A stretch of 64,000 nucleotides of DNA from Thermoprotei archaeon. GTDB lineage: Archaea; Thermoproteota; Thermoprotei; Thermoproteales; B15-G16. The notes beneath the pieces are model-generated. The model was not told the origin of the DNA. It ran no database searches and worked only from the letters and a program-made list of their open reading frames with translations. The stretch spans positions 96,001 to 160,000 of the forward strand of contig QMRC01000001.1 in the NCBI GenBank assembly GCA_003649205.1, written 5' to 3'. This document shows positions 1-64,000 of the stretch, in pieces; position 1 is the first letter of the stretch, and each line of letters begins with the position of its first letter. Position numbers and translations under genes: made by a program.

Positions 1-155
1 TTTTCAAGTCGTTTTCAGTTACAGGGACTTTCAGGACTTTTACAATCACGCTTTCTACGTGGTTACACTGATTGTTTCCTCTGAGGTAAAATTTATGAAA
101 GGTATTTGGCTAGAGCATATAAGAGGTCTAAGGAGTTCGGGGTTAGGTGATCGGT

Positions 156-1409
156 ATGAGCAAACAGACGTTGCCTGTGTGTATCATAGGTACAGGGGGT
201 CACGTAGACCACGGTAAGACTACGTTGGTTCAGGCGTTGTCTGGTGTTTGGACTGCTCGTCATAGTGAGGAGCTTAAGCGTGGTCTCACTATGAAGCTTG
301 GTTATGCCTACATTACTATCTATAAATGTCCTAGGTGTCCTCCTCCTCAGTGTTACCTCACTCACGTTATGTTGAGGGATGGTAGGTGTCCTCACTGTGG
401 TTCTGAGGTTGAGTTTGTGAGGAAGATATCTGTAGTCGATGTTCCTGGTCACGAGACGTTGATGGCTACTATGATTGCTGGTGCAACTCTCATGGATGGT
501 GTGCTCTTTGTCATAGATGCGACCGTACCCTGTCCACAGCCACAGACATACGAGCACTTCATGGCTTTAACCATAATGGGTGTTAGGAACATTGTGATTG
601 TTCAGAATAAGATCGATGTTGTTGCTGATAGGGATAAGTTGCTTAAGCACTATCAGCAGATTAAGAAGTTTATTGAGGGTACTTGGGCTGAAGATGCACC
701 TATAATACCTGCATCAGCGCTTCACAAGGTGAATGTAGATGCTGTTGTTGAGGCTATTGAGGAGAGGATTCCGACTCCGAAGAGGGATGAGTCTAAACCA
801 CCGAGATTCCTCATTGCTAGGTCCTTCAACGTGAATAAGCCAGGTACACCACCAGAGAATCTTCAGGGTGGTGTCATTGGTGGTTGCTTGATTCAGGGTA
901 AGCTCAGAGTTGGTGATGAGATAGAGATTAGGCCAGGTATAAGGGTTGTTGAGCATGGTAAGGTCAGGTATGAGCCGTTGTACGCTAAGGTGCTGAGCAT
1001 CAAGGTTGAGGATATGTTCGTTGAGGAGGTTGGTCCAGGTACTCTCGTCGGTATCGGTACTGATCTTGATCCAGCACTGACCAGGGCTGATGCTCTTATC
1101 GGTAATGTAGCTGGTAAGGTGGGTACTCTACCACCTACGAGATTTAGTCTTAGGTTGGAGACTCACTTACTGGAGAGGGTTGTTGGTTTGAGGGAGTTGC
1201 CTAAGGTTGAGAGGATTAGGAAGGGTGAGGTGCTGATGCTTGTTGCTGGTACAGCGACTACTCTAGGCGTTGTGAGGAGTGTCATGGGTGATGAAATCTA
1301 TGTAGATCTCCGTAGACCTGTGTGTATTGAGACTGGTGCTAAGGTTGTGATCAATAGGCAGATTGCTGGTAGGTGGAGGTTAATTGGGTACGGTATCGTC
1401 AAGGACTAG
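156..1409 (+). CDS. eif2g: translation initiation factor aIF2 gamma subunit
   Basis: GHVDHGKTT, DVPGHE and QNKID GTPase motifs, Zn knuckle, C-terminal RWRLIGYG; ATG156 follows AGGTGA. Confidence 0.97.
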   Translation: MSKQTLPVCIIGTGGHVDHGKTTLVQALSGVWTARHSEELKRGLTMKLGYAYITIYKCPRCPPPQCYLTHVMLRDGRCPHCGSEVEFVRKISVVDVPGHETLMATMIAGATLMDGVLFVIDATVPCPQPQTYEHFMALTIMGVRNIVIVQNKIDVVADRDKLLKHYQQIKKFIEGTWAEDAPIIPASALHKVNVDAVVEAIEERIPTPKRDESKPPRFLIARSFNVNKPGTPPENLQGGVIGGCLIQGKLRVGDEIEIRPGIRVVEHGKVRYEPLYAKVLSIKVEDMFVEEVGPGTLVGIGTDLDPALTRADALIGNVAGKVGTLPPTRFSLRLETHLLERVVGLRELPKVERIRKGEVLMLVAGTATTLGVVRSVMGDEIYVDLRRPVCIETGAKVVINRQIAGRWRLIGYGIVKD

Positions 1410-1824
1410 TCACAGGTACTTTATTGTACTCGACACCAACATGGTTATGCTGGCTGTTGCTGAGGGTATTGACGTATTTGATGAGTTTGAGAGAGTTCTA
1501 GAGGTACCTCATGAGTACGTGATATTGAGATCAAGTATTGATGAGCTTGAGAGATTGATTAGAGAGAAGGGTCCTAAGGTTAGGAGACAAGCATTGCTAG
1601 CTCTGGAGATTGCTAAGTCTAGGTGTAAGGTGATTGATGACTCGTCGATACCTGGCTCTGGTGTTGATGAGAAGATAGTTAACTTCGCCCTAGCTAACAA
1701 GGGGAGAGTTGTCGTTGCTACAAATGATACTAGGTTGAGGAAGAGGTTGAGAGAGTTGTCAATACCTACAGTGTACTTCAGAGCTGAGAGGAGAGGTCTT
1801 GAGATAGATACTGAGTTGTACTAG
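1384..1824 (+). CDS. PIN-domain protein (Fcf1/DUF188-like)
   Basis: VLDTN...VDE...VATND PIN motifs; conserved position after aIF2-gamma. Confidence 0.88.
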   Translation: MGTVSSRTSHRYFIVLDTNMVMLAVAEGIDVFDEFERVLEVPHEYVILRSSIDELERLIREKGPKVRRQALLALEIAKSRCKVIDDSSIPGSGVDEKIVNFALANKGRVVVATNDTRLRKRLRELSIPTVYFRAERRGLEIDTELY

Positions 1825-1879
1825 AAGGTAGAAAAGTACAATAAGTGAGTTCTCTGTGGTATGTTGCTTGGTGAAGTAG

Positions 1880-2455
1880 ATGTTTAGGTTAGTCACAATC
1901 GAGGACTTTGTTAGGATTCCACCTGAGAGGTTTAAGGAGCCCCTTGAGAAGGTTGCTAAAGAAATCATTAGAAGTGAGTACGAGGGTAAGGCAATTAAGG
2001 ATCTAGGTATCGTAGTCGCTATCATAAACATCAAGGTATCTAAGGTAGGTAAGGTAGTACCAACTGATGGTGCTAGCTACCACAAGGTAGTGTTCGATGC
2101 TCTTGTCTTCTATCCTCAGCTTCAGGAAGTTATTGAGGGTGAAGTAGTTGGTGTCGTACCTTATGGCGCATTTGTGAGGATTGGTCCTATAGATGCTCTT
2201 CTCCACATATCGCAGATAGGTGATGATAGGTTTAGGAATGATCCACGTAGGGAAGCACTAATTGGAGAGAAGACACAGTATGTTCTAGGTAAGGGTGATA
2301 GAGTAAGAGCTAGAATAGTCTCAGTTAGTATGCCAGGTCCATCACCGAGACCAGAACCGATAAGAGTTGGTTTAACCATGAGACAACCCTTCCTAGGAAA
2401 GCTTGAGTGGATTGAGGAGGAACTGCGTAAACTAAAGGCCAGAGCAAGGTCATGA
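1880..2455 (+). CDS. rpoE1: DNA-directed RNA polymerase subunit E' (Rpo7)
   Basis: VRIPP N-terminus, S1 domain GAFVRIGPIDALLHISQI, GLTMRQPFLGK. Confidence 0.97.
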   Translation: MFRLVTIEDFVRIPPERFKEPLEKVAKEIIRSEYEGKAIKDLGIVVAIINIKVSKVGKVVPTDGASYHKVVFDALVFYPQLQEVIEGEVVGVVPYGAFVRIGPIDALLHISQIGDDRFRNDPRREALIGEKTQYVLGKGDRVRARIVSVSMPGPSPRPEPIRVGLTMRQPFLGKLEWIEEELRKLKARARS

Positions 2456-2670
2456 CGTATCCCACCATACTAGAGTGGAAGTAAAGTTATTAATACAGTC
2501 TTGAGAAGCTACATAACGATCATGAAGTAGAGCCAGTTACCGAGTATAGTAATGAACTCTCTGTAGTTCTTAGGTAATTAGCAGCAATACGTTGTAGAAG
2601 ACCATTACCGCAACAATTTAACCCCGTTCTACTTGTTTCGTGTGAGTATTCTCGTCTCTGAGGTGATTAG

Positions 2671-2889
2671 GTGGCTGGTAGAAGGAGGATCCCACTCTCT
2701 GGCTACAAGGCTTGTAGGAACTGTAAGTTCATTGTGCCTAGTGATGTGACTAAGTGTCCAAACTGTGGTTCAAGTGATTTTAGTGATGATTGGTCTGGAT
2801 TGATAATAATTTTAGATCCTCAGAATTCTCAAATTGCTCAGAAGCTTGGTATCACGAAGGAGGGTATGTACGCTATTAGGGTTAGGTAG
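2671..2889 (+). CDS. spt4: transcription elongation factor Spt4 (RpoE'')
   Basis: KACRNC...CPNCGS...SDDWSG...YAIRVR. Confidence 0.96.
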   Translation: MAGRRRIPLSGYKACRNCKFIVPSDVTKCPNCGSSDFSDDWSGLIIILDPQNSQIAQKLGITKEGMYAIRVR

Positions 2890-2892
2890 CGT

Positions 2893-3425
2893 ATGGTGTT
2901 TGAGCTTAGGTTAACTGATGAGCTTAGAGTTATCTTGAGGAAACCTCTTGGAATAGTGATCAGCGATGAAGCTCCATTCTCAATCAAGAAGGTCTATAGG
3001 TTAATTGTAGACCTAGACTCACCAATGCTCTGTACTGTCGGTGATGCTGTTACTGAAAATTTTTGAGGTATTCTCCTAGGAAACCTGATATCTGTGTCAT
3101 TGATCAAAGAATTAGGAGAATGAGTAAAGTAATTCGTGTTGAGCTACCTAGTCCTGTACTAAGTGTCATAAATAGACCAAGTACTATTAGTCAGCAATTA
3201 CTCAAAGCTCTCGATAGAGTTACTGAGATTGGTCACGGTACTGTGTTGATTCATGGTGAGGAGGATCTCGCTCTCATACCACTGGTACTGAGATTACCTA
3301 CCAGGTCCATTGCTTGTTATGGTGATCCTTTTGGTAATGCTCTAGTAGCTGTCATAGTTACAGACGTTGTTAAGCGAGCTTTCGGAAGGGCACTTAACAA
3401 AATGGTAAGAGTTAAAATGTCGTAG
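2893..3425 (+). CDS. DUF359 family GTP-dependent dephospho-CoA kinase, split by a -1 frameshift
   Basis: ATG2893 frame gives LRKPLG...TVGDAVTENF then TGA3064; the -1 frame continues LRYSPRKPDICVID...GEEDLA...YGDP; conserved position between spt4 and S24e. Confidence 0.85.
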
Positions 3426-3449
3426 TTCCCACACAGCAGTGGGGTCTAC

Positions 3450-3827
3450 ATGTCTCAACAGTCATCAACTATGATAGATCTAGGTGACGACATTAAGTTG
3501 GAGGTCATTAGGGAGAGGGATAATCCACTGATTGGTAGGAAGGAGATCACAGGTTACCTACATCACCACGCAAAGGGTACGCCTCAGAGGTATGAGGTTA
3601 GGAGGAGAATTGCTGAGATATTCAAGGTACCTCTAGAGGTCGTGTATGTGAGGAGCATACAGACTGAATTTGGTTGGGGTAGGAGCAAGATTGAGATCCA
3701 CATCTATAGAGATCCCAAGAGAGCTGAGGAAATCGAACCACTTCACATACGGCTCAAGAATCTTCCACCTGAAGAGAGAAAGGCTAAGTTACAGGAGTTG
3801 AGGAAGGCTAAGGAGAGTAGGAAGTAG
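3450..3827 (+). CDS. rps24e: 30S ribosomal protein S24e
   Basis: NPLIGRKEI, TPQR, TEFGWG motifs. Confidence 0.96.
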   Translation: MSQQSSTMIDLGDDIKLEVIRERDNPLIGRKEITGYLHHHAKGTPQRYEVRRRIAEIFKVPLEVVYVRSIQTEFGWGRSKIEIHIYRDPKRAEEIEPLHIRLKNLPPEERKAKLQELRKAKESRK

Positions 3828-3840
3828 GTAGGTGTTGTTT

Positions 3841-4038
3841 ATGGTGGCTCACGTACATAAGTGGTACGAGTACGACTACAAGACAGGGAAGATTAGGTTA
3901 CTTAGGAGGAAGTGTCCACGCTGTGGTTCAATAATGGCTTACCACAAGGTACCAGTACCGAGACATCACTGTGGTAAGTGTGGTTTCACCATATTTGAGA
4001 CTCAGGAGCAGGGGAGAGGTAGAGCTAGAGGTAGGTAA
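3841..4038 (+). CDS. rps27ae: 30S ribosomal protein S27ae
   Basis: KCPRCGSIMAYH...CGKCGFT zinc ribbon. Confidence 0.96.
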   Translation: MVAHVHKWYEYDYKTGKIRLLRRKCPRCGSIMAYHKVPVPRHHCGKCGFTIFETQEQGRGRARGR

Positions 4039-4048
4039 GTGCTAGCTC

Positions 4049-5041
4049 ATGAAGAGGAAGGTGACTGTACTCGGTATTGAATCAACAGCACACACCTTCG
4101 GTGTTGGTATAGCTACTTCAGAAGGCGAGATACTAGCTAACGTAAACTACGTGTACACATTTGAGAAGGGTATACACCCTAGAGAAGCTGCTGAACATCA
4201 CTCCTCAGTAGCGCATAAGGCAGTTAAAGAGGCTCTAGATAAGGCAGGTCTCTCGATTCACGAGATCGATGCTATAGCTATTGCTCTAGGTCCTGGTCTA
4301 GGTCCTTGCCTTAGAATAGGTGCAACAGTTGCCAGAGCACTTTCACTATACTTCAATAAGCCTCTAGTACCTGTTAATCACTGTGTTGCTCACATTGAGA
4401 TAGCTAGATTGACTACAGGTGCTGAAGATCCACTTGTAGTGTATGTCTCTGGTGGAAATACCATAGTATCAGCATTCGTAGATGGTAGGTACAGGGTCTT
4501 CGGTGAGACACTAGACATAGCGCTGGGTAACTGCATAGATGCATTTGCTAGAGAGGTAGGTTTACCACAACCAGGTGTTCCTAATGTTGAGAAGATGGCT
4601 GAGAGAGGTAGTAAGTACATTCCACTACCGTACGTGGTTAAGGGTCAGGACCTATCGTTCTCAGGTCTACTGACTATGGCTCTTAGGAAGGTTAGAGAAG
4701 GTGAGAGACTTGAGGATGTCTGTTTTAGCTTGATAGAGACCGCGTACTCCATGCTTGCTGAGGTAGCTGAGAGAGCACTAGCTCACACAAAGAAGAAGCA
4801 ACTAGTACTGACTGGTGGCGTTGCCCGTAGTAGGAGGTTACAGGAAATGCTGAGAGAGGTTGCTGCAGAACACGGTGCTGAGTTCCACGTAGTACCTCCA
4901 GAGTACGCTGGTGACAACGGTGCTATGATAGCTTGGTGCGGCGTCCTAGCGTACATACACGGTGTCACAATTCCTGTTGAGGAGAGTTGCATTAGACAGA
5001 GATGGAGATTAGATGAAGTGGATATCCCATGGAGGAGGTAG
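4049..5041 (+). CDS. kae1: KEOPS t6A synthase Kae1
   Basis: LGIESTAHT, HCVAHIE, VSGGNT, DNGAMIA. Confidence 0.97.
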   Translation: MKRKVTVLGIESTAHTFGVGIATSEGEILANVNYVYTFEKGIHPREAAEHHSSVAHKAVKEALDKAGLSIHEIDAIAIALGPGLGPCLRIGATVARALSLYFNKPLVPVNHCVAHIEIARLTTGAEDPLVVYVSGGNTIVSAFVDGRYRVFGETLDIALGNCIDAFAREVGLPQPGVPNVEKMAERGSKYIPLPYVVKGQDLSFSGLLTMALRKVREGERLEDVCFSLIETAYSMLAEVAERALAHTKKKQLVLTGGVARSRRLQEMLREVAAEHGAEFHVVPPEYAGDNGAMIAWCGVLAYIHGVTIPVEESCIRQRWRLDEVDIPWRR

Positions 5042-5717
5042 TGTCGTGATCCTTGAAGTCATTGCGAAAGGGGCTGAAGCAACTCTCTACAAAGAGCTGT
5101 GGAATGACATTGTTGTTGTTCGTAAGCAGAGATTACCGAAGAAGTACAGACATCCTCAACTCGATAACTACATTAGAAGAACGAGAACAGTAACGGAGGC
5201 TAAGTTAATGTTTGAGGCTAGGAAACTAGGTGTACCAACACCTACCATATACGATGTCGACATCGATAACTGCATAATTAGGATGGAGTACATTACAGGT
5301 ACTAGATTGAGAGAGTACATGGACGACATAATTCACAGCAGTAAATACGAAGTACTAACGAAGATCTTCGAGACACTCGGCATCTACGCAGGTAGACTAC
5401 ATACCAACGGAATAGCACATGGAGATCTAACGACATCAAACGTGATAGTTAGTGACAGTACTCTCGTACTGATAGACTTCGGATTAGGAACATACGCAAA
5501 GGACCTTGAATCACATGGAGTGGATATACACCTCCTACTTAGATCACTAGAGAGTACACACTACTCAATAGCGAGTATCTGCTTCAAACACTTCATTAAG
5601 GGCTACAGTAGGGAAGTAGGTGAGGAATACGCTAATAAAGTAGTTGAGAGAGTCCACGAAATAAGAGCTAGGGCTAGGTATGTTGAGGAAAGAATTAGGA
5701 AAAGGGACTTTATCTAG
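5013..5717 (+). CDS. bud32: KEOPS kinase Bud32 (true start probably about 5043)
   Basis: KGAEA, YRHPQLD, HGDLTTSN, IDFGL; follows kae1. Confidence 0.95.
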   Translation: MKWISHGGGSVVILEVIAKGAEATLYKELWNDIVVVRKQRLPKKYRHPQLDNYIRRTRTVTEAKLMFEARKLGVPTPTIYDVDIDNCIIRMEYITGTRLREYMDDIIHSSKYEVLTKIFETLGIYAGRLHTNGIAHGDLTTSNVIVSDSTLVLIDFGLGTYAKDLESHGVDIHLLLRSLESTHYSIASICFKHFIKGYSREVGEEYANKVVERVHEIRARARYVEERIRKRDFI

Positions 5718-6288
5718 GATATACCTCATAACGAGCAATAGGCACAAGGTGGAGGAAGCAAACATAGCGCTGAAACCATTCGGTATCGAGGTAAAGCAGC
5801 TACACATTAAGAGACTTGAGATACAGTCAGATGACCTAGTTGAGATAGCTATATTTTCGCTAAGGGAAGTCATTAATCTAGTTAATGAGAGACCACTAGT
5901 TGTTGAGGATGCAGGCCTCTTCATACCAGCACTGAAGGGGTTTCCAGGACCATACAGCTCGTTTGTGTACAAGACAATTGGTTGTCAAGGAATACTGAAG
6001 TTAATGGAGGGTGTTGAGGATAGGAGAGCATACTTCAAGTCAGTGGTTGTGTACTATGACGATGATGTTGGTATGAAGGTCTTTGAAGGGACTGTATGGG
6101 GTAAGATAGCGACTGAGGTTAGGGGTACTCAGGGATTTGGCTTTGACCCTATATTCATACCTGAGGGAAGTACTAGGACCTTTGCTGAGATGGGTCCTGA
6201 AGAGAAGACTAAGTACTCACATAGGGGTAGAGCATTCAGGGCACTAGGTTACTGGATAAGGAATATATTGGAGCAGCAGAGTAAGTAA
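5680..6288 (+). CDS. rdgB: non-canonical purine NTP pyrophosphatase (Ham1/RdgB)
   Basis: TSNRHK, EDAGL, GFPGPYS, GFGFDPIF, SHRGRA. Confidence 0.96.
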   Translation: MLRKELGKGTLSRIYLITSNRHKVEEANIALKPFGIEVKQLHIKRLEIQSDDLVEIAIFSLREVINLVNERPLVVEDAGLFIPALKGFPGPYSSFVYKTIGCQGILKLMEGVEDRRAYFKSVVVYYDDDVGMKVFEGTVWGKIATEVRGTQGFGFDPIFIPEGSTRTFAEMGPEEKTKYSHRGRAFRALGYWIRNILEQQSK

Positions 6289-6293
6289 CCTAC

Positions 6294-6697
6294 CTACACC
6301 TTTAGGAGTTCTGTAAATTGAGCTAAGCTTGGTGATTTCCGCATAGCTTGCTCCAGAGGAACTCCGTGGTGTTGTAATAGCTCTCTAACAGCTTTATAGC
6401 TCTTGACGTATCTTCGTCCATACTTACCTGGAGATGGTGATCAAGGTATTGCTCTGGATCTTCTCGTAGTGAATCAGGATTCTTATGGAGGCAGAGTAGA
6501 GCCAGGATCCACGACTCTATCTTGGGATTTGCAGTAAGAATGAGGGCTCTAGAGTGTTGTCTCAGTTGATTCAGGTAACTGGGATTACCTTCAACATCCC
6601 TCAGATCTCTTAACACAATAACCTTCTCAGCATTTGCTTTATCTGTAGCTCCTTCAACTAGCACTAAGATCATCCATTGATCCCTACGGTGTACCAC
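6294..6697 (-). pseudogene. DUF4276/TOPRIM-like partner of ABC ATPase, frameshifted
   Basis: ILVLVEGATD and VIVLRD, IESWIL; alternative frame supplies KYGRRYVKSY...KSPSLAQFTELLKV* ending at 6294; N-terminal part looks shortened. Confidence 0.65.
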
Positions 6698-7850
6698 CTA
6701 GTTCTCCTGAATACCAAACCTCACCGAGTGGAATACCTTCAGTTAGCAACTTCCTCACTCTCTCCAGTAGCTTTGGATCATTATCTACTCTACGAACTTT
6801 CGTCTCGCCATTGATCTTCTCCACAATCACTAGCTCTTCAGGATTAAGTAAGTCAAGTACGTATGGTGAATGTGTCGTGAATATAACCTGACACGGAGCT
6901 TTTCTAAAGAGATCAATTAGTGTTCTATAGAGCCATGGATGTACACAGTTCTCTGGCTCCTCAAATACTACAACCTGCTTACCCAGGTATAGAGCTATTA
7001 TGAATGCTAGGAGCCTAAGTGTTCCATCAGATACTAGTTCTGGCGGAATCAAGTCACCAATGCTCTTATCTCGAAAAGCTATGTACACGTTCTTATTGTG
7101 TACAGGTGTGGCAAGTTCATCTACTTCAGGTATAAGACTTTGAAGTACCTTCTCTATCTCGAGGAACTTCCTCCTATTTGTTGTAAGTAATGTGTGAAGA
7201 ACTGAAGCTAAATTTGAACCATCATACGAGAGTTCGGTTATGTGAGTTAGTTCACAACCACTTCGTATGCTTTCTGGGGAAAAGTGATGTACTGTGAGAC
7301 ATCTCCTAAGTAGAGGTACCATATCAACTACTCTGCTCTCAAGTCCCCTCCTAGCTTTAGTTACTACCGAGAGACTGTCTAGTATTTGGGGATAGTCGAT
7401 AGTGAATGTAGTGCTTTGAGTGATTTCACTTGGTGTATAAATTGTGAGAGTACCTGAGCTGTCTCCTACTAGGCGGAATTCAGCCACAACCTGACCATTC
7501 AATTTAAGTACTTCATGTTCTACTACTTCTCTATCACATCTAAATGAGAGCTCGTACGTAAGTTTCATACATTCATTTGCTTCTACTTTCGCTGTAAAAC
7601 CGAGAGTTATTGGTCTTGTTGTGTCGAACTTGAAAGGTAGTTTAGTACTTGTCTCAACGAGTTCCGTGATAGCATCTCTAATGCCCTTTCCTTCGAGTAA
7701 TAACTTGAGTAGGTACATTGCTTTAACTATGTTGCTTTTACCTGATGCATGTGATCCTACTAATGCTGTTAACTTAGTTCGAAACCTCAATGATACATCT
7801 CTTAATGACAGTATGTTTCTTGCATGGAATTCAGTAATCATTAACTTCAC
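6684..7850 (-). CDS. ABC/AAA_21-type ATPase (OLD/AbiEii-like)
   Basis: Walker A GSHASGKSN, signature SDGTLR, Walker B VVFEEPEN, TTHSP H-loop; no TM segments. Confidence 0.88.
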   Translation of the reverse strand: MKLMITEFHARNILSLRDVSLRFRTKLTALVGSHASGKSNIVKAMYLLKLLLEGKGIRDAITELVETSTKLPFKFDTTRPITLGFTAKVEANECMKLTYELSFRCDREVVEHEVLKLNGQVVAEFRLVGDSSGTLTIYTPSEITQSTTFTIDYPQILDSLSVVTKARRGLESRVVDMVPLLRRCLTVHHFSPESIRSGCELTHITELSYDGSNLASVLHTLLTTNRRKFLEIEKVLQSLIPEVDELATPVHNKNVYIAFRDKSIGDLIPPELVSDGTLRLLAFIIALYLGKQVVVFEEPENCVHPWLYRTLIDLFRKAPCQVIFTTHSPYVLDLLNPEELVIVEKINGETKVRRVDNDPKLLERVRKLLTEGIPLGEVWYSGELGGTP

Positions 7851-7948
7851 GAATTACCCCTCAGGTATACTACCATAGTCGTCACCTAATATCGGTACTG
7901 AGTTAAATCTCAAAGCCAATGGAGCAAGGTAATGGGTTGTTAGCGTAA

Positions 7949-8482
7949 TTGAGGAAAGAATTAGAGTATAGTACGGGTACAGTGTATGGGTTTGAGATGT
8001 TGGGTTTAAGTCATGAATTTGTGATTACAAAGCTCAAGGAAGCAGTCAACAAACTAGTCGAGAAGTATAGTGATAAAATCATTGCAGTTGGTCTCTTTGG
8101 TAGTTATGCAAGAGGAGAAGCAAATGAGAGAAGTGATGTTGATGTAATTGTGGTTGTGAGGAATTGGAATAGAGGTCTTGAAAGGAGATTCCAAATATAC
8201 GATGTACTTCATAGGTACTTACGGAGAGACATAACACTGATCGATCTCGATTACCAGGATATTGAGGAAATCTTAGCGAGAAGAAGAACGATAACCACAA
8301 CGATGCTGAACATCATTTACGACTGCATACCAGTGTACGACCCACTAAATATCTTGAAACAACTTAAGGAACTAGTTAGCAAGGTAATTTCAGAGCTAGG
8401 TCTTGAGAGGTACAGAGTAGGTAGAGCATATGGTTGGAAAAGGAGGGATGGAAATCCCCTCGTACCGATTAAATTAGAGTGA
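7949..8482 (+). CDS. minimal nucleotidyltransferase (MNT antitoxin)
   Basis: LFGSYARGE...SDVDVIVV. Confidence 0.88.
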   Translation: MRKELEYSTGTVYGFEMLGLSHEFVITKLKEAVNKLVEKYSDKIIAVGLFGSYARGEANERSDVDVIVVVRNWNRGLERRFQIYDVLHRYLRRDITLIDLDYQDIEEILARRRTITTTMLNIIYDCIPVYDPLNILKQLKELVSKVISELGLERYRVGRAYGWKRRDGNPLVPIKLE

Positions 8483-8491
8483 GGAGAGTAG

Positions 8492-8922
8492 ATGTACGAT
8501 CCACGTAGTGAGGTTAACTACAGGAGGAAGTTAGCTGAGGATACCTCAAGGAAGCTAAGAGAGCTTACGATCGAGATGATTGGAGAGATACTGTTGCCAA
8601 TGCTCAGCTAGCAGCAGAGAACGCAGCAAAAGCAATAATTGCGATATACAGGGCACCATCCTGGACACATGATCCATACTACGAACTACTAGATATCTTA
8701 GATAACCTACCGGAAGATGTGAGAGAAGGAGCAAAGGAAGTAGCGGAAATAGCACATACACTAGCTCCAGAACATGGAAGGACAACATATGGAGAACCAG
8801 CAAGGGGTTTAACCCCATAGGAACTCTACACAAGAGAAGATGCAGAAAAGGCTCTAAAACTAGCTCAAAAAGCAATTGAGAATCTAGATCGGATACTAAA
8901 GCGATTGGGTATAGAGATGTGA
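8492..8922 (+). pseudogene. HEPN-domain protein, frameshift plus nonsense codon
   Basis: MYDPRSEVNYRRKLAE / frameshift near 8540 / YLKEAKRAY...AQLAAENAAKAII...WTHDP...HGRTTYG...LTP-TAG(8818)-ELYTREDAEKAL. Confidence 0.85.
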
Positions 8923-9195
8923 ACCTAAACTCAGAAATGTTGGTAGGAGCCTGTACATCAGTGATCTCAAGGAGAAGTACTATAATGTTAGCTCGTACTG
9001 AATTTCGTGAGTATGGCCCTATAGTCATGCTCAGTTTTGCATTGCCGTTCTCTACAATGTTCACAATGTTTGTTAGTTAGCTAAGTGTATTCGTGAAGAT
9101 GGTATGCCTTAGTTCTGCTGATTATGATTAAGTGAGAAAGGTTTTTGAAACTCTTTGGTTTGGGGTAGCGGGGTTGTGTTGGGAGGTGTTGTTTA

Positions 9196-9648
9196 GTGCC
9201 TCATCGTAGTAGGCATAAGAAGGGTTCGTCAGGGTCTAAGAGACCTGCTAGAAAAACTCCACCACCATGGTGTAAGTACAGTCCTGAGGAAGTTGAGAAT
9301 CTAGTTGTTGAACTTGCTAGGAAAGGCTATGGTCCATCGATGATTGGTATAATTCTCAGGGATCAGTACGGTATTCCACTTGTTAAGCAAATTACTGGTA
9401 AGTCTATTACACAGATTCTAGAGGAGCATGGTCTTGCACCACAGATTCCTGAAGATCTCCAGGCACTAATTAAGAGAGCTATTAGGATTAGGAGGCATCT
9501 CGAGGAACATCCTAAGGATATGAGTGCTAAGCGTGGTCTAATTCTTGTTGAGTCGAAGATTCATAGGTTGGTGAAGTACTATAAGCGTGTTGGTAAGTTA
9601 CCACCAGATTGGGAGTATAGACCAGAGAAGATCAGTATATTTGGTTAA
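9196..9648 (+). CDS. rps15: 30S ribosomal protein S15 (uS15)
   Basis: [29 protein letters not shown]. Confidence 0.97.
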
Positions 9649-9663
9649 GTGGGTTGTTGAGTA

Positions 9664-11139
9664 GTGATGGGTTATAGGGAGCTTCTAGAGTTAGTTAGGT
9701 ATGCTAGGGACTCAATTAGGAGGGATGTTATTGAGGAACAGAGTAGGTCGCTGATTGTTAGTCACTATGATGCTGATGGTCTTTGTTCTGCCGCTATCCT
9801 ATCGTCTACACTAGCTAGGTTCGGTATACCGTATCACATCAAGGTTTTTGAGCAGCTTGATGTTGAGTTGCTTAAGTACATAGCTTCACTTAGGTACGAG
9901 GTTGTGTTTTTGCTAGATATGGGTAGTGGTGTTTTGAATCTTGTTGCGGAGTACCTTAGGGATAAGAAGTTGGTCGTTATTGTTGATCATCATCAGCCTA
10001 GACAAGTTCCTTCACTTAGAGAAAACATCATTGAAGTTAATCCCCATAGAGTAAATGTCGATGGTTCAAGGGAGGTTAGTACGTCATCACTTACGTACTT
10101 TCTCGCTAGAGAGCTTCTTGGTGGTGTGAGTAGTTGTAGGAGGTTTATTCCTCTTGCTATTGCTGGTGCTCTTGGTGATAGACAGGATCAGGGTGAGAAG
10201 AAGAAGTTGATTGGTGTGAATAGGGTTGTGGTTGAGGAGGGTATTGTTCAGGGTGTTATTAGTGAGGAGATTGGTCTAAGGCTCTATGGTCTTAAGACTA
10301 GACCATTGGTTAAGTGTCTTGAGTACACAGTTGATCCGTATCTTCCTGGGTTGACAGGTAATGAGGAAATGTGTGTTAAGTTCCTGAAGTCTCTCGGTAT
10401 TGAACCTAGGGGGCCTGATGGTAGGTATAGGTACTTCACAGAACTCTCTGAAGATGAGATGAGGAGGATGGTTATTGGTCTAATTAGGTACTTGATTGAG
10501 CATGGCTATACTAGTGTTGAGGCTGAGGAGATTTTTGGATACAACTACTACAATAGGCTTGAATCTGAAGCTAGTCCATTCTACGACCTTAGAGAGTTCA
10601 GTGCTTACATGAACGCCTGTGGTAGGATGTATAGACATGGTCTTGGTATTCTCCTTGGTCAAGGTTACAGGAGTAGGGATGTTGTGGAGAAGGTCTTGGA
10701 GACGTATGTGGAGTATCGTAAAGTATTGAGTGGTGCGTTGAGAAGGATTAGGGATGCTAGGGATAAGTATGTTCGTGAGCTAGAACACATCTACGTACTG
10801 AATTGCAGGGGCGAAGTTAGTGATAGAGTGCTCGGTGCGGTAGCATCAATTGTTGCATCCTCAGGTATTCTTGGGTTGGATAAGCCACTTGTTGCTCTTA
10901 CTCAGTGGGAGGACTACATTAAGGTTTCACTTAGGAAGACTAGAGATCTTAGAGCTGAGTACCGTGAGGTGAATCTCGGTCAGATTGTGGAGAAGGTAGC
11001 TACTGAGGTTGGTGGTGTTGGTGGTGGGCATAGGGATGCTGCTGGTGCTAAGATCCCACTAGGTACTGCCGAGGAATTCGTTTCTAAGCTAAATGAGGAG
11101 ATCGGGGCTCAAGCACATGTTAAAGAAGGTAGTAAGTGA
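9664..11139 (+). CDS. RecJ/Cdc45-like DHH phosphoesterase
   Basis: HYDADG, LDMG, VDHH, GALGD, GGGH motifs; S15-RecJ-Pcc-S3ae synteny. Confidence 0.9.
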   Translation: MMGYRELLELVRYARDSIRRDVIEEQSRSLIVSHYDADGLCSAAILSSTLARFGIPYHIKVFEQLDVELLKYIASLRYEVVFLLDMGSGVLNLVAEYLRDKKLVVIVDHHQPRQVPSLRENIIEVNPHRVNVDGSREVSTSSLTYFLARELLGGVSSCRRFIPLAIAGALGDRQDQGEKKKLIGVNRVVVEEGIVQGVISEEIGLRLYGLKTRPLVKCLEYTVDPYLPGLTGNEEMCVKFLKSLGIEPRGPDGRYRYFTELSEDEMRRMVIGLIRYLIEHGYTSVEAEEIFGYNYYNRLESEASPFYDLREFSAYMNACGRMYRHGLGILLGQGYRSRDVVEKVLETYVEYRKVLSGALRRIRDARDKYVRELEHIYVLNCRGEVSDRVLGAVASIVASSGILGLDKPLVALTQWEDYIKVSLRKTRDLRAEYREVNLGQIVEKVATEVGGVGGGHRDAAGAKIPLGTAEEFVSKLNEEIGAQAHVKEGSK

Positions 11140-11371
11140 ACTGAGGTTAGTGACAGAGTTCAACTATAGTTTGAGATTTGCTCTAGAAGTAGATAATGTT
11201 GATTTGCCGGAGAAGCTTGAGCTACTTCAAGTGATGTGTCAAGGGAATGAGCTCATCATTAAAGTTATCGCGAAGGATCTAGGTACTCTACGGAATACAG
11301 TAAATGATGTTCTTAGGTGTCTCTACTCAGCTATGTCTACTCTCCAATCTTTGAACGTGGATAAAGCTTAA
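11093..11371 (+). CDS. KEOPS Pcc1-family protein (likely the Pcc2 paralog)
   Basis: ALEVDN...AKDLGTLRNTVNDVLRCL; conserved position. Confidence 0.8.
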   Translation: MRRSGLKHMLKKVVSELRLVTEFNYSLRFALEVDNVDLPEKLELLQVMCQGNELIIKVIAKDLGTLRNTVNDVLRCLYSAMSTLQSLNVDKA

Positions 11372-11407
11372 TTACTACTGGTTCTATGTCTCGTGAGAGG
11401 TTGAGGT

Positions 11408-12073
11408 ATGAGTAGAGTAGCTAGGAAAGATAGGTGGGCACTGAAGAAGTGGTATACTGTGTACGCCTCAAGCGCATTTGGCTATGCAGAGCTAGGTGAG
11501 GTACCTGCGCTTGTACCTGAGTACTTAATAGGTAGGACTATTGAGGTTACGCTCTTTGACATAACTAAGGATATATCGCAACTGCATGTGAAGCTGAAGT
11601 TCCAGATAAAGAGAGTTGAAGGTGATAAGGCATATACTCAGTTCAAGGGGATGGAGTTAGCTAGGGACTACATAAGGAGCTTAGTTAGAAGAGGAACAAC
11701 AAAAGTTGATGGATACATCGATGTTTTTACGAAGGATGGTAATCACCTAAGAGTTGGTTTTCTAGCAGTCACGGCATATAGGTGTAAGAAGTCTCAAGAG
11801 AGAGCAATTAGGAAAATAGCTTTTGAGACTATAGCTGAGAAGGCTTCACAGTTAGGTTTCGATGAGTTCATTCAGGAGGCAGTCTTAGGTAAGATAGCTG
11901 CTGAAATCTTTGCAAGAGCAAAGAAGATCTATCCACTGAAGAAGGTTGAGATCATGAAGATTAAGGTCTTCTCAGCACCACCTGTGTTAACACCTGAAGA
12001 ATATGAGGCGCAGAGAAGAGCTGCTGAGAAAGCTGTTGAGAAAGTTCCAGCAGAAGCAACATCACCAACATAG
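11408..12073 (+). CDS. rps3ae: 30S ribosomal protein S3ae (eS1)
   Basis: [22 protein letters not shown]. Confidence 0.97.
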
Positions 12074-12075
12074 CA

Positions 12076-13722
12076 GTGAAGGCATTAATTCGTGAGAAGA
12101 ACGTAGTTAGGAAGAATTTGAAGAGAGTAGACTTAGCGATCTGTCTCTGCTATCCAAGTACCTACAGAGTATCTATAGCGAGCTACTCCACGCACCTGAT
12201 CTATCTATTGCTTAATTCGAGAGATGATGTTGCTTGTGAGAGGTCAGTATATGCTCTAGATGAAGATGAGTATAGGAGAGGTGGTCAACGTAATCCACGT
12301 AGTATAGAGTCGCAGACTCCTCTCAATAGATTTCATGTTTTAGCGTTTTCAATACATTATGAGAAGGATGTGGTTAACGTATTGAGGATGTTGAAGAGGG
12401 CTGGTATTCCACTTAGAAGGGACGTGAGAGTGAAAAATGGTGGACCAATTGTCATTGCTGGTGGTCCAGTGGTTATTGAGAATCCACGTCCTTTAGAAGA
12501 TTTTGTTGATGCATTCTTAATTGGCGAGATAGAGCCAGTATTTAATGAGGTTGTCGATAAATTGAAGGATGCTATTGATGCTAGAGACCCATCTTACCTT
12601 GCTGATCTACCGTACATGTACGTACCTGGATACAGTACGAAGGTTAGGAGAGTATTTGCTACGAACCTAGATGAGGCCCCACATCCAACTCAGCAAATTA
12701 TGCCTCTAGATGATAGGTATCTACTATTTGGTAGGTCATTTCTCCTCGAAATCTCTAGGGGTTGTGGATGGGGTTGTAGATTTTGTCTCTCTGGTTATGT
12801 GTATAGACCGCCAAGACATAGATCACTATCCCTACTCATTGATGTGTTAGAGGAAGTTAGTGAGGAGGAAGGTCTAGAGAAGGTAGCTTTGATATCACCT
12901 ACATTACTCGACTATCCTGATCTTGATGAGCTACTGAAGCACATCTGTGAGGAGAGGAAATTCAAGATCTCAACACCATCTATGAGAGCTGATTTACTAA
13001 GTGAGGAAGTTCTTGAGCTTCTCGTCAAGGGTGGTCAAACTACGATTACCCTAGCTCCAGAAACAGCGAATCCACGTATAGGTAGGTACATTGGTAAGCT
13101 AATACCAAGTGATGAGCTTGTTCAGGTGTGTGAACTACTTAGGAGGTACAGAGTTAGGAAGTTGAAGCTCTACTACATGATTGGTTTACCTACTGAATCT
13201 CTTGAGGATGTTGTGTCGATAGCTAGTCAGGTTAAGTTGATAAGGGAGGTGTATGGGGGTAGTGTTGTGTTGAATGTAACTCCTTTCATACCTAAACCTC
13301 ACACACCATTTCAGTGGTTTAAACCAGCTTCACTTCAGTATCTCGAACACGCTATTGACGTCCTCAGACGTAATGTCACCGATGTTGAGTTACGTATATT
13401 CTCTCCTCGAGATGCACTAATCGAAGCATTAATCTGTAGATCAGGACCAGAGTTAGGCCGTATTCTCGAGTACATCGTGGTTAATGAGATTCCAAACACT
13501 TTGAGAGGATGGTTAAGAGCATGCAGTGAACTGGGAGTAAATATGTGGGATCTCGTGTACCGTAAGTACTCACTAGATGAGGAGCTACCGTGGGATATTA
13601 TTGAGGGAGTACCATCTAAGAAGTTCCTCATTGAGGAGTTCTATAGAGCCGAGAGGGGTGAGAGTGTTCTCAAGTGTAATGGTCACTGTAGTACCTGTGA
13701 TATATGTTGCTTAGCGAGGTGA
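12076..13722 (+). CDS. radical SAM protein with B12-binding-like N-terminal domain
   Basis: [43 protein letters not shown]. Confidence 0.88.
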
Positions 13723-13738
13723 GCTGCGGACTAGAGAG

Positions 13739-14773
13739 CTAATCAGTAATTTCCTTAAGCTTCATATCCTTAGGAAGTACCTCCCTAAGGAGTGCTATAC
13801 ACCTCTCAACTAGTTCATCTACGTCGTACTCACCTCTAACTGTTAAAGCAGCAGCAAGGCTGTGACCACCACCAGCACCTTTGAGCTTACTAGCTAGGTA
13901 CTCCATTAGCTTTGAAGTAGCTATACCTGTAACCTCAATAAATCTCTGAGATGCACGTGTGCTTATACGGACCTCACCATTATGTGAACCAACCACAATA
14001 GCTAGGTCTGCACCAGCATCGATGAGAGCTCTTGCCGCTGATCCTTCGTAGGCACTTACATGCGATACAGCAATTATCACGTCATCACCTAACTTAAGCA
14101 TCCTTGCTCGCTTAATTGACTTTAGACGAGCAACTCTCTCAGCAAAGGAAGGTCTCTGATACATACTCTCGAGAACTAGACCATAGTTACCACCTTTCTC
14201 AATTAACTCAGCAACCACACGAAATACTCTAGGAGAAACAATGACAAATCTCCTCGTATCAAACACTATACCTCCAAGGAGAAGTGTTAGTGCTTGCTTA
14301 GGTAACTCAATGCCATACTCACTAGCTAGTTCATAAACTAACTCAGATGAGGAGGATGCTTTAGGGTCATAGAGGTAGAAACTAGCTAGTGAAAGCAGCT
14401 CACTATAGGTCTCATGATGATCGATTAGACCGATCTTCACATCACCACTCTCTACTAGGTTCCTCACGTAATCCATTACTAGACCTGTCTGTTCAATTCT
14501 AGCAACATCAATTAGAAGTACGAAGTCACGTGGTTGAAGATGTGGCTCTCTACTGTAGTCATAGCTAATACCCACTTTACTCAGTAGCTGTTTCGAAGCA
14601 TGGCTAATACCATCAGGATGAACAATACTTACCTCAGTACCACGCACTATGTTCTCAACAACTAGCTTAGTGGCGTAAGCTGAAGCAACGGCATCTGGGT
14701 CAGCATTCCTGTGAGTTATAATAACGACCCTACCTGCATCAGCTACTTGATTCCGAAGATCTCCCTTCCTCAT
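13739..14773 (-). CDS. DHH-family phosphoesterase (NrnA-like)
   Basis: THRNADPDA, IDHH, GIVFDT, GGGH. Confidence 0.9.
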   Translation of the reverse strand: MRKGDLRNQVADAGRVVIITHRNADPDAVASAYATKLVVENIVRGTEVSIVHPDGISHASKQLLSKVGISYDYSREPHLQPRDFVLLIDVARIEQTGLVMDYVRNLVESGDVKIGLIDHHETYSELLSLASFYLYDPKASSSSELVYELASEYGIELPKQALTLLLGGIVFDTRRFVIVSPRVFRVVAELIEKGGNYGLVLESMYQRPSFAERVARLKSIKRARMLKLGDDVIIAVSHVSAYEGSAARALIDAGADLAIVVGSHNGEVRISTRASQRFIEVTGIATSKLMEYLASKLKGAGGGHSLAAALTVRGEYDVDELVERCIALLREVLPKDMKLKEITD

Positions 14774-15053
14774 TACTGCTACCCCTCCTGTACCTCTCCA
14801 ATAACTCATCAGCTACCTTAAGTCCATACTCAATAGCTTCATCAATCAACTTATTTAGGCTACCTCTGTAGAATGGTGAGGTCTCAATAGTGACCTCAAT
14901 ACTTACCTCGTACGGGTACTCTCTGGTTATGTCAACTCTCACATCGAGAGAAAAAAGTTGGTACTCAGGTACACGTTCCAGGACGTATTCACAGACTTTA
15001 GACGCAATCTCTTCACAGAGCTTAATCCTCTCCTCTTCAGTAAGCACCTTCAT
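14739..15053 (-). CDS. DUF3194-family protein
   Basis: small acidic protein in the conserved slot between prefoldin beta and DHH. Confidence 0.7.
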   Translation of the reverse strand: MKVLTEEERIKLCEEIASKVCEYVLERVPEYQLFSLDVRVDITREYPYEVSIEVTIETSPFYRGSLNKLIDEAIEYGLKVADELLERYRRGSSNEEGRSSESSS

Positions 15054-15054
15054 G

Positions 15055-15444
15055 CTAACCTGCTGTTTGCTGAGCTTGCTGTCTTAACCTACTCAGCTCT
15101 TCACTAACTTTCTTACTTAATTCCTCAATTTGCTTCCTAAGTAGTGACTCCTGTCTTGAGAGTGTCTTTATGTGTAGCTCAACGATCTCTCTCCTCTCTT
15201 TGAGATCTTGAAGAGCTTTATCTCTCGTACTTGCAACCAATATTGGACCAGCAATCTTATACACAGGAGTGTTCTCACTAATCTTCTCTAGCTCACTAAT
15301 GGCACTTTCTATCTCCCTCAGTTCATTCTCCCATTGTTGTCTCCTCATGATCAGCATCTGAAGCTGTTCCTGAAGTTGCTGTAGTCTCCCAATTTCAGCC
15401 TGTAGATGTGGAGGTAGGTTCCTTAAGTCAATCGTCGTACTCAT
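15055..15444 (-). CDS. pfdB: prefoldin beta subunit
   Basis: two coiled coils flanking VYKIAGPILV. Confidence 0.94.
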   Translation of the reverse strand: MSTTIDLRNLPPHLQAEIGRLQQLQEQLQMLIMRRQQWENELREIESAISELEKISENTPVYKIAGPILVASTRDKALQDLKERREIVELHIKTLSRQESLLRKQIEELSKKVSEELSRLRQQAQQTAG

Positions 15445-15477
15445 GGCAAACCCTCCGAATTCGTGTTCTCAAGTCAA

Positions 15478-15810
15478 TTACTTCTTATTATCCTTTCGCT
15501 GTACTTCACTACTTGAGAGTAGCGAGAGTGTGTTCACAACAACTAATGCAGCTCTTAAGTAGCTATTGAGTAGTGCCCTTAGTGCCGAGATATCTTGTGC
15601 TTCAACAACTATCTCAACTGCAGCACCCTTTCTACTAATACTAGCACACCCACGCTCGCTCAATCTCTCCTTCACATCTACCTCTAAGCTACGGTACACG
15701 GTATCCGCTTCGTGTTCAGTATCGAAGTGAAGCTCTATCTTACAGCTGTGTCTGTACTTCCTCACGTTTTTGAACCTCGTACTTAAGCCCCTTATACACA
15801 AACTTCTCAA
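15478..15810 (-). CDS. pcc1: KEOPS subunit Pcc1 (start uncertain)
   Basis: VYRSLEVD...EAQDISALRALLNSYLR. Confidence 0.85.
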   Translation of the reverse strand: MRSLCIRGLSTRFKNVRKYRHSCKIELHFDTEHEADTVYRSLEVDVKERLSERGCASISRKGAAVEIVVEAQDISALRALLNSYLRAALVVVNTLSLLSSSEVQRKDNKK

Positions 15811-16354
15811 TCCTTAGCTCAGGTCCAATAGGTTTGAAGCTCCTGGAGTCGAGGAAATTCAGTATTATAAGGTACTTGTACCTAGCCTTTCTAGCATATA
15901 TCAAACTGTCACAGCTACCTCTTAAGTCGTGTAGCTTAGGTACAGAGCACGAGGGTAGATCCAGTACCTCTGCAAGAGCTTCAGTAAATATGTGAACGAA
16001 ATCAGGTTGGTGATCTTCCGTAACGATCATGGCTGAACTCACCTTATGTGGCTTAATACCTTCAGGAAACTCTCTAAGAAGCTTCACACCCCCCATCACA
16101 ATAGCTAGTGGTAGGAAGTAGTAAGTATCCTCCTCAACCTTCATGAACTTCATGTGACCAGGATTACCGCCCTTCCTAGCACCAACAATTATCACGTGAT
16201 CTAAACCAAGCTCATAGGCTCTAATAGCAACAGCCTCAATATTCATCTTACCCCTATTAACCTTGATAGCGTTGGGAAGCGCAGCAGCTAACTCCTTACA
16301 GAAAGACCTTATCCTCGGTGTAGGTCTTCGTGTCGTAGTAACCATTATACCCAT
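15740..16354 (-). CDS. Brix/Imp4-domain ribosome biogenesis protein
   Basis: TTTRRPTPRIRSFCKEL, NRGKMN, GNP, IGPELRI. Confidence 0.9.
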   Translation of the reverse strand: MGIMVTTTRRPTPRIRSFCKELAAALPNAIKVNRGKMNIEAVAIRAYELGLDHVIIVGARKGGNPGHMKFMKVEEDTYYFLPLAIVMGGVKLLREFPEGIKPHKVSSAMIVTEDHQPDFVHIFTEALAEVLDLPSCSVPKLHDLRGSCDSLIYARKARYKYLIILNFLDSRSFKPIGPELRIEKFVYKGLKYEVQKREEVQTQL

Positions 16355-16410
16355 GCAACTAGCTACCTCAAGGAAATTTCTTCAGAAGAAAGAAGGTGTT
16401 GATTACTAGA

Positions 16411-16743
16411 TTACTCTTCTCTCTCCTTCTTTAGCTTCTCCTTCACGTACTCTCTCCACTTCTGCTTCTCAAGCTCAAATACCTTATACTCTTCAGGTGC
16501 AAATGTCTTACCTAGAGAGGTCTGTGGTACCCAAGCACCACCAGCAAATACATGACCGCACTTCCTACATCTCCATATACCAACTGCAATCCTCTCGAAT
16601 TTGGTTAGTGTTCTACAGATTGGACATCTATGTTTCCCACGCTGCTTAACCTCGATCTGGGTGATCTTCCTACGTAAGCTAGCACCGTATCTTGCACCGT
16701 ATCTTCCTGCTGGACCAACAACCTTTGTGTGTGAGAATGGCAT
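16411..16743 (-). CDS. rpl37ae: 50S ribosomal protein L37ae (eL43)
   Basis: GRYGARYGASLR, CPIC...GIWRCRKC...FAGGAW. Confidence 0.96.
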   Translation of the reverse strand: MPFSHTKVVGPAGRYGARYGASLRRKITQIEVKQRGKHRCPICRTLTKFERIAVGIWRCRKCGHVFAGGAWVPQTSLGKTFAPEEYKVFELEKQKWREYVKEKLKKEREE

Positions 16744-16794
16744 GGTTATCTACTCCCTAGAACGTGTGTTAGTTCATAAAGATTACTCTCTTAC

Positions 16795-17622
16795 CTATGT
16801 ACCTACCTTCTTAATTGCTTCGAAGATCTTATTCCTAAGCTCATTTGATACCTGTACAGCCATGTCAATGGCTTTGTGCACTTCTTCTATCGTGAAGTAA
16901 CCTCCTAATCCCTTCTGTATTGCACACACTTTTCCCTCTTCATTAACTGCTATACTGAGCCTAGCATCCATGACCAGTTCCTCGTCAAGACATGGATCGA
17001 CAACTATGTGATCACCTATCTTAGCCATCGTTACTGTTACTGGGTAATGCTCTACAGGTAGTGGTTCGAGTGTTCTCTCATCAATCTTAACTTCACCTCC
17101 TTCGACAGTTACCTTGGGTAACTTCGTATTCAGTAGCGCTGTCAACGCCGCTAGTGCTGACGCATCTATTAGATTACCATCATGATTCAGCACGTAGATG
17201 TCACACCATAGAACCCATACGTGTTTTCCAGGTACTATACATAGCTTCTCTAGATTTACAGCACCCGTACTCCTGAGTCCACGATCAACGACTCTAGCTA
17301 CTTCAATAGCATTTTCATCAGGTGGTCCTGGTTCAAATGTTGGTGATGCGAAAGGTACAAATTCTACATTTACCATTAAGGCACCTGCATCTGGTGTGTC
17401 AGGGAACGGTGCACCTATACCAGCCTTGATACCTGCTATAACCATTGTATTACCAAGCTTAACAAGTGCTGACCCATTAGCTCTCTCAACTATACCAGCT
17501 TCAATAGCTATTTGTCTGTACTCAGTTAGCTTCCTACCATCGATTCTAGAACCTTGTTGAAGCATTGCGTAGATAGTCTTCTTCTTGAGGTGAGGTATTA
17601 CCTCAAATGAAGCTTTAGACAC
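16795..17622 (-). CDS. rrp42: exosome complex component Rrp42
   Basis: [28 protein letters not shown]. Confidence 0.96.
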
Positions 17623-18364
17623 CTACCTCAACCTCCTCAATAACCTTCTCGTACTTTTTCCTAAGTGCTTCTTTCTGAAGCTCGTATATCTTCATGATAC
17701 CCTTCCTAGCTAACTCGAGAGCGTACTTGATTTCGTCTGGAGTCCAGACACCATCTGCCTGAAATAACGTTATCACACCCCTGGTAGGCATCATAGCTAC
17801 AGGCATATCACCTTCACCATACTCATCCTCTAGGTGATTTATGTCGAGTACGATGTGTCCCTGAACCTTACCAACAGCAACAGCTGCAACCAGGTCCCTA
17901 AGAGGTATTCCTGCATCAGCAAGTGCTAGGGATGCGGCAACAATGGAAGCGCACCTAGTACCACCATCAGCCTGCAGTACCTCAATATACACATCAATAG
18001 CGCATCTAGGAAATAGTTCGAGGAATATAGCTGGTTCAAGAGCTTCTCTAATGACCTTTGATAACTCGATCTCTCTCCTAGTTGGTGCAGGACTCTTCCT
18101 CTCACCATAAACACTAAATGGCGCCATGTGGTATCTACATCTCAGAACAGCTCTATCAGGTAGTGCAAGGTGCTTTGGATGTAGCTCTCTAGGACCGTAG
18201 ACAGCCGCTACAATTATGTTCTTACCCTGTCTGATCATTGCTGATCCATCGGCATTCTTCAGTACACCAACCTCAAGCTCTATGGGCCTAAGCTCATCGA
18301 ATGCTCTACCATCACATCTCTTTCCATCAGGTGTTATCAACGGTACTGGAGGACTCTTCTTCAT
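17615..18364 (-). CDS. rrp41: exosome exonuclease Rrp41
   Basis: [22 protein letters not shown]. Confidence 0.96.
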
Positions 18365-18550
18365 AATTAAACCTCACATCAACACCCTAACTCACTAAGC
18401 ACCTCGCTACTCACACAAAACCAAACAACTTTATTACTTTAACCCAACTTCAGGGCAAATAAAACTACCTAAAGAGTTCGATGTACAGTGGAACACCATA
18501 CTAAGGATGAAGTAACTTTCCCCACAATGAAGTAGTGCCCTGGTGGGTCC

Positions 18551-19054
18551 ATGTCATCTAAATGTCTTGTCGTCACAGTATGTTGCATTGCCTTACTCTG
18601 TTCAATGTCCATACTACTATCTAAGCAGCTTCACAGCACTCCTACCTTATTCATGCCTAGGGATCCAGAAGATCACGATGTCGAAGTTTCTTATGATGAG
18701 TCCTGTATGGCTGCTGTACATAGATACTACACAGAGCCAAGACCTTACTCGTGGTATAACTATGTTGTTTTTGAAGCCGAAATCTATTACTCAAATTGGC
18801 CACTCTACAATCCATGGTGTGAATTCTGGATTGCATGGTATGATCCAAGTACATATAAGCTGTACTGGTGGTGTGTATGGTGTATACATTACTTCTACTC
18901 ATCCTCAGGTTATTACACAAAGAGTTACTATGCTTTTATTGATGGTCCACCACCTACATTCGCTGCATCAATTGCGTGCAGTTGTACTTGGTGTCTTGTT
19001 AACAAAGATTGGTCTACAGCTAAAGCGCAAATCGGTCCTCCCGGTATGATGTGA
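18551..19054 (+). CDS. hypothetical secreted Trp/Tyr/Cys-rich protein
   Basis: hydrophobic N-terminal signal, aromatic-rich mature part; the next ORF starts 13 nt downstream after GGAGGTGA. Confidence 0.65.
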   Translation: MSSKCLVVTVCCIALLCSMSILLSKQLHSTPTLFMPRDPEDHDVEVSYDESCMAAVHRYYTEPRPYSWYNYVVFEAEIYYSNWPLYNPWCEFWIAWYDPSTYKLYWWCVWCIHYFYSSSGYYTKSYYAFIDGPPPTFAASIACSCTWCLVNKDWSTAKAQIGPPGMM

Positions 19055-19067
19055 TGGAGGTGAGAAC

Positions 19068-20153
19068 ATGACTGGATTAGCCAGGAAGATCTCTAGTACT
19101 AAGACCAGGTACCTGATTACTGCTTTACTCTTTGGAATACTCTTACTAACAGTAGCTATGTTGTACCTGATTGCATCACCGAGGTTAGCAGTACATGGAG
19201 AGATTACAGAGAAAACCTCCACATATGTAACTCCGAAGATTAGGGAAGTAGAGGAAGCCAAAAAGAGTGTTGTAGCAGGTAAGTCTAGCAAATCAGCTAC
19301 ATCCATTCATGTCATGGAAAGTAAGTCAGCAACTCTAGCTGGTAAGGTATTCGTCTATAGAGTCTTAGGACGACAATTAACCTTAAGAATTAATAACGTA
19401 ACAGTGGTTGCTACCGGTAAGGACAGCATTGCTCAATTATATGTTTCAATAGTAAGGATTAGGGGAAAGTGCTACATTAACTGTACTCTAGTGGTTAAGG
19501 GTCTGTTGTGGTTTAGTAATCATACCAGTAGATTTGGTGTAATTAAGTTGAGTGAGTTGCTCCCTCCCGGTAATGCATTCTATCCAGTGATTGAATTGAG
19601 ACCAGTGATTCGGTTCTATAAGGTGTATCTATGTAGACCATACGCTGTAATGAAGACAGAAGAGTATAAGGTGAAGGGTAGAATTTGGAGAATAAACGTA
19701 ACTCTATACAGGTTGGTTAAGGTGAATGAAACATTCATTACTGGTAGAGCGTATGCGTATACGAAGGTTTACGTTAGTGAGGGAAGAGCTGTAGAGGAGC
19801 TGTATTGGTATAGCAACATGTCGTTGATAACTAGACGTGAGGCGATGAATCCTGTAATTATTGAGAGCATTAATAGGACATTGAGTATGCTTAACCTCAA
19901 AGTACTGAGATTGCTAAGTTACAGACACAATTATGAGCCATGGATCCCACAGCCTCTAGCTACACTCATACTGATAAATGAGACACATGGTATGGTCTAC
20001 AACATAGTACTTCCAGGGGCACCAACCGAAATAGGTTATCCAGAAGCTCCACTAAAGAAGTTGAAGTTGCTACCTATATCTAAGCTATGTGAGGAGTTAG
20101 GTATTGTTCATCCGTACATCGAACTTCACCTAGTAGATATCAGAAACTCGTAG
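19068..20153 (+). CDS. hypothetical N-terminally anchored membrane/exported protein
   Basis: 361 aa ORF, strong SD GGAGGTGA, one N-terminal TM, several N-x-S/T sequons. Confidence 0.75.
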   Translation: MTGLARKISSTKTRYLITALLFGILLLTVAMLYLIASPRLAVHGEITEKTSTYVTPKIREVEEAKKSVVAGKSSKSATSIHVMESKSATLAGKVFVYRVLGRQLTLRINNVTVVATGKDSIAQLYVSIVRIRGKCYINCTLVVKGLLWFSNHTSRFGVIKLSELLPPGNAFYPVIELRPVIRFYKVYLCRPYAVMKTEEYKVKGRIWRINVTLYRLVKVNETFITGRAYAYTKVYVSEGRAVEELYWYSNMSLITRREAMNPVIIESINRTLSMLNLKVLRLLSYRHNYEPWIPQPLATLILINETHGMVYNIVLPGAPTEIGYPEAPLKKLKLLPISKLCEELGIVHPYIELHLVDIRNS

Positions 20154-20183
20154 GTACTTAGATGATGAATTAGAGTTATTGAA

Positions 20184-20906
20184 TTACTCTTTCTTCTTTT
20201 GTGCCAGGTACTCCTCAATTAACTTCCTTATCCTCTCAGTTAGACCAGGTACGTGACTCTCCCTCTCAATTTTCTTAATTAACCTAGCTACGAATAGCTC
20301 ATCCTCTAGAGATTTACCCTGAATTAAAATCCAACCATTTTGACCAACAATTATGTCACACTCTAGACTTGACTTAATCAAGTTGATCATAGTACCCTTC
20401 CTACCTATTACACGTGGTACCTTAGCTGGATCAATCTCTATCAACGTACCCTCTCTCTTCCTACCTAACTTACCACCCTCCTTAATCGATATTACGAGAT
20501 TCTCCCTAGTAACATCAGCTATCAGTACCTTAGCAACAACAACATCTCCTCTATTGAGTATGTTTGCTAGATTCTCCTTAGCTATATCAACGAATCTCGT
20601 AGTTGCTTCAGAAACAGGGAGAAATGCTAGATATGGTGCATTTATGTCAACGTACCAACCTGTCAACCCAATCTCTATTACCTTACCAACAACAACGTCA
20701 CCAACCCTTGGTGTGTAGACACTACTTAGCGATATTACGTGGACAATGTTTTTCTCCCTAAGTTCTGCAAGTCCAACAGCGCTAGCGTAGATCTTATTGC
20801 CCTCAGCATAAGCTGCTCCACTCGGTACGTAGTTTCCCTCAGCTAGTAACTCTCCAGGTAGTACTAGCTGTCTATGTTTGAAGTATATCGGCACCCCAGT
20901 CACCAA
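20184..20906 (-). CDS. rrp4: exosome RNA-binding protein Rrp4
   Basis: VLPGELL, S1 domain, KH motif KVPRVIGRKG, VGQNGWI. Confidence 0.96.
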   Translation of the reverse strand: MVTGVPIYFKHRQLVLPGELLAEGNYVPSGAAYAEGNKIYASAVGLAELREKNIVHVISLSSVYTPRVGDVVVGKVIEIGLTGWYVDINAPYLAFLPVSEATTRFVDIAKENLANILNRGDVVVAKVLIADVTRENLVISIKEGGKLGRKREGTLIEIDPAKVPRVIGRKGTMINLIKSSLECDIIVGQNGWILIQGKSLEDELFVARLIKKIERESHVPGLTERIRKLIEEYLAQKKKE

Positions 20907-20938
20907 CCAGAGAACTAACTATTGCTGCTTAGTGAGTG

Positions 20939-21637
20939 CTACTTGACGGATATTATCTTGACCTCTCCCTGACCCTTAGTTATCTCATTTATCTTACTGA
21001 TGAGCGTTTCCTGGAGACCAGCTGGTATCTCTACCTCAGCTATCCAAGTTCCATCTGTCTGGTAGTTGCTCCTAAGTATCTTACCAACCTTAGCTACATA
21101 GCCATACGCCTTGCTTACGAATTGAGGAGGTATCTTTATGCCGACGATAGCTTTCGCCATTCTTATCGGTAGGATCTTCTGTAGGTACTTGAGTATTGTC
21201 GGTATCTGCTCCTCAACTGACTTAAATGGATCAATTGGTGCTCCACTCTGTTCAAGAGCCATCTCTATCCTCATTACTGGGTGAGGTAGATTTGTTCTTG
21301 GATCAATACAGTTCCTGTGTATGAATTCAATAATCTGTCTCTTCTTCTCCTCAATCATCTTCTTTCTCTGCTCAGCGGTTAGCAGTAGCTCACCCTTCTT
21401 AATTATGGTTTCAGCAATTTTCCTAACGTCAGTAGTCCCAAAGACCTTCCTTAAAGATGCTTCTGATGCTCTCAAACCCTTCTTAGCGTCTTTATACACG
21501 GTATCGCTTATCAAGACCTTATCTATACTTACACTCTTACCTAGCTTAAGCTCTAGAGCTCTGTCTGGATCAACAAGTATCTCAAATCTCTCTCCTTGAG
21601 CTTCGTACCTAGCTATTGTGTACTTCCTAGATGACAA
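20939..21637 (-). CDS. ribosome assembly factor SBDS/Sdo1
   Basis: GERFEILVDP, VFGTTD, DPRTNLPHP. Confidence 0.95.
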   Translation of the reverse strand: MSSRKYTIARYEAQGERFEILVDPDRALELKLGKSVSIDKVLISDTVYKDAKKGLRASEASLRKVFGTTDVRKIAETIIKKGELLLTAEQRKKMIEEKKRQIIEFIHRNCIDPRTNLPHPVMRIEMALEQSGAPIDPFKSVEEQIPTILKYLQKILPIRMAKAIVGIKIPPQFVSKAYGYVAKVGKILRSNYQTDGTWIAEVEIPAGLQETLISKINEITKGQGEVKIISVK

Positions 21638-21639
21638 GT

Positions 21640-22380
21640 CTAGACACCTCTCATCTTCATAAGCTCTATATACCTATCTATCTCTGAAGTTGTTAGCTTT
21701 TTGAACTGCTTAGTCTTAACATCAATCACAGCAATTTCTACCCTTGTAGAGTCGATTCCCCCTTCGACAACAGCATTTAGTGAATATAGAGCAAGTATTA
21801 TAGCATCGTCCAGACTCATGTCATAGCTGTACTTCTTCTCAAGTATATCAACAACTGTCGAGCTACCACCACCTATAGCGTACGCGTAGTAGCCAATGTA
21901 CACACCACTTGGCTCAGTCATGAAGAGCTGAGGACCCTTCCTATCAACACCACCAAAGAGAAACGCTACACCAAATGGCCTAACACCACCGTGCTGTGTA
22001 TACGCTTGCTTTATGTCACATATCTTACTTACAAGAACCTCTACATCAATAGGCTCATCATAAAGCAACCTATTGAGTAACGCGTACTCTCTCGCAATCT
22101 CAATCAATACTCTAGCATCTGAAGCAATCCCCGCAAACGCAGCAGCAATATGATCATCAATCTTGTGAACCTTCTCAACAGACGCAGTATCCTGAAGCTT
22201 AGTTACTCTTCTCTTCTCAACAGCCAATACAACACCCTCCCTACACCTAACACCTACAGTGGTCCATCCCCTCTTCACAGCTTCAAAAGCGTACTCTACC
22301 TGATATAGTCGACCATCAGGACTAAATATCGTTATTGCACGATCATACCCCATCGCAGGTGGTGTGTACATGGTAGTCAC
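21640..22380 (-). CDS. psmA: proteasome alpha subunit
   Basis: GYDRAITIFSPDGRLYQVEYA, GGVRPFGV. Confidence 0.98.
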   Translation of the reverse strand: MTTMYTPPAMGYDRAITIFSPDGRLYQVEYAFEAVKRGWTTVGVRCREGVVLAVEKRRVTKLQDTASVEKVHKIDDHIAAAFAGIASDARVLIEIAREYALLNRLLYDEPIDVEVLVSKICDIKQAYTQHGGVRPFGVAFLFGGVDRKGPQLFMTEPSGVYIGYYAYAIGGGSSTVVDILEKKYSYDMSLDDAIILALYSLNAVVEGGIDSTRVEIAVIDVKTKQFKKLTTSEIDRYIELMKMRGV

Positions 22381-22841
22381 TTCAGTTCTCTAATAGGTTT
22401 GGTTTGTTTTAAAAGGTATCTTCTCGTACAGGACGAAATCAAAAACTAAAACATAAATCAGTAAGCATCGACTAGGTCTCATTCGGTGAGTGTAGTAACT
22501 GGACTTGAGCTAATAACATCACCAGTGAAGAAGTCACGAATCATCTAATTGATTATCTCTAAGCCAACAACGTCAAAGCTACTTTCAAAAACAAAATCAG
22601 TAACTCCTTCCTGTCCATAGCCTTATTCACAGATATGCTCACATCAATCACTAGAGGTAGAAGATAATTGCTGTGTTAAGGAGTGTATAAGAGCAGAAGT
22701 CGAAACGGTACCACATTATTAGACGGTGACTTTATGATGAAGCTAGCTAGTTGTAACGATAGATCTCCAGTATCTTCTCTTATTGCTTTGAGCTAAAGTC
22801 TTCTCTACTCAAAGTCTCTTCTCAGAGACATGTAACGTCAA

Positions 22842-24101
22842 TTACTTACCCTCGTAGAGATCTCCTACTCGAATCCTTGTAGTGAGTCCTTCTAGGTTAA
22901 AGCTCTTCATGTAGTACTTGATGCTGTTCTTTAGCTCGTTAACTATAGTACCTCTACTATCAATCCCTATCTTCTCTAGGTTTGTAAACAACTCTTTGAG
23001 CGCTTCATCAACTCTCGAATTACACCACACATACCTCGTACATATTCCCATTAAGAACTCGTCTTCCCGTAGCTTCTCTGGATTCTTAGTGTACTTTCTC
23101 CACCTACCATCCTTTAGCACCTCCTCATAGAGTACATTCTCTATTCTCGATGTATGAGTGATGACTCCTCTTCTCGCAAGATCTTTCTCCATGCTCGCAA
23201 GTTTCTTCACAACTCTATACATGAGATCAGCATACATAGGTCCTATATTAGCTCCACCAATACCTAACCTTGGGAACTCTGTGGGATTTGCAACATAATC
23301 AGCTGAGTGAACCTTTAAGAAGAGTCCGTAGGTTGACGCTAGTTGAACAAGCTGACTCGCCTTACACACATCAAGTCTATTCATTGGAGAAACCTTTGTA
23401 CCTACATCACCTACCACAAATAGGATTCGTGCCTCATTTAGACCCCTTTCCTTAATCCCCTTCACTACGTACCGTATTAACTCATTAATGTATTCAACAT
23501 CTCTATACACCCACCTATCACTTCCAATCTCGTAGTTTATTGGCTTACGTCCTAGAGATCTACGAATCTCTTCGGCATAATCCAAAAGCTCAAGTGTTCT
23601 TCTCGCTACGGTTTCCGGATCTAGGTTTGGATTATGTGGATCAACCGTCGTATCTATGTGTATCAAATCGTAACCTGCCTGGATGGCAGCCTCTATAGAC
23701 TTCTTCGTAGCCTCCATAGCTTTATCGAGATCGTACCCTTCGATAATATGCCTATCATTAAGCCAGGGACCTCCATGATCGAGACTTATGATTACAGGGA
23801 CATTAACATTGAGCCTACGAACCACATCCCTAACATACCTGACAAACGTGTCAGGTGTCCAACCAGTATACCCCCCATCAATATCTACTTGGTTCAGCGA
23901 GGCAATGAAAACAATAGGTGCGGCAGCCTCCTTAGCAGCTAGGAGAGCTGATTCTACAACAATGGGTGAGATAGGTGACACACCAAGTAGAGTAATGGGC
24001 TGTTTCAGCATATGGTAAGAAGTTTTAAGGATAAGCTCCGGTAGTGGCATGTATTGTCGCGTGGAGTGATTACTGGTAGAAGTCGAACAGACCATGGTCA
24101 C
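22842..24101 (-). CDS. GatZ/KbaZ-family protein (tagatose-6-P epimerase/aldolase accessory type)
   Basis: ASLNQVDIDGGYTGWTP, DHGGPW, IHIDT, HSADY, ANIGP. Confidence 0.85.
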   Translation of the reverse strand: MTMVCSTSTSNHSTRQYMPLPELILKTSYHMLKQPITLLGVSPISPIVVESALLAAKEAAAPIVFIASLNQVDIDGGYTGWTPDTFVRYVRDVVRRLNVNVPVIISLDHGGPWLNDRHIIEGYDLDKAMEATKKSIEAAIQAGYDLIHIDTTVDPHNPNLDPETVARRTLELLDYAEEIRRSLGRKPINYEIGSDRWVYRDVEYINELIRYVVKGIKERGLNEARILFVVGDVGTKVSPMNRLDVCKASQLVQLASTYGLFLKVHSADYVANPTEFPRLGIGGANIGPMYADLMYRVVKKLASMEKDLARRGVITHTSRIENVLYEEVLKDGRWRKYTKNPEKLREDEFLMGICTRYVWCNSRVDEALKELFTNLEKIGIDSRGTIVNELKNSIKYYMKSFNLEGLTTRIRVGDLYEGK

Positions 24102-24248
24102 ACCTTACCAGTTAATAGATGCCTAACAGTATTTTAAGTCTAGGTCAACAAGGTAATCTAGTAATTATCAGTAATAATTAGTAGTTTGAAAATAATGAGT
24201 CAAGGTGGTGTTGTGAATAGTATTAACGATAGAAATGTCGGGTTCTAG

Positions 24249-25244
24249 CTATTCCCGTCCTAGCACTCTATCTATACCTGAAGATACTTTATCTACCACT
24301 TCCTGATCGATGCTGTATCCCTTAAGACGTAAACCATATATTATCGAACCCAACACAGCTTTATACCCTGTAATTGGCTCCTTAATCATAGCGTAGGGCA
24401 GAAACCTCCTCACATTCTCTTCAAATGATGCTCTTACAATACGCGATCTGTAGACACTACCTACACCACCAACTATAATGTCTCTATCTCCTTCCATACC
24501 GAGTTTCTTCGCTACAGAGTAAGCCGAAAGAGCTAACTCATACCCTGCTCTCTCAAGAATTCTTCTAGCTACTCTATCGCCTTTTTGCGCCTCTTCATCT
24601 ACAATAACGGCTATCCGAGCTATTGCAGATATATCGTCATAGAGCTTGTTCTGGTAGATAATGGGTATTATGTCGAGAAGATCCTTTACCCCAAAATACT
24701 CCTTCAACCTATCAACAAGAGAAGTCTCCTCACCACGTTCATCGTAAGCTCTTGAAGCTGCGTTCAATGCCTGCAAAGCAATCCACGAGCTACTTCCTTC
24801 ATCTCCAAAGAGCCAACCCCAACCACTGGATCTAGCTGTCTCCCCTCTCTTATTCATCCCATATGCTATAGCTCCAGTACCAGCTATGACTGCAATCCCG
24901 GGATTACCCCACGTAACTGTGTAAAATGCTGATATGGCGTCGTGTATTATAGATGTCTTATCTGGTGAAAGACCAAGCTCTCTAGCGTAATTTTCAGCTA
25001 GCTTATAATCGGCCTTCGTATCCAATCCCGCCCAACTAATAACGATAAGATCAAGCTCCCTTAAGCTCAGACCTACGCCTTTCAAACAACTGTTTATAGC
25101 ATCACTAAGATTTCGAATAATGAGCTCCCTACCAAGAGTAATGTCTGCGGGTCCAGCAATGCCATAACTTAAAACATTTAAAGTATCGTCTAAGAGAACC
25201 GCAATAGTCTTAGTCTTCCCAGTATCAATAGCAAGCATGTACAT
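24249..25244 (-). CDS. BadF/NagK-family sugar (GlcNAc-type) kinase
   Basis: AIDTGKTKT, VIAGTG, GWGWLFGDEGS. Confidence 0.88.
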   Translation of the reverse strand: MYMLAIDTGKTKTIAVLLDDTLNVLSYGIAGPADITLGRELIIRNLSDAINSCLKGVGLSLRELDLIVISWAGLDTKADYKLAENYARELGLSPDKTSIIHDAISAFYTVTWGNPGIAVIAGTGAIAYGMNKRGETARSSGWGWLFGDEGSSSWIALQALNAASRAYDERGEETSLVDRLKEYFGVKDLLDIIPIIYQNKLYDDISAIARIAVIVDEEAQKGDRVARRILERAGYELALSAYSVAKKLGMEGDRDIIVGGVGSVYRSRIVRASFEENVRRFLPYAMIKEPITGYKAVLGSIIYGLRLKGYSIDQEVVDKVSSGIDRVLGRE

Positions 25245-25508
25245 ATAGTACGCACCTCACATACTTCATTGATTACCTTCATCAAATATTAACAGGTTGC
25301 GCTATGTAGAATAGATAATCTTTCCATTACAGAGAACATCAACTAGACCTATCATGCTAGTGACTCGAACATTCATCATAAAAGCTCAATACAGCTTTGT
25401 CTCTTCAGTAATATTTGCATCATCTAATGCGCTTTTTCAATCCCTATATACAAGCAAGAAAGATTTTATAGAGATCTCATGATATTTGTTACAACAGGGC
25501 TGAGGGTT

Positions 25509-26606
25509 ATGGTCGAGGTTAAAGTTGAAGGTATAGTCAAGAGGTACGGAGCTGTTGAGGCTTTAAAGGGTATTTCACTACGTGCTCGAAGTGGTGAGCT
25601 GGTTTGTATTCTAGGACCAAGTGGATCAGGGAAGTCAACACTTCTCCGCATAATAGCAGGACTGCTAATGCCCGATGAGGGTAAGGTCTTCTTCGACACT
25701 GAGGACGTAACTTACCTACCTCCGTGGAAGCGTAATGTTGGTTTTGTATTTCAAAACATAGCACTATTTCCACACATGACAGTCTACGATAATATAGCCT
25801 TTGGTCTGAAGCTCAGGAAGTTACCTAAGAAGGAAATCGATAGAAAGGTCAAGGAAGTGCTTAAACTAGTTAGGCTAGAGGGGTACGAGAAGAGAAGGCC
25901 TAGTCAACTGAGTGGAGGTGAAGCACAACGTGTAGCCATAGCACGTGCTCTAGTCATAGACCCTAAGGTACTGCTCTTCGATGAGCCCTTAGGGCATTTA
26001 GATGCGAAACTTCGTGACGAGCTAAAATTCGAGATCAGGAGAATTCAAAGAGAGACGAAAAAGACAGCCATATACGTTACACACGATCAAGCAGAAGCAT
26101 TCGCCATAGCTGATTACATCTACATACTTAACCGTGGAGTTATCGAACAGGGAGGAACACCCATAGAGCTGTACGCAAATCCCCAATCTCCCTTCATAGC
26201 AGACTTCGTAGGATCTAGTAATTTCCTTGAAGGTGTAGTTAGGGAAGTAGATAAGCATAGCTATCTAGTGAGTGTAGACATAGGGCCTCTAGAAATCAAA
26301 GTTAGAGGAAGCGCTGATTTGCTACCCAATAATTCAGTTGTTGTCGCTATTAGACCCGAGGACATAGAGATTACGCAGAGTCCTAGTGAGGTTGAAGAGT
26401 TAAGAAGGAAATACCTCAATGTTATCGAGGGTAGTATTCAGAGGAAAATATTCGTAGGACCCTACCTGAGGCTAGAGGTAGATATAGGGTACAGGGAGTC
26501 TCTTAAGGTGGATGTCTATGGTGAAAGAAGATTCAAATTCATAAATCTGCCCATAGGCACGAGAGTATTCATAGCATTCTCCAGGGCTGCAGTATTCAAG
26601 AAGTAG
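25509..26606 (+). CDS. ABC transporter ATP-binding protein (PotA/MalK type)
   Basis: GPSGSGKST, LSGGEAQR, LLFDEP, YVTHDQ, C-terminal TOBE domain. Confidence 0.93.
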   Translation: MVEVKVEGIVKRYGAVEALKGISLRARSGELVCILGPSGSGKSTLLRIIAGLLMPDEGKVFFDTEDVTYLPPWKRNVGFVFQNIALFPHMTVYDNIAFGLKLRKLPKKEIDRKVKEVLKLVRLEGYEKRRPSQLSGGEAQRVAIARALVIDPKVLLFDEPLGHLDAKLRDELKFEIRRIQRETKKTAIYVTHDQAEAFAIADYIYILNRGVIEQGGTPIELYANPQSPFIADFVGSSNFLEGVVREVDKHSYLVSVDIGPLEIKVRGSADLLPNNSVVVAIRPEDIEITQSPSEVEELRRKYLNVIEGSIQRKIFVGPYLRLEVDIGYRESLKVDVYGERRFKFINLPIGTRVFIAFSRAAVFKK

Positions 26607-27661
26607 AAGTAGCTTTTTTTCTCTTCAAACAGTAGCTCTAGACTATATGTGCTGAGGATTGCTTTCTCAACCTTAACGTAGTAACATACATACCCTGGTG
26701 GTGCGTAGGGAGAGATAGAGAACTCGAGATTTCCTAAGAGCGGTATGGTTACTTTCTTAAGAATCATACTTCTGGGTGCAATTATGTAGAGGCTTAAAGG
26801 TGATGTGAATCCTAACTTAAATACGTACCTCACTAAGGCTCCCTCTCTATCCCCTCTCACGAACCCACTGTAGGCTACAGTAACCCCATTCGCATCGGAA
26901 GGCCATAGACTAACGTTGAGTAGATAATGATCGTTGATTGCCTTGATCCTAAGTACCTCGTCAATATCTCTGCCGATAGTTGAGGGACCATAGTTACTCA
27001 GCGGCCACCAAACTCCTCTACGAGGTACTACCTTTTTCACGAACATCTCTAACGATAGGTAACTCTTGCGAAGCGTGAAGTTCTCCAAGCGTGGTGCTAT
27101 GAAGAGCTTTTGAGTAAGGTTATGAGGAGCCCTTATGTACCAGTGCCATACCTCAACGAAACTGGAGTTCCTGAATATGAGTAGGAGAGCTTCACTCTTA
27201 AGTACAGGTGCGGAGTAGTAACTCAGATAAGCATAGAAGCTTCTCTCTAAAGTCATATTTCTACCAGTGTACCCAACGTGAATCAATATATGGCCTTTAA
27301 CGAGACTAGGCTTTCCTGTAGTGTTTCCTCCTCTTTCTAGACTTAGCGTTACGATTAGCTTTTCCTGTTTCTCAGCTACTTTAACCACTTTGAAGAAGCT
27401 ATGGGGCACTACCTCAAATCCACTGAAAACCCCTACAGTTTTCGGTAGTATAACCTCTAGGTGATCACCAGGCTTCAAGCAGATGTCATGGGATATTACG
27501 AGGATGTGGAGAGGTGCTATGCCCTGGCTATATTTCTTACTCGATATTATCTGGAGAGGACGATGTATTGGTATGGGTGCTGCAAGCATCATCACGACAA
27601 TTATTACAGGTATAGAGACTGAGAGTAAAAATAAGAGGTATTTACGAGGCAATGACTTCAC
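26516..27661 (-). CDS. hypothetical N-terminally anchored protein
   Basis: 381 aa ORF with one N-terminal TM, starting 3 nt after the permease stop. Confidence 0.65.
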   Translation of the reverse strand: MKSLPRKYLLFLLSVSIPVIIVVMMLAAPIPIHRPLQIISSKKYSQGIAPLHILVISHDICLKPGDHLEVILPKTVGVFSGFEVVPHSFFKVVKVAEKQEKLIVTLSLERGGNTTGKPSLVKGHILIHVGYTGRNMTLERSFYAYLSYYSAPVLKSEALLLIFRNSSFVEVWHWYIRAPHNLTQKLFIAPRLENFTLRKSYLSLEMFVKKVVPRRGVWWPLSNYGPSTIGRDIDEVLRIKAINDHYLLNVSLWPSDANGVTVAYSGFVRGDREGALVRYVFKLGFTSPLSLYIIAPRSMILKKVTIPLLGNLEFSISPYAPPGYVCYYVKVEKAILSTYSLELLFEEKKSYFYFLNTAALENAMNTLVPMGRFMNLNLLSP

Positions 27662-27664
27662 CTC

Positions 27665-28471
27665 CTAGAAGACGAAGCCTGTTAAGTACTTTGTTCCTAT
27701 TGTTTTGAGGTACAGGAGCATCACTCCAAAGGTGGTTAGCTGTAGAATTGATGCTTCAGCAGCTACACGCCCCAGTAACCCCCACCATCTAATGTCAGAG
27801 TATAGCTTAACTGCTAGGAGATCCAAGCCCGGACCTGTTATGTACAGCGGTAGTAGGTAGTTGTTTATGCTCCATACGAATGTTAGGAGGAAGCCACTGA
27901 AGATACCCGGTCCTATGAGTGGAATTACAACTCTTAAAATTGTCTGTAGAGGTGTTGCTCCGAGAGTTTTTGCAGCCTCTTCGTAGGTAGGGTCTAGGCT
28001 CTTCAACGACACCAGTAGTGGCAACAGCATCATTGGGTAGCTCGTAGAAGCAAGACCTAAAACCGTTCCTAGGAGTGTTCCGTAGAGATGGTAGTAGCGA
28101 ATGTATACAGTTGAGAGCCCAACTCCTGCAACTACGTCAGGGGTAAACATTGGTACTACAAGTAGTGCTGTGATTACTCTCTTGAACTTAAATTCGTACT
28201 TACTGAGGACGTATGCAGGAGGAAAGGCTATGACAAAGTCAATTAACGCTACTAGTAACCCTACGAGAAGTGAATTCCCAAGAGCTTTCCAGTAACCCTC
28301 AGGTATCTCCATGAAGAACTTGAAGCCTATGAATACTATCCCTGTAGGTCTTCTAAGAGTTACAGCTCTGTAGAATATGAAGGCAAAGGGTGATATTATT
28401 ATGAACAGTACAAGTATTATGTAGAGGATTTTAGCAACAACATACATGTCCAGCCTTCTCATGGAGATCAC
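27665..28471 (-). CDS. ABC transporter permease (PotC-like)
   Basis: 6 TMs, EEAAKTLGA EAA loop. Confidence 0.92.
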   Translation of the reverse strand: MISMRRLDMYVVAKILYIILVLFIIISPFAFIFYRAVTLRRPTGIVFIGFKFFMEIPEGYWKALGNSLLVGLLVALIDFVIAFPPAYVLSKYEFKFKRVITALLVVPMFTPDVVAGVGLSTVYIRYYHLYGTLLGTVLGLASTSYPMMLLPLLVSLKSLDPTYEEAAKTLGATPLQTILRVVIPLIGPGIFSGFLLTFVWSINNYLLPLYITGPGLDLLAVKLYSDIRWWGLLGRVAAEASILQLTTFGVMLLYLKTIGTKYLTGFVF

Positions 28472-29313
28472 CTCAACATTCCTGTTACCTTAAATGTCAT
28501 GAATGTGATTAGTATTGTCATTGATATTAATATCACGGAGAGAGCCGCAGCTACACCATAGTCGTGTACGTGGAGTGCTAGGTGAACTATCTTAACAGTC
28601 ATTACGTCGCCTGCTCTCATTCCTCCGAGGAGCAGTGGTATGAGGTAGCCACCAAGATTCCACCCAAAGCAGGCTAGGAATCCCGCTATGGCACCATGGA
28701 GTGTTAGTGGGAATATGACTTTGAAGAACGCCTTTATAGGTGTAGCCCCTAGTGTAAGGGCGGCTTCTTCTATTGTTGGATCTATCTCTTGAAGGCTGGA
28801 AGATACGTATAGGACCATGAATGGTAGTGTAAATATTGAGAACCCAGCTATAACGGCGTAGGGTGTGTAAAGTACTTGTCTATAGGATACACCTAGTAAC
28901 TTGTATACAAAGTCAAAGATTCCTCCGGGTAAGAACATGTTCCACAGACCGTAAGATACGTAGAGGTCTCCGAAGTATGGGAAAATTAGTGATGCTCTGA
29001 GGACATTGTGAAATAGCACCTTCCTACGTGCAAGGATATATGCTAGGGGGTACCCTAGGATTAGGTCCACAATAGCTGCTGCTAGTGGTAGCTTTATAGA
29101 GTTCTCAATGCATCTAACGTACTCGCTAAACACTCTCGCATAATTGGTAAATCCTACGAAGCGGGGGGCTCCCATAATGAAGGAGTCACGATACGTTAGA
29201 CTTACTATGAACACGTGTAGTATGGGGATTACCCAGAACAGGGTTATGTAGAGTATCGTTGGTACTAGCGCTAGGTACACAACCACGCGACTTACGTTTG
29301 TGGTAAGTCGCAT
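28468..29313 (-). CDS. ABC transporter permease (PotB-like)
   Basis: LGYPLAY, EEAALTLGA EAA loop. Confidence 0.92.
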   Translation of the reverse strand: MRLTTNVSRVVVYLALVPTILYITLFWVIPILHVFIVSLTYRDSFIMGAPRFVGFTNYARVFSEYVRCIENSIKLPLAAAIVDLILGYPLAYILARRKVLFHNVLRASLIFPYFGDLYVSYGLWNMFLPGGIFDFVYKLLGVSYRQVLYTPYAVIAGFSIFTLPFMVLYVSSSLQEIDPTIEEAALTLGATPIKAFFKVIFPLTLHGAIAGFLACFGWNLGGYLIPLLLGGMRAGDVMTVKIVHLALHVHDYGVAAALSVILISMTILITFMTFKVTGMLR

Positions 29314-29419
29314 ATAGCATCACCAAGTACGTATTTTCACGATTTAAGTCTAGATAACTAGGTAAAAAGGTTAGAAAAAAGATTGTTATTTGGTTTCGGT
29401 GTAGAAAGGTAGGAGAGTA

Positions 29420-30721
29420 CTACGTCAGTCCAGCGTACTTCTTATATAGCTCGGACCACTTTTCGATGTGTTTCTCAATGTATTCGTAATCTGGGAAGAC
29501 GTACCACTTAAACATCTTATCAAGTGGGTACGGGTATATCTTTGAATATATTGGCTTTATCCAGTCTGGTAGTAGCTTAAAGTTAGTATCATTAAGTAGG
29601 TTCTGATGTAGCATCAGGAAGTCCTCCTTAGACTCTCTGTACTTTGGAAAGTCTAAAGCGAACCAGAACTTTGTACTCATCAGGAAGTCTATGAAGATTT
29701 GTGCTAGTACTGGGTGCTTGACACCCTTAGGTATCCAGGCAATTCCTGGTACGAATACGTTACCTTGTGGTTGTGCGACTCTTGCTATGGGGTAGCCCTT
29801 AGCTGCTTCTACTGGGGCTAGGTACCACCACCAAGCAACTGCCCATGCTTCTCCGCGCTCTAAGTACTCTATGATCTCAGCTTCTGATACTGTGTACCTG
29901 AGTACATTGGGATGTATTTTCTCGGCAGCAAACTTTATTACTTCTTCCATCTCTGCTGGGTTCTTGTAGTCCTTACCCATGGCTAGGGCTAGGTTCACTA
30001 GGAAGTTAGCGAAGTGTACGGTTCCCGGTGTTGGTAATATTACGTGGCCCTTGAGTCTTGGATCTGCTAGGTCTCTGTAGTCTTTGATCCATCCTGCTTT
30101 CTCAGTATTGACTAGAAGCCCGGCTGTATCGATGGCTTGGAATACTACTCCATAGGGTTGGAACTGTAGGAAGAATGGATGTACCCACCTGAGGTTCTGC
30201 ATGAGTGGATTGCCAACATATATCGCTGGTTCTATCGCGCCTGCCTTCAGTGCTCGGAAGAAGTAAGGTGCCTCTATAGCAACGACGTCATAAGGTGGTG
30301 GTTGTCCTGCCTTTACTGCCTGGAGCACTGAGGATACTATGACCTCTGGCTCTTGAGTACCAATCCACTTAACCTCAATATCTACACCCCAACGGTCCTT
30401 GACGTACTTCTTAAAAGCTGGTACGTGGTACGTCTCTACGAGTCCACCATAGGTCCAATCAGCAATGACTACTGTACCCTCTTTTCTAATAGCTTCTCTA
30501 ATCTCGTCTTCGCTCATCCACTTATTCAGGATAGGTACATAGTACATCTTTACCTTTACTACCTCCTTTACTACCTTTACCTTCGGTGCTGGTGTTGGTG
30601 GAGAAGGTGCTACCTGTGGTTGTGTAGGTCTCATCCAGCCCCAGCACGCGATGACTAGCAGCACAATTGTTAGTACTATTAGCGCTGTCTCGAGCTTTGT
30701 TAGACCCCTAACTGTGCTCAT
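29420..30721 (-). CDS. ABC substrate-binding protein (PotD/SBP_bac-like)
   Basis: N-terminal TM plus Pro linker, DLADPRLKG, IPKGVKHP...AQIFIDFLMS. Confidence 0.85.
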   Translation of the reverse strand: MSTVRGLTKLETALIVLTIVLLVIACWGWMRPTQPQVAPSPPTPAPKVKVVKEVVKVKMYYVPILNKWMSEDEIREAIRKEGTVVIADWTYGGLVETYHVPAFKKYVKDRWGVDIEVKWIGTQEPEVIVSSVLQAVKAGQPPPYDVVAIEAPYFFRALKAGAIEPAIYVGNPLMQNLRWVHPFFLQFQPYGVVFQAIDTAGLLVNTEKAGWIKDYRDLADPRLKGHVILPTPGTVHFANFLVNLALAMGKDYKNPAEMEEVIKFAAEKIHPNVLRYTVSEAEIIEYLERGEAWAVAWWWYLAPVEAAKGYPIARVAQPQGNVFVPGIAWIPKGVKHPVLAQIFIDFLMSTKFWFALDFPKYRESKEDFLMLHQNLLNDTNFKLLPDWIKPIYSKIYPYPLDKMFKWYVFPDYEYIEKHIEKWSELYKKYAGLT

Positions 30722-30995
30722 GATTTTCCAACCTCGTGTTATAGTTAAAATAATATGTTAAAAGATAAAGATTTCGTAATGTCTGTGAAGTGGTATAGAG
30801 GTATACCTAGTTCCTTTACTAGCTAGATCTACTTCACCGGTAGGAGATAGGTTAAGGAGTGTTCCCTCTACGGTACACTTCACGATCTCTGAGGGTAATG
30901 CAGTAACGCTAGGTTCTGGTTAGTCGGGGTAGATATGAGCTACGTATTAGCTATTTAGCTATGCTATTCAGCTTGTGTAATGGAGCATTAAGGTG

Positions 30996-31051
30996 TGGTC
31001 AGTAGCTGGAGGATACATCACTTGCTCAGACTGTAGTCACTTCATCACCTA
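30996..31051 (-). ncRNA. C/D box sRNA
   Basis: minus strand: GTGATGA-agtgactacagt-CTGA-gcaa-GTGATGT-atcctccagcta-CTGA, two 12-nt guides, intergenic. Confidence 0.85.
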
Positions 31052-31118
31052 GAGCTACGTTCAGTGTACTGGTAACTCGCTGACTGATAAATTCCTTCTC
31101 GTCAATTTCTGTATTACG

Positions 31119-31790
31119 GTGTTAGAGGAGATGTACTGTCTAGTACCGTCAGTGTACGAGGTACTGTGTGGTTTAATTCTGCTTCTCTGGAATGTACTTG
31201 TCATAGTTGTGATATCGAGGAAGGTCTACGAGGTATTTAGGAGAGTTGATGGTCACGAAGCTGGTATCTACGTAGCTAGAAAACTCATTCATGTCTTAGC
31301 TGGTGGTGTAACGGTAATACTGCTACCAGTACTTTTCACAAGCCCTATAGTACCGCTTATCTGCTCACTAATACTAGCTACTATCGTCTACATACCTCAT
31401 AGAACTGGTAAGTTAATGTACTGGTTCCAGATACCTGGTAGGTTATCGGAAGTCTACTTCGCCATTATGTGGGGCGTCATTGTTACTTCTCTCTGGTATG
31501 TTGACGTTAGGTTAGCTGTTTTACCGATATTCTTCATGTCCTGTGGTGACGGTATTACTGGAATTGTACGTCATCTAGTTAATGGTAGGAGGACAAAGTC
31601 TTGGATAGGTAATTTAGCTATGGCGTTGCTCTGTGTACCTGTTGGATACCTCATGTATGGTGTACTGGGTGCAGCTTCAGGGTTAGTAGCTAGTATAGTT
31701 GAGCACTTTGATAAGATAGATGACAACATATCCATACCACTGGTATCAGCTACAGTGCTGGTGGTACCTCAGATAGTGACAGTGCTATAG
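31119..31790 (+). CDS. dolichol/phytol kinase family membrane protein
   Basis: ARKLIHVLAGG, GDGITG, KSWIG, DDNISIP. Confidence 0.85.
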   Translation: MLEEMYCLVPSVYEVLCGLILLLWNVLVIVVISRKVYEVFRRVDGHEAGIYVARKLIHVLAGGVTVILLPVLFTSPIVPLICSLILATIVYIPHRTGKLMYWFQIPGRLSEVYFAIMWGVIVTSLWYVDVRLAVLPIFFMSCGDGITGIVRHLVNGRRTKSWIGNLAMALLCVPVGYLMYGVLGAASGLVASIVEHFDKIDDNISIPLVSATVLVVPQIVTVL

Positions 31791-32558
31791 CTCAATACCT
31801 GCTAACCTTAACCTACGCCTAGTCTGTGGAAAGAACTCAATACTCTCCTCCTCAACCTCAAGAGGTAGTTTAGGATCTATACCTGTGAGTAGGGAGAACA
31901 ACATCCTCCTCTCTTCTCTAGTCATTAACCTAGGATCAGTCATGACAGCTACGTAAGTCTCAACACCCTCATCGAGTAACCACCTAATTGCTCTAAATGG
32001 TAACTCAAAGTAATTCGGCTTAGCACCAGTCCTCTCACTAAACTTCTCAGGAGTACCAGCCTTCAAGCTAACTCTAACAACTACCTTATCCCTAAACCTA
32101 CTCAATTCCTTGACATAGGACCTATCGTAGCCGAGAAGAATGCCATTTGTCTCAAGTATGAATAACCTAATATCAGACCTAGCTTCAATAAGCTCAAGTA
32201 CTTGAACTAGGTGCTCCCTAGATATGGTCGGTTCACCACCACTAATACGAACTCTATCCCCACCTACACTCTTCATCAACTTCACTAAGGTATTAACAAC
32301 CTCTTCAGGTGTGTAGAACCTACCATATCTCTCAGGGTAATCTCTAGAGGGTGGACTCCAGCAAAAGAAACACCTGAGATTACAACCAACAACAAACCCA
32401 GTAGCGACACCACCATAGAACTTCACAACCTTGAAGTGGGTATACTTCCTAGCAACTCTAGTACCAACTCTCTTACAGACAATACTTTCAGTTAACCTAG
32501 CTAACTCAATAGGATCAAAACGAGGTACCTTCGGTGTTAGCTCACGTACATAGACCAT
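31785..32558 (-). CDS. radical SAM protein (activase-like)
   Basis: GCNLRCFFCW, RISGGEP, ILETNG. Confidence 0.88.
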   Translation of the reverse strand: MVYVRELTPKVPRFDPIELARLTESIVCKRVGTRVARKYTHFKVVKFYGGVATGFVVGCNLRCFFCWSPPSRDYPERYGRFYTPEEVVNTLVKLMKSVGGDRVRISGGEPTISREHLVQVLELIEARSDIRLFILETNGILLGYDRSYVKELSRFRDKVVVRVSLKAGTPEKFSERTGAKPNYFELPFRAIRWLLDEGVETYVAVMTDPRLMTREERRMLFSLLTGIDPKLPLEVEEESIEFFPQTRRRLRLAGIEL

Positions 32559-32566
32559 AACGTGTA

Positions 32567-33178
32567 CTACTCCCTAGACCTCTCAATCCTTGGTGGTAGT
32601 GATTTAAGTAACTTCTCGATCTTGTACTGGTTCATTGAAACTAACTTGAAGAGACACTCCATCCACCCTCTGTAGTCCTTCTCCATTAACTCCTTCTTAG
32701 CGAACTCCCATAACTTCACAAGATCTTCATCTCCTGTACTCTTGACATCACGCTCCATCTCAAGGAAGATACTCACTAACTTATCCTTAGCTTCAGGAGC
32801 TAGCACAGCAACCGTGATCAACTCTATGAAATCGCTCTGAACCTTTTGCCTAAGATTAAGCTCTTTAACTACTGAGCACACAGTACTATTGTACTCCTTC
32901 AACTCTGTCTCAATTTCCTTAAGTTGTTGCTTAGTGACATTATACGATTTCTCAAGTTCTCTATACATCTTCTCCATTATGATGTACCTATCTCTGTAGC
33001 TACTCAATAGAGCTTTTGTGTGATTTAGCTCTGTAACTAATCTCCAGTAATCCTCCTTCACCTCCATTAACTCTGCACTGTACATGATGTGACATAGTGA
33101 GAAGGTAACGAGAGCAGTGATGGCGATTGCTAGTACCCAGGCGATATTCTTAATATTTATTGGTTTCAGGTTAGCCAC
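32567..33178 (-). CDS. hypothetical membrane-anchored coiled-coil protein
   Basis: N-terminal TM followed by heptad-like helix. Confidence 0.7.
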   Translation of the reverse strand: MANLKPINIKNIAWVLAIAITALVTFSLCHIMYSAELMEVKEDYWRLVTELNHTKALLSSYRDRYIIMEKMYRELEKSYNVTKQQLKEIETELKEYNSTVCSVVKELNLRQKVQSDFIELITVAVLAPEAKDKLVSIFLEMERDVKSTGDEDLVKLWEFAKKELMEKDYRGWMECLFKLVSMNQYKIEKLLKSLPPRIERSRE

Positions 33179-33246
33179 CTCACAGCGTATGGTGTTTGCT
33201 ACGTTATAAGCATTTGTGTTCAGGTGAAGTAGTGTATAGGTGATGG

Positions 33247-33750
33247 GTGTTACCTATGTCAGGTGAGGTACAGGAAGTACCCCTCAATGCCCTGAGGAAA
33301 CTACTTGGAGGGAAGAGACTTAGAGCTTACTTACTCGGAAACGTTATTGTATTAGCTAGTAGCCTTAATGACGTTAGGAAGAGTCTCTATGCTGTATCAG
33401 AACCACCTAGTATTCCTCTTGAAGTTCTCAGACGTGAGGTATGGAGTAGAGAGCCGGCTATAGCAGTTACTGAGAGATTTGGTGAGAAGGTGATTGTAAT
33501 ATCCGATATTGAGTCAGGTGACCTAGCTCTAATACTAGGCTCTATGGTAGCTTCACTCCTCTCAAATTTATCTCCAATGTACGTGAAGAGAGTTGATGTA
33601 GTCATCACGTACAGAGCATCAGAAGACGGAGGTTTCACAACAAGACATGAAGTACTTGTGTACTTGAGTAAGTTAATTAGAGATCATGAAGTTACCAATA
33701 TCGTGAAGATGATTGAGGAAAGGATCAGAGGTATTTTTAGCAGGAAGTAA
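33247..33750 (+). CDS. hypothetical protein
   Basis: 167 aa ORF with host-like codon usage, AGGTGA upstream. Confidence 0.65.
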   Translation: MLPMSGEVQEVPLNALRKLLGGKRLRAYLLGNVIVLASSLNDVRKSLYAVSEPPSIPLEVLRREVWSREPAIAVTERFGEKVIVISDIESGDLALILGSMVASLLSNLSPMYVKRVDVVITYRASEDGGFTTRHEVLVYLSKLIRDHEVTNIVKMIEERIRGIFSRK

Positions 33751-34531
33751 TTTTCAGAATTACCACTTTCACCAAAATGGGAGTGCAGAATTAACTCACA
33801 GCATCTTCCCAGCATCTCTATACTGTGAACATATTGGATTGTGGTACTCCTCCTCTCTTAACTAACATGATCTCTCAACTAAATTATCTATTTTAAGTCC
33901 TTCGTAATAACATCCAGCCACAGTGCTAGCTACTAGCACGAAGAGTAAAAACAATCTCAACACTATCCGTAAAGCCACACTCACTTTCACCAACATACCA
34001 CTCAAAGCAATAGGGTACTACGCCCACCATCGTACCTACAGAAATAGGGTAGAAAGCAAGCAACATCATGTGTATTTACTACGGAGCCACTACGTAGCTC
34101 TCAACATGATGATGTCCGTAAACTCATTACTTAAGGAGTACCGGGTTCTCATACTGACGTTCATACTAGATGGCTTAATCAAGCACTTCGTTCCTAAAGA
34201 GTAGCATTATTATTTATATTCCGTTGTTCTATTGTTATTCATACTTTTACTGGTGTTACCTTCAGAGCTGTTTAACTGTATGGAGCAGGTGCTTTCTGTA
34301 CCTGGTAGTGCCATACAGAATTGTTTCTCCTTTCAGATGGGTGTTTTACCTCTTCGATGACTGTTGTATTCCATGTGTGTACTATTGGTACTATAGTGAT
34401 TCTATTAGTGGAACTTTCGCTTACCTAGTAAGTCCTGTAGTGGTTCTATTATGTGTACACTATGGCATATCGGTCGTCTGAAAAGTAATTAATTGTCTTG
34501 AGTTACTGTTCTCTGTAGTGAGGAGTTTACA

Positions 34532-35782
34532 ATGGGTAAACTGGATCCCTATAGAATTCGAGAGGATTTCCCTATCCTCAAGCGTAGAATCGGTGATAAA
34601 CCTCTCGTCTACCTAGATAATGCAGCTTCAACTCTAAAGCCTATACAGGTTATTGAGGCTATAGCATCGTTCTACAAGGAGCACTATTCTAATGTATTTC
34701 GTGGTGTCTACACCTTGAGTAGAGAGGCTACTGAACTATATGAGGAAGCTCGTGAAGTTATTGCGAAGTTTGTGAATGCACGTTCTAGCTCTGAAATAGT
34801 ATTCACGTACAATGCAACTGAAGCGTTGAACATGGTTGCGTATGGTCTAGGTATGGAGGTTGTTGAGGAGGGGGATGAAATTGTTACTACTGTCATGGAG
34901 CATAACAGCAATTTACTTCCATGGATGCATGTTGCTAAGGTCAAGAAGGCGAGGTTAGTGATAGTAGACATAAATGATGGGGGTGAGCTAAATTATGAGC
35001 AATTGAGTAAGGTCATTAGTGAGAGAACTAAGGTAGTAACGATTACGCATGCGTCAAATGTTCTGGGTACAGTCAATGACTTGAAGACTATTGTTAAGAT
35101 CGCACATGAGGTTGGGGCTGTAGTTGTTGTGGATGGAGCGCAGTCAGTTCCTCACATGAAGGTAGATGTCAGGGATCTAGGTATTGACTTTCTAGCATTC
35201 AGCGGTCATAAGATGCTTGGACCTACAGGAATCGGTGTTCTCTGGGGGAGATTGGAGTTTCTTCAGGAGATGAAACCATTTAAGCTCGGTGGTGGTACTG
35301 TTAAGGAGGTTACGACGTGCTCCATAACCTATGAGGATCCTCCGAGGAGATTTGAAGCAGGTACACCGAATGTAGCAGGTGCAGTAGGTCTCATGGAGGC
35401 TGCGAGGTACCTCATGAGGTTAGGTATGGAGGAAGTTCATAGACATGAAGTTGAACTGCTTAGGTACACACTTAAGTTATTTGAGGAAGATCTTCACGAC
35501 TACATCATGATTTATGGTCCTAGAGATCCAGAGAAGAGATGTGGCATCATTACCTTTAACCTACGTGGACTAGATTCATACACTGTAGGGAAGATGCTTG
35601 ATGAGTACGGTATTGCTGTAAGGGTAGGGACGCACTGTGCTCACTTATTGCATCAGAGGCTTGGCGTTGAAGGTACTGTTAGAGTAAGCTACTACATCTA
35701 CAACACTAAAGAAGAAGTTGAATACCTAGCGGAATCACTTCACGATATTGTGGGAAATCATTGTTCAGCAAGATACTGCTAA
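34532..35782 (+). CDS. sufS: cysteine desulfurase SufS
   Basis: YLDNAAS, DGAQSVPH, SGHKMLGPTG, RVGTHCA. Confidence 0.95.
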   Translation: MGKLDPYRIREDFPILKRRIGDKPLVYLDNAASTLKPIQVIEAIASFYKEHYSNVFRGVYTLSREATELYEEAREVIAKFVNARSSSEIVFTYNATEALNMVAYGLGMEVVEEGDEIVTTVMEHNSNLLPWMHVAKVKKARLVIVDINDGGELNYEQLSKVISERTKVVTITHASNVLGTVNDLKTIVKIAHEVGAVVVVDGAQSVPHMKVDVRDLGIDFLAFSGHKMLGPTGIGVLWGRLEFLQEMKPFKLGGGTVKEVTTCSITYEDPPRRFEAGTPNVAGAVGLMEAARYLMRLGMEEVHRHEVELLRYTLKLFEEDLHDYIMIYGPRDPEKRCGIITFNLRGLDSYTVGKMLDEYGIAVRVGTHCAHLLHQRLGVEGTVRVSYYIYNTKEEVEYLAESLHDIVGNHCSARYC

Positions 35783-35824
35783 GTATTGAATTTATAAAGC
35801 GATCTTAGTTATTGTCTCCAATTT

Positions 35825-36886
35825 GTGAGCAAGCCAGTGATCTCCATCTACGGTACAGTGTATAATAATGTTAGGACCATACGGACATGTATCACATCCC
35901 TAGCTAAGGCACTTCAGGCTACTGGCATTAGTTGGGAAGTTGTTGTAGTAGACAATTTCTCGAATGATGGTACGTACGAAGCTCTAGTTGAATTAAGTAG
36001 TCTCTATCCCATTAGGTGTATTCGTGAGAAATGCAGTAGAGGTAAGGGAAGAGACATAGCATTACGTCACACACGTGGAGATTACGTCATGTATATTGAC
36101 TTCGATAAGTACTTCACAGAGGAATTCGGCAAGTTAGTCACTGGCTTACTCAAGATCTGTAAACAAAATGAGGTCTACACACCCTATGGCTTTAGCTTAA
36201 GGGAGACAACTATAAGGTTTGGTGGTTGGGTAGACCTAAATCATGGTGAAGATGCTGAGTTCTTTGCTAGAAGTTGTGTAAAGGGAGTTGTAAGGAGAGT
36301 TTTAACTCCTCCATTTTCACTTGAAGAACCTGTTCATCTTCTTCGGAGACGGGGGAGGTATGTCAAAAGTAAGTTGTCATTCTATAGAAGGTTACTTCGA
36401 GATAGACTAGATAGCTTTAGAGGATGTTCATCATCCTACAGACACCTAAGAGAAGTCCACATAGCTAATTCTCGCAATCTAAGAGCTAAATTAGTTAAGT
36501 GCCTGCTATATCTGTTGTCTAGACTACTAGGGCAGTACAAATACAGTAAGTACCTTAGAAATAATGAGTTAGTCCTCTACCGAGAGCGATATGTTCTTCC
36601 TGATGACATCGGATTCCCTAGAGATTATCTCTATTTCATTTGTTACCTCGATACTCTGAGTGATCTTGGATTGAAGATATTGATCAAGAAGTTAGAAGGC
36701 ATAGTAAGTGAGTGTCTTAAGAGAGGATACGAAGGTATTAGAATTCAGGTATCTGCACGAAGTAGGGTTATGTACCTCACCTATCTTAATCCTGAAAGAG
36801 TCTTGCCATACATTAACTATACCGAGATCATAAGATCAGTGTACAGGGGGAGTACGTGGTACAGCATAGTTCTAATGTTTAGGTAA
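35825..36886 (+). CDS. glycosyltransferase family 2
   Basis: VVVVDNFSNDGT, RGKGR, IDFD, GED. Confidence 0.88.
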   Translation: MSKPVISIYGTVYNNVRTIRTCITSLAKALQATGISWEVVVVDNFSNDGTYEALVELSSLYPIRCIREKCSRGKGRDIALRHTRGDYVMYIDFDKYFTEEFGKLVTGLLKICKQNEVYTPYGFSLRETTIRFGGWVDLNHGEDAEFFARSCVKGVVRRVLTPPFSLEEPVHLLRRRGRYVKSKLSFYRRLLRDRLDSFRGCSSSYRHLREVHIANSRNLRAKLVKCLLYLLSRLLGQYKYSKYLRNNELVLYRERYVLPDDIGFPRDYLYFICYLDTLSDLGLKILIKKLEGIVSECLKRGYEGIRIQVSARSRVMYLTYLNPERVLPYINYTEIIRSVYRGSTWYSIVLMFR

Positions 36887-36938
36887 TCAGTAGCGAAAAT
36901 ACTCTTCATCACTCAGGCCTCCGGGTTTTCATCACTCT
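36885..36938 (-). ncRNA. C/D box sRNA
   Basis: minus strand: GTGATGA-aaacccggaggc-CTGA-GTGATGA-agagtattttcgcta-CTGA; all four boxes are consensus. Confidence 0.88.
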
Positions 36939-37001
36939 TTCTTCGCCATTATTTTATGTGTCTACAGCTTCTTGGGTTAAAGCACTATCCTTAAATGTAT
37001 T

Positions 37002-38513
37002 TTGAATATTTTGATAGTGGTGTCGTTACTAGTACCGATTTCAGCTAGAAACGTTGTATCATATCTATCTCTCACACTCTTGGTTACATGCATTTTTCTT
37101 GGGATATCTGGTCTCGTGGGTCTGCTCTATGGTGCTGCTATCGGATCTATTAAGGAGCTATACTCTGGGTCTGTACTATTTTTAGAAGGTACATTAAGTG
37201 CTATGTTGCTCTACCTAATCTACATATTTACAAGAATTGAGAGACCAATTACGGTCCTTGAGGCTTTTCTAATAGTCGTACTCACTTGGTTGATTTCACC
37301 ATTTATTGCTGCTGTACCCTTTGCTGTGATCTCGGGATTGCCCTTTCTTGATGCTATGTTTGAGGCAGTAAGTGGTTTAACAGGGACGGGATTGACAGTT
37401 ATGTCGCATGTAATAGAGCTTCAACCCGTATCTATTAAGCTTCTTCGTGGCTTCCTTCAGTGGTATGGTGAGATGGGTATTGCTGTTGCTGCGATAGCTA
37501 TATTCTCTAGACCAGGTACTGTAACAGCTCCTCTATACCTAGCTGAGGGTAGAGGTGGTAGAATTGAGGTTACTGTTAAGGGTACTGCACGGACGATACT
37601 CAGGATATACCTCGTATATACTCTCCTCTGTACACTAGCTCTCCTCCTCACGGGTATGACGCCTCTTGATGCATTTGTCCACAGTATGACTGCTGTTGCT
37701 ACAGGTGGCTTCAGTAACTGGCATGATAGCTTGAAGCACTACGCTGATCTCCTAGGACCAAGATTTCTACCTATGGAGGTAGCTGTGGTGCTCTTCATGA
37801 TACTGGGTGCAATTAGCTTCATAGATCATGCCAAGCTATTTAGAGGTGATGTCCGTGGCTTCTTCTCAATCGAGACAAACACCTTACTAATACTACTTGC
37901 GTTATCTTCATTATCAACAGTAGTAACGTACATGCTTGTAGATGGTGTTAGCACACCTAAAGCTATTGAGCTGGGGATCTTCCATGCTGTATCAGCACTT
38001 ACCACGACAGGATTCCAAATAGAAGATCTATGTAAGGTCAGTGATGCCACTAAGGTTATACTTGCTTTCTCAATGATAATAGGTGGCTGTACCTGCTCAA
38101 CAGTTGGTGGTATCAAGGTCTACAGACTCATTGTGCTACTGAAGTACCTTCAGTGGCTACTAAAGTCAACACTCTACCCATCTCACATACTCATTAAGAG
38201 GATTGTTGGTGGAAGAACTTTAACAGATGATGTAGTTGCTAGGGTAACCTCATTTACCTCACTGTACCTCTTCACACTACTCATAAGTAGCTCCATACTC
38301 ACAGCACTTGGCTACAGATTTGTTGATTCTTTCTTCGAAGTTGCTTCAGCTATGGGTTGTGTTGGTCTATCAGTTGGTATAACGTCACCACAACTACATC
38401 CTCTCGGTAAGGTTATCTTGATGGTGGATATGCTACTCGGTAAACTAGAGTTCTACCCATTTCTCGTAGCTACGTACGCTATGATCGGGAAGTTAAAGAC
38501 TAGAATTAGCTAG
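37002..38513 (+). CDS. trkH: Trk potassium uptake membrane subunit
   Basis: pore loops SGLTGTG, ATGGFS, TTTGF, STVGGIK, GCVGLS. Confidence 0.94.
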   Translation: MNILIVVSLLVPISARNVVSYLSLTLLVTCIFLGISGLVGLLYGAAIGSIKELYSGSVLFLEGTLSAMLLYLIYIFTRIERPITVLEAFLIVVLTWLISPFIAAVPFAVISGLPFLDAMFEAVSGLTGTGLTVMSHVIELQPVSIKLLRGFLQWYGEMGIAVAAIAIFSRPGTVTAPLYLAEGRGGRIEVTVKGTARTILRIYLVYTLLCTLALLLTGMTPLDAFVHSMTAVATGGFSNWHDSLKHYADLLGPRFLPMEVAVVLFMILGAISFIDHAKLFRGDVRGFFSIETNTLLILLALSSLSTVVTYMLVDGVSTPKAIELGIFHAVSALTTTGFQIEDLCKVSDATKVILAFSMIIGGCTCSTVGGIKVYRLIVLLKYLQWLLKSTLYPSHILIKRIVGGRTLTDDVVARVTSFTSLYLFTLLISSSILTALGYRFVDSFFEVASAMGCVGLSVGITSPQLHPLGKVILMVDMLLGKLEFYPFLVATYAMIGKLKTRIS

Positions 38514-39847
38514 ACTAGCTGTAGGTACTTCGTATACTCCCAATCACTAACTATATTCCACGTACTTTCCCAAGAACCAACTTCTCTCACGTACTCACTC
38601 CACTCAAGCTTCTTGATCCTCAGTATATGCTCATTGAATTCACGTGGAAAGTACTTGTAGAGTGGTGAATTCGTGTAAAGTATCATAGCGTGTTCTAGAT
38701 TTACCGGTAATTTCCTCTCAAAACTCACATCTACCTCATAAGCACTGGTGTATATTGGTGGATCTGGTTCAATTCTCTGCTCGAGAGCTAGCATTATCGA
38801 GTATACTACAGATGCCAGCCCTATGTACGGGTTGAAGGATGCATCAGGTAATCTGAACTCTATCCTAGTAGTTAACTGGTTTCCATAGTGAGGTACCCTA
38901 ACGAGAGCTGACCTATTACCTACACCCCACGTAATTGTTGTTGGTGCTTCATAACCAGGAACTAACCTCTTATACGAGTTCACGAGAGGAGCTACGAGAA
39001 AGCACATAGACTTAGCAAACTTAAGTAAACCACCGATAACCAACCTACCGATCTCTGTTAAGACGCCCCTTTCAAAGCATATATTCTCATCAGTATCTAG
39101 CCGATGTAGGCTGATATGTAGGTGAGCACCACTACCATTTAGACCCCAAAAAGGCTTTGGCATGAATGTAGCTACTAGACCGTACTTGTCGGTAACACAC
39201 CTAGCAATGTACCTGTGGATCACGATCTTATCAGCTAGCTTCAGAGCATCATCAAACTTTAAGTCAATTTCGTACTGACCAGGAGCTACCTCATGATGAA
39301 TCTTAAGTACCTTAAATCCACATCTACGAAGGTACTCAGCTATCTCCAAAACAACGTTCTCACACTTAGCAACAGGACCGACCTCAAAGTACCTACCTTC
39401 ATCAGCTGGGACAGGTCTACCATCAACTAGCTTAACTAGGAAGAACTCAAGCTCAACACCAACCTTGAGCCTCAATCCCTTCTCCTCCAACAACTTCAGT
39501 GCAGACCTAAGTACCTCACGAGAGTAGTTAGGAAGAGGCTTTCCCTCACCAACATAAACATCACAGATAACAGAAGCCACCCTATTACTCAACCACCACT
39601 CAGTGAAGAGAGTAGAGATATCAGGAACAGCATACACATCACTTTCATGTACTGAACGAAGACCGGGAATAGAGGAACCATCGAAACCAAATCCAGATCT
39701 AAAGATATCAATAGCTTCATCAAGTGGAACTAACTCACCCTTCAAACCACCATGAATATCCACAACAAGGAACCTAACGTATTTAATAGATAGCTTCCTC
39801 AAGAACTTAACAACTTCATCAACATCAGTAAATGCACCAATGCACAT
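38510..39847 (-). CDS. glnA: glutamine synthetase type I
   Basis: FDGSSI, HHEVAPGQYE, MPKP...NGSGAH, NSYKRLVPGYEAP, NRSALVR, RIEFR. Confidence 0.92.
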   Translation of the reverse strand: MCIGAFTDVDEVVKFLRKLSIKYVRFLVVDIHGGLKGELVPLDEAIDIFRSGFGFDGSSIPGLRSVHESDVYAVPDISTLFTEWWLSNRVASVICDVYVGEGKPLPNYSREVLRSALKLLEEKGLRLKVGVELEFFLVKLVDGRPVPADEGRYFEVGPVAKCENVVLEIAEYLRRCGFKVLKIHHEVAPGQYEIDLKFDDALKLADKIVIHRYIARCVTDKYGLVATFMPKPFWGLNGSGAHLHISLHRLDTDENICFERGVLTEIGRLVIGGLLKFAKSMCFLVAPLVNSYKRLVPGYEAPTTITWGVGNRSALVRVPHYGNQLTTRIEFRLPDASFNPYIGLASVVYSIMLALEQRIEPDPPIYTSAYEVDVSFERKLPVNLEHAMILYTNSPLYKYFPREFNEHILRIKKLEWSEYVREVGSWESTWNIVSDWEYTKYLQLV

Positions 39848-39930
39848 CGAGCCCTCACAGCAATAGCACGAAGAGCAATATATCGTTTTCTCAAAGTAGT
39901 GTAATGTAGTAGGCACGAACTAACCATGAA

Positions 39931-39945
39931 ATAAACCTATAAACC
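39931..39945 (+). promoter_or_regulatory. BRE/TATA-like promoter of tRNA-Ser
   Basis: AAACCTATAAA about 30 nt upstream of the mature tRNA 5' end. Confidence 0.5.
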
Positions 39946-39971
39946 CCCGAAGAAACTCAATGTCTTGAAGA

Positions 39972-40063
39972 GCCGGGGTGGCCGAGCCAGGTCTAAGGCG
40001 CGGGCCTTGAGAGCCCGTGGCCCCATGGGGGCCGCGTGGGTTCAAATCCCACCCCCGGCGCCA
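39972..40063 (+). tRNA. tRNA-Ser(UGA)
   Basis: GCCGGGG acceptor, CGGGC-CT-TGA-GA-GCCCG anticodon arm, long variable arm, TTCAAAT loop, G73 and encoded CCA. Confidence 0.96.
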
Positions 40064-41130
40064 ATTCTCATCCCTAACTCCTCAAGCAATCTCTCGTAGA
40101 ACTCCCTCGGCTGTAGTTCATAAAACTCATCCCTAGCTTCCTGAAATATGTGAAGCCTAATGTCGAGACATAGGTGACATTTCGAGACATAACCGTCCTT
40201 ACGCTCTCTATATCCATAGTTCTCAACAGCAAACCTATACAACTCACCCAATCCCTTAGTCAGAGCACGTAGAATGGGGTAGTTATCGAGGTCAAGACCA
40301 CTGAGAATATCCTCCAACCTCCTAGCATCACCAAGACTCAAACCAGCGCAGTAACCAGGTACATAGTTGAAGAAGCAATCCACATGAATGTGCCATGGTC
40401 TAGTCAAGTCGTAGAGACAGTTCTCATGGAAGAAGTACTTTGCAGGATACCTCTCGTAGATGTAGTTTAGCCTGTACACAGCTCTACCCATAGGGAGAAT
40501 GAGGTCAGGGCTAAGATACGTACCGTAGTCACTACCAATCAATGACAGGTAATCCTCAAACCTCAATCTACCCCTAACACCAAGCACCTTAAACTGATGG
40601 TAGTAGATAGGATAGAACACAATGACATTACCCTCACCAAAGACCTCTCTAGCAATCTCAACAGCAAGATCAATTCTCTCAAAAGGAACAAACTCAATAA
40701 CAAAAGGATTAACACTAATCAAGACACCATCAAGACCCCTATCATATAGCTCACGAAATCTCTCATAAACAACCTCACGACTAGTACACCAAAAGCAATT
40801 AGTCTCAACAAAGAGACCAGGAACACCAACATCCTTAGCAACCTCAACAGCACGAAGCAGGATATCGTACCTAAGAAAAGGTTCACCACCAGTTAAGTGA
40901 AGACCATAGTTAAGACCAAGCAACCTCCTCCTATGAAAGACCTCAGGAGGATAGTATAACCTAAAGCAAGAAACCAACTTCTCAAGAACAACCCTAAGAC
41001 CAGCAAGATCAATCCAGTAATCACACCACCTAGGAGAACAAACGTACATACAGTGCCTACACTCACAACAACACCTATACGTAAGGAAGACCCCAGCAGA
41101 CAAAGGAGGTCTAGGTCTAAGAAACTTCAT
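40042..41130 (-). CDS. radical SAM protein
   Basis: TYRCCCECRHC, LTGGEPFL, VETNCFW, C-terminal SKCHLC. Confidence 0.88.
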   Translation of the reverse strand: MKFLRPRPPLSAGVFLTYRCCCECRHCMYVCSPRWCDYWIDLAGLRVVLEKLVSCFRLYYPPEVFHRRRLLGLNYGLHLTGGEPFLRYDILLRAVEVAKDVGVPGLFVETNCFWCTSREVVYERFRELYDRGLDGVLISVNPFVIEFVPFERIDLAVEIAREVFGEGNVIVFYPIYYHQFKVLGVRGRLRFEDYLSLIGSDYGTYLSPDLILPMGRAVYRLNYIYERYPAKYFFHENCLYDLTRPWHIHVDCFFNYVPGYCAGLSLGDARRLEDILSGLDLDNYPILRALTKGLGELYRFAVENYGYRERKDGYVSKCHLCLDIRLHIFQEARDEFYELQPREFYERLLEELGMRIGAGGGI

Positions 41131-41230
41131 GATAGAACACCTAATCCACTAATACACTCATACCATTAGTCCAAGTCCAGAGTCAAGAGAAAAAATAATT
41201 CCCTTCTTCGGCAGTATATCAGGAGATTTC

Positions 41231-42671
41231 ATGATAAAGTTAAAGGTAAGCTATAGAGTACTTCTAGTGCTGGTCTGTATACTAGTTATCTCAGCACTAG
41301 TACCACTTATACTGCTTAATTTAGACAATCTAAAGAGCCTCAATCCCAACCCCATACAAATACTAAGTAAAAATGAAGGTGACAACGAAGTAAAGATTGT
41401 GGTAGTCAAAGTAAGGGTACTTCTTTGGGATGGAAAAGAGCTAAAACCTGTCACTAGAGTACATACGTACTTTAGAGGACCAATGAACTACACTCTATTG
41501 AGAGAACTCGAAGTTCTGCATACAGAAGTTCAAGAATTACTTCTATCCCTAGCTAAAAAATAGACCTAGCTAAGGAATACTTTAGAGCAAAGGGCATCGA
41601 GATCATTGATACTAGCATATGGATTAATGCTACAGCATTAATTAAAGGTAAGAAACAGGGCGTACTCTACGTAGTTGTTAAGGAAGTAACAAATCAAACG
41701 TACAGAGAAATTCTCGATTATTTAGGTAAAGTACCTACATTTGTCCGCATTGAGTTGGTAGATGCAGTAGCAACTTTAGAGGATGTAGTTAAAGCAGCTA
41801 AGTTATTATCGAAAGAATGGATTAATGGATCACTTAGAGATATGCCTATACTTTACATTGGGCATAGAATGCTACCTTACGATAATTTACCTCCACTAGG
41901 ACCTACAGTTGTGGTTTTCTTCAAGGAGGGAGAACTACGTTATGAGTACTGCTTGAAAATAATTGAGCTTGTACGTGAGAAAGTTGGTACAGTACCTATA
42001 TTGTTTGAACAAGGTAAACTAGTTTTACTTGGTAAACAGGATTATAATAGACCGTTAGTTGGTGGTATCAGAGTAGAGTCTGGTTATATTGATGAGTAGG
42101 GTGTATGGAATCTCTATGGTATAGGTACGTTGGGTTTCTATGCTTTAAGGAATGGAGAGAAAGGCATTGTTATTGCCGGTCATATCACGGAGGAAGGTGC
42201 TGAAGTTCATTAACCCACATTTTCTAACTACATAGGTGAAACCATTCCCAATCCTCACCCTCCAAGGTGGGTATAGCGATTCAGCATGGGTTAAAGTGGT
42301 TGTGGACATTAGCTTCATGATATACCCAGACATCGAAGTTATAGGCAAGCTATACTCATATGAGCTTAAAGTAGGTACTGTACTTCATCTACAAGGTGCT
42401 TTTAGTTGCCTTTCTGGATGGGAATTTAGATACATAATACCAGAGGTAGATCACCCAGAATATGGTCGCTTATGTAATCAGGCGTATGCTGTAGAGTAGT
42501 ATGTTCCCTATGGGTTGGAGAGAGGTGATTTTTATATATGGTGTTCCTGTTGCCTACATAGCAGGTATTTTCTGGATGACCTACATTGTATACAGCACTC
42601 CTGTAGCTATAGTTTTTAGCCCTATAGATGGTATCGAGCATGACCTAGGTACTCTAGACGTTACACCATAG
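41231..42671 (+). pseudogene. membrane-anchored trypsin-like (S1/alpha-lytic type) serine protease with pro-region, multiply disrupted
   Basis: N-terminal TM; RPLVGGIRV, GTLGFYA, IAGHI, SDSAWV; GDSG region degraded; frameshift in A-run near 41555, stops at 42097, 42211 and 42497. Confidence 0.75.
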
Positions 42672-42679
42672 ACGATTGC

Positions 42680-42717
42680 CCTTTTCTTTAAATTATAACC
42701 TTTTCTTTAAATTATAA
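42680..42717. repeat. perfect 19-bp tandem duplication
   Basis: CCTTTTCTTTAAATTATAA twice. Confidence 0.85.
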
Positions 42718-42847
42718 GTGGTTTATTGATTTGATTTTGCATTTATTCGTTTTACAGCTAGTTGCAGTTTACAGGTTTGAACATGTTCACCGAGGGTGAG
42801 GTTGAAAATTTATTCTGCTCTCTACCTAGGTTGGTGGTGTTTTGTTG

Positions 42848-43326
42848 GTGTTTTTGGAACTAGTTGTCGGTTTTCTGAGTTTAGGATTGACTACTGTGTC
42901 TTCAATTGCTGTACTAGCTTATTGGTTAGGTAGGAAATTTGCTCAAATAGATGCAAGGTTTTACCTCTTGAATCCAAAACTATGAGGTTAGGTATGGCAT
43001 TCGTCAATTACCAAGAATTCTTTGTTGAATTTCTTGCTAGTGAAGGTGTTATTAAAAAGGAGAGAGTGGACTTAGTTAAAGGTGAAGCTAGGGGACTTAT
43101 TGATCTAGCTCTTGCTAATCCATTAAGTAAGGAGGAGTGAAGAAGGATAAAGGAGCTTCTCGATAAGGATGAGTTAACTCTTGAGGAAGCCCTTGAGGTG
43201 AGAGACTTAGCCAGGAAGGTTATTTGGGAGTATGGTGATAGACCTGAGGCATGGAAACTACATGTCTACGCATGTATCATGGTTGGGTTAGCAATGAGGA
43301 AGAAGGCTGAGGGGAAGAGACAGTAG
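42848..43326 (+). pseudogene. PaREP15-like coiled-coil family protein
   Basis: LAYWLGRKFAQIDARF / frameshift / YQEFFVEFL...NPLSKEE-TGA(43138)-RRIKELLDKDELTLEEA. Confidence 0.65.
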
Positions 43327-43342
43327 AAGTGAGTATGGGATT

Positions 43343-43420
43343 TGGTGCCCCCGCCGGGATTTGAACCCGGGACCTCCCGGTTATCAGCCGGGCGCTATAA
43401 CCAGGCTAAGCTACGGGGGC
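43343..43420 (-). tRNA. tRNA-Ile(GAU)
   Basis: GCCCCCG...CCCGG-CT-GAT-AA-CCGGG...TTCAAAT...CGGGGGC-A-CCA. Confidence 0.96.
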
Positions 43421-43473
43421 GTTTCCGTACTTAGCTCTCGTTTGGGGTTTTTGTGATTTTCCACATCATGGCT

Positions 43474-43909
43474 TCATCTCCAGATCTGTCTCTCAACGCT
43501 TTTCCTTCTCGTTTCTGGTGGATCTGTTTTTAGCTTCCATATCCCTTCAGCAAAGTCGAATACCTGTATACCGAGTTTTCCAGCTAACTTATCGCTTATC
43601 AGTACTTCCTCCTCTATTGGTGAGATGACTAGGTCCACACATTGTTGATCCTGTACTTTGGTCTACCACTATACTTACCTCAACTTCATCGAGGAGTACG
43701 TAGTTTCTAATTGGGCCACCTGTTGTGAAGTAGTCTTTAGCTATGTAAGGTCTCGGTGGTGATGGCCATACACCTAGAAGCTCAGCTACTTTAGTAGGAA
43801 CGAGTAGTTCTGGTCTCTCAGTCTCGTAACCTGAATTAACTAGAGCATTTACTTCAAGTACCTTACCTGTACTCCTACTCCTTACCCTTAACTTCACTCT
43901 TATAGCCAT
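43474..43909 (-). pseudogene. retropepsin-like (clan AA) small archaeal protein, frameshifted
   Basis: ALVNSGYE...P.LLVP; after a shift near 43645 it continues VDLVISPIEEEVLISDKLAGKLGI...GIWK to a stop at 43474. Confidence 0.65.
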
Positions 43910-44045
43910 GTGCTCTACTCCTCAGCTCGATAGGGTATATCCTCCCAATTCTTGGTCTAAAGATCTCTCTAATGTGACCAATTCTCGACACGGTACTCAC
44001 CTATCTTCCCTAGCACTACTGGTACTGTACTGCTTTTAAAGCTAC

Positions 44046-44756
44046 TTACTTTGTGGACTTCACGCACTTAGCATATGTTGCACATAGATCTCTTGCAAAG
44101 CATTCACTACATCGTGGATTTCTAGCTTTACAGATAACTGCTGCGAAATCTAGCAGTGCTAGGTTTGCTCTCTTTGCATCAGGAAACATCTCAATAACTC
44201 TACTCAGCACATTGTGAACAAATTTAACGTGTTTTGGATTTTGTTGCTTTAGCTCAATACCGCTAATTCGTGAAATAACCCTAATTATGTTGGTGTCAAC
44301 TAGTGGGTCCTTGAAATTAAATGCCAGAACCCTCACAGCTCTAGCTACGTACTCACCAACCCCTGGAAGACTAAGTAATTCATTGAGTTCTCTAGGAACT
44401 TCACCACCATACCTCTCAACGAGTACTCTACCTAGTTCCTTCAATTCACGTGCTCTAGTATTGTGTAGACCAAGAGGTTGCAGTATCTTCCTCAATTCAT
44501 CTATGGATGCTAGGGCTAGAGCCTGTGGTGTTGGGTATCGTCTCACTAGCTCAAGGTAAACTGGAACCACCTTCTCACCTTGTGTTCTCCTCAGAAGTAG
44601 CTCAGCAACCAGGATCTTGTAGGGATCCTTCTCTACTCTCCAGGGTAATTCACGGTCTCTATTTAGAGAGATAGACCATGAGATAGCCCTCGTAATTAAT
44701 TCACATATACGACCTACTAAACCACAAACCCCCTGTAGCATAGACATTGTCAACAA
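44046..44756 (-). CDS. HhH-GPD DNA glycosylase with 4Fe-4S (MIG/MutY family)
   Basis: LPWR, AELLLRRT, LPGVGEY, VDTN, CKARNPRCSEC...C. Confidence 0.9.
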   Translation of the reverse strand: MLTMSMLQGVCGLVGRICELITRAISWSISLNRDRELPWRVEKDPYKILVAELLLRRTQGEKVVPVYLELVRRYPTPQALALASIDELRKILQPLGLHNTRARELKELGRVLVERYGGEVPRELNELLSLPGVGEYVARAVRVLAFNFKDPLVDTNIIRVISRISGIELKQQNPKHVKFVHNVLSRVIEMFPDAKRANLALLDFAAVICKARNPRCSECFARDLCATYAKCVKSTK

Positions 44757-44907
44757 CTAAATGAACTATTTGATGAATCTAGCTTATTAATCGTTTCATA
44801 GATGAAGTTTATTTTTATGTCTAATCACACGAAAGGCACAATACTTGAAATTAGAACACTTTGTCATATAACAAATAGAGTATATAAAGTAGTAGTTTGG
44901 ATGTATT

Positions 44908-46878
44908 TTACCGCAGAAGATTTCTGATGTCTTCGGGAAGGGATTCAATATCGATACCCAGCTTTATTAATGTTTCCTTTTTTGGTAATCCTGTTTCAAG
45001 ATCCCAACCACGTTCATCATAGTAATCATCTTGAATTCTATGCAAGTCATCTGTAGTTAGCTGAATTATTCCATAGTAATCTCTCAATTCGATAATTCCC
45101 TCTGGAGTATTCATGGGTCTAAGCCATGTTTTTGGAACTTTATCATCCTCTCTTGTAAATCCTTCACGTGCATTGAGTAATCTATAGAGGTTAAATGCTC
45201 TCTCTCCACATCTCAGTAATTCTTCAGCGCTAATTTCTTTTCCAGTGGCTGCTGAATAGGCTTCAGCTAAGTCATCTATTCCAAAGAAGCCGAAGAATGT
45301 ATACATTGAGCACGTACCGAGACTGTTGTGAACCATCATTCCATCTTCCATGTATTTCGTGTACCTACCAACGTTAAATGCTCCACTATATGGTGTGAAC
45401 TGGAATATTTGTTCAAGTCTATCTTTAGGAATCCCCCAATGTTCAAACTGCTCCCTAATCTCTTTAAGTGGTCGTAATACTTGTGCTGTTTTTGTATGGC
45501 AACCCCCGTGATGAGGCCTTGGATTGACAACGAATGTGAACATTAGTGGATGTAATCTAGCAGGTCTAGCATCGTATATGAAATCAACGCCTTTATTTAT
45601 ACCTGCATACCAGTATTCCTGTGGATCTAGACCATATTTTTCTGCAACTCCAAGCCATCCTTCAGCTAGATCATTACCTACTCCCTTTCTTTCTATAACT
45701 TCATAGAATAACCTTAAGTAGCAATTCCAGTCTCTCCTTATTTCCTCACCTAGCTTATCTTTTGGAATTGCTCCCTCTACGACCTTCTTTGTAAAGAAAT
45801 CTACTAACCTAGTAAATGTATAGTAGTCTAGACCTTCTCTATTAGCTAGACAGACAAGGTATATCATCTTATTATAGTCCTCTATACCCCATAACATAGC
45901 ACTTGTTGCACTTTTACCATAAGGTGATCCTAACCCCCACCATCCCGCGTAATCACCTGTCTTTATCCTCCACTTTATTCTGCATGCAATCAAACATGTT
46001 GGACAAGCATATGTTCTCTCTAGAGTCTCGAGTCTCTTCTCTTCTCCGCACAATCTATCCCATTTATCCTTAGGCCATATACCGGGGTATTGTGTATGTT
46101 TAAATGTTCTCCAACCCGCACCCATACCGAGCTTTATCCAATGTGGTCTATACGACCATTCCATTATTCTCCTTCTAACCTCTAAGACCTTCTTCATAAA
46201 TCTATCAGGGTCGGCTACTGTAATACCTTTTCTAGATCCCTTAACAACTATTGCTTTCAATTTCTTGGATCCAAATATAGCTCCTACTCCATTCCTTCCT
46301 AAGCTATCTCTTTTATCAACAATTGCCATAGCGTATCTAACTAGATGCTCTCCGGCTTTCCCTATAGCTACTACTGAGGCACACTTATTGTGTCTTCGTC
46401 TAAGCTCGTCCGTAGTTTCGTAGATATTCTTCTTACCCCAAAGATCTGAGGCATCATGTATTTCAATATCGTTATCAATTATTTTAAGGTAAACAGGCTC
46501 CTCGGAAGCCCCTGTAATAACAAGTCCATCGTATCCAGCAAGTTTGAGTTCAAGTCCGAGGTTTCCACCAACTACAGACACTGCTATGAAGTGTTTGTAC
46601 TTACCATCTTTCTTACCTGCAATAATTGGTAATTTAGTGAGAGCAATGGTTTTAGTTGCGCTTGGAAACGGTGTTCCAACGAGAGCCCCAGTAAATATAA
46701 TTAACGGATTTTTAGCAGAGAATGGGTCTATTCCTGGAGGTATCATGTCTATTGCAAGTCTAATGGCATAACCCGCACCTCCAATGTACTTGTCTACTAT
46801 TGTGTGGTCTATCGATGTTTCCTTTATCTTCTTTTCTGTTAAATCAACCCAGAGGATTTTCCCCGCGTATAAGTGCAT
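44908..46878 (-). CDS. aor: tungsten-dependent aldehyde:ferredoxin oxidoreductase family protein
   Basis: GKILWVDL, LKLAGYDG, GSKKLKAI, CPTCLIAC, YYDERGWD...GLP. Confidence 0.93.
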   Translation of the reverse strand: MHLYAGKILWVDLTEKKIKETSIDHTIVDKYIGGAGYAIRLAIDMIPPGIDPFSAKNPLIIFTGALVGTPFPSATKTIALTKLPIIAGKKDGKYKHFIAVSVVGGNLGLELKLAGYDGLVITGASEEPVYLKIIDNDIEIHDASDLWGKKNIYETTDELRRRHNKCASVVAIGKAGEHLVRYAMAIVDKRDSLGRNGVGAIFGSKKLKAIVVKGSRKGITVADPDRFMKKVLEVRRRIMEWSYRPHWIKLGMGAGWRTFKHTQYPGIWPKDKWDRLCGEEKRLETLERTYACPTCLIACRIKWRIKTGDYAGWWGLGSPYGKSATSAMLWGIEDYNKMIYLVCLANREGLDYYTFTRLVDFFTKKVVEGAIPKDKLGEEIRRDWNCYLRLFYEVIERKGVGNDLAEGWLGVAEKYGLDPQEYWYAGINKGVDFIYDARPARLHPLMFTFVVNPRPHHGGCHTKTAQVLRPLKEIREQFEHWGIPKDRLEQIFQFTPYSGAFNVGRYTKYMEDGMMVHNSLGTCSMYTFFGFFGIDDLAEAYSAATGKEISAEELLRCGERAFNLYRLLNAREGFTREDDKVPKTWLRPMNTPEGIIELRDYYGIIQLTTDDLHRIQDDYYDERGWDLETGLPKKETLIKLGIDIESLPEDIRNLLR

Positions 46879-46898
46879 GATTCTCACCTCAAACCATT

Positions 46899-47123
46899 TT
46901 ACTCATATCGGAGAGCACCATATGGACAAGACTCTACACATTTAAGACATGAATCACATCCGTCTAGTATTTCTGCGTGTGGATTTCCTTCTTCATCTTC
47001 GTATATGCGTATGAAGGCCTTGCTAGGATTGAACTCGTGGAAGTGGTGGAAGGAACACATGAATTGACAAGTCCTACATATTCTGCAATTTTCCGGAACG
47101 AATATTATTCTTTTCTGACTCAT
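46899..47123 (-). CDS. 4Fe-4S ferredoxin-like AOR partner
   Basis: CRICRTCQFMC and CDSCLKCVESCPYGAL. Confidence 0.9.
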   Translation of the reverse strand: MSQKRIIFVPENCRICRTCQFMCSFHHFHEFNPSKAFIRIYEDEEGNPHAEILDGCDSCLKCVESCPYGALRYE

Positions 47124-47839
47124 CTTTCACCCTCCATCATCTTCTTATATTCCTCTATTATTTCTACACCAGAACTGGTACCTATTCTATCCGCTCCCGC
47201 TTCTATTACTTCCAGTGCTTGTTTTGCTGTCCTTATACCGCCAGCAGCTTTTATTTTGACTCTATTCCCTACTATTGACTTAATGAACCTCACATCTTCT
47301 GCCGTTGTTGGCCTCCACTTGTGGAATCCTTTGAATCCCGTTGAAGTTTTTATGTAGTGTACTCCAGCCTCAATAGCTAGTTCACAAGCTATTTTTATCT
47401 CCTCTTTAGTGAGGTATGGTACTTCGATAATTGCCTTTACTATGCGGCCTTTAGCAGCTTCTACTATTTTTTTAAGTTCTTCTCTTACTTCATCTATTTT
47501 ACCACTTTTTAAGGCACCTTTATTCAAGACAAAGTCTATTTCTACTTCATCAGCTCCATCCTTGATTGCTCTTTCAACTTCAAGTACCTTAAGCTCTATA
47601 GGAACTGTACCAAGAGGAAATCCTATTGCTGCTGTGATTTTCACTCCTGTTCCCTTGAGGATTTCTCTAGCAAGAGGTATCATCGCTGGATAAATTGCAA
47701 CAGATGCGAATCTGTACTTTTTTGCGTTTAGGAGGAATTTTATAAATTCATCTTCGCTGTCTGGAACAATTTTGAGGTATGTTTGATCTATTCTTTTCGC
47801 AAGTTCTTCCACAGACAGCTTGATCACTTTACTATTCAC
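47120..47839 (-). CDS. deoC: deoxyribose-phosphate aldolase family (canonical lysines)
   Basis: IGFPLG, IKTSTGF, IKAAGGIR, RIGTSS. Confidence 0.92.
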   Translation of the reverse strand: MNSKVIKLSVEELAKRIDQTYLKIVPDSEDEFIKFLLNAKKYRFASVAIYPAMIPLAREILKGTGVKITAAIGFPLGTVPIELKVLEVERAIKDGADEVEIDFVLNKGALKSGKIDEVREELKKIVEAAKGRIVKAIIEVPYLTKEEIKIACELAIEAGVHYIKTSTGFKGFHKWRPTTAEDVRFIKSIVGNRVKIKAAGGIRTAKQALEVIEAGADRIGTSSGVEIIEEYKKMMEGER

Positions 47840-48617
47840 CTCTTAGCTTTGATTTAGGATCTTCCTTAATCAATCTAATTACCCTTTCATATAAAAGTTC
47901 CTTTTTCTCCTCTGATAATGCTTCCCACGCTTTCTCGAGAGTATTGAAGACATCTTCTGGTGTGCTTGTTGCAATTCTATCGGCACCCGCTTCCAGCATG
48001 CTAAGAGCTATTTCAGCATTTCTAACACCGCCTGCAGCCATAACCTTTATTTTATCTCCGTAATTATCCTTGATAATCTTCACATGCTCAGGTAGCGTCT
48101 TTAACCCATAGCCGCTATTGGTTTTTATGAAATGAGCACCGGCCTCAATAGCGATCTTTGTAAATAGTTTTATTTCTTCAGGAGTCAGGAATGCTGTTTG
48201 TGGAATTACTTTGACAATTACGTTCTCGGATTCAGCTATCTTAACTATTCTTCTAATTTCCTCCTTTAACAGATCGTACTGACCAAACTTAAAGTAGTAC
48301 ATATTTACAGCAACGTCAAGCTCATTAGCTCCTTGCTCAATAGCCCATTTAGCTTGTTCAACTTTAATATCTGTTGGTATTCCTCCAGTAGGGTATGCGA
48401 TTGGTGCTACTACATCAATTTTTGTGCCTTTAAGCAGTTTCACAGCAAGAGGTATGTAGTATAGATCTACAGCTATTGCTGCATATGGATACTTCTTATG
48501 GTGTTCAATGAATTTTCTGACTTCCTCTTCAGTAGTATCGGGTTCTATCAGTGAGGTATCCATTATTCTAGCTAGGAGATCTACCGTGAGTTTATATTTA
48601 CTCCCCATAACGTACAC
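47832..48617 (-). CDS. divergent DeoC-family aldolase
   Basis: IAYPTG, ELDVAVN, IKTNSGY, VMAAGGVR, RIATS. Confidence 0.85.
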   Translation of the reverse strand: MYVMGSKYKLTVDLLARIMDTSLIEPDTTEEEVRKFIEHHKKYPYAAIAVDLYYIPLAVKLLKGTKIDVVAPIAYPTGGIPTDIKVEQAKWAIEQGANELDVAVNMYYFKFGQYDLLKEEIRRIVKIAESENVIVKVIPQTAFLTPEEIKLFTKIAIEAGAHFIKTNSGYGLKTLPEHVKIIKDNYGDKIKVMAAGGVRNAEIALSMLEAGADRIATSTPEDVFNTLEKAWEALSEEKKELLYERVIRLIKEDPKSKLRGE

Positions 48618-48701
48618 CCGAATGGGCTGTCTAGCTGTTAATAGTTGTGTGAAAAGGGTAGTTAAAGAAATATATGTGGATTTCTATCTTTGTCAACAAA
48701 G

Positions 48702-50261
48702 TTAGAAGATGTTGTACTTTAGTCCTACTTCAAATAGTTGCTTATAAATGGAATCGAGTGTTCTCCAGATGTTCTTATACACTTTGTATATCTCAGTGTA
48801 TATTTTGTGTGCTTCTGAATCAGGCTTCTCTACTGCTATATCTCTTATTAATTTTTCAACAATGCTGTAATCCTTGTAAATACCTACGCCAATACCAGCG
48901 GCAACTGCTGCAGCTAGGCAGTTTGCTTCTTGGAGTAGTTCTGGAACAAGTAGTTCTACTCCTAAGACATCTGCCATAATTTTTCTCCAGGTAGCATTTT
49001 GTGCACTACCACCTATTAACCTAATGAGTTCGATTTTTGCACCTTCTTCTCTGAAGATTTCTATGATTTCTCTCATTGTTAATGCTACTCCCTCCATTAT
49101 TGCTCTTATGAAGTGTTCTTTTCTATGGGCTAGCGTTAGGTTGAGGAAGCCTCCCTTTATGTAGCTCTTGTTGTGTGGTGCACCTCCACCCATTAGGTAC
49201 GGGAGAAATACTAGACCCCCACTTCCAATAGGTACTTGTTCAGCTTTAATCTGGATAACGTCATATATGCTGATACCAGCTCTCTCAGCTCCTTCCTTTT
49301 CTGATATCAGAAAATGCTCAATAAACCAGTCAATACTAGCTGAACCGCTGTGAGTGAATTGATGAGGAGTGTACTTTCCAGGTATCATGCTACATAACGT
49401 ACATATGCGGTACTGTGGACTTATCATTGGGGAGTTTGTGAATATCCCAGACCAGAAGGCTGTACCAGTACATATGTATGAGATACCCTCTTTGACAACG
49501 CCAGCACCGACTGCTGCAGCTGGTACGTCACCAGCACCCGCTACTACTGGTGTTCCTGGTTTTAGACCTGTTACTTTAGCAGCTTCATCAGTTACATAAC
49601 CGACAACATCATGAGACTCATAGAGATCAGGAAGCTTATCCATATCAATTCCCATGAATGAAACGACCTCTTCGTCCCATGTGCGCTTGTGAATATTGAG
49701 CATTCCGGTGTTTGATGCGTCAGTGTAGTCACTTGCTATCTTACCAGTTAATTTAAGCCTAATGTAATCCTTACATTGGATGAACTTATGTGTCTTCTCG
49801 TATATTTCGGAAAGATGCTTCTTTATCCATGCTATTTTAACAAGTGGATACATAGGTACAGCCATGCCAGAACCTGTTCTCTTGTAAAATTCTTCCCATC
49901 CAAAGTTTTTCTCAAGATGCTCACTTTCCTCAACAGCTCTCATGTCTTCCCATATAATGACTCTCTTCATTAAGAGATTACCTTCTTTATCTACAGGAAC
50001 AGCACCCATCATTTGTCCACTGAATGATATGGCTGCAATTTTTTCAGGTGGTATCTTCGTTTTCCTTAGGATATTCCTCGTAGACTCAACAACAGCCACC
50101 CACCATTCTTCAGGGCTCTGTTCGACCCATTGGGGTCTTACGTAATAGGTATTGTAACGTCTATACTCACGTGCAATAGCTCTTCCCTCGGTGTTGAATA
50201 GTACTGCTTTAACACCAGAGGTGCCAAGATCGTAAACTAGAAAATATTCCTTCTCTACCAT
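48702..50261 (-). CDS. FGGY-family carbohydrate kinase (xylulokinase-like)
   Basis: DLGTSGVK, FSGQM, DASNTG, GAGD, FLPYL, RAIMEG. Confidence 0.93.
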   Translation of the reverse strand: MVEKEYFLVYDLGTSGVKAVLFNTEGRAIAREYRRYNTYYVRPQWVEQSPEEWWVAVVESTRNILRKTKIPPEKIAAISFSGQMMGAVPVDKEGNLLMKRVIIWEDMRAVEESEHLEKNFGWEEFYKRTGSGMAVPMYPLVKIAWIKKHLSEIYEKTHKFIQCKDYIRLKLTGKIASDYTDASNTGMLNIHKRTWDEEVVSFMGIDMDKLPDLYESHDVVGYVTDEAAKVTGLKPGTPVVAGAGDVPAAAVGAGVVKEGISYICTGTAFWSGIFTNSPMISPQYRICTLCSMIPGKYTPHQFTHSGSASIDWFIEHFLISEKEGAERAGISIYDVIQIKAEQVPIGSGGLVFLPYLMGGGAPHNKSYIKGGFLNLTLAHRKEHFIRAIMEGVALTMREIIEIFREEGAKIELIRLIGGSAQNATWRKIMADVLGVELLVPELLQEANCLAAAVAAGIGVGIYKDYSIVEKLIRDIAVEKPDSEAHKIYTEIYKVYKNIWRTLDSIYKQLFEVGLKYNIF

Positions 50262-51220
50262 ATTTACTCACCTCCTTAAATTGTACTCAACTTATTAAAG
50301 ATTTCATTTAAGTTCCTGAATGATGACTTGAAGAGTTCATATAGCTTCTCATATATCTCCACGTTTTCTGGTGTGGGCTCAACAACTTTCTTTATCTTAA
50401 CGACCCTTTCTGCGGCCTCCTCATAGGATTTCCATAGGCCTACACCAATACCTCCCATGATTGCTGCTCCAATAGCTGTTGTGTCTTGAGGATTCTCTAG
50501 TACGATCATCTTCATGTTTAGAATATCTGCATGAATTTGCACCCATAGGTCACTTAGAGCGCCGCCTCCTATTGTCCTAAACTCTCCCCACTTACGTAGT
50601 GGTATGCCTGCTTCTTCGAACTGCTCAACTAACCATTTGAATGCAAAAGCTACTCCTTCGAGTACAGCTCTGTAGAAGTCAGCCCTCTTTGTATGTAGGG
50701 ACGTTATGCCTATAAATGCTCCTCTTGCATTAGGATTCCAGTGTGGACCTCCACCACCTGCAATGTATGGGATGAATATTAATCCACCACATCCAGGTTT
50801 AACTTCTCTAGCCTTTGATTCATAGACATCAAGAACTTTTATTCCTAAATTGCTTAGGATGCTTTCCTCTATACCTAGGAATGTGCTCTTAAACCAATCG
50901 ACTGATAGACCTCCTGCAGATATGTATGAGAACGGCGTGTACTTACCTGGAATCGCTGATAAGAAGTTGTTTATACGTGCCTTTGGGTCTAGTATCGGCT
51001 CATGAGAAAATGCTGCTAGCTGACTTGCTGTACCGATGTAGCAATAGGCTGTTCTCTCTTTGACAACGCCAGCACCCACCGCTGCGCAAATGCTATCACC
51101 TGATCCTGCTACTACTGGTGTTCCTGGTTTTAGACCTGTTACTTTAGCAGCTTCATCAGTTACATAACCGACAACATCATGAGACTCATAGAGATCAGGA
51201 AGCTTATCCATATCAATTCC
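49540..51220. repeat. 113-bp perfect direct repeat (49540-49652 and 51108-51220)
   Basis: identical by eye, GCTACTACTGG...ATATCAATTCC; lies inside both kinase genes. Confidence 0.9.
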
Positions 51221-51676
51221 TGCTGCTTCAAGGATTTCCTCAGAGTACTTTCTCTTCCTTACGTCTAGCCATCCCGTGTTTGAAGCTCCACCGTAGTCAC
51301 CTACGAACTTTCCTGTTAGCTTAAGTATTATGTAGTCCCACGTTTGTAGGAACTTGTATGTTCTGTTGTAGACTTCAGGTTCATTTTCCTTTAACCACAT
51401 TACTTTGGATATAGAGAGCATGCCTAGTGGGTGGCCGAGACCATGAATCTTGTAGAAATTCTCGTAACCTCCTAGCTTCTCTACAAGCTTCTTTCCTTGT
51501 TCTTCTGCTCTCAAATCCGCCCAAATCATTACGTACTTACGTACAACTCTACCTTCTTTATCTACGGGGACACATCCAGGGAAGTGCCCACTGAATGATA
51601 TGGCTGCAATTTTTTCAGGTGGTATCTTCGTTTTCCTTAGGATATTCCTCGTAGACTCAACAACAGCCACCCACCA
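50017..51676. repeat. 89-bp perfect direct repeat (50017-50105 and 51588-51676)
   Basis: identical by eye, CCACTGAATG...CCACCCACCA; lies inside both kinase genes. Confidence 0.9.
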
Positions 51677-51853
51677 GTCCTCGGGACACTGCTCAACCCA
51701 TAGGGGTCTAGGACGGTATGTTGGGTATGGTCTGAACTCTGAAGCAACAAGGTTACCCTCACTGTCTACTAGGACTGCTTTATCACCTGAGGTACCAAGG
51801 TCATGTGTTAAGATATATATCTCGTCCTTTCGAGGACTGGCCATCTCTACCAT
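50276..51853 (-). CDS. FGGY-family carbohydrate kinase (xylulokinase-like)
   Basis: DLGTSGDK, WADLR, ASNTG, GSGD, RAVLEG, GGGA. Confidence 0.93.
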   Translation of the reverse strand: MVEMASPRKDEIYILTHDLGTSGDKAVLVDSEGNLVASEFRPYPTYRPRPLWVEQCPEDWWVAVVESTRNILRKTKIPPEKIAAISFSGHFPGCVPVDKEGRVVRKYVMIWADLRAEEQGKKLVEKLGGYENFYKIHGLGHPLGMLSISKVMWLKENEPEVYNRTYKFLQTWDYIILKLTGKFVGDYGGASNTGWLDVRKRKYSEEILEAAGIDMDKLPDLYESHDVVGYVTDEAAKVTGLKPGTPVVAGSGDSICAAVGAGVVKERTAYCYIGTASQLAAFSHEPILDPKARINNFLSAIPGKYTPFSYISAGGLSVDWFKSTFLGIEESILSNLGIKVLDVYESKAREVKPGCGGLIFIPYIAGGGGPHWNPNARGAFIGITSLHTKRADFYRAVLEGVAFAFKWLVEQFEEAGIPLRKWGEFRTIGGGALSDLWVQIHADILNMKMIVLENPQDTTAIGAAIMGGIGVGLWKSYEEAAERVVKIKKVVEPTPENVEIYEKLYELFKSSFRNLNEIFNKLSTI

Positions 51854-52659
51854 CCCGTATACTACTTTCTTTTCATGTACTGAATCTTACGGATATATAA
51901 AGATTTTCGTTTCTACTATAAAAAGAGACGAAATTCGCATGATTTACATAGTTCTCACATGACTGTTTCTGTATAATTTGATAACTTTTCAATTTCATCA
52001 ATTAATCATTAGTATTCCTCTAGTTTCTCTTTAGTAGTATATGCTGTGTTACATCTAAATATCAATATACGGTTCTATCTGCTCCCTTTAGCATCTAAAT
52101 GTAATTATTGTTCAATTCTTTCACCACTATAGCTCGTGTATTAGGTATTGGCTATAATAAGGAACCTTTCAAGGAGTAATACCTGCTGTTCAAGCACTCT
52201 CTGAGGAGAGTACACATTGATGTTGAAATCGAAACTATCAAAACTATACCATTAAGCAAAACTATTCTAATTGAGTTGAGAATGAAGTGTAGGATTGAAT
52301 GTTTGTTAATGTTGCCTACATAAACACTGTTACTAGATACCGAACATTACTAGAATGTGGTTTTTAAAGGTATATGATTTTAGCTTAGGAATGAATATCT
52401 GCTGAGAAGTAAGTCATTAAAGTTATTGATAAGGTGCTAAAATATAACATGACACACTTACATTAGATTGATTACCACAACAAAGATCATAATAACGACG
52501 TAGTTGTGCTTACAGATCTCGGTAACTATTTTTGTACTATGTAATAACTTTTTAACTAACTTTAATTAACACTTATTAGCAAAAGAAAAATTGAAAAATT
52601 TTTAAATAAAAGTGGCTCTACAACCAGTTACCGATCAGGTTAATAAGGGGTATACGGAT

Positions 52660-53952
52660 ATGTCGATCCTAGAGTTCATAGTAAATCTCTTTAGACAACC
52701 AGCGCTATTCATAGGGATCATAGCTTTAATAGGTTACCTACTAATGAAAGAAGACATAAACAAGACCATAATAGGATCCATAAAAGCTGCTGCAGGGCTT
52801 GCCATCCTATTATGGGGCGTAGGCTTTATGTTTCAAGGATTACAACCAATAGGCACCGTACTAGCAAAAACAGTTGGAGTAAAGCCTCTTGAAGTGACTG
52901 TCGGTACGAGTAAGATCATACGTCAGTACGGTACTGAGATAGGTATAGCTATGATAGTGATGTTCTTAACGAATCTATTCTTAGCAAGAGTAACTAAGAT
53001 GAAATATATATACCTAACGGGCCAGTTATATCTATTTGTTACATGGATTCTAACAGGCATCTTTGCATATACTTGGGGCCTTTCTGGAATACCACTGGCA
53101 CTTGTAGTAGGAGTTGTTTCCGGTATATACGTAACGATCCAACAATGGTATACAGCAAAATTTGCGCTCGCTATTAATCCTAAAAAGGATTACGTCCTAG
53201 GACACATATGTTCACTAGGTGTATTGATAACATCATTGATCTTCACAAAAGGAGGAAAACAGCTCGAAAGGCCATCACATGTTAGAAGTATGGAGGAGAT
53301 GACCTTACCAAAGAAATTACAGTGGATAGGAGAGACAACAGGCCTACTCTTTGTGCTGTTCCTAGTAATTTACTTAGTACTGATAGGATTAAACTACCCA
53401 GAATGTCTTAAACTGGCAACAGCTGCTGGCATGCATCCTGTTGTATGGGCAATCATGCAATCACTAACATTTACAGCAGGCTTCGCTGTTCTCATATTAG
53501 GCGTTCAGCTTCTTGTAGAGAACTTAATTCCTGCCTTTAAAGGTATAGCGTTGAAACTAGTTCCCGGTGCATTGCCTGGTCTTGATGTTCCAATGTTCTA
53601 TGTATTTGCACCAAAGACCACTGCGATCACAGGCGTAATTGGAATAATAGCACAAGTGGCGTTTGCTCTCATAGTCATGGCGCTAGGATACCCCTACTTC
53701 ATCTTTGCTCCTTCAGCGTGGGTATGGTTCCATGCAGCATGTGCCGGAGTATTTGGGAATCACTTCGGAGGAATAAGGGGTGCCATCACGGGTGCCATCA
53801 TTACAGCCTTGCTCATGGTTATAGGACAAATGATATTGACCCCAATACTGGGGCCTATAATAGGAGATTACTTCATGTGGGGCGGCGATCCTGACCTCCA
53901 AATATATGGCAGCATTATAGCGTGGCTAGGTAAGATGGTTACGGGACACTAG
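52660..53952 (+). CDS. ulaA: PTS ascorbate-family IIC permease (UlaA/SgaT-like)
   Basis: QPALFIGIIALIG, KYIYLTGQ, LGH, LIPAFKGIALKLVPGALPGLDVP, GVFGNHFGGIRGA. Confidence 0.88.
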   Translation: MSILEFIVNLFRQPALFIGIIALIGYLLMKEDINKTIIGSIKAAAGLAILLWGVGFMFQGLQPIGTVLAKTVGVKPLEVTVGTSKIIRQYGTEIGIAMIVMFLTNLFLARVTKMKYIYLTGQLYLFVTWILTGIFAYTWGLSGIPLALVVGVVSGIYVTIQQWYTAKFALAINPKKDYVLGHICSLGVLITSLIFTKGGKQLERPSHVRSMEEMTLPKKLQWIGETTGLLFVLFLVIYLVLIGLNYPECLKLATAAGMHPVVWAIMQSLTFTAGFAVLILGVQLLVENLIPAFKGIALKLVPGALPGLDVPMFYVFAPKTTAITGVIGIIAQVAFALIVMALGYPYFIFAPSAWVWFHAACAGVFGNHFGGIRGAITGAIITALLMVIGQMILTPILGPIIGDYFMWGGDPDLQIYGSIIAWLGKMVTGH

Positions 53953-54135
53953 CTATTACTTCAAAGCTTTGTTATATTTTTTACAAATTTTTAAGTCCTC
54001 TTAAGCAATTCCAAAACGCCTTCGAAGTGTTTTTGTTCATAGTATCGAGGTTAAAGCCTCAATACCTCCTAATCTTCTTCCATAAAGTTTTTATACCTTT
54101 AAGTGAAAGTCGAGTAGCTCTCGGAGGGTACATTA

Positions 54136-54813
54136 ATGGTACTGTGCATTATCTTTGATTTTGATGGAACACTTGTAAATACAAATGCTATACAGATTTC
54201 AATACTGGAAAATATCTTCAAAGAGTATCGTCTTGGTTCAAGGGAAATCTTATTGAGATACTTTGGGTTAAGAACTCAGGATTTCTTTGAAAAAGTACTA
54301 CCGGATGCAAGTGAAGAATTGAGAAGTAAGTTAGTTAATAAATTTTTAAGCGAGTATAAGAGGAGAGTTTTACTTGAAGCGGAGGTATTTCCAGACGTTA
54401 TTCCCACATTAGAGTCATTAAAGAACTATGATATAAAGATTGCAATTGCAACGTCTTCTCCGAAATCAATAGTTGAGCCTCTTCTCACTAAGACTAAACT
54501 AATTCAATTTGTAAATTACTATGTTACTGGGGACGATGTGGAACATGGTAAACCACATCCAGAAAGTGTATTTAAGATTCTTAACGTATTCAATATTCCA
54601 CCTAGTAGGTGCATTGTGGTAGGAGATACATTTTTTGATGTAAAGATGGCAAAGAATGCTCATTGTAAAGCGGTTCTCATAGTAAGAACCCCAATTTTTA
54701 TTTTCTCGTCAGAAGCACCTCTTCCAGATGTCATAATACCGAGGTTGCAAGATCTTATTTGGGTTATAAGGGAATGGTTTCCAGAAGAACTACTACCGCA
54801 TAAGCGAAAGTAG
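54136..54813 (+). CDS. HAD-superfamily hydrolase
   Basis: FDFDGTL, ATSS, KPHPE, VGDT..D. Confidence 0.9.
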   Translation: MVLCIIFDFDGTLVNTNAIQISILENIFKEYRLGSREILLRYFGLRTQDFFEKVLPDASEELRSKLVNKFLSEYKRRVLLEAEVFPDVIPTLESLKNYDIKIAIATSSPKSIVEPLLTKTKLIQFVNYYVTGDDVEHGKPHPESVFKILNVFNIPPSRCIVVGDTFFDVKMAKNAHCKAVLIVRTPIFIFSSEAPLPDVIIPRLQDLIWVIREWFPEELLPHKRK

Positions 54814-54924
54814 GTAACTACATTATATATGTACCCATTGCTATGTCATTGCGACTCTTATAGTTACGTATTTATGCATTACGATTTCCTTAAATACTGA
54901 AAAGAGTTCTTCAACTATACTCTA

Positions 54925-55150
54925 TTGCAGACTGATCTAAAAGTAGGGGTAGTTAATAGAACAGGTCTCCAGATAAGATCTGCTGTACTCTTTGTTGATA
55001 TGTATCAAAAATTTGAAGTCAGATATAAGGGTAATTCAGGGAAAAAAGCTAACGCTAAAACATACTTCAAGTCCTTACTCTGGGAGTCGATATGAGTAAC
55101 AAAAGTAACAAAAATAGTGCAAAGGTAATGATTAGAGAGGTCTTGTAATG
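54925..55150 (+). pseudogene. ptsH: HPr phosphocarrier remnant
   Basis: VVNRTGLQIRSAVLFV..YQKF / SDIRV..GKK / ANAK / ILQVLTLGV, compare HPr GLHARPA...NAKSI; frameshifts, and His15 position reads Gln. Confidence 0.7.
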
Positions 55151-55429
55151 AGTATGGATTATGGATGATGTTTATTTTTCATAATGATTCTTGCTACAAT
55201 ATTAATTTACTCTTTTCAACTGTTCTAGAACCTAGCTAGTTAGGTTACTAAAGTCTCTTATCTAAAAGATTACTTTCATTTGTGTTAAAGACCATACGAG
55301 GTAATTTAGCTAGACTCTACGTCGATAAGATTTAGTAGAGCTCCATTACAGATACAGATAAAGAACTATCAGGTGTTTAGCTGTAAATGCACAGGCTAAT
55401 GTCTATGTTAGTTTAGTCGTGTTATACCC

Positions 55430-55695
55430 TGAATAGAGTTCTTTAACATTTTTACCTGTAATTTTCATCGACTGAATTCTTCAATCCTACAGTTATCTTT
55501 ACACGCTCTCTGAGTTCTGGTTCATGAAGTATTGAAGCAGTAACCATATCCGCTCTGCTGCTTTTGCAGTCAATAACTCTATAGCTTTGATTTTGCTGGA
55601 ATCTCTATTTCTTCAATCACACCTTCAACAAAATATCCTCATGATTGGTGGGCTTTTCTGTTCAACACCGCAAATAGTTAAAACTTGAATGATTT
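55430..55695 (-). pseudogene. PTS EIIB (UlaB-like) remnant
   Basis: IQVLTICGVEQKSPPIMRIF / VEGVIEEIEIPAKI / ADMVTAS...VGLKN, compare UlaB ILAVCGNGQGSSMIMKM. Confidence 0.65.
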
Positions 55696-55799
55696 AGTGA
55701 GTTTGTAGGCGTATTTAGAGCATCATAAGCAACTTAAATTTAACTACTATATAAGGAGTGGAGAAGTAGGGGTTGCTATTGATTACTTACTATCGATTA

Positions 55800-56975
55800 T
55801 ATGTTAAGAACCTCTTAGTACTGGTCTAGTAGGTCTTTGAGTAGCCACATTATAAGGCTGCTTCTTTCCGACCTCCGGAGGGATTACCAAATATAGCTAC
55901 TGCTTCGCTTAGGAAGAATAGCATCTTCATCAATAGCACTATTATTGTGAACCTTGTAAAGAAGAATATTGCCATGAATATCAAGAATATAGTGAGTCCA
56001 CTCACAAACTCTATGACTATAGTTACTGGTGTTCATGGGAAGACAACTGGACAGTCTAGTACTAGTTAGCTCTTGGTATGATTTTCATAGCTAAACCCCT
56101 GAAGGCTGGTATGACCTCAGCTATGAACATCTTAACTCTGGTTAGTAGTACAATGATTGATGTAGCGAAGTACACACCTTTCAGGGATGCCCATGTACTG
56201 GATTGAGTTACCTTGCAAGTCCCTACACTTTAGCTGGGTTTATGAAGTATCCTGTAATGGATGTCATTACCATTATAAGTCCAAAGCCTTCAGAGAACTT
56301 AATTTCGTCTATACTTTCTTCTAGCTAGCTAACGTACTCACCTAGCATATAAGCTAGGTGAGCAGCGAGAGAACTAGTATTTCCATGAGTTATTTCATCT
56401 GTATTTATAATGGTTCTCATAACTCTGTTTAGGTATGCTGGCTGAATACTTTAGTACAGTGTTATGACTATGAACCCTATAGCTACCAACTGCTATGGAG
56501 GAATATTTGGGCCTATAGTTAGTTTGGTAATGTTACTACTACAGTTAGTGAGACTCACCGCACTAAGTGACCTGTTGAGTAAACGAATTTCATGGGTGTG
56601 AATTTGGCAGTGAATAGACGAATTATGAATCCTAAGTCATTATTATAGCTGTGTAGCTTCTGTACTTAGCTATTAAATCGCTTATAAGCTAACATAGTCA
56701 AGTGGGTATTTAGGAGTTAAACCTGCAACGCTACCTAATAGATTCTGGAGGTTTTTCTGGAAATTTATTAGCTCTTGAACGAATAATGTTGCTCTAGTAG
56801 TTGTTATTCCTACTCCTCCATTACTTTGGATGTACTGATGATAGCATTGCTAAAAGGTTTTCTGAATCATAAACCTAGTGAAACCTACTAGACCTAGCAG
56901 TATTATCGGTTGACCAATACTATGTTTCTAGCTATCCAGACGAGTACATCAAGCACTTCTAGATTCTTCTCTCAG
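55800..56975 (-). pseudogene. second UlaA-like PTS IIC, heavily decayed
   Basis: fragments GQPIILLGLVG, AKFTPMKFVYSTGH, VKMFIAEVIPAFRGLAMKIIP, LDCPVVFP, AIFGNPSGG, with many stops and frameshifts. Confidence 0.8.
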
Positions 56976-57244
56976 AAATTTTCCTATATACAATTCCCTA
57001 TGTGTGGTAATGATAGAATAGTAAGTTTCCATTTTAGTAAATAATGTTTAGTAAAGTGGGCTCGGGATGTTAACCTGTAAGGAATTGCAAAACAGATTTA
57101 AAGGGTTTAAATTCTGTGTAGTTAGTATCTCACTATGCCGCTTGTACCTAAAGAGACCCTATAATGTAGGTGCTTTTAAACACAGTAGCAAGTGAAATAA
57201 CGCAAAACACAAATAAACACAATTTCTTATACTCACACGGGCGA

Positions 57245-57335
57245 GCCGGGGTGGCCTAGCCTGGTCCATGGCGGCGGCCTGCTAAGCCGCTGGGGCAGTG
57301 GCCCCGCCCGGGTTCAAATCCCGGCCCCGGCGCCA
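57245..57335 (+). tRNA. tRNA-Ser(GCU)
   Basis: GCCGGGG acceptor, GCGGC-CT-GCT-AA-GCCGC, long variable arm, TTCAAAT, G-CCA. Confidence 0.96.
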
Positions 57336-57734
57336 CTTCTACTAATTCCCTAAGTGTTACCTTCTGTAAACTTTGGTGGTGCGGTGGAGGTATTCCTTGG
57401 GGTGTAGAGGCCTATAGCTGGTTTTCAGAGGACTTACGATCCTGTAATTGGTGATACTCATAGCTTACTACTTGAGTATGGGTACTCTACACTATTTAGG
57501 GTACTTAGTTGATTAGTTGATCTCTTTTCGTGAATGAAAGAGGATGTGTCCAGGATTGGTTATGTTCTTTTTCACGGGCTTTCTCATGATGTAGAGGATG
57601 TGTTGTGTATGGTGTTCTGAGGAGAGTTTATTGAGGGTTACGTGAAGTAGGTTCTTGAGTCTAGTGTCTGTAGGTCTGATGTGAAGTTTTGAGGTGTTGT
57701 AACTAGGTCAATGGTTCATGGTGGAGAGTAGTAC

Positions 57735-58142
57735 ATGCCTTGTGAACGATATATTGACTGGCTGGATGAAGCTCTCGATGATTATGGTACTGCTGAGGAT
57801 CTCTTTCGGCTAGGTAGGTACAGTAAGACCTGTTTCTTCTGTCATCAAGCATGTGAAAAAGCTCTCAAGGCTTTACTAATCAAGAGAGCTGGTCGCTATG
57901 TACCGATACATAGTGTTGCTGAGTTACTTAGGATTGCTGCTTCGATCACTAATGTACCTAGTGAGTTAGTTAGAAAGGGTGATGTCTTGGATCGATTCTA
58001 CATACCTACCAGGTACCCTAATGCATGGCCTTCAGGTGCACCCTACAAGCACTACACTAGGGAGGATGCTGAGTTAGCTCTTAGATATGCAAGGGAGGTG
58101 CTCGAGTTTGTTAAGAGAGAGATTGAGAGAGATTCTAGCTAG
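57735..58142 (+). CDS. HEPN-domain protein
   Basis: CFFCHQACEKALKA, IHS, YIPTRYP. Confidence 0.9.
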   Translation: MPCERYIDWLDEALDDYGTAEDLFRLGRYSKTCFFCHQACEKALKALLIKRAGRYVPIHSVAELLRIAASITNVPSELVRKGDVLDRFYIPTRYPNAWPSGAPYKHYTREDAELALRYAREVLEFVKREIERDSS

Positions 58143-58491
58143 AGTGAGTTCTCTCGATCTTCTTGACGACTTGGTGAAAGTTCTGGAGGACTTAGTGAGG
58201 AGCTATAGACCTCTCTCTATCATTATTGCTGGTTCTCTTGCGAGAGGGGACTTCATTAGGGGGTTGAGTGATATTGATGTTCTAGTTATTGTTGGGTACT
58301 CTGTTGATAAGTTTAGTAGATTTCTGTTGAGAGCTGTTGATGAGGTTGATGTTGAGATTACGGTGTTTAGTCTTGAGGAGGTTATTGAGTGTATTGAGAG
58401 AGGTAATGAGTTTGTGATTGATGCTCTTGTACGTGGTTGTGAAGTATATGGTAATCTACGGGGTGTACTGCTTAGATATGTCAAGCGTTAA
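58087..58491 (+). CDS. minimal nucleotidyltransferase (MNT); start uncertain
   Basis: GSLARGD...SDIDVLVI; paired with HEPN. Confidence 0.88.
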   Translation: MQGRCSSLLRERLREILARVSSLDLLDDLVKVLEDLVRSYRPLSIIIAGSLARGDFIRGLSDIDVLVIVGYSVDKFSRFLLRAVDEVDVEITVFSLEEVIECIERGNEFVIDALVRGCEVYGNLRGVLLRYVKR

Positions 58492-58504
58492 TTGTTAAAT
58501 AGTC

Positions 58505-59764
58505 TTGATCCTGTTTCAGTTTTGGGTGATTTGTATTGACATCTACCATAGTATTCACTTAACGTGTATCAATTGTGGTGAAGTGTTTCCTCCAAATGCT
58601 GTTTTGTATACTTGTCCTCGTTGTGGTTCTCTTCTTGAGGTAAGGTATGAGTTGAGAGTAGGTGTTTCATGGTCTATCTTTAGGTCAAGGCCTTTCACTA
58701 TGTGGAGATATCGTGAGTTGATTCCTGTTGATACAAGGTACGTGGTTTCTCTTGGTGAAGGTGGTACACCACTGTACAGAGCTGAGAAGTTAGCTAGGTG
58801 GGTTGGTGTTAAGCGTCTTTACTTGAAGTTTGAGGGTGCTAATCCGACAGGTTCGTTTAAGGATAGAGGTGTTTGTGTTGGTATTGCGAAAGCTCTGGAG
58901 TGTGGTGCTAGGGTTGTTGCCTGTGCTTCAACGGGTAATACTGCTGCTTCTGTCGCTGCGTATTCAGCGAGAGCTGGAGTGAAATGTGTTCTCTTCTTAC
59001 CTGAAGGTAAGGTTGCTCCTGGTAAGTTATTTCAAGCACTTCTCCATGGAGCTACAGTAATCGAGCTGAATTGCAACTTTGATGAAGCACTGAGGTTAGT
59101 GCTTAAGCTATGTGGGCGAGGTTGCATGTACTTACTGAACTCAGTTAATCCATGGAGGTTAGAGGGTCAGAAGTCTATTGCGTATGAGATAGCTGATGTC
59201 ATTGGTGTTCCAGATTATGTCGTTGTCCCTGTGGGTAATGGTGGAAACATATCAGCTATATGGAAGGGCTTTCGTGAACTACATGACCTCGGTCTAGTAG
59301 GTGAATTACCTAGGATGATTGCTGCTCAAGCTACGGGCGCTGCACCTATCGTTAAGGCATTTAGGGCTGGTAAGGTAACGGTAGATCCTGTTAATGAGCC
59401 TGAGACTATAGCTACAGCCATTAGGATTGGAAATCCTGTCAATGCACCTAAAGCACTTAAAGCGCTTTACGAGTCTAGAGGACTTGCTGAAGCTGTTAGC
59501 GATTACGAGATATTGGAAGCGCAGGTAGCTATCGCTAGGTATGAGGGTATTGGTGTTGAGCCTGCTAGTGCTACCTCAGTTGCTGTATTGAGGAAGCTAG
59601 TTCATGAGGGAGTACTTGAACCTGATGCAACATATGTATGTGTTCTCACAGGACATGCACTTAAGGATCCTTCGGTAGTAGATTACCTCAGTAAATGGGT
59701 TGAAAGGTATCGGTGTGGTGTAGGTGATATTCACTACATTCTTGAAACCGTGCTGAGGAAGTGA
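58505..59764 (+). CDS. thrC: threonine synthase
   Basis: Zn ribbon, SLGEGGTP, NPTGSFKDRG, ASTGNT, PVGNGGN, TGHALKD. Confidence 0.95.
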   Translation: MILFQFWVICIDIYHSIHLTCINCGEVFPPNAVLYTCPRCGSLLEVRYELRVGVSWSIFRSRPFTMWRYRELIPVDTRYVVSLGEGGTPLYRAEKLARWVGVKRLYLKFEGANPTGSFKDRGVCVGIAKALECGARVVACASTGNTAASVAAYSARAGVKCVLFLPEGKVAPGKLFQALLHGATVIELNCNFDEALRLVLKLCGRGCMYLLNSVNPWRLEGQKSIAYEIADVIGVPDYVVVPVGNGGNISAIWKGFRELHDLGLVGELPRMIAAQATGAAPIVKAFRAGKVTVDPVNEPETIATAIRIGNPVNAPKALKALYESRGLAEAVSDYEILEAQVAIARYEGIGVEPASATSVAVLRKLVHEGVLEPDATYVCVLTGHALKDPSVVDYLSKWVERYRCGVGDIHYILETVLRK

Positions 59765-59765
59765 T

Positions 59766-60254
59766 TTAGAATGGTACTCTACTTCTCCATGAGACAATAC
59801 CTGTTATCGTGAAGTAGAGTGAGAAGAAGATAACGTAGTTCCTCAGATACGGTACCTCCACGTATGGTTCTACGACGTACATACTACCAATGACTAGCGT
59901 AGCTATGGTAGTACTCACAACTATCTGAATTAGGCTTCTTAACTGTAATAACCTTAGCCTGGTAACGTAGTAGAGAGATGTTATGGATGATGCTATGTTG
60001 TATGAGATAACGTAGCTAGGTAACAGTACAGTAACTGCCATAAGTACTGTGAAGTCAAGTATGGCTCTACACCCAAGTATTGTTGAGAGAATTACTGGTA
60101 CCAATATCATAGCTCCGAGGAGTGGCGCATTCTTAGTGAGAATGTCATTATTCCTGAGTACCTCTCGATTTGACTTACTGGTAGGGTTCAGGTTCACTAG
60201 TATGGATGTACAGAGAGCAAGTACATTCAGTAGTAGGTGGTCAAGTAGATTCAC
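59766..60254 (-). CDS. hypothetical membrane protein
   Basis: about 5 hydrophobic segments. Confidence 0.55.
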   Translation of the reverse strand: MNLLDHLLLNVLALCTSILVNLNPTSKSNREVLRNNDILTKNAPLLGAMILVPVILSTILGCRAILDFTVLMAVTVLLPSYVISYNIASSITSLYYVTRLRLLQLRSLIQIVVSTTIATLVIGSMYVVEPYVEVPYLRNYVIFFSLYFTITGIVSWRSRVPF

Positions 60255-60347
60255 TAACTCAGTCCCCCTTTTCTGAACTGATCGTTATCACCAGACTTAT
60301 ATCTCTTAACCGATATCACCTAGGTAAAGAATACATGTGCTCTAGAT

Positions 60348-60857
60348 CTACCTAATGTACTTCTCTAAAGTTCTCGAGAAGACTTCTCTCAATTCATCTG
60401 GGTTAAGCGATATGTACTTACACAGTCTAGCTAAGCTCATAGCGTAGATCTCAAGTAGCTCAAGAACTATCTTCTTTAATTCCTCAGGCTCGATACCCCT
60501 GATGGACTTTAACAGCAGCGCAACACTCTTACCGATGGGTGTTAATCTGTACCACTTAACCCAGACGTACTTCTCACCCGTCTTAATCTTCTCAATGCCC
60601 TCCTCGAGAATACCTTCCTCTACAAACATTCTGAGGTACCTAATTATCGTCTTATTCGAGTGGCCACGTAACTTCCTGATTAAGTCCTTCTGGTATGTCT
60701 TGTCGTGCATATCCATGTTCAGCAGTATGTCGATAGCTACTTTCGACCTGAAGATCGTTGAAAGTACGTTAATCCAGTACTCTCTCCTACACGGTAGCAA
60801 CAATATTACTGGCCAGTACTTTAGCTCCTGCTCTCTCTCGGTAAGCACTCTCCTCAC
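60348..60857 (-). CDS. winged-helix transcriptional regulator
   Basis: YQKDLI...SNKTIIRYL...GIL...WYRLTPIGK; divergent from the ECF operon. Confidence 0.75.
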   Translation of the reverse strand: MRRVLTEREQELKYWPVILLLPCRREYWINVLSTIFRSKVAIDILLNMDMHDKTYQKDLIRKLRGHSNKTIIRYLRMFVEEGILEEGIEKIKTGEKYVWVKWYRLTPIGKSVALLLKSIRGIEPEELKKIVLELLEIYAMSLARLCKYISLNPDELREVFSRTLEKYIR

Positions 60858-61007
60858 CCTATCAATACACTCTCGGTAGGTGGGTGTAGTAAAGTGTAGC
60901 CCTTACGCCTTTGGAATTTGCTCTTAGTAATTAGCTTATCATGGTAACGTTTATATGACGGAGTTTCCCTCTGTACACTGGAGTGTTGTTTAGGGAAGTG
61001 TATCTTC

Positions 61008-61775
61008 ATGGGTAGCTGGTGTGAGTACAAAAGACCATTTACGCTAAAGGTCGCATTGATTGCTGTGTTTGCTGCTTTCTTCTACGCAATTCTCTGGCTT
61101 CCAGGAATTCCAGCTATCGGTATTCCAGGTCTCAAAATTCAGTGGACTGCATCAATGGCTTCTGTCATAGCTATGTTACTAGGACCTGGTCTTGCACCGA
61201 TCGCTGTTCTCATAGGTTCTGTACTCAAGACACTGTACCCTCTAACTCCCTTCGGTATACCATTCATGTTCTGTCCAGTTCTTAATGCTATCTGTGTCTC
61301 CTTGATGTTGAGAGCAAGGAGTTTCTACCTCGCTTACCTAGTACCGCAACTGTACTTCATCACAATGCTGGTGCTCACATACTTGACACCAGTATTCTAC
61401 GGATACCTCTACCCATACTACGTAGTTGGGCTTGCAGATGTGATAGCAGCTACAGCTCTTGTACTACCAGCTTACTTACTTAGTCGTGGAGTATTCACTA
61501 CTACATCGTTGAAAACTGCTATTGGACTCTTCTTAGTTATGTTCATAGGTACTGAGGCGGATATTGTGCTAGGTGACTTTGCATTCTGTCTACCGATTGT
61601 ACACCGTACACTCTTTGGAATTCCAACGGAAGCAGCTAGAATGGCATTTCTTGCTAAGCCACTGTACATAGCTATTGAGCACGTACTTAGAGCATTACTC
61701 GCTTACTTGGTAGCTATACCGTTGCTTAGTATAGTTCGTAAGAGTAGTAGGTTGAGGTATGTATTTGGTCTATAG
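61008..61775 (+). CDS. ECF transporter S-component-like membrane protein
   Basis: ALIAVFAA motif, LLGP, multiple TMs; precedes ecfAA'T. Confidence 0.75.
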   Translation: MGSWCEYKRPFTLKVALIAVFAAFFYAILWLPGIPAIGIPGLKIQWTASMASVIAMLLGPGLAPIAVLIGSVLKTLYPLTPFGIPFMFCPVLNAICVSLMLRARSFYLAYLVPQLYFITMLVLTYLTPVFYGYLYPYYVVGLADVIAATALVLPAYLLSRGVFTTTSLKTAIGLFLVMFIGTEADIVLGDFAFCLPIVHRTLFGIPTEAARMAFLAKPLYIAIEHVLRALLAYLVAIPLLSIVRKSSRLRYVFGL

Positions 61776-61792
61776 TTTGAAGTGATGTAGCT

Positions 61793-62650
61793 ATGTTGAG
61801 GAATAGGGATGTTGTCATTGAGTTTAGAGGTGTTTGGTATAGGTATCCACATAGTGATGACTACGCTCTCAAGGATATCAATTTGAGGATTTACCGTGGT
61901 GAATTTGTCGTTGTTGTTGGTCCTAGTGGTTGTGGTAAGTCAACTCTTGTTCGCTGTATCAATGGTCTGATACCGCACTACTATGGTGGTGAGTTGAGAG
62001 GTCAGGTAATTGTTTGCGGTTTAGATACTAGAGAGGTTACTGTTCAAGAGATTTCTAGGTACGTTGCAACAGTTCTTCAAAATCCTGAAGATATGTTGAT
62101 CACTGATCTAGTTGAGGATGAGCTTGCTTTCACACTCGAGAACTTAGGTTACTCAGAATCTGAGATTAAGGAGAGAATTAGGTGGGTTGCTAAGTTACTA
62201 GATATCGAGCACCTACTAAGGAGATCAACACTAGATCTCTCTTATGGTGAGATGCAGAAAGTCGCTTTCGCAACAGCTCTCATACTGAAGCCTAAGATTC
62301 TTCTACTCGATGAGTTTACTAGTAATCTCGATCCGTACTCAGCACAGTACTTCGCATCTATTGTAGATGAGCTTAGACGTAAGGAGGGCACTACTGTCAT
62401 CAATGTATGTCATAGGTTGGAGTACTTCCTCAAGTACTGTACGAGGTTAATTGTCATGAATTCAGGTAGAGTAGTAGCTGATGGTGATCCACGGACAGTA
62501 CTTTACGATGTACTTGAGGATTACAATTACCCACCTTTAGTTTTCATCTTCAAGAACTTGAGGGAACTCGTGAATCTTTATGGTAAACCAATTACTGTTG
62601 AGGAGGGTAGATTAGTTCTTGAGAAATTCCTCAAAAGAATTAGTAATTGA
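61793..62650 (+). CDS. ecfA: ECF transporter ATPase A
   Basis: GPSGCGKST, NGLIPH, QNPE, LSYGE, LLDE. Confidence 0.9.
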   Translation: MLRNRDVVIEFRGVWYRYPHSDDYALKDINLRIYRGEFVVVVGPSGCGKSTLVRCINGLIPHYYGGELRGQVIVCGLDTREVTVQEISRYVATVLQNPEDMLITDLVEDELAFTLENLGYSESEIKERIRWVAKLLDIEHLLRRSTLDLSYGEMQKVAFATALILKPKILLLDEFTSNLDPYSAQYFASIVDELRRKEGTTVINVCHRLEYFLKYCTRLIVMNSGRVVADGDPRTVLYDVLEDYNYPPLVFIFKNLRELVNLYGKPITVEEGRLVLEKFLKRISN

Positions 62651-63464
62651 GGTTCGAGATCTCTGGTTTAGGTACTCTAGAGAGAGTCCTTGGGTACTTA
62701 GAGGTATTGATCTTGAGCTATATAGTGGTGAGATTGTTGCTATTGTCGGTAGGAATGGTTGTGGTAAAACTACCTTGATTAAGCACTTCAATGGTCTTCT
62801 CAAGCCATGTAGAGGTATTGTGAAGGTCTTAGGTATGGATACGAGGTATGTAAGTACGAGTGAGCTGTCTAAGTACGTTGGTATTGTATTTCAGAACCCG
62901 ATTTATCAATTCTCGTGTTCAACAGTATTCGATGAAGTAGCTTTTGCACTTAGACTACGCAACTTACCAAGTGATGTAGTTGAGAAGCTAGTTAACTCAG
63001 TTCTAAGTGAGTTAGGAATAGTTCATCTAGCTAATAGGTGCCCATATGATCTATCTCTTGGTGAGCAACGTCGTGTATCGATAGCGTCAGTACTCGTGTA
63101 TAGACCTAAGGTTTTGGTACTTGATGAACCGACGACTGGTCTAGATTACAGGAGTAAGCTCTTTCTACTGAACGTCATAAGGAGGGAGAGGGAGAGAGGT
63201 TGTTGCATTGTGCTCGTTACGCATGACATGGAGTTTCTCTGTGAGTTAAAACCTGATAGAGTAGTCTTGATGGATGATGGGAAGGTAATCTACGTTGGTG
63301 ATCCTAGAGAGGTTATGTATAGTCCTGAATTACTTAGTAGATGCAATCTAGTACAACCTCAAGTACCTGCGCTTTCCCGAGGATTGCTCTCAGCAAGGCC
63401 TCTATCAGCGAAGGAGTTCTTGAGTGAGTTCATGAAGATGAGGGATGTGAGTGGTACTCCGTAG
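62619..63464 (+). CDS. ecfA: ECF transporter ATPase A'
   Basis: GRNGCGKTT, FQNP, LSLGE, LDEPTTGLD, THDM. Confidence 0.9.
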   Translation: MRNSSKELVIEVRDLWFRYSRESPWVLRGIDLELYSGEIVAIVGRNGCGKTTLIKHFNGLLKPCRGIVKVLGMDTRYVSTSELSKYVGIVFQNPIYQFSCSTVFDEVAFALRLRNLPSDVVEKLVNSVLSELGIVHLANRCPYDLSLGEQRRVSIASVLVYRPKVLVLDEPTTGLDYRSKLFLLNVIRRERERGCCIVLVTHDMEFLCELKPDRVVLMDDGKVIYVGDPREVMYSPELLSRCNLVQPQVPALSRGLLSARPLSAKEFLSEFMKMRDVSGTP

Positions 63465-64000
63465 AAGTTCAGTTACAACAGCTCTATTCTATAGACCTCG
63501 TGAAACAGTACTTCATAAACTCAATCCACTAACTAAGCTAGCAATGATACTGATCATAACAGCAGTCCTCTTCAACACAGATAACCCAATAAAGCTAGCT
63601 ATTACACTTACTACGGTTCTCATACTCTTACACCTCGGTAAGGTACTGAGAAGCAGTCTAGTACTCATGACAACACTACTACCGATGTTTGCGCTGCTCT
63701 TCACAGTGTGTGCACTATCGTGGATGTACGTAGCTGACAAACCACCAACAACAGCAATCACAATAGCGACACTCATAACTACGAGACTAGTCATATTGAC
63801 CTTATCACTTCCAATACTCTACTCAACTACGAGACTGAGCGACATAGCTAGATCACTCCTACTACTCAAGATTCCCTTAAGCGCAGTACTCCCAATAATT
63901 CTAGCCTATAGATTCATACCGGTACTCCTAAGAGACCTAGCAACAGTGTACGAATCACAGATCTCTCGTGGATTAAGCTTTAGGACGAAGAACCCAGTGA
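63451..64000 (+). CDS. ecfT: ECF transporter T component (runs off window)
   Basis: LHKLNPLTKL, LAYRFIP, ESQISRG; open to window end. Confidence 0.85.
   Translation, partial: MVLRRSSVTTALFYRPRETVLHKLNPLTKLAMILIITAVLFNTDNPIKLAITLTTVLILLHLGKVLRSSLVLMTTLLPMFALLFTVCALSWMYVADKPPTTAITIATLITTRLVILTLSLPILYSTTRLSDIARSLLLLKIPLSAVLPIILAYRFIPVLLRDLATVYESQISRGLSFRTKNPV

Follow-up and report, generated by a model that had tools for sequence, protein, structure and literature searches.

Our results suggest that eight genes carried by a Thermoprotei archaeon (GCA_003649205.1) form a horizontally acquired catabolic island coding for a PTS-independent variant of a module that is conserved among anaerobic bacteria and in a few archaea; we put the probability of this reading at about one half. 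The genes lie within a 64,000-nucleotide stretch of contig QMRC01000001.1 (positions 96,001 to 160,000), referred to here as the window. The core gene set recurs in many anaerobic bacteria and appears to be previously undescribed: the first-pass annotation had recognised no described pathway in this combination of genes, and a literature search likewise gave no account of the module. The version in the window is a hybrid and is partly decayed, as a second IIC gene has decayed, IIA and IIB are missing and the kinases are of the ABC-variant type.

The first-pass annotation described a minus-strand run of two kinases, two aldolases, a 4Fe-4S protein and an AOR-family gene, divergent from an intact UlaA-type IIC and a HAD hydrolase. 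Open reading frames were found exactly where it had placed them and the families were confirmed, with PF03611 and HAD_2 matches for the two plus-strand genes (Table 1). On the minus strand, gaps of 14 nt (K2 to K1) and 84 nt (K1 to DeoC_B) are followed by overlaps of 8 nt between DeoC_B and DeoC_A and 4 nt between DeoC_A and the ferredoxin gene, and by a gap of 11 nt before the AOR gene. The 758-nt region between K2 and the IIC gene presumably contains the promoters of both transcription units. Pfam and NCBIfam scans of the eight genes gave only AOR, ferredoxin, DeoC, FGGY, EIIC-GAT and HAD families.

Table 1. Features of the gene cluster and its surroundings (positions in the window).
Feature	Position	Strand	Details
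tRNA-Ile(GAT)	43343..43420	-	left edge of AT-rich stretch; ARAGORN; Rfam tRNA 72.2 bits
AOR/WOR-family oxidoreductase	44908..46887	-	659 aa; AFOR_N 3.1e-65 and AFOR_C 3.5e-54 (Pfam)
2x[4Fe-4S] ferredoxin	46899..47123	-	74 aa; Fer4 family matches; two CxxCxxCxxxC motifs
DeoC_A	47120..47839	-	canonical deoxyribose-phosphate aldolase; TIGR00126 225.6 bits
DeoC_B	47832..48617	-	DERA-like paralogue; TIGR00126 176.3 bits
FGGY kinase K1 (XylB-like)	48702..50261	-	519 aa; FGGY_N and FGGY_C; TIGR01312 387.1
FGGY kinase K2 (XylB-like)	50276..51853	-	525 aa; TIGR01312 389.4
divergent intergenic region	51854..52611	.	758 nt, 29.7% GC, K2 to IIC
intact EIIC-GAT (UlaA/SgaT-type) permease	52612..53952	+	446 aa; PF03611 2.2e-67
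HAD-IA hydrolase	54136..54813	+	225 aa; HAD_2 9.3e-41
decayed second EIIC-GAT gene	55865..56495	-	PF03611 fragments with stop codons; blastx, tblastn
tRNA-Ser(GCT)	57245..57335	+	right edge of AT-rich stretch; ARAGORN; Rfam tRNA

Base composition, the flanking tRNA genes, the lack of same-order orthologues and the bacterial nature of the AOR clade argue for a foreign origin. Positions 44908-54813 have a GC content of 39.6%, compared with an average of 43.25% (standard deviation, 1.2) in 9.9-kb segments of the genome, of which 1.5% of 1827 are as low. For the stretch from tRNA-Ile to tRNA-Ser, the value is 39.1% and none of 1747 same-sized segments of the genome is as low; the AT-rich DNA remarked on in the first-pass annotation as lying between two tRNA genes is thus the most AT-rich stretch of its size in this genome. 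A survey of 40 genomes from the order to which this archaeon belongs gave neither an orthologous kinase (best match, 34% identity) nor any IIC, and nearly all members of the AOR clade in the genome collection are bacterial.

The reading of the first-pass annotation would have been refuted had the genes never co-occurred elsewhere; this is not the case, as AOR, ferredoxin, paired DeoC, FGGY and EIIC-GAT genes recur together in many genomes. Among 30 genomes with an AOR of the same clade (one unassigned, the other 29 bearing bacterial labels or the label "uncultured bacterium"), a ferredoxin homologue immediately precedes the AOR in 24 loci, while the flanks contain an FGGY kinase in 18, DeoC in 8, EIIC-GAT in 3 and either FGGY or IIC in 21. 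The gene order DeoC_B, DeoC_A, AOR is shared with three loci of Bacillota (L104, L122 and L133) and one of Thermofilaceae (L134). All four have IIA and IIB beside the EIIC-GAT gene, and EI and HPr are also present at L104, L133 and L134; a kinase is present in none, as expected if the PTS and the kinase are alternative phosphorylation routes. The AOR lies beside DeoC aldolases in PTS-type loci and beside a DHDPS-type aldolase in ABC-type loci. For five AOR matches, the length of the contig equals that of a contig with a DeoC_B match (in Asgard archaea, for instance, 122,528 bp), which suggests further co-location.

A dedicated module for uptake, phosphorylation, aldol cleavage and oxidation is a reasonable reading of this gene content. 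A small sugar would enter through the IIC, which would need neither IIA nor IIB here, and would be phosphorylated with ATP by either or both of the FGGY kinases, in place of the PTS of the Bacillota and Thermofilaceae versions. DeoC_A and the Lys201-less DeoC_B would cleave the sugar phosphate, releasing a short aldehyde along with a triose phosphate, and the AOR-family enzyme would oxidise an aldehyde product, the 2x[4Fe-4S] ferredoxin translated with it taking up the electrons. For the substrate, the simplest guess is a 2-deoxy-aldose, for instance 2-deoxy-D-ribose, in which case deoxyribose 5-phosphate would yield glyceraldehyde 3-phosphate and acetaldehyde, the latter being oxidised to acetate. 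The doubling of the kinases, the aldolases and, formerly, the IICs suggests two related substrates. A pathway of this kind was proposed in the first-pass annotation and is supported in part: the co-occurrence of the genes speaks for it, and it calls for refinement as regards the non-equivalence of the aldolases, the non-canonical active site of the AOR and the hybrid, partly decayed state of the window version.

Phosphorylation followed by cleavage to glyceraldehyde 3-phosphate and acetaldehyde is also the logic of the classical deoxyribose route (the deo system of E. coli and Salmonella, with DERA, deoxyribokinase and nucleoside phosphorylases), with which the cluster shares a full DERA in the form of DeoC_A. 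DeoK, the kinase of that route, belongs to the PfkB family, whereas those of the window are FGGY kinases. The cluster differs further in adding a Lys201-less DERA paralogue, always paired, in the putative disposal of the aldehyde by an AOR-family enzyme that has a ferredoxin to itself, in uptake by what would be an EIIC-GAT permease and in lacking a nucleoside phosphorylase or phosphopentomutase. In sugar-phosphate-utilisation (SPU) metabolosomes (preprint 10.1101/2025.11.08.687404), DERA and an acylating acetaldehyde dehydrogenase are enclosed in a protein shell in bacteria and Hodarchaeales; DERA is there, too, genetically coupled to a dedicated aldehyde-oxidising enzyme, but oxidation is NAD/CoA-linked whereas that of the window would be ferredoxin-linked and CoA-independent. 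The BMC shell family PF00936 was not found in the genome studied here, and the cluster differs from these metabolosomes in its free-sugar uptake and kinases.

The permease was termed an orphan in the first-pass annotation. A profile search of the 2.07-Mb genome (93.8% complete) found neither PF02302 (IIB) nor PF00359 (IIA), and tblastn with the IIA and IIB of related loci gave no IIA match and one IIB match with an E value of 0.83. The term holds for these cognate components but not for the PTS as a whole, since the genome encodes EI and HPr together with a mannose-type IIB/IICD at a distance of ~30 kb on this contig. PF03611 IICs also occur in the Ula/Sga L-ascorbate and Gat galactitol PTSs, and the best NCBIfam match of the intact IIC is the ascorbate IIC (293 bits, below the cut-off of 380); unlike those systems, the genome has no IIA or IIB and the cluster no UlaD/E/F-type genes. 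In the other archaeal EIIC-GAT loci examined, by contrast, IIB lies beside IIC in 6 of 6 and IIA in 4 of 6. The intact IIC is 27-31% identical to the IICs of PTS-type loci and its best archaeal relative (44% identical) has IIA and IIB beside it and no aldolases; what connects the intact IIC with the operon is therefore adjacency. The decayed IIC is 43-51% identical over 39-42 aa to the IICs of PTS-type loci, as against 36% to the intact IIC.

It is possible, though unlikely, that the genes are what is left of a PTS-type module after its transfer and have ceased to work as a pathway, with a stranded IIC and an impaired AOR. The decayed IIC next door and the genome-wide absence of IIA and IIB would fit such a history, as would a Cys431-to-Asn change unique to the AOR of the window; moreover, at L134, the one further locus from an archaeon, the AOR gene is reduced to a fragment interrupted by in-frame stops, indicating that parts of the module are readily lost in archaea. 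However, all eight open reading frames are intact, the ends of those on the minus strand overlap or nearly touch and the kinases provide a phosphorylation route with which IIA and IIB would no longer be needed. Proteins 100% identical to the AOR and DeoC_B of the window are also recorded on a 485-kb contig, probably from another assembly of the same or a near-identical organism; this says little on selection.

Both of the DeoC-like aldolases noted in the first-pass annotation are TIGR00126 members (deoC cut-off, 117.3 bits), but they are not equivalent. Alignment columns, whose numbering was verified on E. coli DERA 1jcl, place equivalents of Asp102, Lys167 and Lys201 in DeoC_A, whereas DeoC_B retains Asp102 and Lys167 and has a Met in place of Lys201. 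A DERA review (PMC6244999) describes Lys201 as critical for activity, which counts against the proposed pathway. Judged by gene neighbourhoods, DeoC_A and DeoC_B are a conserved pair: a Lys201-less DeoC always adjoins a DeoC partner with Lys at 201 (8 loci, 11 pairs; in one of these partners, L115:3752-4465, the equivalent of Lys167 is missing), an A-type gene is adjacent in every locus examined for the DeoC_B subfamily and 2 natural B-A fusion proteins occur among 150 cluster representatives. The two proteins may possibly form a heterodimer, as a model of the complex gave 0.94 compared with 0.45 for the best control, a level attained for 58 of 80 solved complexes as against 2 of 110 mismatched pairs, with at least 96% agreement of contacts between runs and a partner pLDDT of at least 92; because DERA homodimers are solved, this pass may only reflect likeness. 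Separate canonical DeoC copies are found in a housekeeping context elsewhere in the same genome, which points to a specialised role for the aldolases of the cluster.

The kinases appear to take over PTS phosphorylation, and are predicted to be catalytically competent as both retain the residues that do not vary across a 10-sequence kinase alignment (e.g., the N-terminal DxGT..K and the GD motif). K1 and K2 are 51% identical and have exact tracts of 89 nt and 113 nt in common; the nearest relatives of K1 outside the window are 57% identical. To our knowledge, known deoxyribokinases belong to the PfkB and not the FGGY family. The context and XylB scoring of the kinases count against a deoxy-sugar module: the closest homologue (57%, L024) is on a contig with no DeoC or AOR, where its neighbours are an ABC transporter, dehydrogenases and a DHDPS-type aldolase, and 80 kinase-centred metagenome loci, many on short contigs, include DeoC in 3 and an AOR-family gene in 5, these AORs being 26-31% identical and hence of other clades. 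A doubtful alternative is that xylulokinase-like kinases act on a ketopentose or polyol, with the DeoC pair and AOR serving another branch or a ketose phosphate. Both kinases exceed the XylB equivalog cut-off (TIGR01312, 380.25), but by 7-9 bits only; E. coli xylulokinase 2itm is the best solved relative of K2 (E=2.4e-64), and 18 loci pair such kinases and an AOR with a DHDPS-type aldolase and a 2-hydroxyacid dehydrogenase, mostly without DeoC. However, family scans of the cluster genes gave no isomerase, epimerase or transketolase, and the donor of DERA-family enzymes is established to be an aldehyde rather than a ketose (DERA review, PMC6244999).

The AOR, an oxidoreductase of the tungsten type, falls, by sequence, in an uncharacterised clade. 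It has the two-domain AFOR architecture common to 1aor of P. furiosus, FOR, GAPOR/GOR, WOR5/ASOR and BamB, and PDB alignments indicate that the Fe4S4 Cys motif and the Tyr427 and His448 equivalents are kept. In contrast to the characterised clades, this clade is embedded in sugar-catabolic loci and lacks two of four second-shell residues: Thr243 and Glu313 are replaced by Met and Gly in the window AOR, and by Met or Leu and Gly or Ser, respectively, in all 17 aligned clade sequences. These residues are conserved in nearly all characterised aldehyde-oxidising AOR clades, according to one study (PMC12096430); with their loss, plain aldehyde oxidation by this enzyme is something that we infer rather than take as given. 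Position 431 is Asn in the window AOR and Cys in 16 of 16 aligned relatives, and this change, like the missing Thr243 and Glu313, counts against an aldehyde-oxidising pathway. The enzyme is 48-56% identical to its relatives (47-52% for the 30 AOR-clade loci surveyed), lies on a long branch grouped with ABC-type and not PTS-type loci (FastTree) and matches solved AOR/WOR members, as a single protein, with E values of 3e-63 or weaker. The ferredoxin is presumed to be its electron acceptor or small subunit; some bacterial versions of the clade have a polyferredoxin and FAD subunit downstream, as do AorABC-type enzymes.

We consider it quite improbable that the AOR acts on a phosphorylated aldehyde that both types of aldolase would have in common (e.g., glyceraldehyde 3-phosphate, as a GAPOR analogue) or catalyses a non-aldehyde reaction, instead of oxidising a free short aldehyde. 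The non-canonical active site would suit such a function and the many invariant basic residues, such as those of an RPRPHHGG motif, could, speculatively, bind phosphate; the products of a DHDPS-type aldolase would be pyruvate and an aldehyde, so that the class in common with DeoC would be the acceptor aldehyde and not acetaldehyde. No affinity of the sequence to GAPOR or GOR was apparent, however, the best solved relatives being broad-spectrum AORs, and a pathway-specific glyceraldehyde 3-phosphate oxidoreductase is not normally needed by central metabolism.

Least probable by far is a system for a phosphorylated dicarbonyl (AI-2/DPD-like) resembling Lsr (LsrACDB, LsrK, LsrF, LsrG), in which an FGGY kinase is likewise followed by a DeoC/LacD-fold enzyme: the AI-2 kinase is the third-best NCBIfam match of K1 (266.7 bits), LsrK 5ya0 ranks third among the solved relatives of K2 and the genes at bacterial ABC-type loci include those for a glyoxalase-fold protein and an Lsr-like CUT2 transporter, but the kinase score is far below the cut-off of 528, both aldolases are TIGR00126 DERA members and not LsrF, and the general family scans gave no further family, LsrG and LsrR included.

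Within the PTS-independent module that we favour, the place of the HAD-IA hydrolase is uncertain. It is a probable sugar-phosphate phosphatase, and 2 of the 30 AOR-clade loci, both of the PTS type, contain weak homologues of it (24-26% identity).

All of the genes that the first-pass annotation had named in the island (window 44908-54813) are present where it had placed them, as seen in the ORF list and the family scans. The minus-strand genes, from the FGGY kinase K2 through the AOR/WOR-family oxidoreductase (AOR), are separated by gaps of 14, 84, -8, -4 and 11 nt, and a 758-nt intergenic stretch of 29.7% GC lies between K2 and the EIIC-GAT permease (IIC).

Genes of the island and flanking tRNA genes, in window coordinates
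Feature	Position	Strand or orientation	Remarks
K2	50276-51853	minus	FGGY kinase, first in transcription order
K1	48702-50261	minus	FGGY kinase, second in transcription order
DeoC_B	47832-48617	minus	DERA (deoxyribose-phosphate aldolase) family
DeoC_A	47120-47839	minus	DERA family
Small ferredoxin, 74 aa	46899-47123	minus	two CxxCxxCxxxC motifs
AOR-family protein, 659 aa	44908-46887	minus	AFOR_N + AFOR_C
EIIC-GAT permease (IIC)	52612-53952	divergent from K2	PF03611
HAD hydrolase	54136-54813		next after EIIC-GAT
tRNA-Ile(GAT)	43343-43420		flank of region
tRNA-Ser(GCT)	57245-57335		flank of region

The proposal that these genes form a system of their own called for a search for the co-localised set elsewhere, and the set does recur, around a clade of uncharacterised relatives of the AOR (30 loci in the genome collection). 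The AOR-centred search was decisive in settling this. A kinase-centred scan of metagenome contigs gave 80 loci, 8 of which held any other cluster gene; the nearest kinase locus (L024, 57% identity) encodes a CUT2 ABC transporter together with a DHDPS-type aldolase and a 2-hydroxyacid dehydrogenase, as well as an SDR and proteins of the cyclase fold and the glyoxalase fold, and its contig carries neither DeoC nor AOR. Relatives of the AOR at 48-56% identity number in the hundreds, and the genome collection yielded 30 loci of the AOR clade and, in addition, a single locus from Thermofilaceae and one belonging to another clade. By record title, the AOR-clade loci come from Thermotogota, Bipolaricaulota, Chloroflexota, Bacillota, Spirochaetota, Actinomycetota and Aerophobetes, with several labelled only "uncultured bacterium". 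When the 30 loci were queried by tblastn with the eight proteins of the window, matches were obtained to the small ferredoxin in 24, an FGGY kinase in 18, a DeoC gene in 8, EIIC-GAT in 3 and HAD in 2, while 21 matched a kinase or the IIC; as the loci are mutually related and have flanks of differing length, these counts describe recurrence and are not a statistical test. The closest protein matches, such as that on an Asgard contig, may also place DeoC_B with an AOR, to judge by the identical lengths of the contigs in the two sets of matches. Full-text literature searches returned no description of this gene combination.

Two gene arrangements surround this one AOR clade, as judged by ORF clustering and Pfam scans. 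The ABC type (about 22 loci) comprises genes for a GntR regulator, an FGGY kinase, a binding protein, an ATPase and permeases, with cyclase-fold, glyoxalase-fold, ferredoxin, AOR, DHDPS-type aldolase and 2-hydroxyacid dehydrogenase genes divergent or alongside. Three loci of this type (L115, L129 and L130) additionally hold four DeoC genes and a LarA-like gene; at about 3000-6500 in each, the DeoC genes form two divergent A/B pairs, with the LarA-like (Lar_N) gene upstream of the ferredoxin-AOR unit. The PTS type is represented by L104, L122 and L133 from Bacillota and by L134 from a Thermofilaceae archaeon. All four have the phosphotransfer partners IIA and IIB with EIIC-GAT, L104, L133 and L134 also have EI and HPr, and the EIIC-GAT and IIB genes are doubled in L104 and L122. 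DeoC_B, DeoC_A and AOR occur in the order seen in the window, followed in the bacterial loci by a 160-aa polyferredoxin and an FAD oxidoreductase; L104 and L133 further carry SDR and HAD genes, and L122 and L133 a gene for a PRD regulator. All four lack a kinase, and the AOR of L134 is a fragment (residues 335-554) with in-frame stops. To a PTS-type core (IIC, B-A pair and AOR) the window adds two elements of the ABC type, the small ferredoxin and the kinases, and the PTS and the kinase look like alternative means of phosphorylating the same kind of substrate. The window also offers an example of the rebuilding of a bacterial PTS-based module by an archaeon, in which ATP-dependent kinases appear to stand in for IIA and IIB.

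The permease is a PF03611 member (2.2e-67), and its description as an orphan PTS component held up, with a qualification: in the genome to which the window belongs (2.07 Mb, 31 contigs, 93.8% complete), family searches detected neither PF02302 IIB nor PF00359 IIA, and tblastn with IIA and IIB from the related loci gave no IIA match and a single IIB match at E=0.83. This genome does encode EI, HPr and mannose-type IIB/IICD, some 30 kb from the island. That mannose-family PTS in an archaeon (G000:C1:176500-183500; L007 4555-11476) consists of EI, HPr, IIB-sorbose and a fused IIC-IID, and is adjoined by a GlmS-like amidotransferase/SIS protein. Homologues of EIIC-GAT occur in 5 further genomes of a 401-genome phylum sample that includes the window's own; since the six loci examined in them all have IIB adjoining IIC (6/6, with IIA in 4/6), the window IIC is unusual in being an orphan. 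No IIC homologue was present in 40 genomes of the same order, and a literature search for orphan SgaT homologues gave only irrelevant papers. Homologues of SgaT may work as secondary carriers, and the orphan IIC left behind may be a plain carrier. A second EIIC-GAT gene (window 55865-56495, minus strand) has decayed into fragments with stop codons. The surrounding 2.4 kb from the HAD gene to tRNA-Ser (54814-57244; 35.9% GC) contains no long ORF, and a search of it for remnants of IIA, IIB, EI and HPr found none, only IIC fragments. The decayed copy shares 36% identity with the intact IIC and 43-51% (over 39-42 aa) with IICs beside DeoC genes elsewhere, and is nearer to the IICs of PTS-type DeoC loci than to its intact neighbour.

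Both kinases carry FGGY_N and FGGY_C and narrowly pass the XylB TIGR01312 cut-off (387.1 and 389.4 vs 380.25); their LsrK equivalog scores of 266.7 and 220.2 bits fall below the cut-off of 528. K1 and K2 share 51% identity, and as each has outside relatives about as distant from it as the other kinase is (57% and 51%), the two are old paralogues. The best match to K1 in 40 genomes of the same order has 34% identity and is not an orthologue. Two exact tracts are shared by K1 and K2, one of 113 nt (49540-49652 vs 51108-51220) and one of 89 nt (50017-50105 vs 51588-51676), and they are the only long direct repeats between the two tRNA genes. Exact tracts in kinases otherwise about 50% identical suggest gene conversion. 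In a second assembly on record (P0002), K1 carries K2 sequence between the tracts, reflecting either recombination or an assembly chimera.

The most likely function of the island is the catabolism of a small deoxy-sugar, and we infer each of its biochemical steps: the sugar would be taken up and phosphorylated with ATP, the sugar phosphate would undergo aldol cleavage, and a ferredoxin-linked oxidation by the AOR-family enzyme would follow. The simplest candidate substrate is 2-deoxyribose, and the nearest known logic is that of the deo route and of the SPU metabolosomes. The latter are described in a preprint as coupling DERA with acetaldehyde dehydrogenase (10.1101/2025.11.08.687404); a search of the window's genome found no BMC shell protein (PF00936). 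A look-up of sequencing runs listed one DNA run, probably from the source sample, and none of RNA. Two features of the enzymes, a second aldolase lacking Lys201 and an atypical AOR active site, are compatible with other chemistry and leave room for it.

The paired canonical and Lys201-less aldolase genes appear to represent an undescribed DERA subfamily. Both DeoC_A (225.6 bits) and DeoC_B (176.3 bits) exceed the TIGR00126 equivalog cut-off of 117.3 bits. Alignment columns were assigned E. coli DERA numbering (1jcl) via the homologue P0307, the chain index being the residue number +1. DeoC_A has D102, K164 and K197 in the columns of Asp102, Lys167 (the Schiff base lysine) and Lys201 (E. coli numbering); DeoC_B keeps the Asp102 and Lys167 equivalents and has Met in the Lys201 column. 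Lys201 is reported in a DERA review to be critical in the E. coli enzyme, where it perturbs the pKa of Lys167 (PMC6244999), and DeoC_B, lacking it, would therefore be either a non-standard catalyst or a partner subunit. All of the nearest relatives of DeoC_B show the same replacement of Lys201. Among 91 aligned DeoC sequences, excluding the two from the window, this column holds Met in 19, Ile in 2, Glu in 8 and Asp in 1; the B members of L115, L129 and L130 have Glu or Asp. A profile search of 1.84 billion representatives gave about 15-20 Lys201-less clusters among the best 150 matches, the rest being canonical. Every Lys201-less gene adjoins a partner with Lys at 201 (8 loci, 11 pairs), although one such partner (L115:3752-4465) has no Lys167 equivalent. 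Two B-A fusions of 466 and 476 aa were present among the representatives, where a gene-calling error is possible. A model of the A+B complex scored 0.94 against 0.45 for the best control, with runs agreeing on at least 96% of contacts and partner pLDDT of at least 92; of 80 solved complexes 58 attain the mark used, as do 2 of 110 mismatched pairs, and since DERA homodimers have already been solved the pass may reflect mere likeness. A natural DERA that differs in its catalytic set-up or donor range would be of practical interest, DERA being an important biocatalyst. The genome has two more canonical DeoC copies in a housekeeping context on another contig. These copies (G000:C3:42171-42908 and C3:248587-249219) have identical family scores and lie about 206 kb apart in opposite orientation, as expected of either a large inverted duplication or assembly redundancy.

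The oxidoreductase has both AFOR domains by Pfam, with the Fe4S4 ligands C295, C298, C302 and C526 in the aligned motif columns, and its best solved relatives are broad-spectrum AORs (9mqx, 3e-63; 1aor, 3e-57). Thr243, Glu313, Tyr427 and His448 (PfAOR numbering) are conserved in most characterised aldehyde-oxidising AORs, according to a 2025 review (PMC12096430). The window AOR departs from this second-shell set: Tyr427 and His448 are kept (Tyr438, His464), but Thr243 is replaced by Met255 and Glu313 by Gly324, with no acidic residue near Gly324. All 17 aligned members of the AOR clade likewise have Met or Leu for Thr243 and Gly or Ser for Glu313. Asn431 is peculiar to the window enzyme, 16 of 16 aligned relatives having Cys at this position. 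A further difference is Cys463 (GGCH), at which relatives have Ser, Asn, Leu or Ala; Asn431 and Cys463 may compensate for each other close to the active site. Many AOR/WOR clades are still hypothetical, and most are without an assigned physiological role in the account of the same review (PMC12096430); for the present clade, the conserved genomic context now suggests a part in sugar catabolism and supplies specific candidate substrates. AORs of a different clade (26-31% identical) were also seen beside or near an FGGY kinase in L115, L119, L130, L042 and L057, and a few kb from one in L078 (metagenomic, like L042 and L057); the second AOR lies at about 6500 in L119 and, in L115 and L130, at about 15700. 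The association hints at an uncharacterised link of wider extent between enzymes of the AOR family and kinases of the XylB-like type.

It is conceivable, if improbable, that the AOR clade, the ferredoxin and DeoC_A/DeoC_B constitute an unrecognised pathway widespread in anaerobes, in which a heteromeric DERA (a catalytic A subunit and a Lys201-less B subunit of altered specificity) and a non-canonical tungsten enzyme (without Glu313 or Thr243) act on a phosphorylated deoxy-sugar other than deoxyribose 5-phosphate. Deoxy-sugars or dicarbonyls from thermal or Maillard breakdown of carbohydrates would then be a candidate source of substrate, a role that would be consistent with the accompanying genes of the bacterial loci (glyoxalase-fold, cyclase-fold, LarA-like, DHDPS-type and 2-hydroxyacid dehydrogenase). 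The AOR itself would in that case have as its substrate an aldehyde that is phosphorylated or unusual in some other way.

Several lines of evidence point to horizontal acquisition of the island. Among them is the failure to find a K1 orthologue or an IIC homologue in the 40 genomes of the same order. In the genome collection, almost all members of the AOR clade are bacterial, and the nearest DeoC_B (61% identity) is from an Asgard MAG. In a FastTree analysis of 58 rows (24 consecutive matches and one more of the 120 listed, plus the locus AORs), the window AOR is on a long branch and hence no donor can be named. The region had been noted as AT-rich and as lying between two tRNA genes, and both observations were borne out: GC is 39.6% in the island, whereas same-size windows of the genome average 43.25% (sd 1.2), only 1.5% of 1827 being as low, and the tRNA-to-tRNA stretch, at 39.1% GC, is below all 1747 windows of its size. 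Low GC and flanking tRNA genes fit an imported island; a search between the two tRNAs revealed neither an integrase nor any direct repeat of the end of either tRNA.

Other genes were observed in or near this stretch. A MutY/Nth-like HhH-GPD DNA glycosylase (window 44046-44756, minus strand), between tRNA-Ile and the AOR and within the AT-rich stretch, probably has no connection with the sugar genes. A third tRNA gene, tRNA-Ser(TGA), at window 39972-40063 (plus strand), overlaps the 3' end of a minus-strand ORF (40042-41130) encoding an unannotated protein of 362 aa without a Pfam match. Just past tRNA-Ser(GCT), at window 57735-58491 (plus strand), an ORF for a HEPN-domain protein of 135 aa overlaps the one that follows (134 aa), and the two are probably a HEPN/nucleotidyltransferase pair.

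Follow-up and report, generated by a model that had tools for sequence, protein, structure and literature searches.

The locus described here lies in a 64,000-nt stretch of a Thermoprotei archaeon genome (the window, whose numbering is used for all features unless stated otherwise), and is centred on an intact Asc/Gat-type EIIC gene (52612..53952, + strand) of the phosphotransferase system (PTS). The ORF is 446 aa long (430 aa for the gene as called in the database), and its product, read from a frame that is open throughout, matches positions 1-384 of the 394 in the PF03611 profile with 228.3 bits. Directly downstream is the gene for a HAD-family phosphatase (54136..54813, + strand; PF13419, 9.3e-41), for which no NCBIfam equivalog was found at cut-off. 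Its GC content is low (0.353), as is that of the DNA that follows it.

On the other side, 758 nt from the intact IIC and divergent from it, begins a cluster of minus-strand genes comprising two xylulokinase-like FGGY sugar kinases (kinase 2, 50276..51853; kinase 1, 48702..50261; both with FGGY_N and FGGY_C, and with 389 and 387 bits, respectively, to TIGR01312 XylB at a cut-off of 380), two tandem deoxyribose-phosphate aldolase (DERA) genes (47832-48617 and 47120-47839; TIGR00126, 176 and 226 bits, cut-off 117) and, as the last gene, an aldehyde:ferredoxin oxidoreductase (AOR; 44908..46887; AFOR_N 3.1e-65, AFOR_C 3.5e-54). An earlier sequence-only reading of this DNA had placed the IIC beside ATP-dependent kinases, and the two FGGY kinases bear this out.

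Beyond the HAD gene, positions 54814-57244 (2431 nt) hold no ORF longer than 56 aa in the ORF listing, and this stretch is bounded by a tRNA-Ser(GCT) gene (57245..57335, + strand; ARAGORN; Rfam 51.4 bits). A search there for a repeated tRNA fragment, as the mark of an integration site, found none.

Three PTS pseudogenes in the ORF-free DNA

Within 54919-56977 lie pseudogenes of HPr on the plus strand and of an Asc/Gat-type IIB and IIC on the minus strand. That the 2.4-kb ORF-free DNA holds these three PTS remnants had been proposed by the sequence-only reading, and profiles, tblastn and frameshift-aware alignment agree on it. The reference for the alignments was the intact PTS locus of a Desulfurococcaceae MAG (JAWBAI010000006.1; hereafter L016), to whose proteins the fossils are 41% (HPr), 46% (IIB) and 57% (IIC) identical, with z scores of 14, 30 and 117, far above shuffled queries. 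Summed over the three, these alignments show ~11 in-frame stops and ~14 frameshifts, the frameshift counts being estimates from our own alignment procedure with a mild frameshift penalty (-9).

In the IIC pseudogene (55853..56977, - strand), which is broken by internal stops, three pieces score above the PF03611 (EIIC-GAT) cut-off of 24.2 bits (37.1, 29.8 and 26.0 bits), and L016 IIC matches it by tblastn at E 2.5e-62 in colinear pieces across three frames. Residues 1-383 of the 433 of L016 IIC align to 56977..55853 with 207 of 364 pairs identical, at a score of 814 compared with a mean of 46 +/- 6.5 for five shuffled queries, and the last ~50 residues (55727-55852) fall beyond the alignment. 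The lesions comprise ~9 in-frame stops, or ~1 per 40 codons, and ~8 frameshifts. Because all three stop codons are present in the pieces (two TAG, two TAA and one TGA) together with many frameshifts, read-through by a recoding mechanism is unlikely. The best matches to this fossil are IICs of a group referred to here as clade A, formed by those of L016, genomes G091 and G097, Thermococcus and Baldrarchaeota (summed bits 311, 271, 263, 263 and 234), as opposed to at most 194 for the best IIC outside clade A.

The Asc/Gat/Lac-type IIB pseudogene (55432..55726, - strand) was identified by tblastn and by alignment with L016 IIB, a PF02302 member (5.7e-11), with which it shares 44 of 96 residues across a sequence broken by 2 stops and ~4 frameshifts; compared with 40 shuffled queries, z is 29.7. 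By tblastn, L016 IIB finds this site at E 1.6e-9 and 2.4e-5 in the window and at E 8.8e-10 in the whole genome, and 39 of 76 IIB queries match the window at E<1, with 32 of the 55 matches falling within 55600-55699. The Cys of the loop is kept, at the codon where it had been located before (55672-55670, - strand), in a motif that has gone from CGVGQGSS to CGVEQKSP. The identification rests on close archaeal relatives since the Pfam IIB model is blind to the fossil: PF02302 matched neither the separate open pieces nor, in a genome-wide search, this site, and a general IIB profile built here gave 5 bits only.

The HPr pseudogene (54919..about 55160, + strand), recognized with PF00381 and by frameshift-aware alignment to L016 HPr, matches positions 4-44 of the 81 in the profile with 21.8 bits (E 1.9e-4), just below the cut-off of 23, and is a relic of a PF00381 member, not itself a member. 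The second half (NILQVLTLGVDMSNK) is colinear with the first but shifted in frame, owing to a slip in the A-run at 55059. Together with those at about 55016 and 55047/48, this makes 2-3 frameshifts in all. The C-terminal part aligns poorly; 24 of 59 residues are identical to L016 HPr, and z is 12.8-14.2 against real HPr proteins (40 shuffles each). The phosphorylatable active-site histidine of HPr is His15, in the motif GLHARPA; the fossil has GLQIRSA, in which Gln takes the place of the His.

Decay of the module and its intact relatives

That the ORF-free stretch is a product of assembly or sequencing errors, or resembles PTS genes by chance, is highly improbable. The source is a metagenome-derived assembly with 4.24% estimated contamination, and another of its contigs (C3) looks palindromic; yet the ~25 lesions are concentrated within 2 kb while all flanking genes are open, and the three fossils stand at z 13-117 against shuffles. 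A contig made by a different assembler from run X1 spans 52500-57333 with 0 differences (X1 is probably the source sample, so that this contig was separately built from data that are not independent), and a contig of 183 nt (depth 2.2) from another study, X2, contains the same HPr fossil, again with Gln at the His position. No DNA match to the fossil stretch was found outside this genome among 40 relatives. GC content is 0.35-0.38 in the fossils, lower than in the intact IIC and in both kinase genes (0.41-0.44). Positions 54919-56977 very probably represent a non-functional, decayed Asc/Gat-superfamily PTS module, whose lineage is distinct from that of the neighbouring intact IIC.

The ancestral module would have consisted of an IIC-IIB pair and, convergent with it, a gene for HPr. 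Searches of the window with tblastn and profiles found no remnants of EI, SIS_2 or NagA beside the fossils, and no IIA remnant was detected on either strand of the gaps at 55100-55460, 56950-57244, 51854-52611 and 53953-54135 (z -2.6 to 1.9), so the module at this locus may never have been complete. Having become dispensable in this genome, it would have decayed through point mutations and small indels. The genome retains a complete mannose-family PTS and a NagA/SIS_2 pair (see below), and we infer that redundancy caused the decay.

Intact counterparts of this module, clustered with EIIA, EI, NagA and SIS_2, are found, for example, at the Desulfurococcaceae MAG loci L016 and L019, in G091 and G097 (genomes of the same class), in Thermococcus (L020) and in Baldrarchaeota (L029). 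In L016 the genes are IIC, IIB, SIS_2, EIIA_2, NagA, HPr and EI, each with an open frame and a score above the Pfam/NCBIfam cut-offs, and in the G091 island (L171), whose IIC is 77% identical to that of L016, the Asc/Gat module occurs together with a mannose-type PTS. These two loci have the same three components as the fossil (HPr, PF02302-type IIB and PF03611 IIC), but in the fossil HPr is convergent on IIB instead of lying upstream of IIC, and the genes are all broken, without adjoining IIA, EI, NagA or SIS_2. The fossil IIC and IIB are co-directional, as they are in the Thermococcus and Baldrarchaeota loci, whereas L016 IIB is on the opposite strand.

Since these relatives have NagA and an SIS_2 isomerase, the fossil module was probably an amino-sugar PTS. 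The description of the IIB and IIC as UlaA/UlaB-like thus holds at the level of the family, but not as a statement of ascorbate specificity, as relatives carry NagA/SIS_2 and the intact IIC reaches only 293 bits against the ascorbate equivalog NF006919 (cut-off 380). The sequence-only reading had called the PTS rare in archaea; in this class it is patchy, not near-absent, since of 120 genomes surveyed 17 have HPr and 8 have EIIC-GAT. Modules of the Asc/Gat and mannose types also occur in several other archaeal lineages, and their frequent linkage to NagA and SIS_2 suggests amino-sugar uptake.

An orphan IIC of a second lineage

The intact IIC is 31.6% identical to L016 IIC and about 35% identical to the pieces of the fossil IIC, with its nearest homologues at 41-46%. 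In a collection of 5.8 billion sequences, from which 8000 candidates were scored, the closest protein among the 65 matches listed is 45% identical. In a quick tree search, the intact IIC is the long-branched sister of a second group, clade B (SH-aLRT 100), in whose loci IIA is adjacent to IIC in 8/8 cases and IIB is detectable within about 2 kb in 5/8. As the fossil IIC belongs to clade A and the intact one is sister to clade B, this locus represents two systems: one has decayed entirely, and of the other only the permease is left. The fossil HPr and IIB had been taken for partners that the intact IIC has lost, but they belong instead with the clade A IIC beside which they lie.

A search for partners of the intact IIC throughout the assembly (2.07 Mb, 31 contigs, 93.79% complete) turned up neither an IIA nor an IIB gene of the Asc type. 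Genome-wide tblastn with 161 IIA and 136 IIB queries returned only the fossil and two chance-level matches (E = 0.003), PF00359 gave 0 matches at E<=1 and the best PF02302 match had E 0.5. The absence of IIA is based on tblastn and PF00359, our own IIA profile having been spoiled by fused proteins (695 columns). Within this 93.79%-complete assembly, the intact IIC is a true orphan. At the 136 related IIC loci fetched for comparison, which were gathered with alignment queries (the single proteins used, the intact IIC and P0033, yielded no loci), an IIB-like ORF is present in 133 and an IIA-like ORF in 127.

The genome does contain a complete mannose-family PTS, with all genes open, at ~178-183 kb of the same contig, 25-30 kb downstream. 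It comprises an EI of 585 aa with three domains, an HPr of 92 aa (95.7 bits, 1.1e-27), an EIIA-man (94.5-94.7 bits), a IIB-sorbose (1.7e-39) and a fusion of EII-Sor and EIID-AGA (IIC-IID), and it adjoins a GlmS-like gene. A 156-aa minus-strand ORF in this locus was rejected as a gene, being the shadow of the plus-strand EIIA-man and having no Pfam, NCBIfam or PDB match. An intact pair of SIS_2 (308 bits) and NagA (423 bits) genes is located on contig C3. It is therefore incorrect that the phosphorelay parts of this genome have decayed, since EI, HPr, EIIA-man, IIB-sorbose and IIC-IID are intact on the very contig. Where intact EI, HPr, EIIA and EIIB genes are concerned, EI and HPr do exist, but the only intact IIA and IIB are of the non-homologous mannose family.

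These EI and HPr proteins are one reason to consider that the intact IIC is still coupled to the PTS, either through IIA and IIB genes in unassembled DNA, for which an assembly of 93.79% completeness in 31 contigs leaves room, or through an unrecognized partner that connects it to EI and HPr. The constant presence of IIA beside IIC in clade B points the same way. On the other hand, the HAD gene occupies the position where clade B relatives have IIA, and no IIA remnant is found in any of the leftover gaps (z < 2). To our knowledge, mannose-family and Asc-type IIA/IIB are unrelated in sequence and no coupling across the two families has been described, which also counts against this explanation. 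Continued PTS coupling is, on balance, improbable.

Possible role of the permease and comparison with known systems

The intact IIC aligns to residues 15-400 of UlaA (E 4e-19), whose structures are 4RP8/4RP9 and 5ZOV. At the positions equivalent to the UlaA substrate site, Asp314 and His194 are kept, while Gln139 is replaced by Phe and His135 by Gln; this histidine of TM4a is conserved in the family and is Gln uniquely in the intact IIC. His135 of UlaA is a substrate-binding residue (PMC6048161).

The end branch of the intact IIC measures 1.2 substitutions per site, as opposed to about 0.65-0.75 for the clade B tips that descend from that node. Of the 85 columns at which 127 other IICs are >=90% conserved, it alone has lost 7, as compared with 1-3 unique losses in each clade B member. 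Conversely, it keeps 118 of 192 columns that are invariant in clade B (61%) but has the majority residue at only 81 of the 224 variable ones (36%), a difference indicating that its branch has been shaped by constraint; among the 70 columns that are >=90% conserved across the full set, 14 differ in it, as do 11-14 in clade B members. In the same-genus genome G001 (71% complete), no DNA match to 44900-54900 was found, and so no orthologue for a dN/dS estimate. Relaxed selection, which had been raised for this gene, is thus borne out as to some acceleration (branch 1.2 against ~0.7; 7 losses against 1-3) and not as to the reading frame, which is fully open.

Such acceleration would be expected if the intact IIC were a dying gene, orphaned and useless and not yet hit by a stop or frameshift. 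Its end branch is the sole long one in the tree, the unique losses include the His135 equivalent, and wrecks lie on one side of it. Set against this are the full-length open ORF with its near-complete PF03611 match, a GC content of 0.424 that resembles that of the two kinase genes and is unlike that of the fossils, substitutions that avoid the conserved columns, and a number of deviations at whole-set conserved columns that is the same as in clade B. We consider a dying gene to be unlikely, though less so than continued PTS coupling.

A somewhat better case, still a tentative one that draws on sequence and gene context, can be made for the intact IIC as a phosphorylation-independent carrier, operating by uniport or ion symport, with the FGGY kinases phosphorylating the free sugar, the DERAs cleaving the product and AOR oxidizing the aldehyde. 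Such a role for the IIC had been suggested by the sequence-only reading, and would mean that a former PTS permease now serves a route of carrier plus kinase. This reading would account for the missing Asc-type IIA and IIB, which nearly all other IIC loci possess, and for the adjacent FGGY kinases, homologues of which occur in the flanks of 0/136 other IIC loci. It is consistent with an IIC open over 446 codons beside a fossil with a stop in about every 40, with the constraint on conserved columns, and with the Gln at the His135 equivalent, which would fit a change of substrate or of coupling. The second DERA provides a further link. Its closest relative (60% identical; next best 51%) is inside a PTS cluster of genome G067 arranged as IIB-DERA-DERA-AOR fragment-IIB-...-IIC, where 20 kb contain no FGGY kinase, so that the same catabolic module is PTS-fed in G067 and kinase-flanked here.

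Several points weigh against a carrier. The kinases are divergent from the IIC, not co-directional, and their adjacency may be accidental; the long branch and the 7 unique losses can equally be read as decay; and the assembly is 93.8% complete. In addition, we know of no IIC of the Asc/Gat superfamily that has been experimentally shown to act without IIB.

Pseudogenised PTS genes are ordinary in themselves. If the carrier reading is correct, which it could well not be, two Asc-type PTS modules gained by horizontal transfer would have met different fates in one genome, one having rotted completely and the other having become a carrier that feeds the FGGY x2-DERA x2-AOR module, which is PTS-fed in G067. 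The present locus and that of G067 would then be a natural pair in which to compare the two states in the conversion of Asc/Gat IICs to secondary carriers, a change long proposed. A search of the literature found no reports of PTS pseudogenes or orphan IICs in Thermoproteota, its coverage excluding most subscription journals and supplements. What the locus adds is a comparative setting, namely an orphan IIC whose eight nearest relatives all have IIA, a kinase adjacency that is unique among the loci compared, and a PTS-linked DERA module in G067; the carrier hypothesis is thereby within reach of a direct test on two or three cloned genes.

Among known systems, the E. coli L-ascorbate PTS UlaABC (SgaTBA) contains a permease of the same superfamily (PF03611) as the intact IIC, but identity is low, and the relatives of the archaeal gene are associated not with ulaDEF but with NagA and SIS_2; no ula catabolic genes were seen among the annotated neighbours of the intact IIC. 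Thermofilum pendens, a crenarchaeon, has a PTS transporter (PMC2678158), and so resembles the genome described here in the presence of a PTS. A parallel for the proposed role is in Bacteroides, where orphan Gat-family IIC homologues (TC 4.A.5.1.4) have already been proposed as secondary carriers (PMC6281302). This lends the carrier reading a precedent, as these are likewise Asc/Gat-superfamily IICs without cognate phosphoryl-transfer partners, and in B. thetaiotaomicron, used as a control genome, PF03611 finds matches while HPr does not. The archaeal case differs from that of Bacteroides in that the host has EI and HPr serving another PTS, and in that the orphan adjoins both sugar kinases and the wreck of a second Asc-type system.

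Remnants of a phosphotransferase system in ORF-free DNA

The stretch at window 54814-57244 (2431 nt), bordered by a HAD-hydrolase gene and tRNA-Ser(GCT), contains no ORF longer than 56 aa and carries pseudogenes of HPr, IIB and IIC, which together represent one dead phosphotransferase system (PTS) module. The sequence strings on which this fossil had been proposed are present in a six-frame reading of the stretch, and the proposal was borne out by protein-to-DNA alignment with frameshifts allowed (BLOSUM62, gap -6, frameshift -9, stop -5) to L016, a Desulfurococcaceae MAG locus (JAWBAI010000006.1) with an intact PTS. In these alignments, the IIC fossil (56977..55853, - strand) is identical to L016 IIC at 207/364 residues (57%) with 9 in-frame stops and 8 frameshifts, the IIB fossil (55726..55432, - strand) to L016 IIB at 44/96 (46%) with 2 stops and 4 frameshifts, and the HPr fossil (54919..55103, + strand) to L016 HPr at 24/59 (41%) with 0 stops and 2 frameshifts, where the frameshift counts are only estimates because the frameshift penalty is mild. 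Compared with shuffled queries, z was 117 for IIC (n=5), 29.7 for IIB (n=40) and 12.8-14.2 for HPr (n=40 each).

The IIC fossil is also seen as three - strand pieces above the Pfam EIIC-GAT cut-off (37.1, 29.8 and 26.0 bits), with 2 TAG, 2 TAA and 1 TGA stops inside them, and as colinear tblastn matches in three frames to 65 homologues of the intact IIC, while its final ~50 residues are unalignable to L016 IIC. When the whole window was searched by tblastn, L016 IIC matched at E 2.5e-62, L016 IIB in two halves (E 1.6e-9 and 2.4e-5), and L016 HPr by a weak colinear match of its second half only. The IIB fossil has no match with Pfam; its Cys codon lies at 55672-55670, in a loop where CGVGQGSS has become CGVEQKSP. 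In the HPr fossil, Gln stands in place of the active-site His and one frameshift is a one-base slip in the A-run at 55059; this piece alone scores 21.8 bits, slightly below the Pfam cut-off of 23, and is 34% identical (26/77) to the HPr of the source genome, G000.

The fossil stretch is not an artefact. A contig of sequencing run X1, made with another assembler, spans 52500-57333 with 0 differences to the window, although X1 may be the source sample and its match is thus not independent data. In run X2, which belongs to a different study, a 183-nt contig of depth 2.2 spans window 54924-55105 of the HPr fossil, with one substitution (A>G at 55007) and one additional G after 55047. Applying the edit by script, this G joins KSDIRVIQGKK and ANAK in a single frame, which removes one frameshift from the X2 allele; the allele nevertheless remains broken, and Gln again occupies the His position. 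It may be less decayed than the window's allele or, at this depth and with a single difference, may reflect a read error.

Intact counterparts and the surviving phosphorelay

Intact archaeal loci were found via an alignment-based locus search of genome contigs. The best matches of the fossil IIC form clade A (L016, the same-class genomes G091 and G097, Thermococcus and Baldrarchaeota), with summed bits on the fossil of 311 to 234, as compared with at most 194 for all others. L016 is a single cluster of IIC, IIB (PF02302, 5.7e-11), SIS_2 isomerase, EIIA_2, NagA (TIGR00221, 344 bits), HPr and EI, and G091 combines mannose-type and clade A Asc-type systems in a single island that also contains EI, HPr, NagA, SIS_2 and a GlmS-like gene. 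In another Desulfurococcaceae locus (UBA285, DADP01000035.1, 1610-2899; L019 / L142), the clade A IIC is divided into ORFs of 182 and 192 aa and nonetheless aligns end to end by tblastn at 80% identity, which may reflect a frameshifted gene or a MAG assembly error.

While the sequence-only reading held that the phosphorelay parts have decayed, the relay survives in G000 (2.07 Mb, 31 contigs, 93.79% complete, 4.24% contamination). On C1, the contig whose positions 96001-160000 form the window, an intact EI of 585 aa with all three domains (~C1:178.4-180.2 kb) and an intact HPr (C1:183206-183445, 95.7 bits) enclose IIB-sorbose, a fused IIC-IID and EIIA-man (94.5 bits), and a GlmS-like gene adjoins EI on the side away from these three. 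Together, EI, HPr and the genes they enclose make up a complete mannose-family PTS that lies at a distance of 25-30 kb from the fossil. The ancestor of G000 may have held a combined island like that of G091, the Asc part of which would have decayed later.

Asc-type partners were not recovered from G000: PF00359 (IIA) gave 0 matches at E <= 1 in the 93.79% complete assembly, the best PF02302 (IIB) match there was only E 0.5, and tblastn queries taken from the fetched IIC loci, 161 ORFs resembling IIA and 136 resembling IIB, returned only the fossil plus one match of E = 0.003 per set. Hidden partners for the intact IIC are quite improbable. An intact SIS_2 and NagA pair lies amid housekeeping genes on contig C3 (291,428 nt). 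C3 looks like a perfect palindrome, its matches all being doubled on opposite strands with coordinates summing to 291,429 (e.g. 38374-40299 and 251130-253055); this is probably an assembly artefact, which would inflate contamination and duplication estimates.

Beyond G000, EIIC-GAT was found in 0/40 relatives within the order and in 8/120 genomes of the class (3/39 genera), and HPr in 17/120 (7/39 genera), with the same-genus genome G001 among them.

The intact IIC, an orphan of another lineage

The intact IIC (52612-53952, + strand; PF03611, 228 bits) is 31.6% identical to L016 IIC and ~35% identical to the fossil IIC pieces, and is not a copy of the fossil. Its nearest relatives, clade B, share 41-46% identity, and none above 46% were found; they comprise bacteria (Dictyoglomaceae, Anaerolineae, Chloroflexota, Coprothermobacteraceae) and archaea (one Thermoplasmata MAG and three same-class genomes, G094, G064 and G066). 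In a quick IQ-TREE tree of 40 IICs picked from 136 distinct sequences (SH-aLRT support only; the ~96 left out are mostly Bacillota), clade B is the sister of the intact IIC with support 100, and the intact IIC has the sole long end branch, 1.2 substitutions/site, whereas clade B tips measure ~0.65-0.75 from that node.

IIA adjoins IIC in 8/8 clade B loci and IIB lies within ~2 kb in 5/8. Among all 136 fetched IIC loci, a few of which overlap on the same contig and whose flanks are 5-7 kb or ended by a contig edge, an IIB-like ORF is present at 133, an IIA-like ORF at 127 and SIS_2 at 107. The link of SIS_2 to Asc-type IICs is thus widespread, at odds with their usual 'ascorbate' name; NagA occurs at 17/136 (L012-L147). 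The view of the intact IIC as a PTS permease without partners holds in that the gene is a real orphan, but its lineage is different from that of the fossil system.

At the 70 columns conserved in at least 90% of the whole IIC set, the intact IIC deviates at 14 and clade B members at 11-14. A second set of 85 columns, conserved across 127 IICs from outside clade B, shows 7 losses unique to the intact IIC, as compared with 1-3 in each clade B member. Among these 7 is the TM4a His, which aligns to UlaA His135, described as a substrate-binding residue (PMC6048161). The intact IIC keeps 118/192 clade-B-invariant columns (61%) and the majority residue at 81/224 variable columns (36%), in an open frame of 446 codons with a GC of 0.424, versus 0.35-0.38 in the fossils. 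This pattern is read as constraint that has shifted or partly relaxed, and not as free decay; a dying gene, to which the lost columns and long branch could point, is unlikely beside the open frame and the higher retention at invariant columns.

Kinase neighbourhood and a possible carrier role

Divergent from the intact IIC is a co-directional cluster of two FGGY kinases (TIGR01312, 387 and 389 bits, cut-off 380), two DERAs (TIGR00126, 176 and 226 bits) and an aldehyde:ferredoxin oxidoreductase (AOR). An FGGY homologue was found at 0/136 other IIC loci, and DERA occurs in 83/120 genomes of the class. The second DERA has its best match in the same-class genome G067 (60% identical; next best 51%), where the order is IIB-DERA-DERA-AOR fragment-IIB-luciferase-like-IIC-regulator-HPr-like, with EI, HPr and NagA adjoining and no FGGY kinase in 20 kb. 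The proposal of a phosphorylation-independent carrier fits this contrast between G000 and G067, provided that it is applied to the orphan IIC alone; such a role is tentatively suggested as a possibility somewhat short of probable.

Several further features were observed. In G067 (L175, G067:C1:207000-226900), the AOR beside the PTS-linked DERA pair is only a 131-aa fragment (6880-7275), 61% identical to residues 417-554 of the window's AOR and possibly a pseudogene, and a SIS_2 fragment lies at 3730-3882. The 758-nt intergenic region that separates the orphan IIC from the divergent kinase operon (window 51854-52611) is very AT-rich (GC 0.297), and no IIA remnant was found there. Over 755 nt, the tandem FGGY genes share 73% identity, and they contain exact repeats (49540-49652 = 51108-51220, 113 nt; 50017-50105 = 51588-51676, 89 nt) that suggest gene conversion patches. 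Directly after tRNA-Ser, at 57735-58491, HEPN (1.5e-32) and nucleotidyltransferase (2.2e-7) genes overlap by 56 nt and resemble a HEPN-MNT toxin-antitoxin pair.

A PTS transporter has been described in T. pendens (PMC2678158), and the carrier idea has already been proposed for Bacteroides Gat-type IIC homologues (PMC6281302). PTS pseudogenes and orphan Asc/Gat IICs are both already known kinds, of which this locus is a further example.
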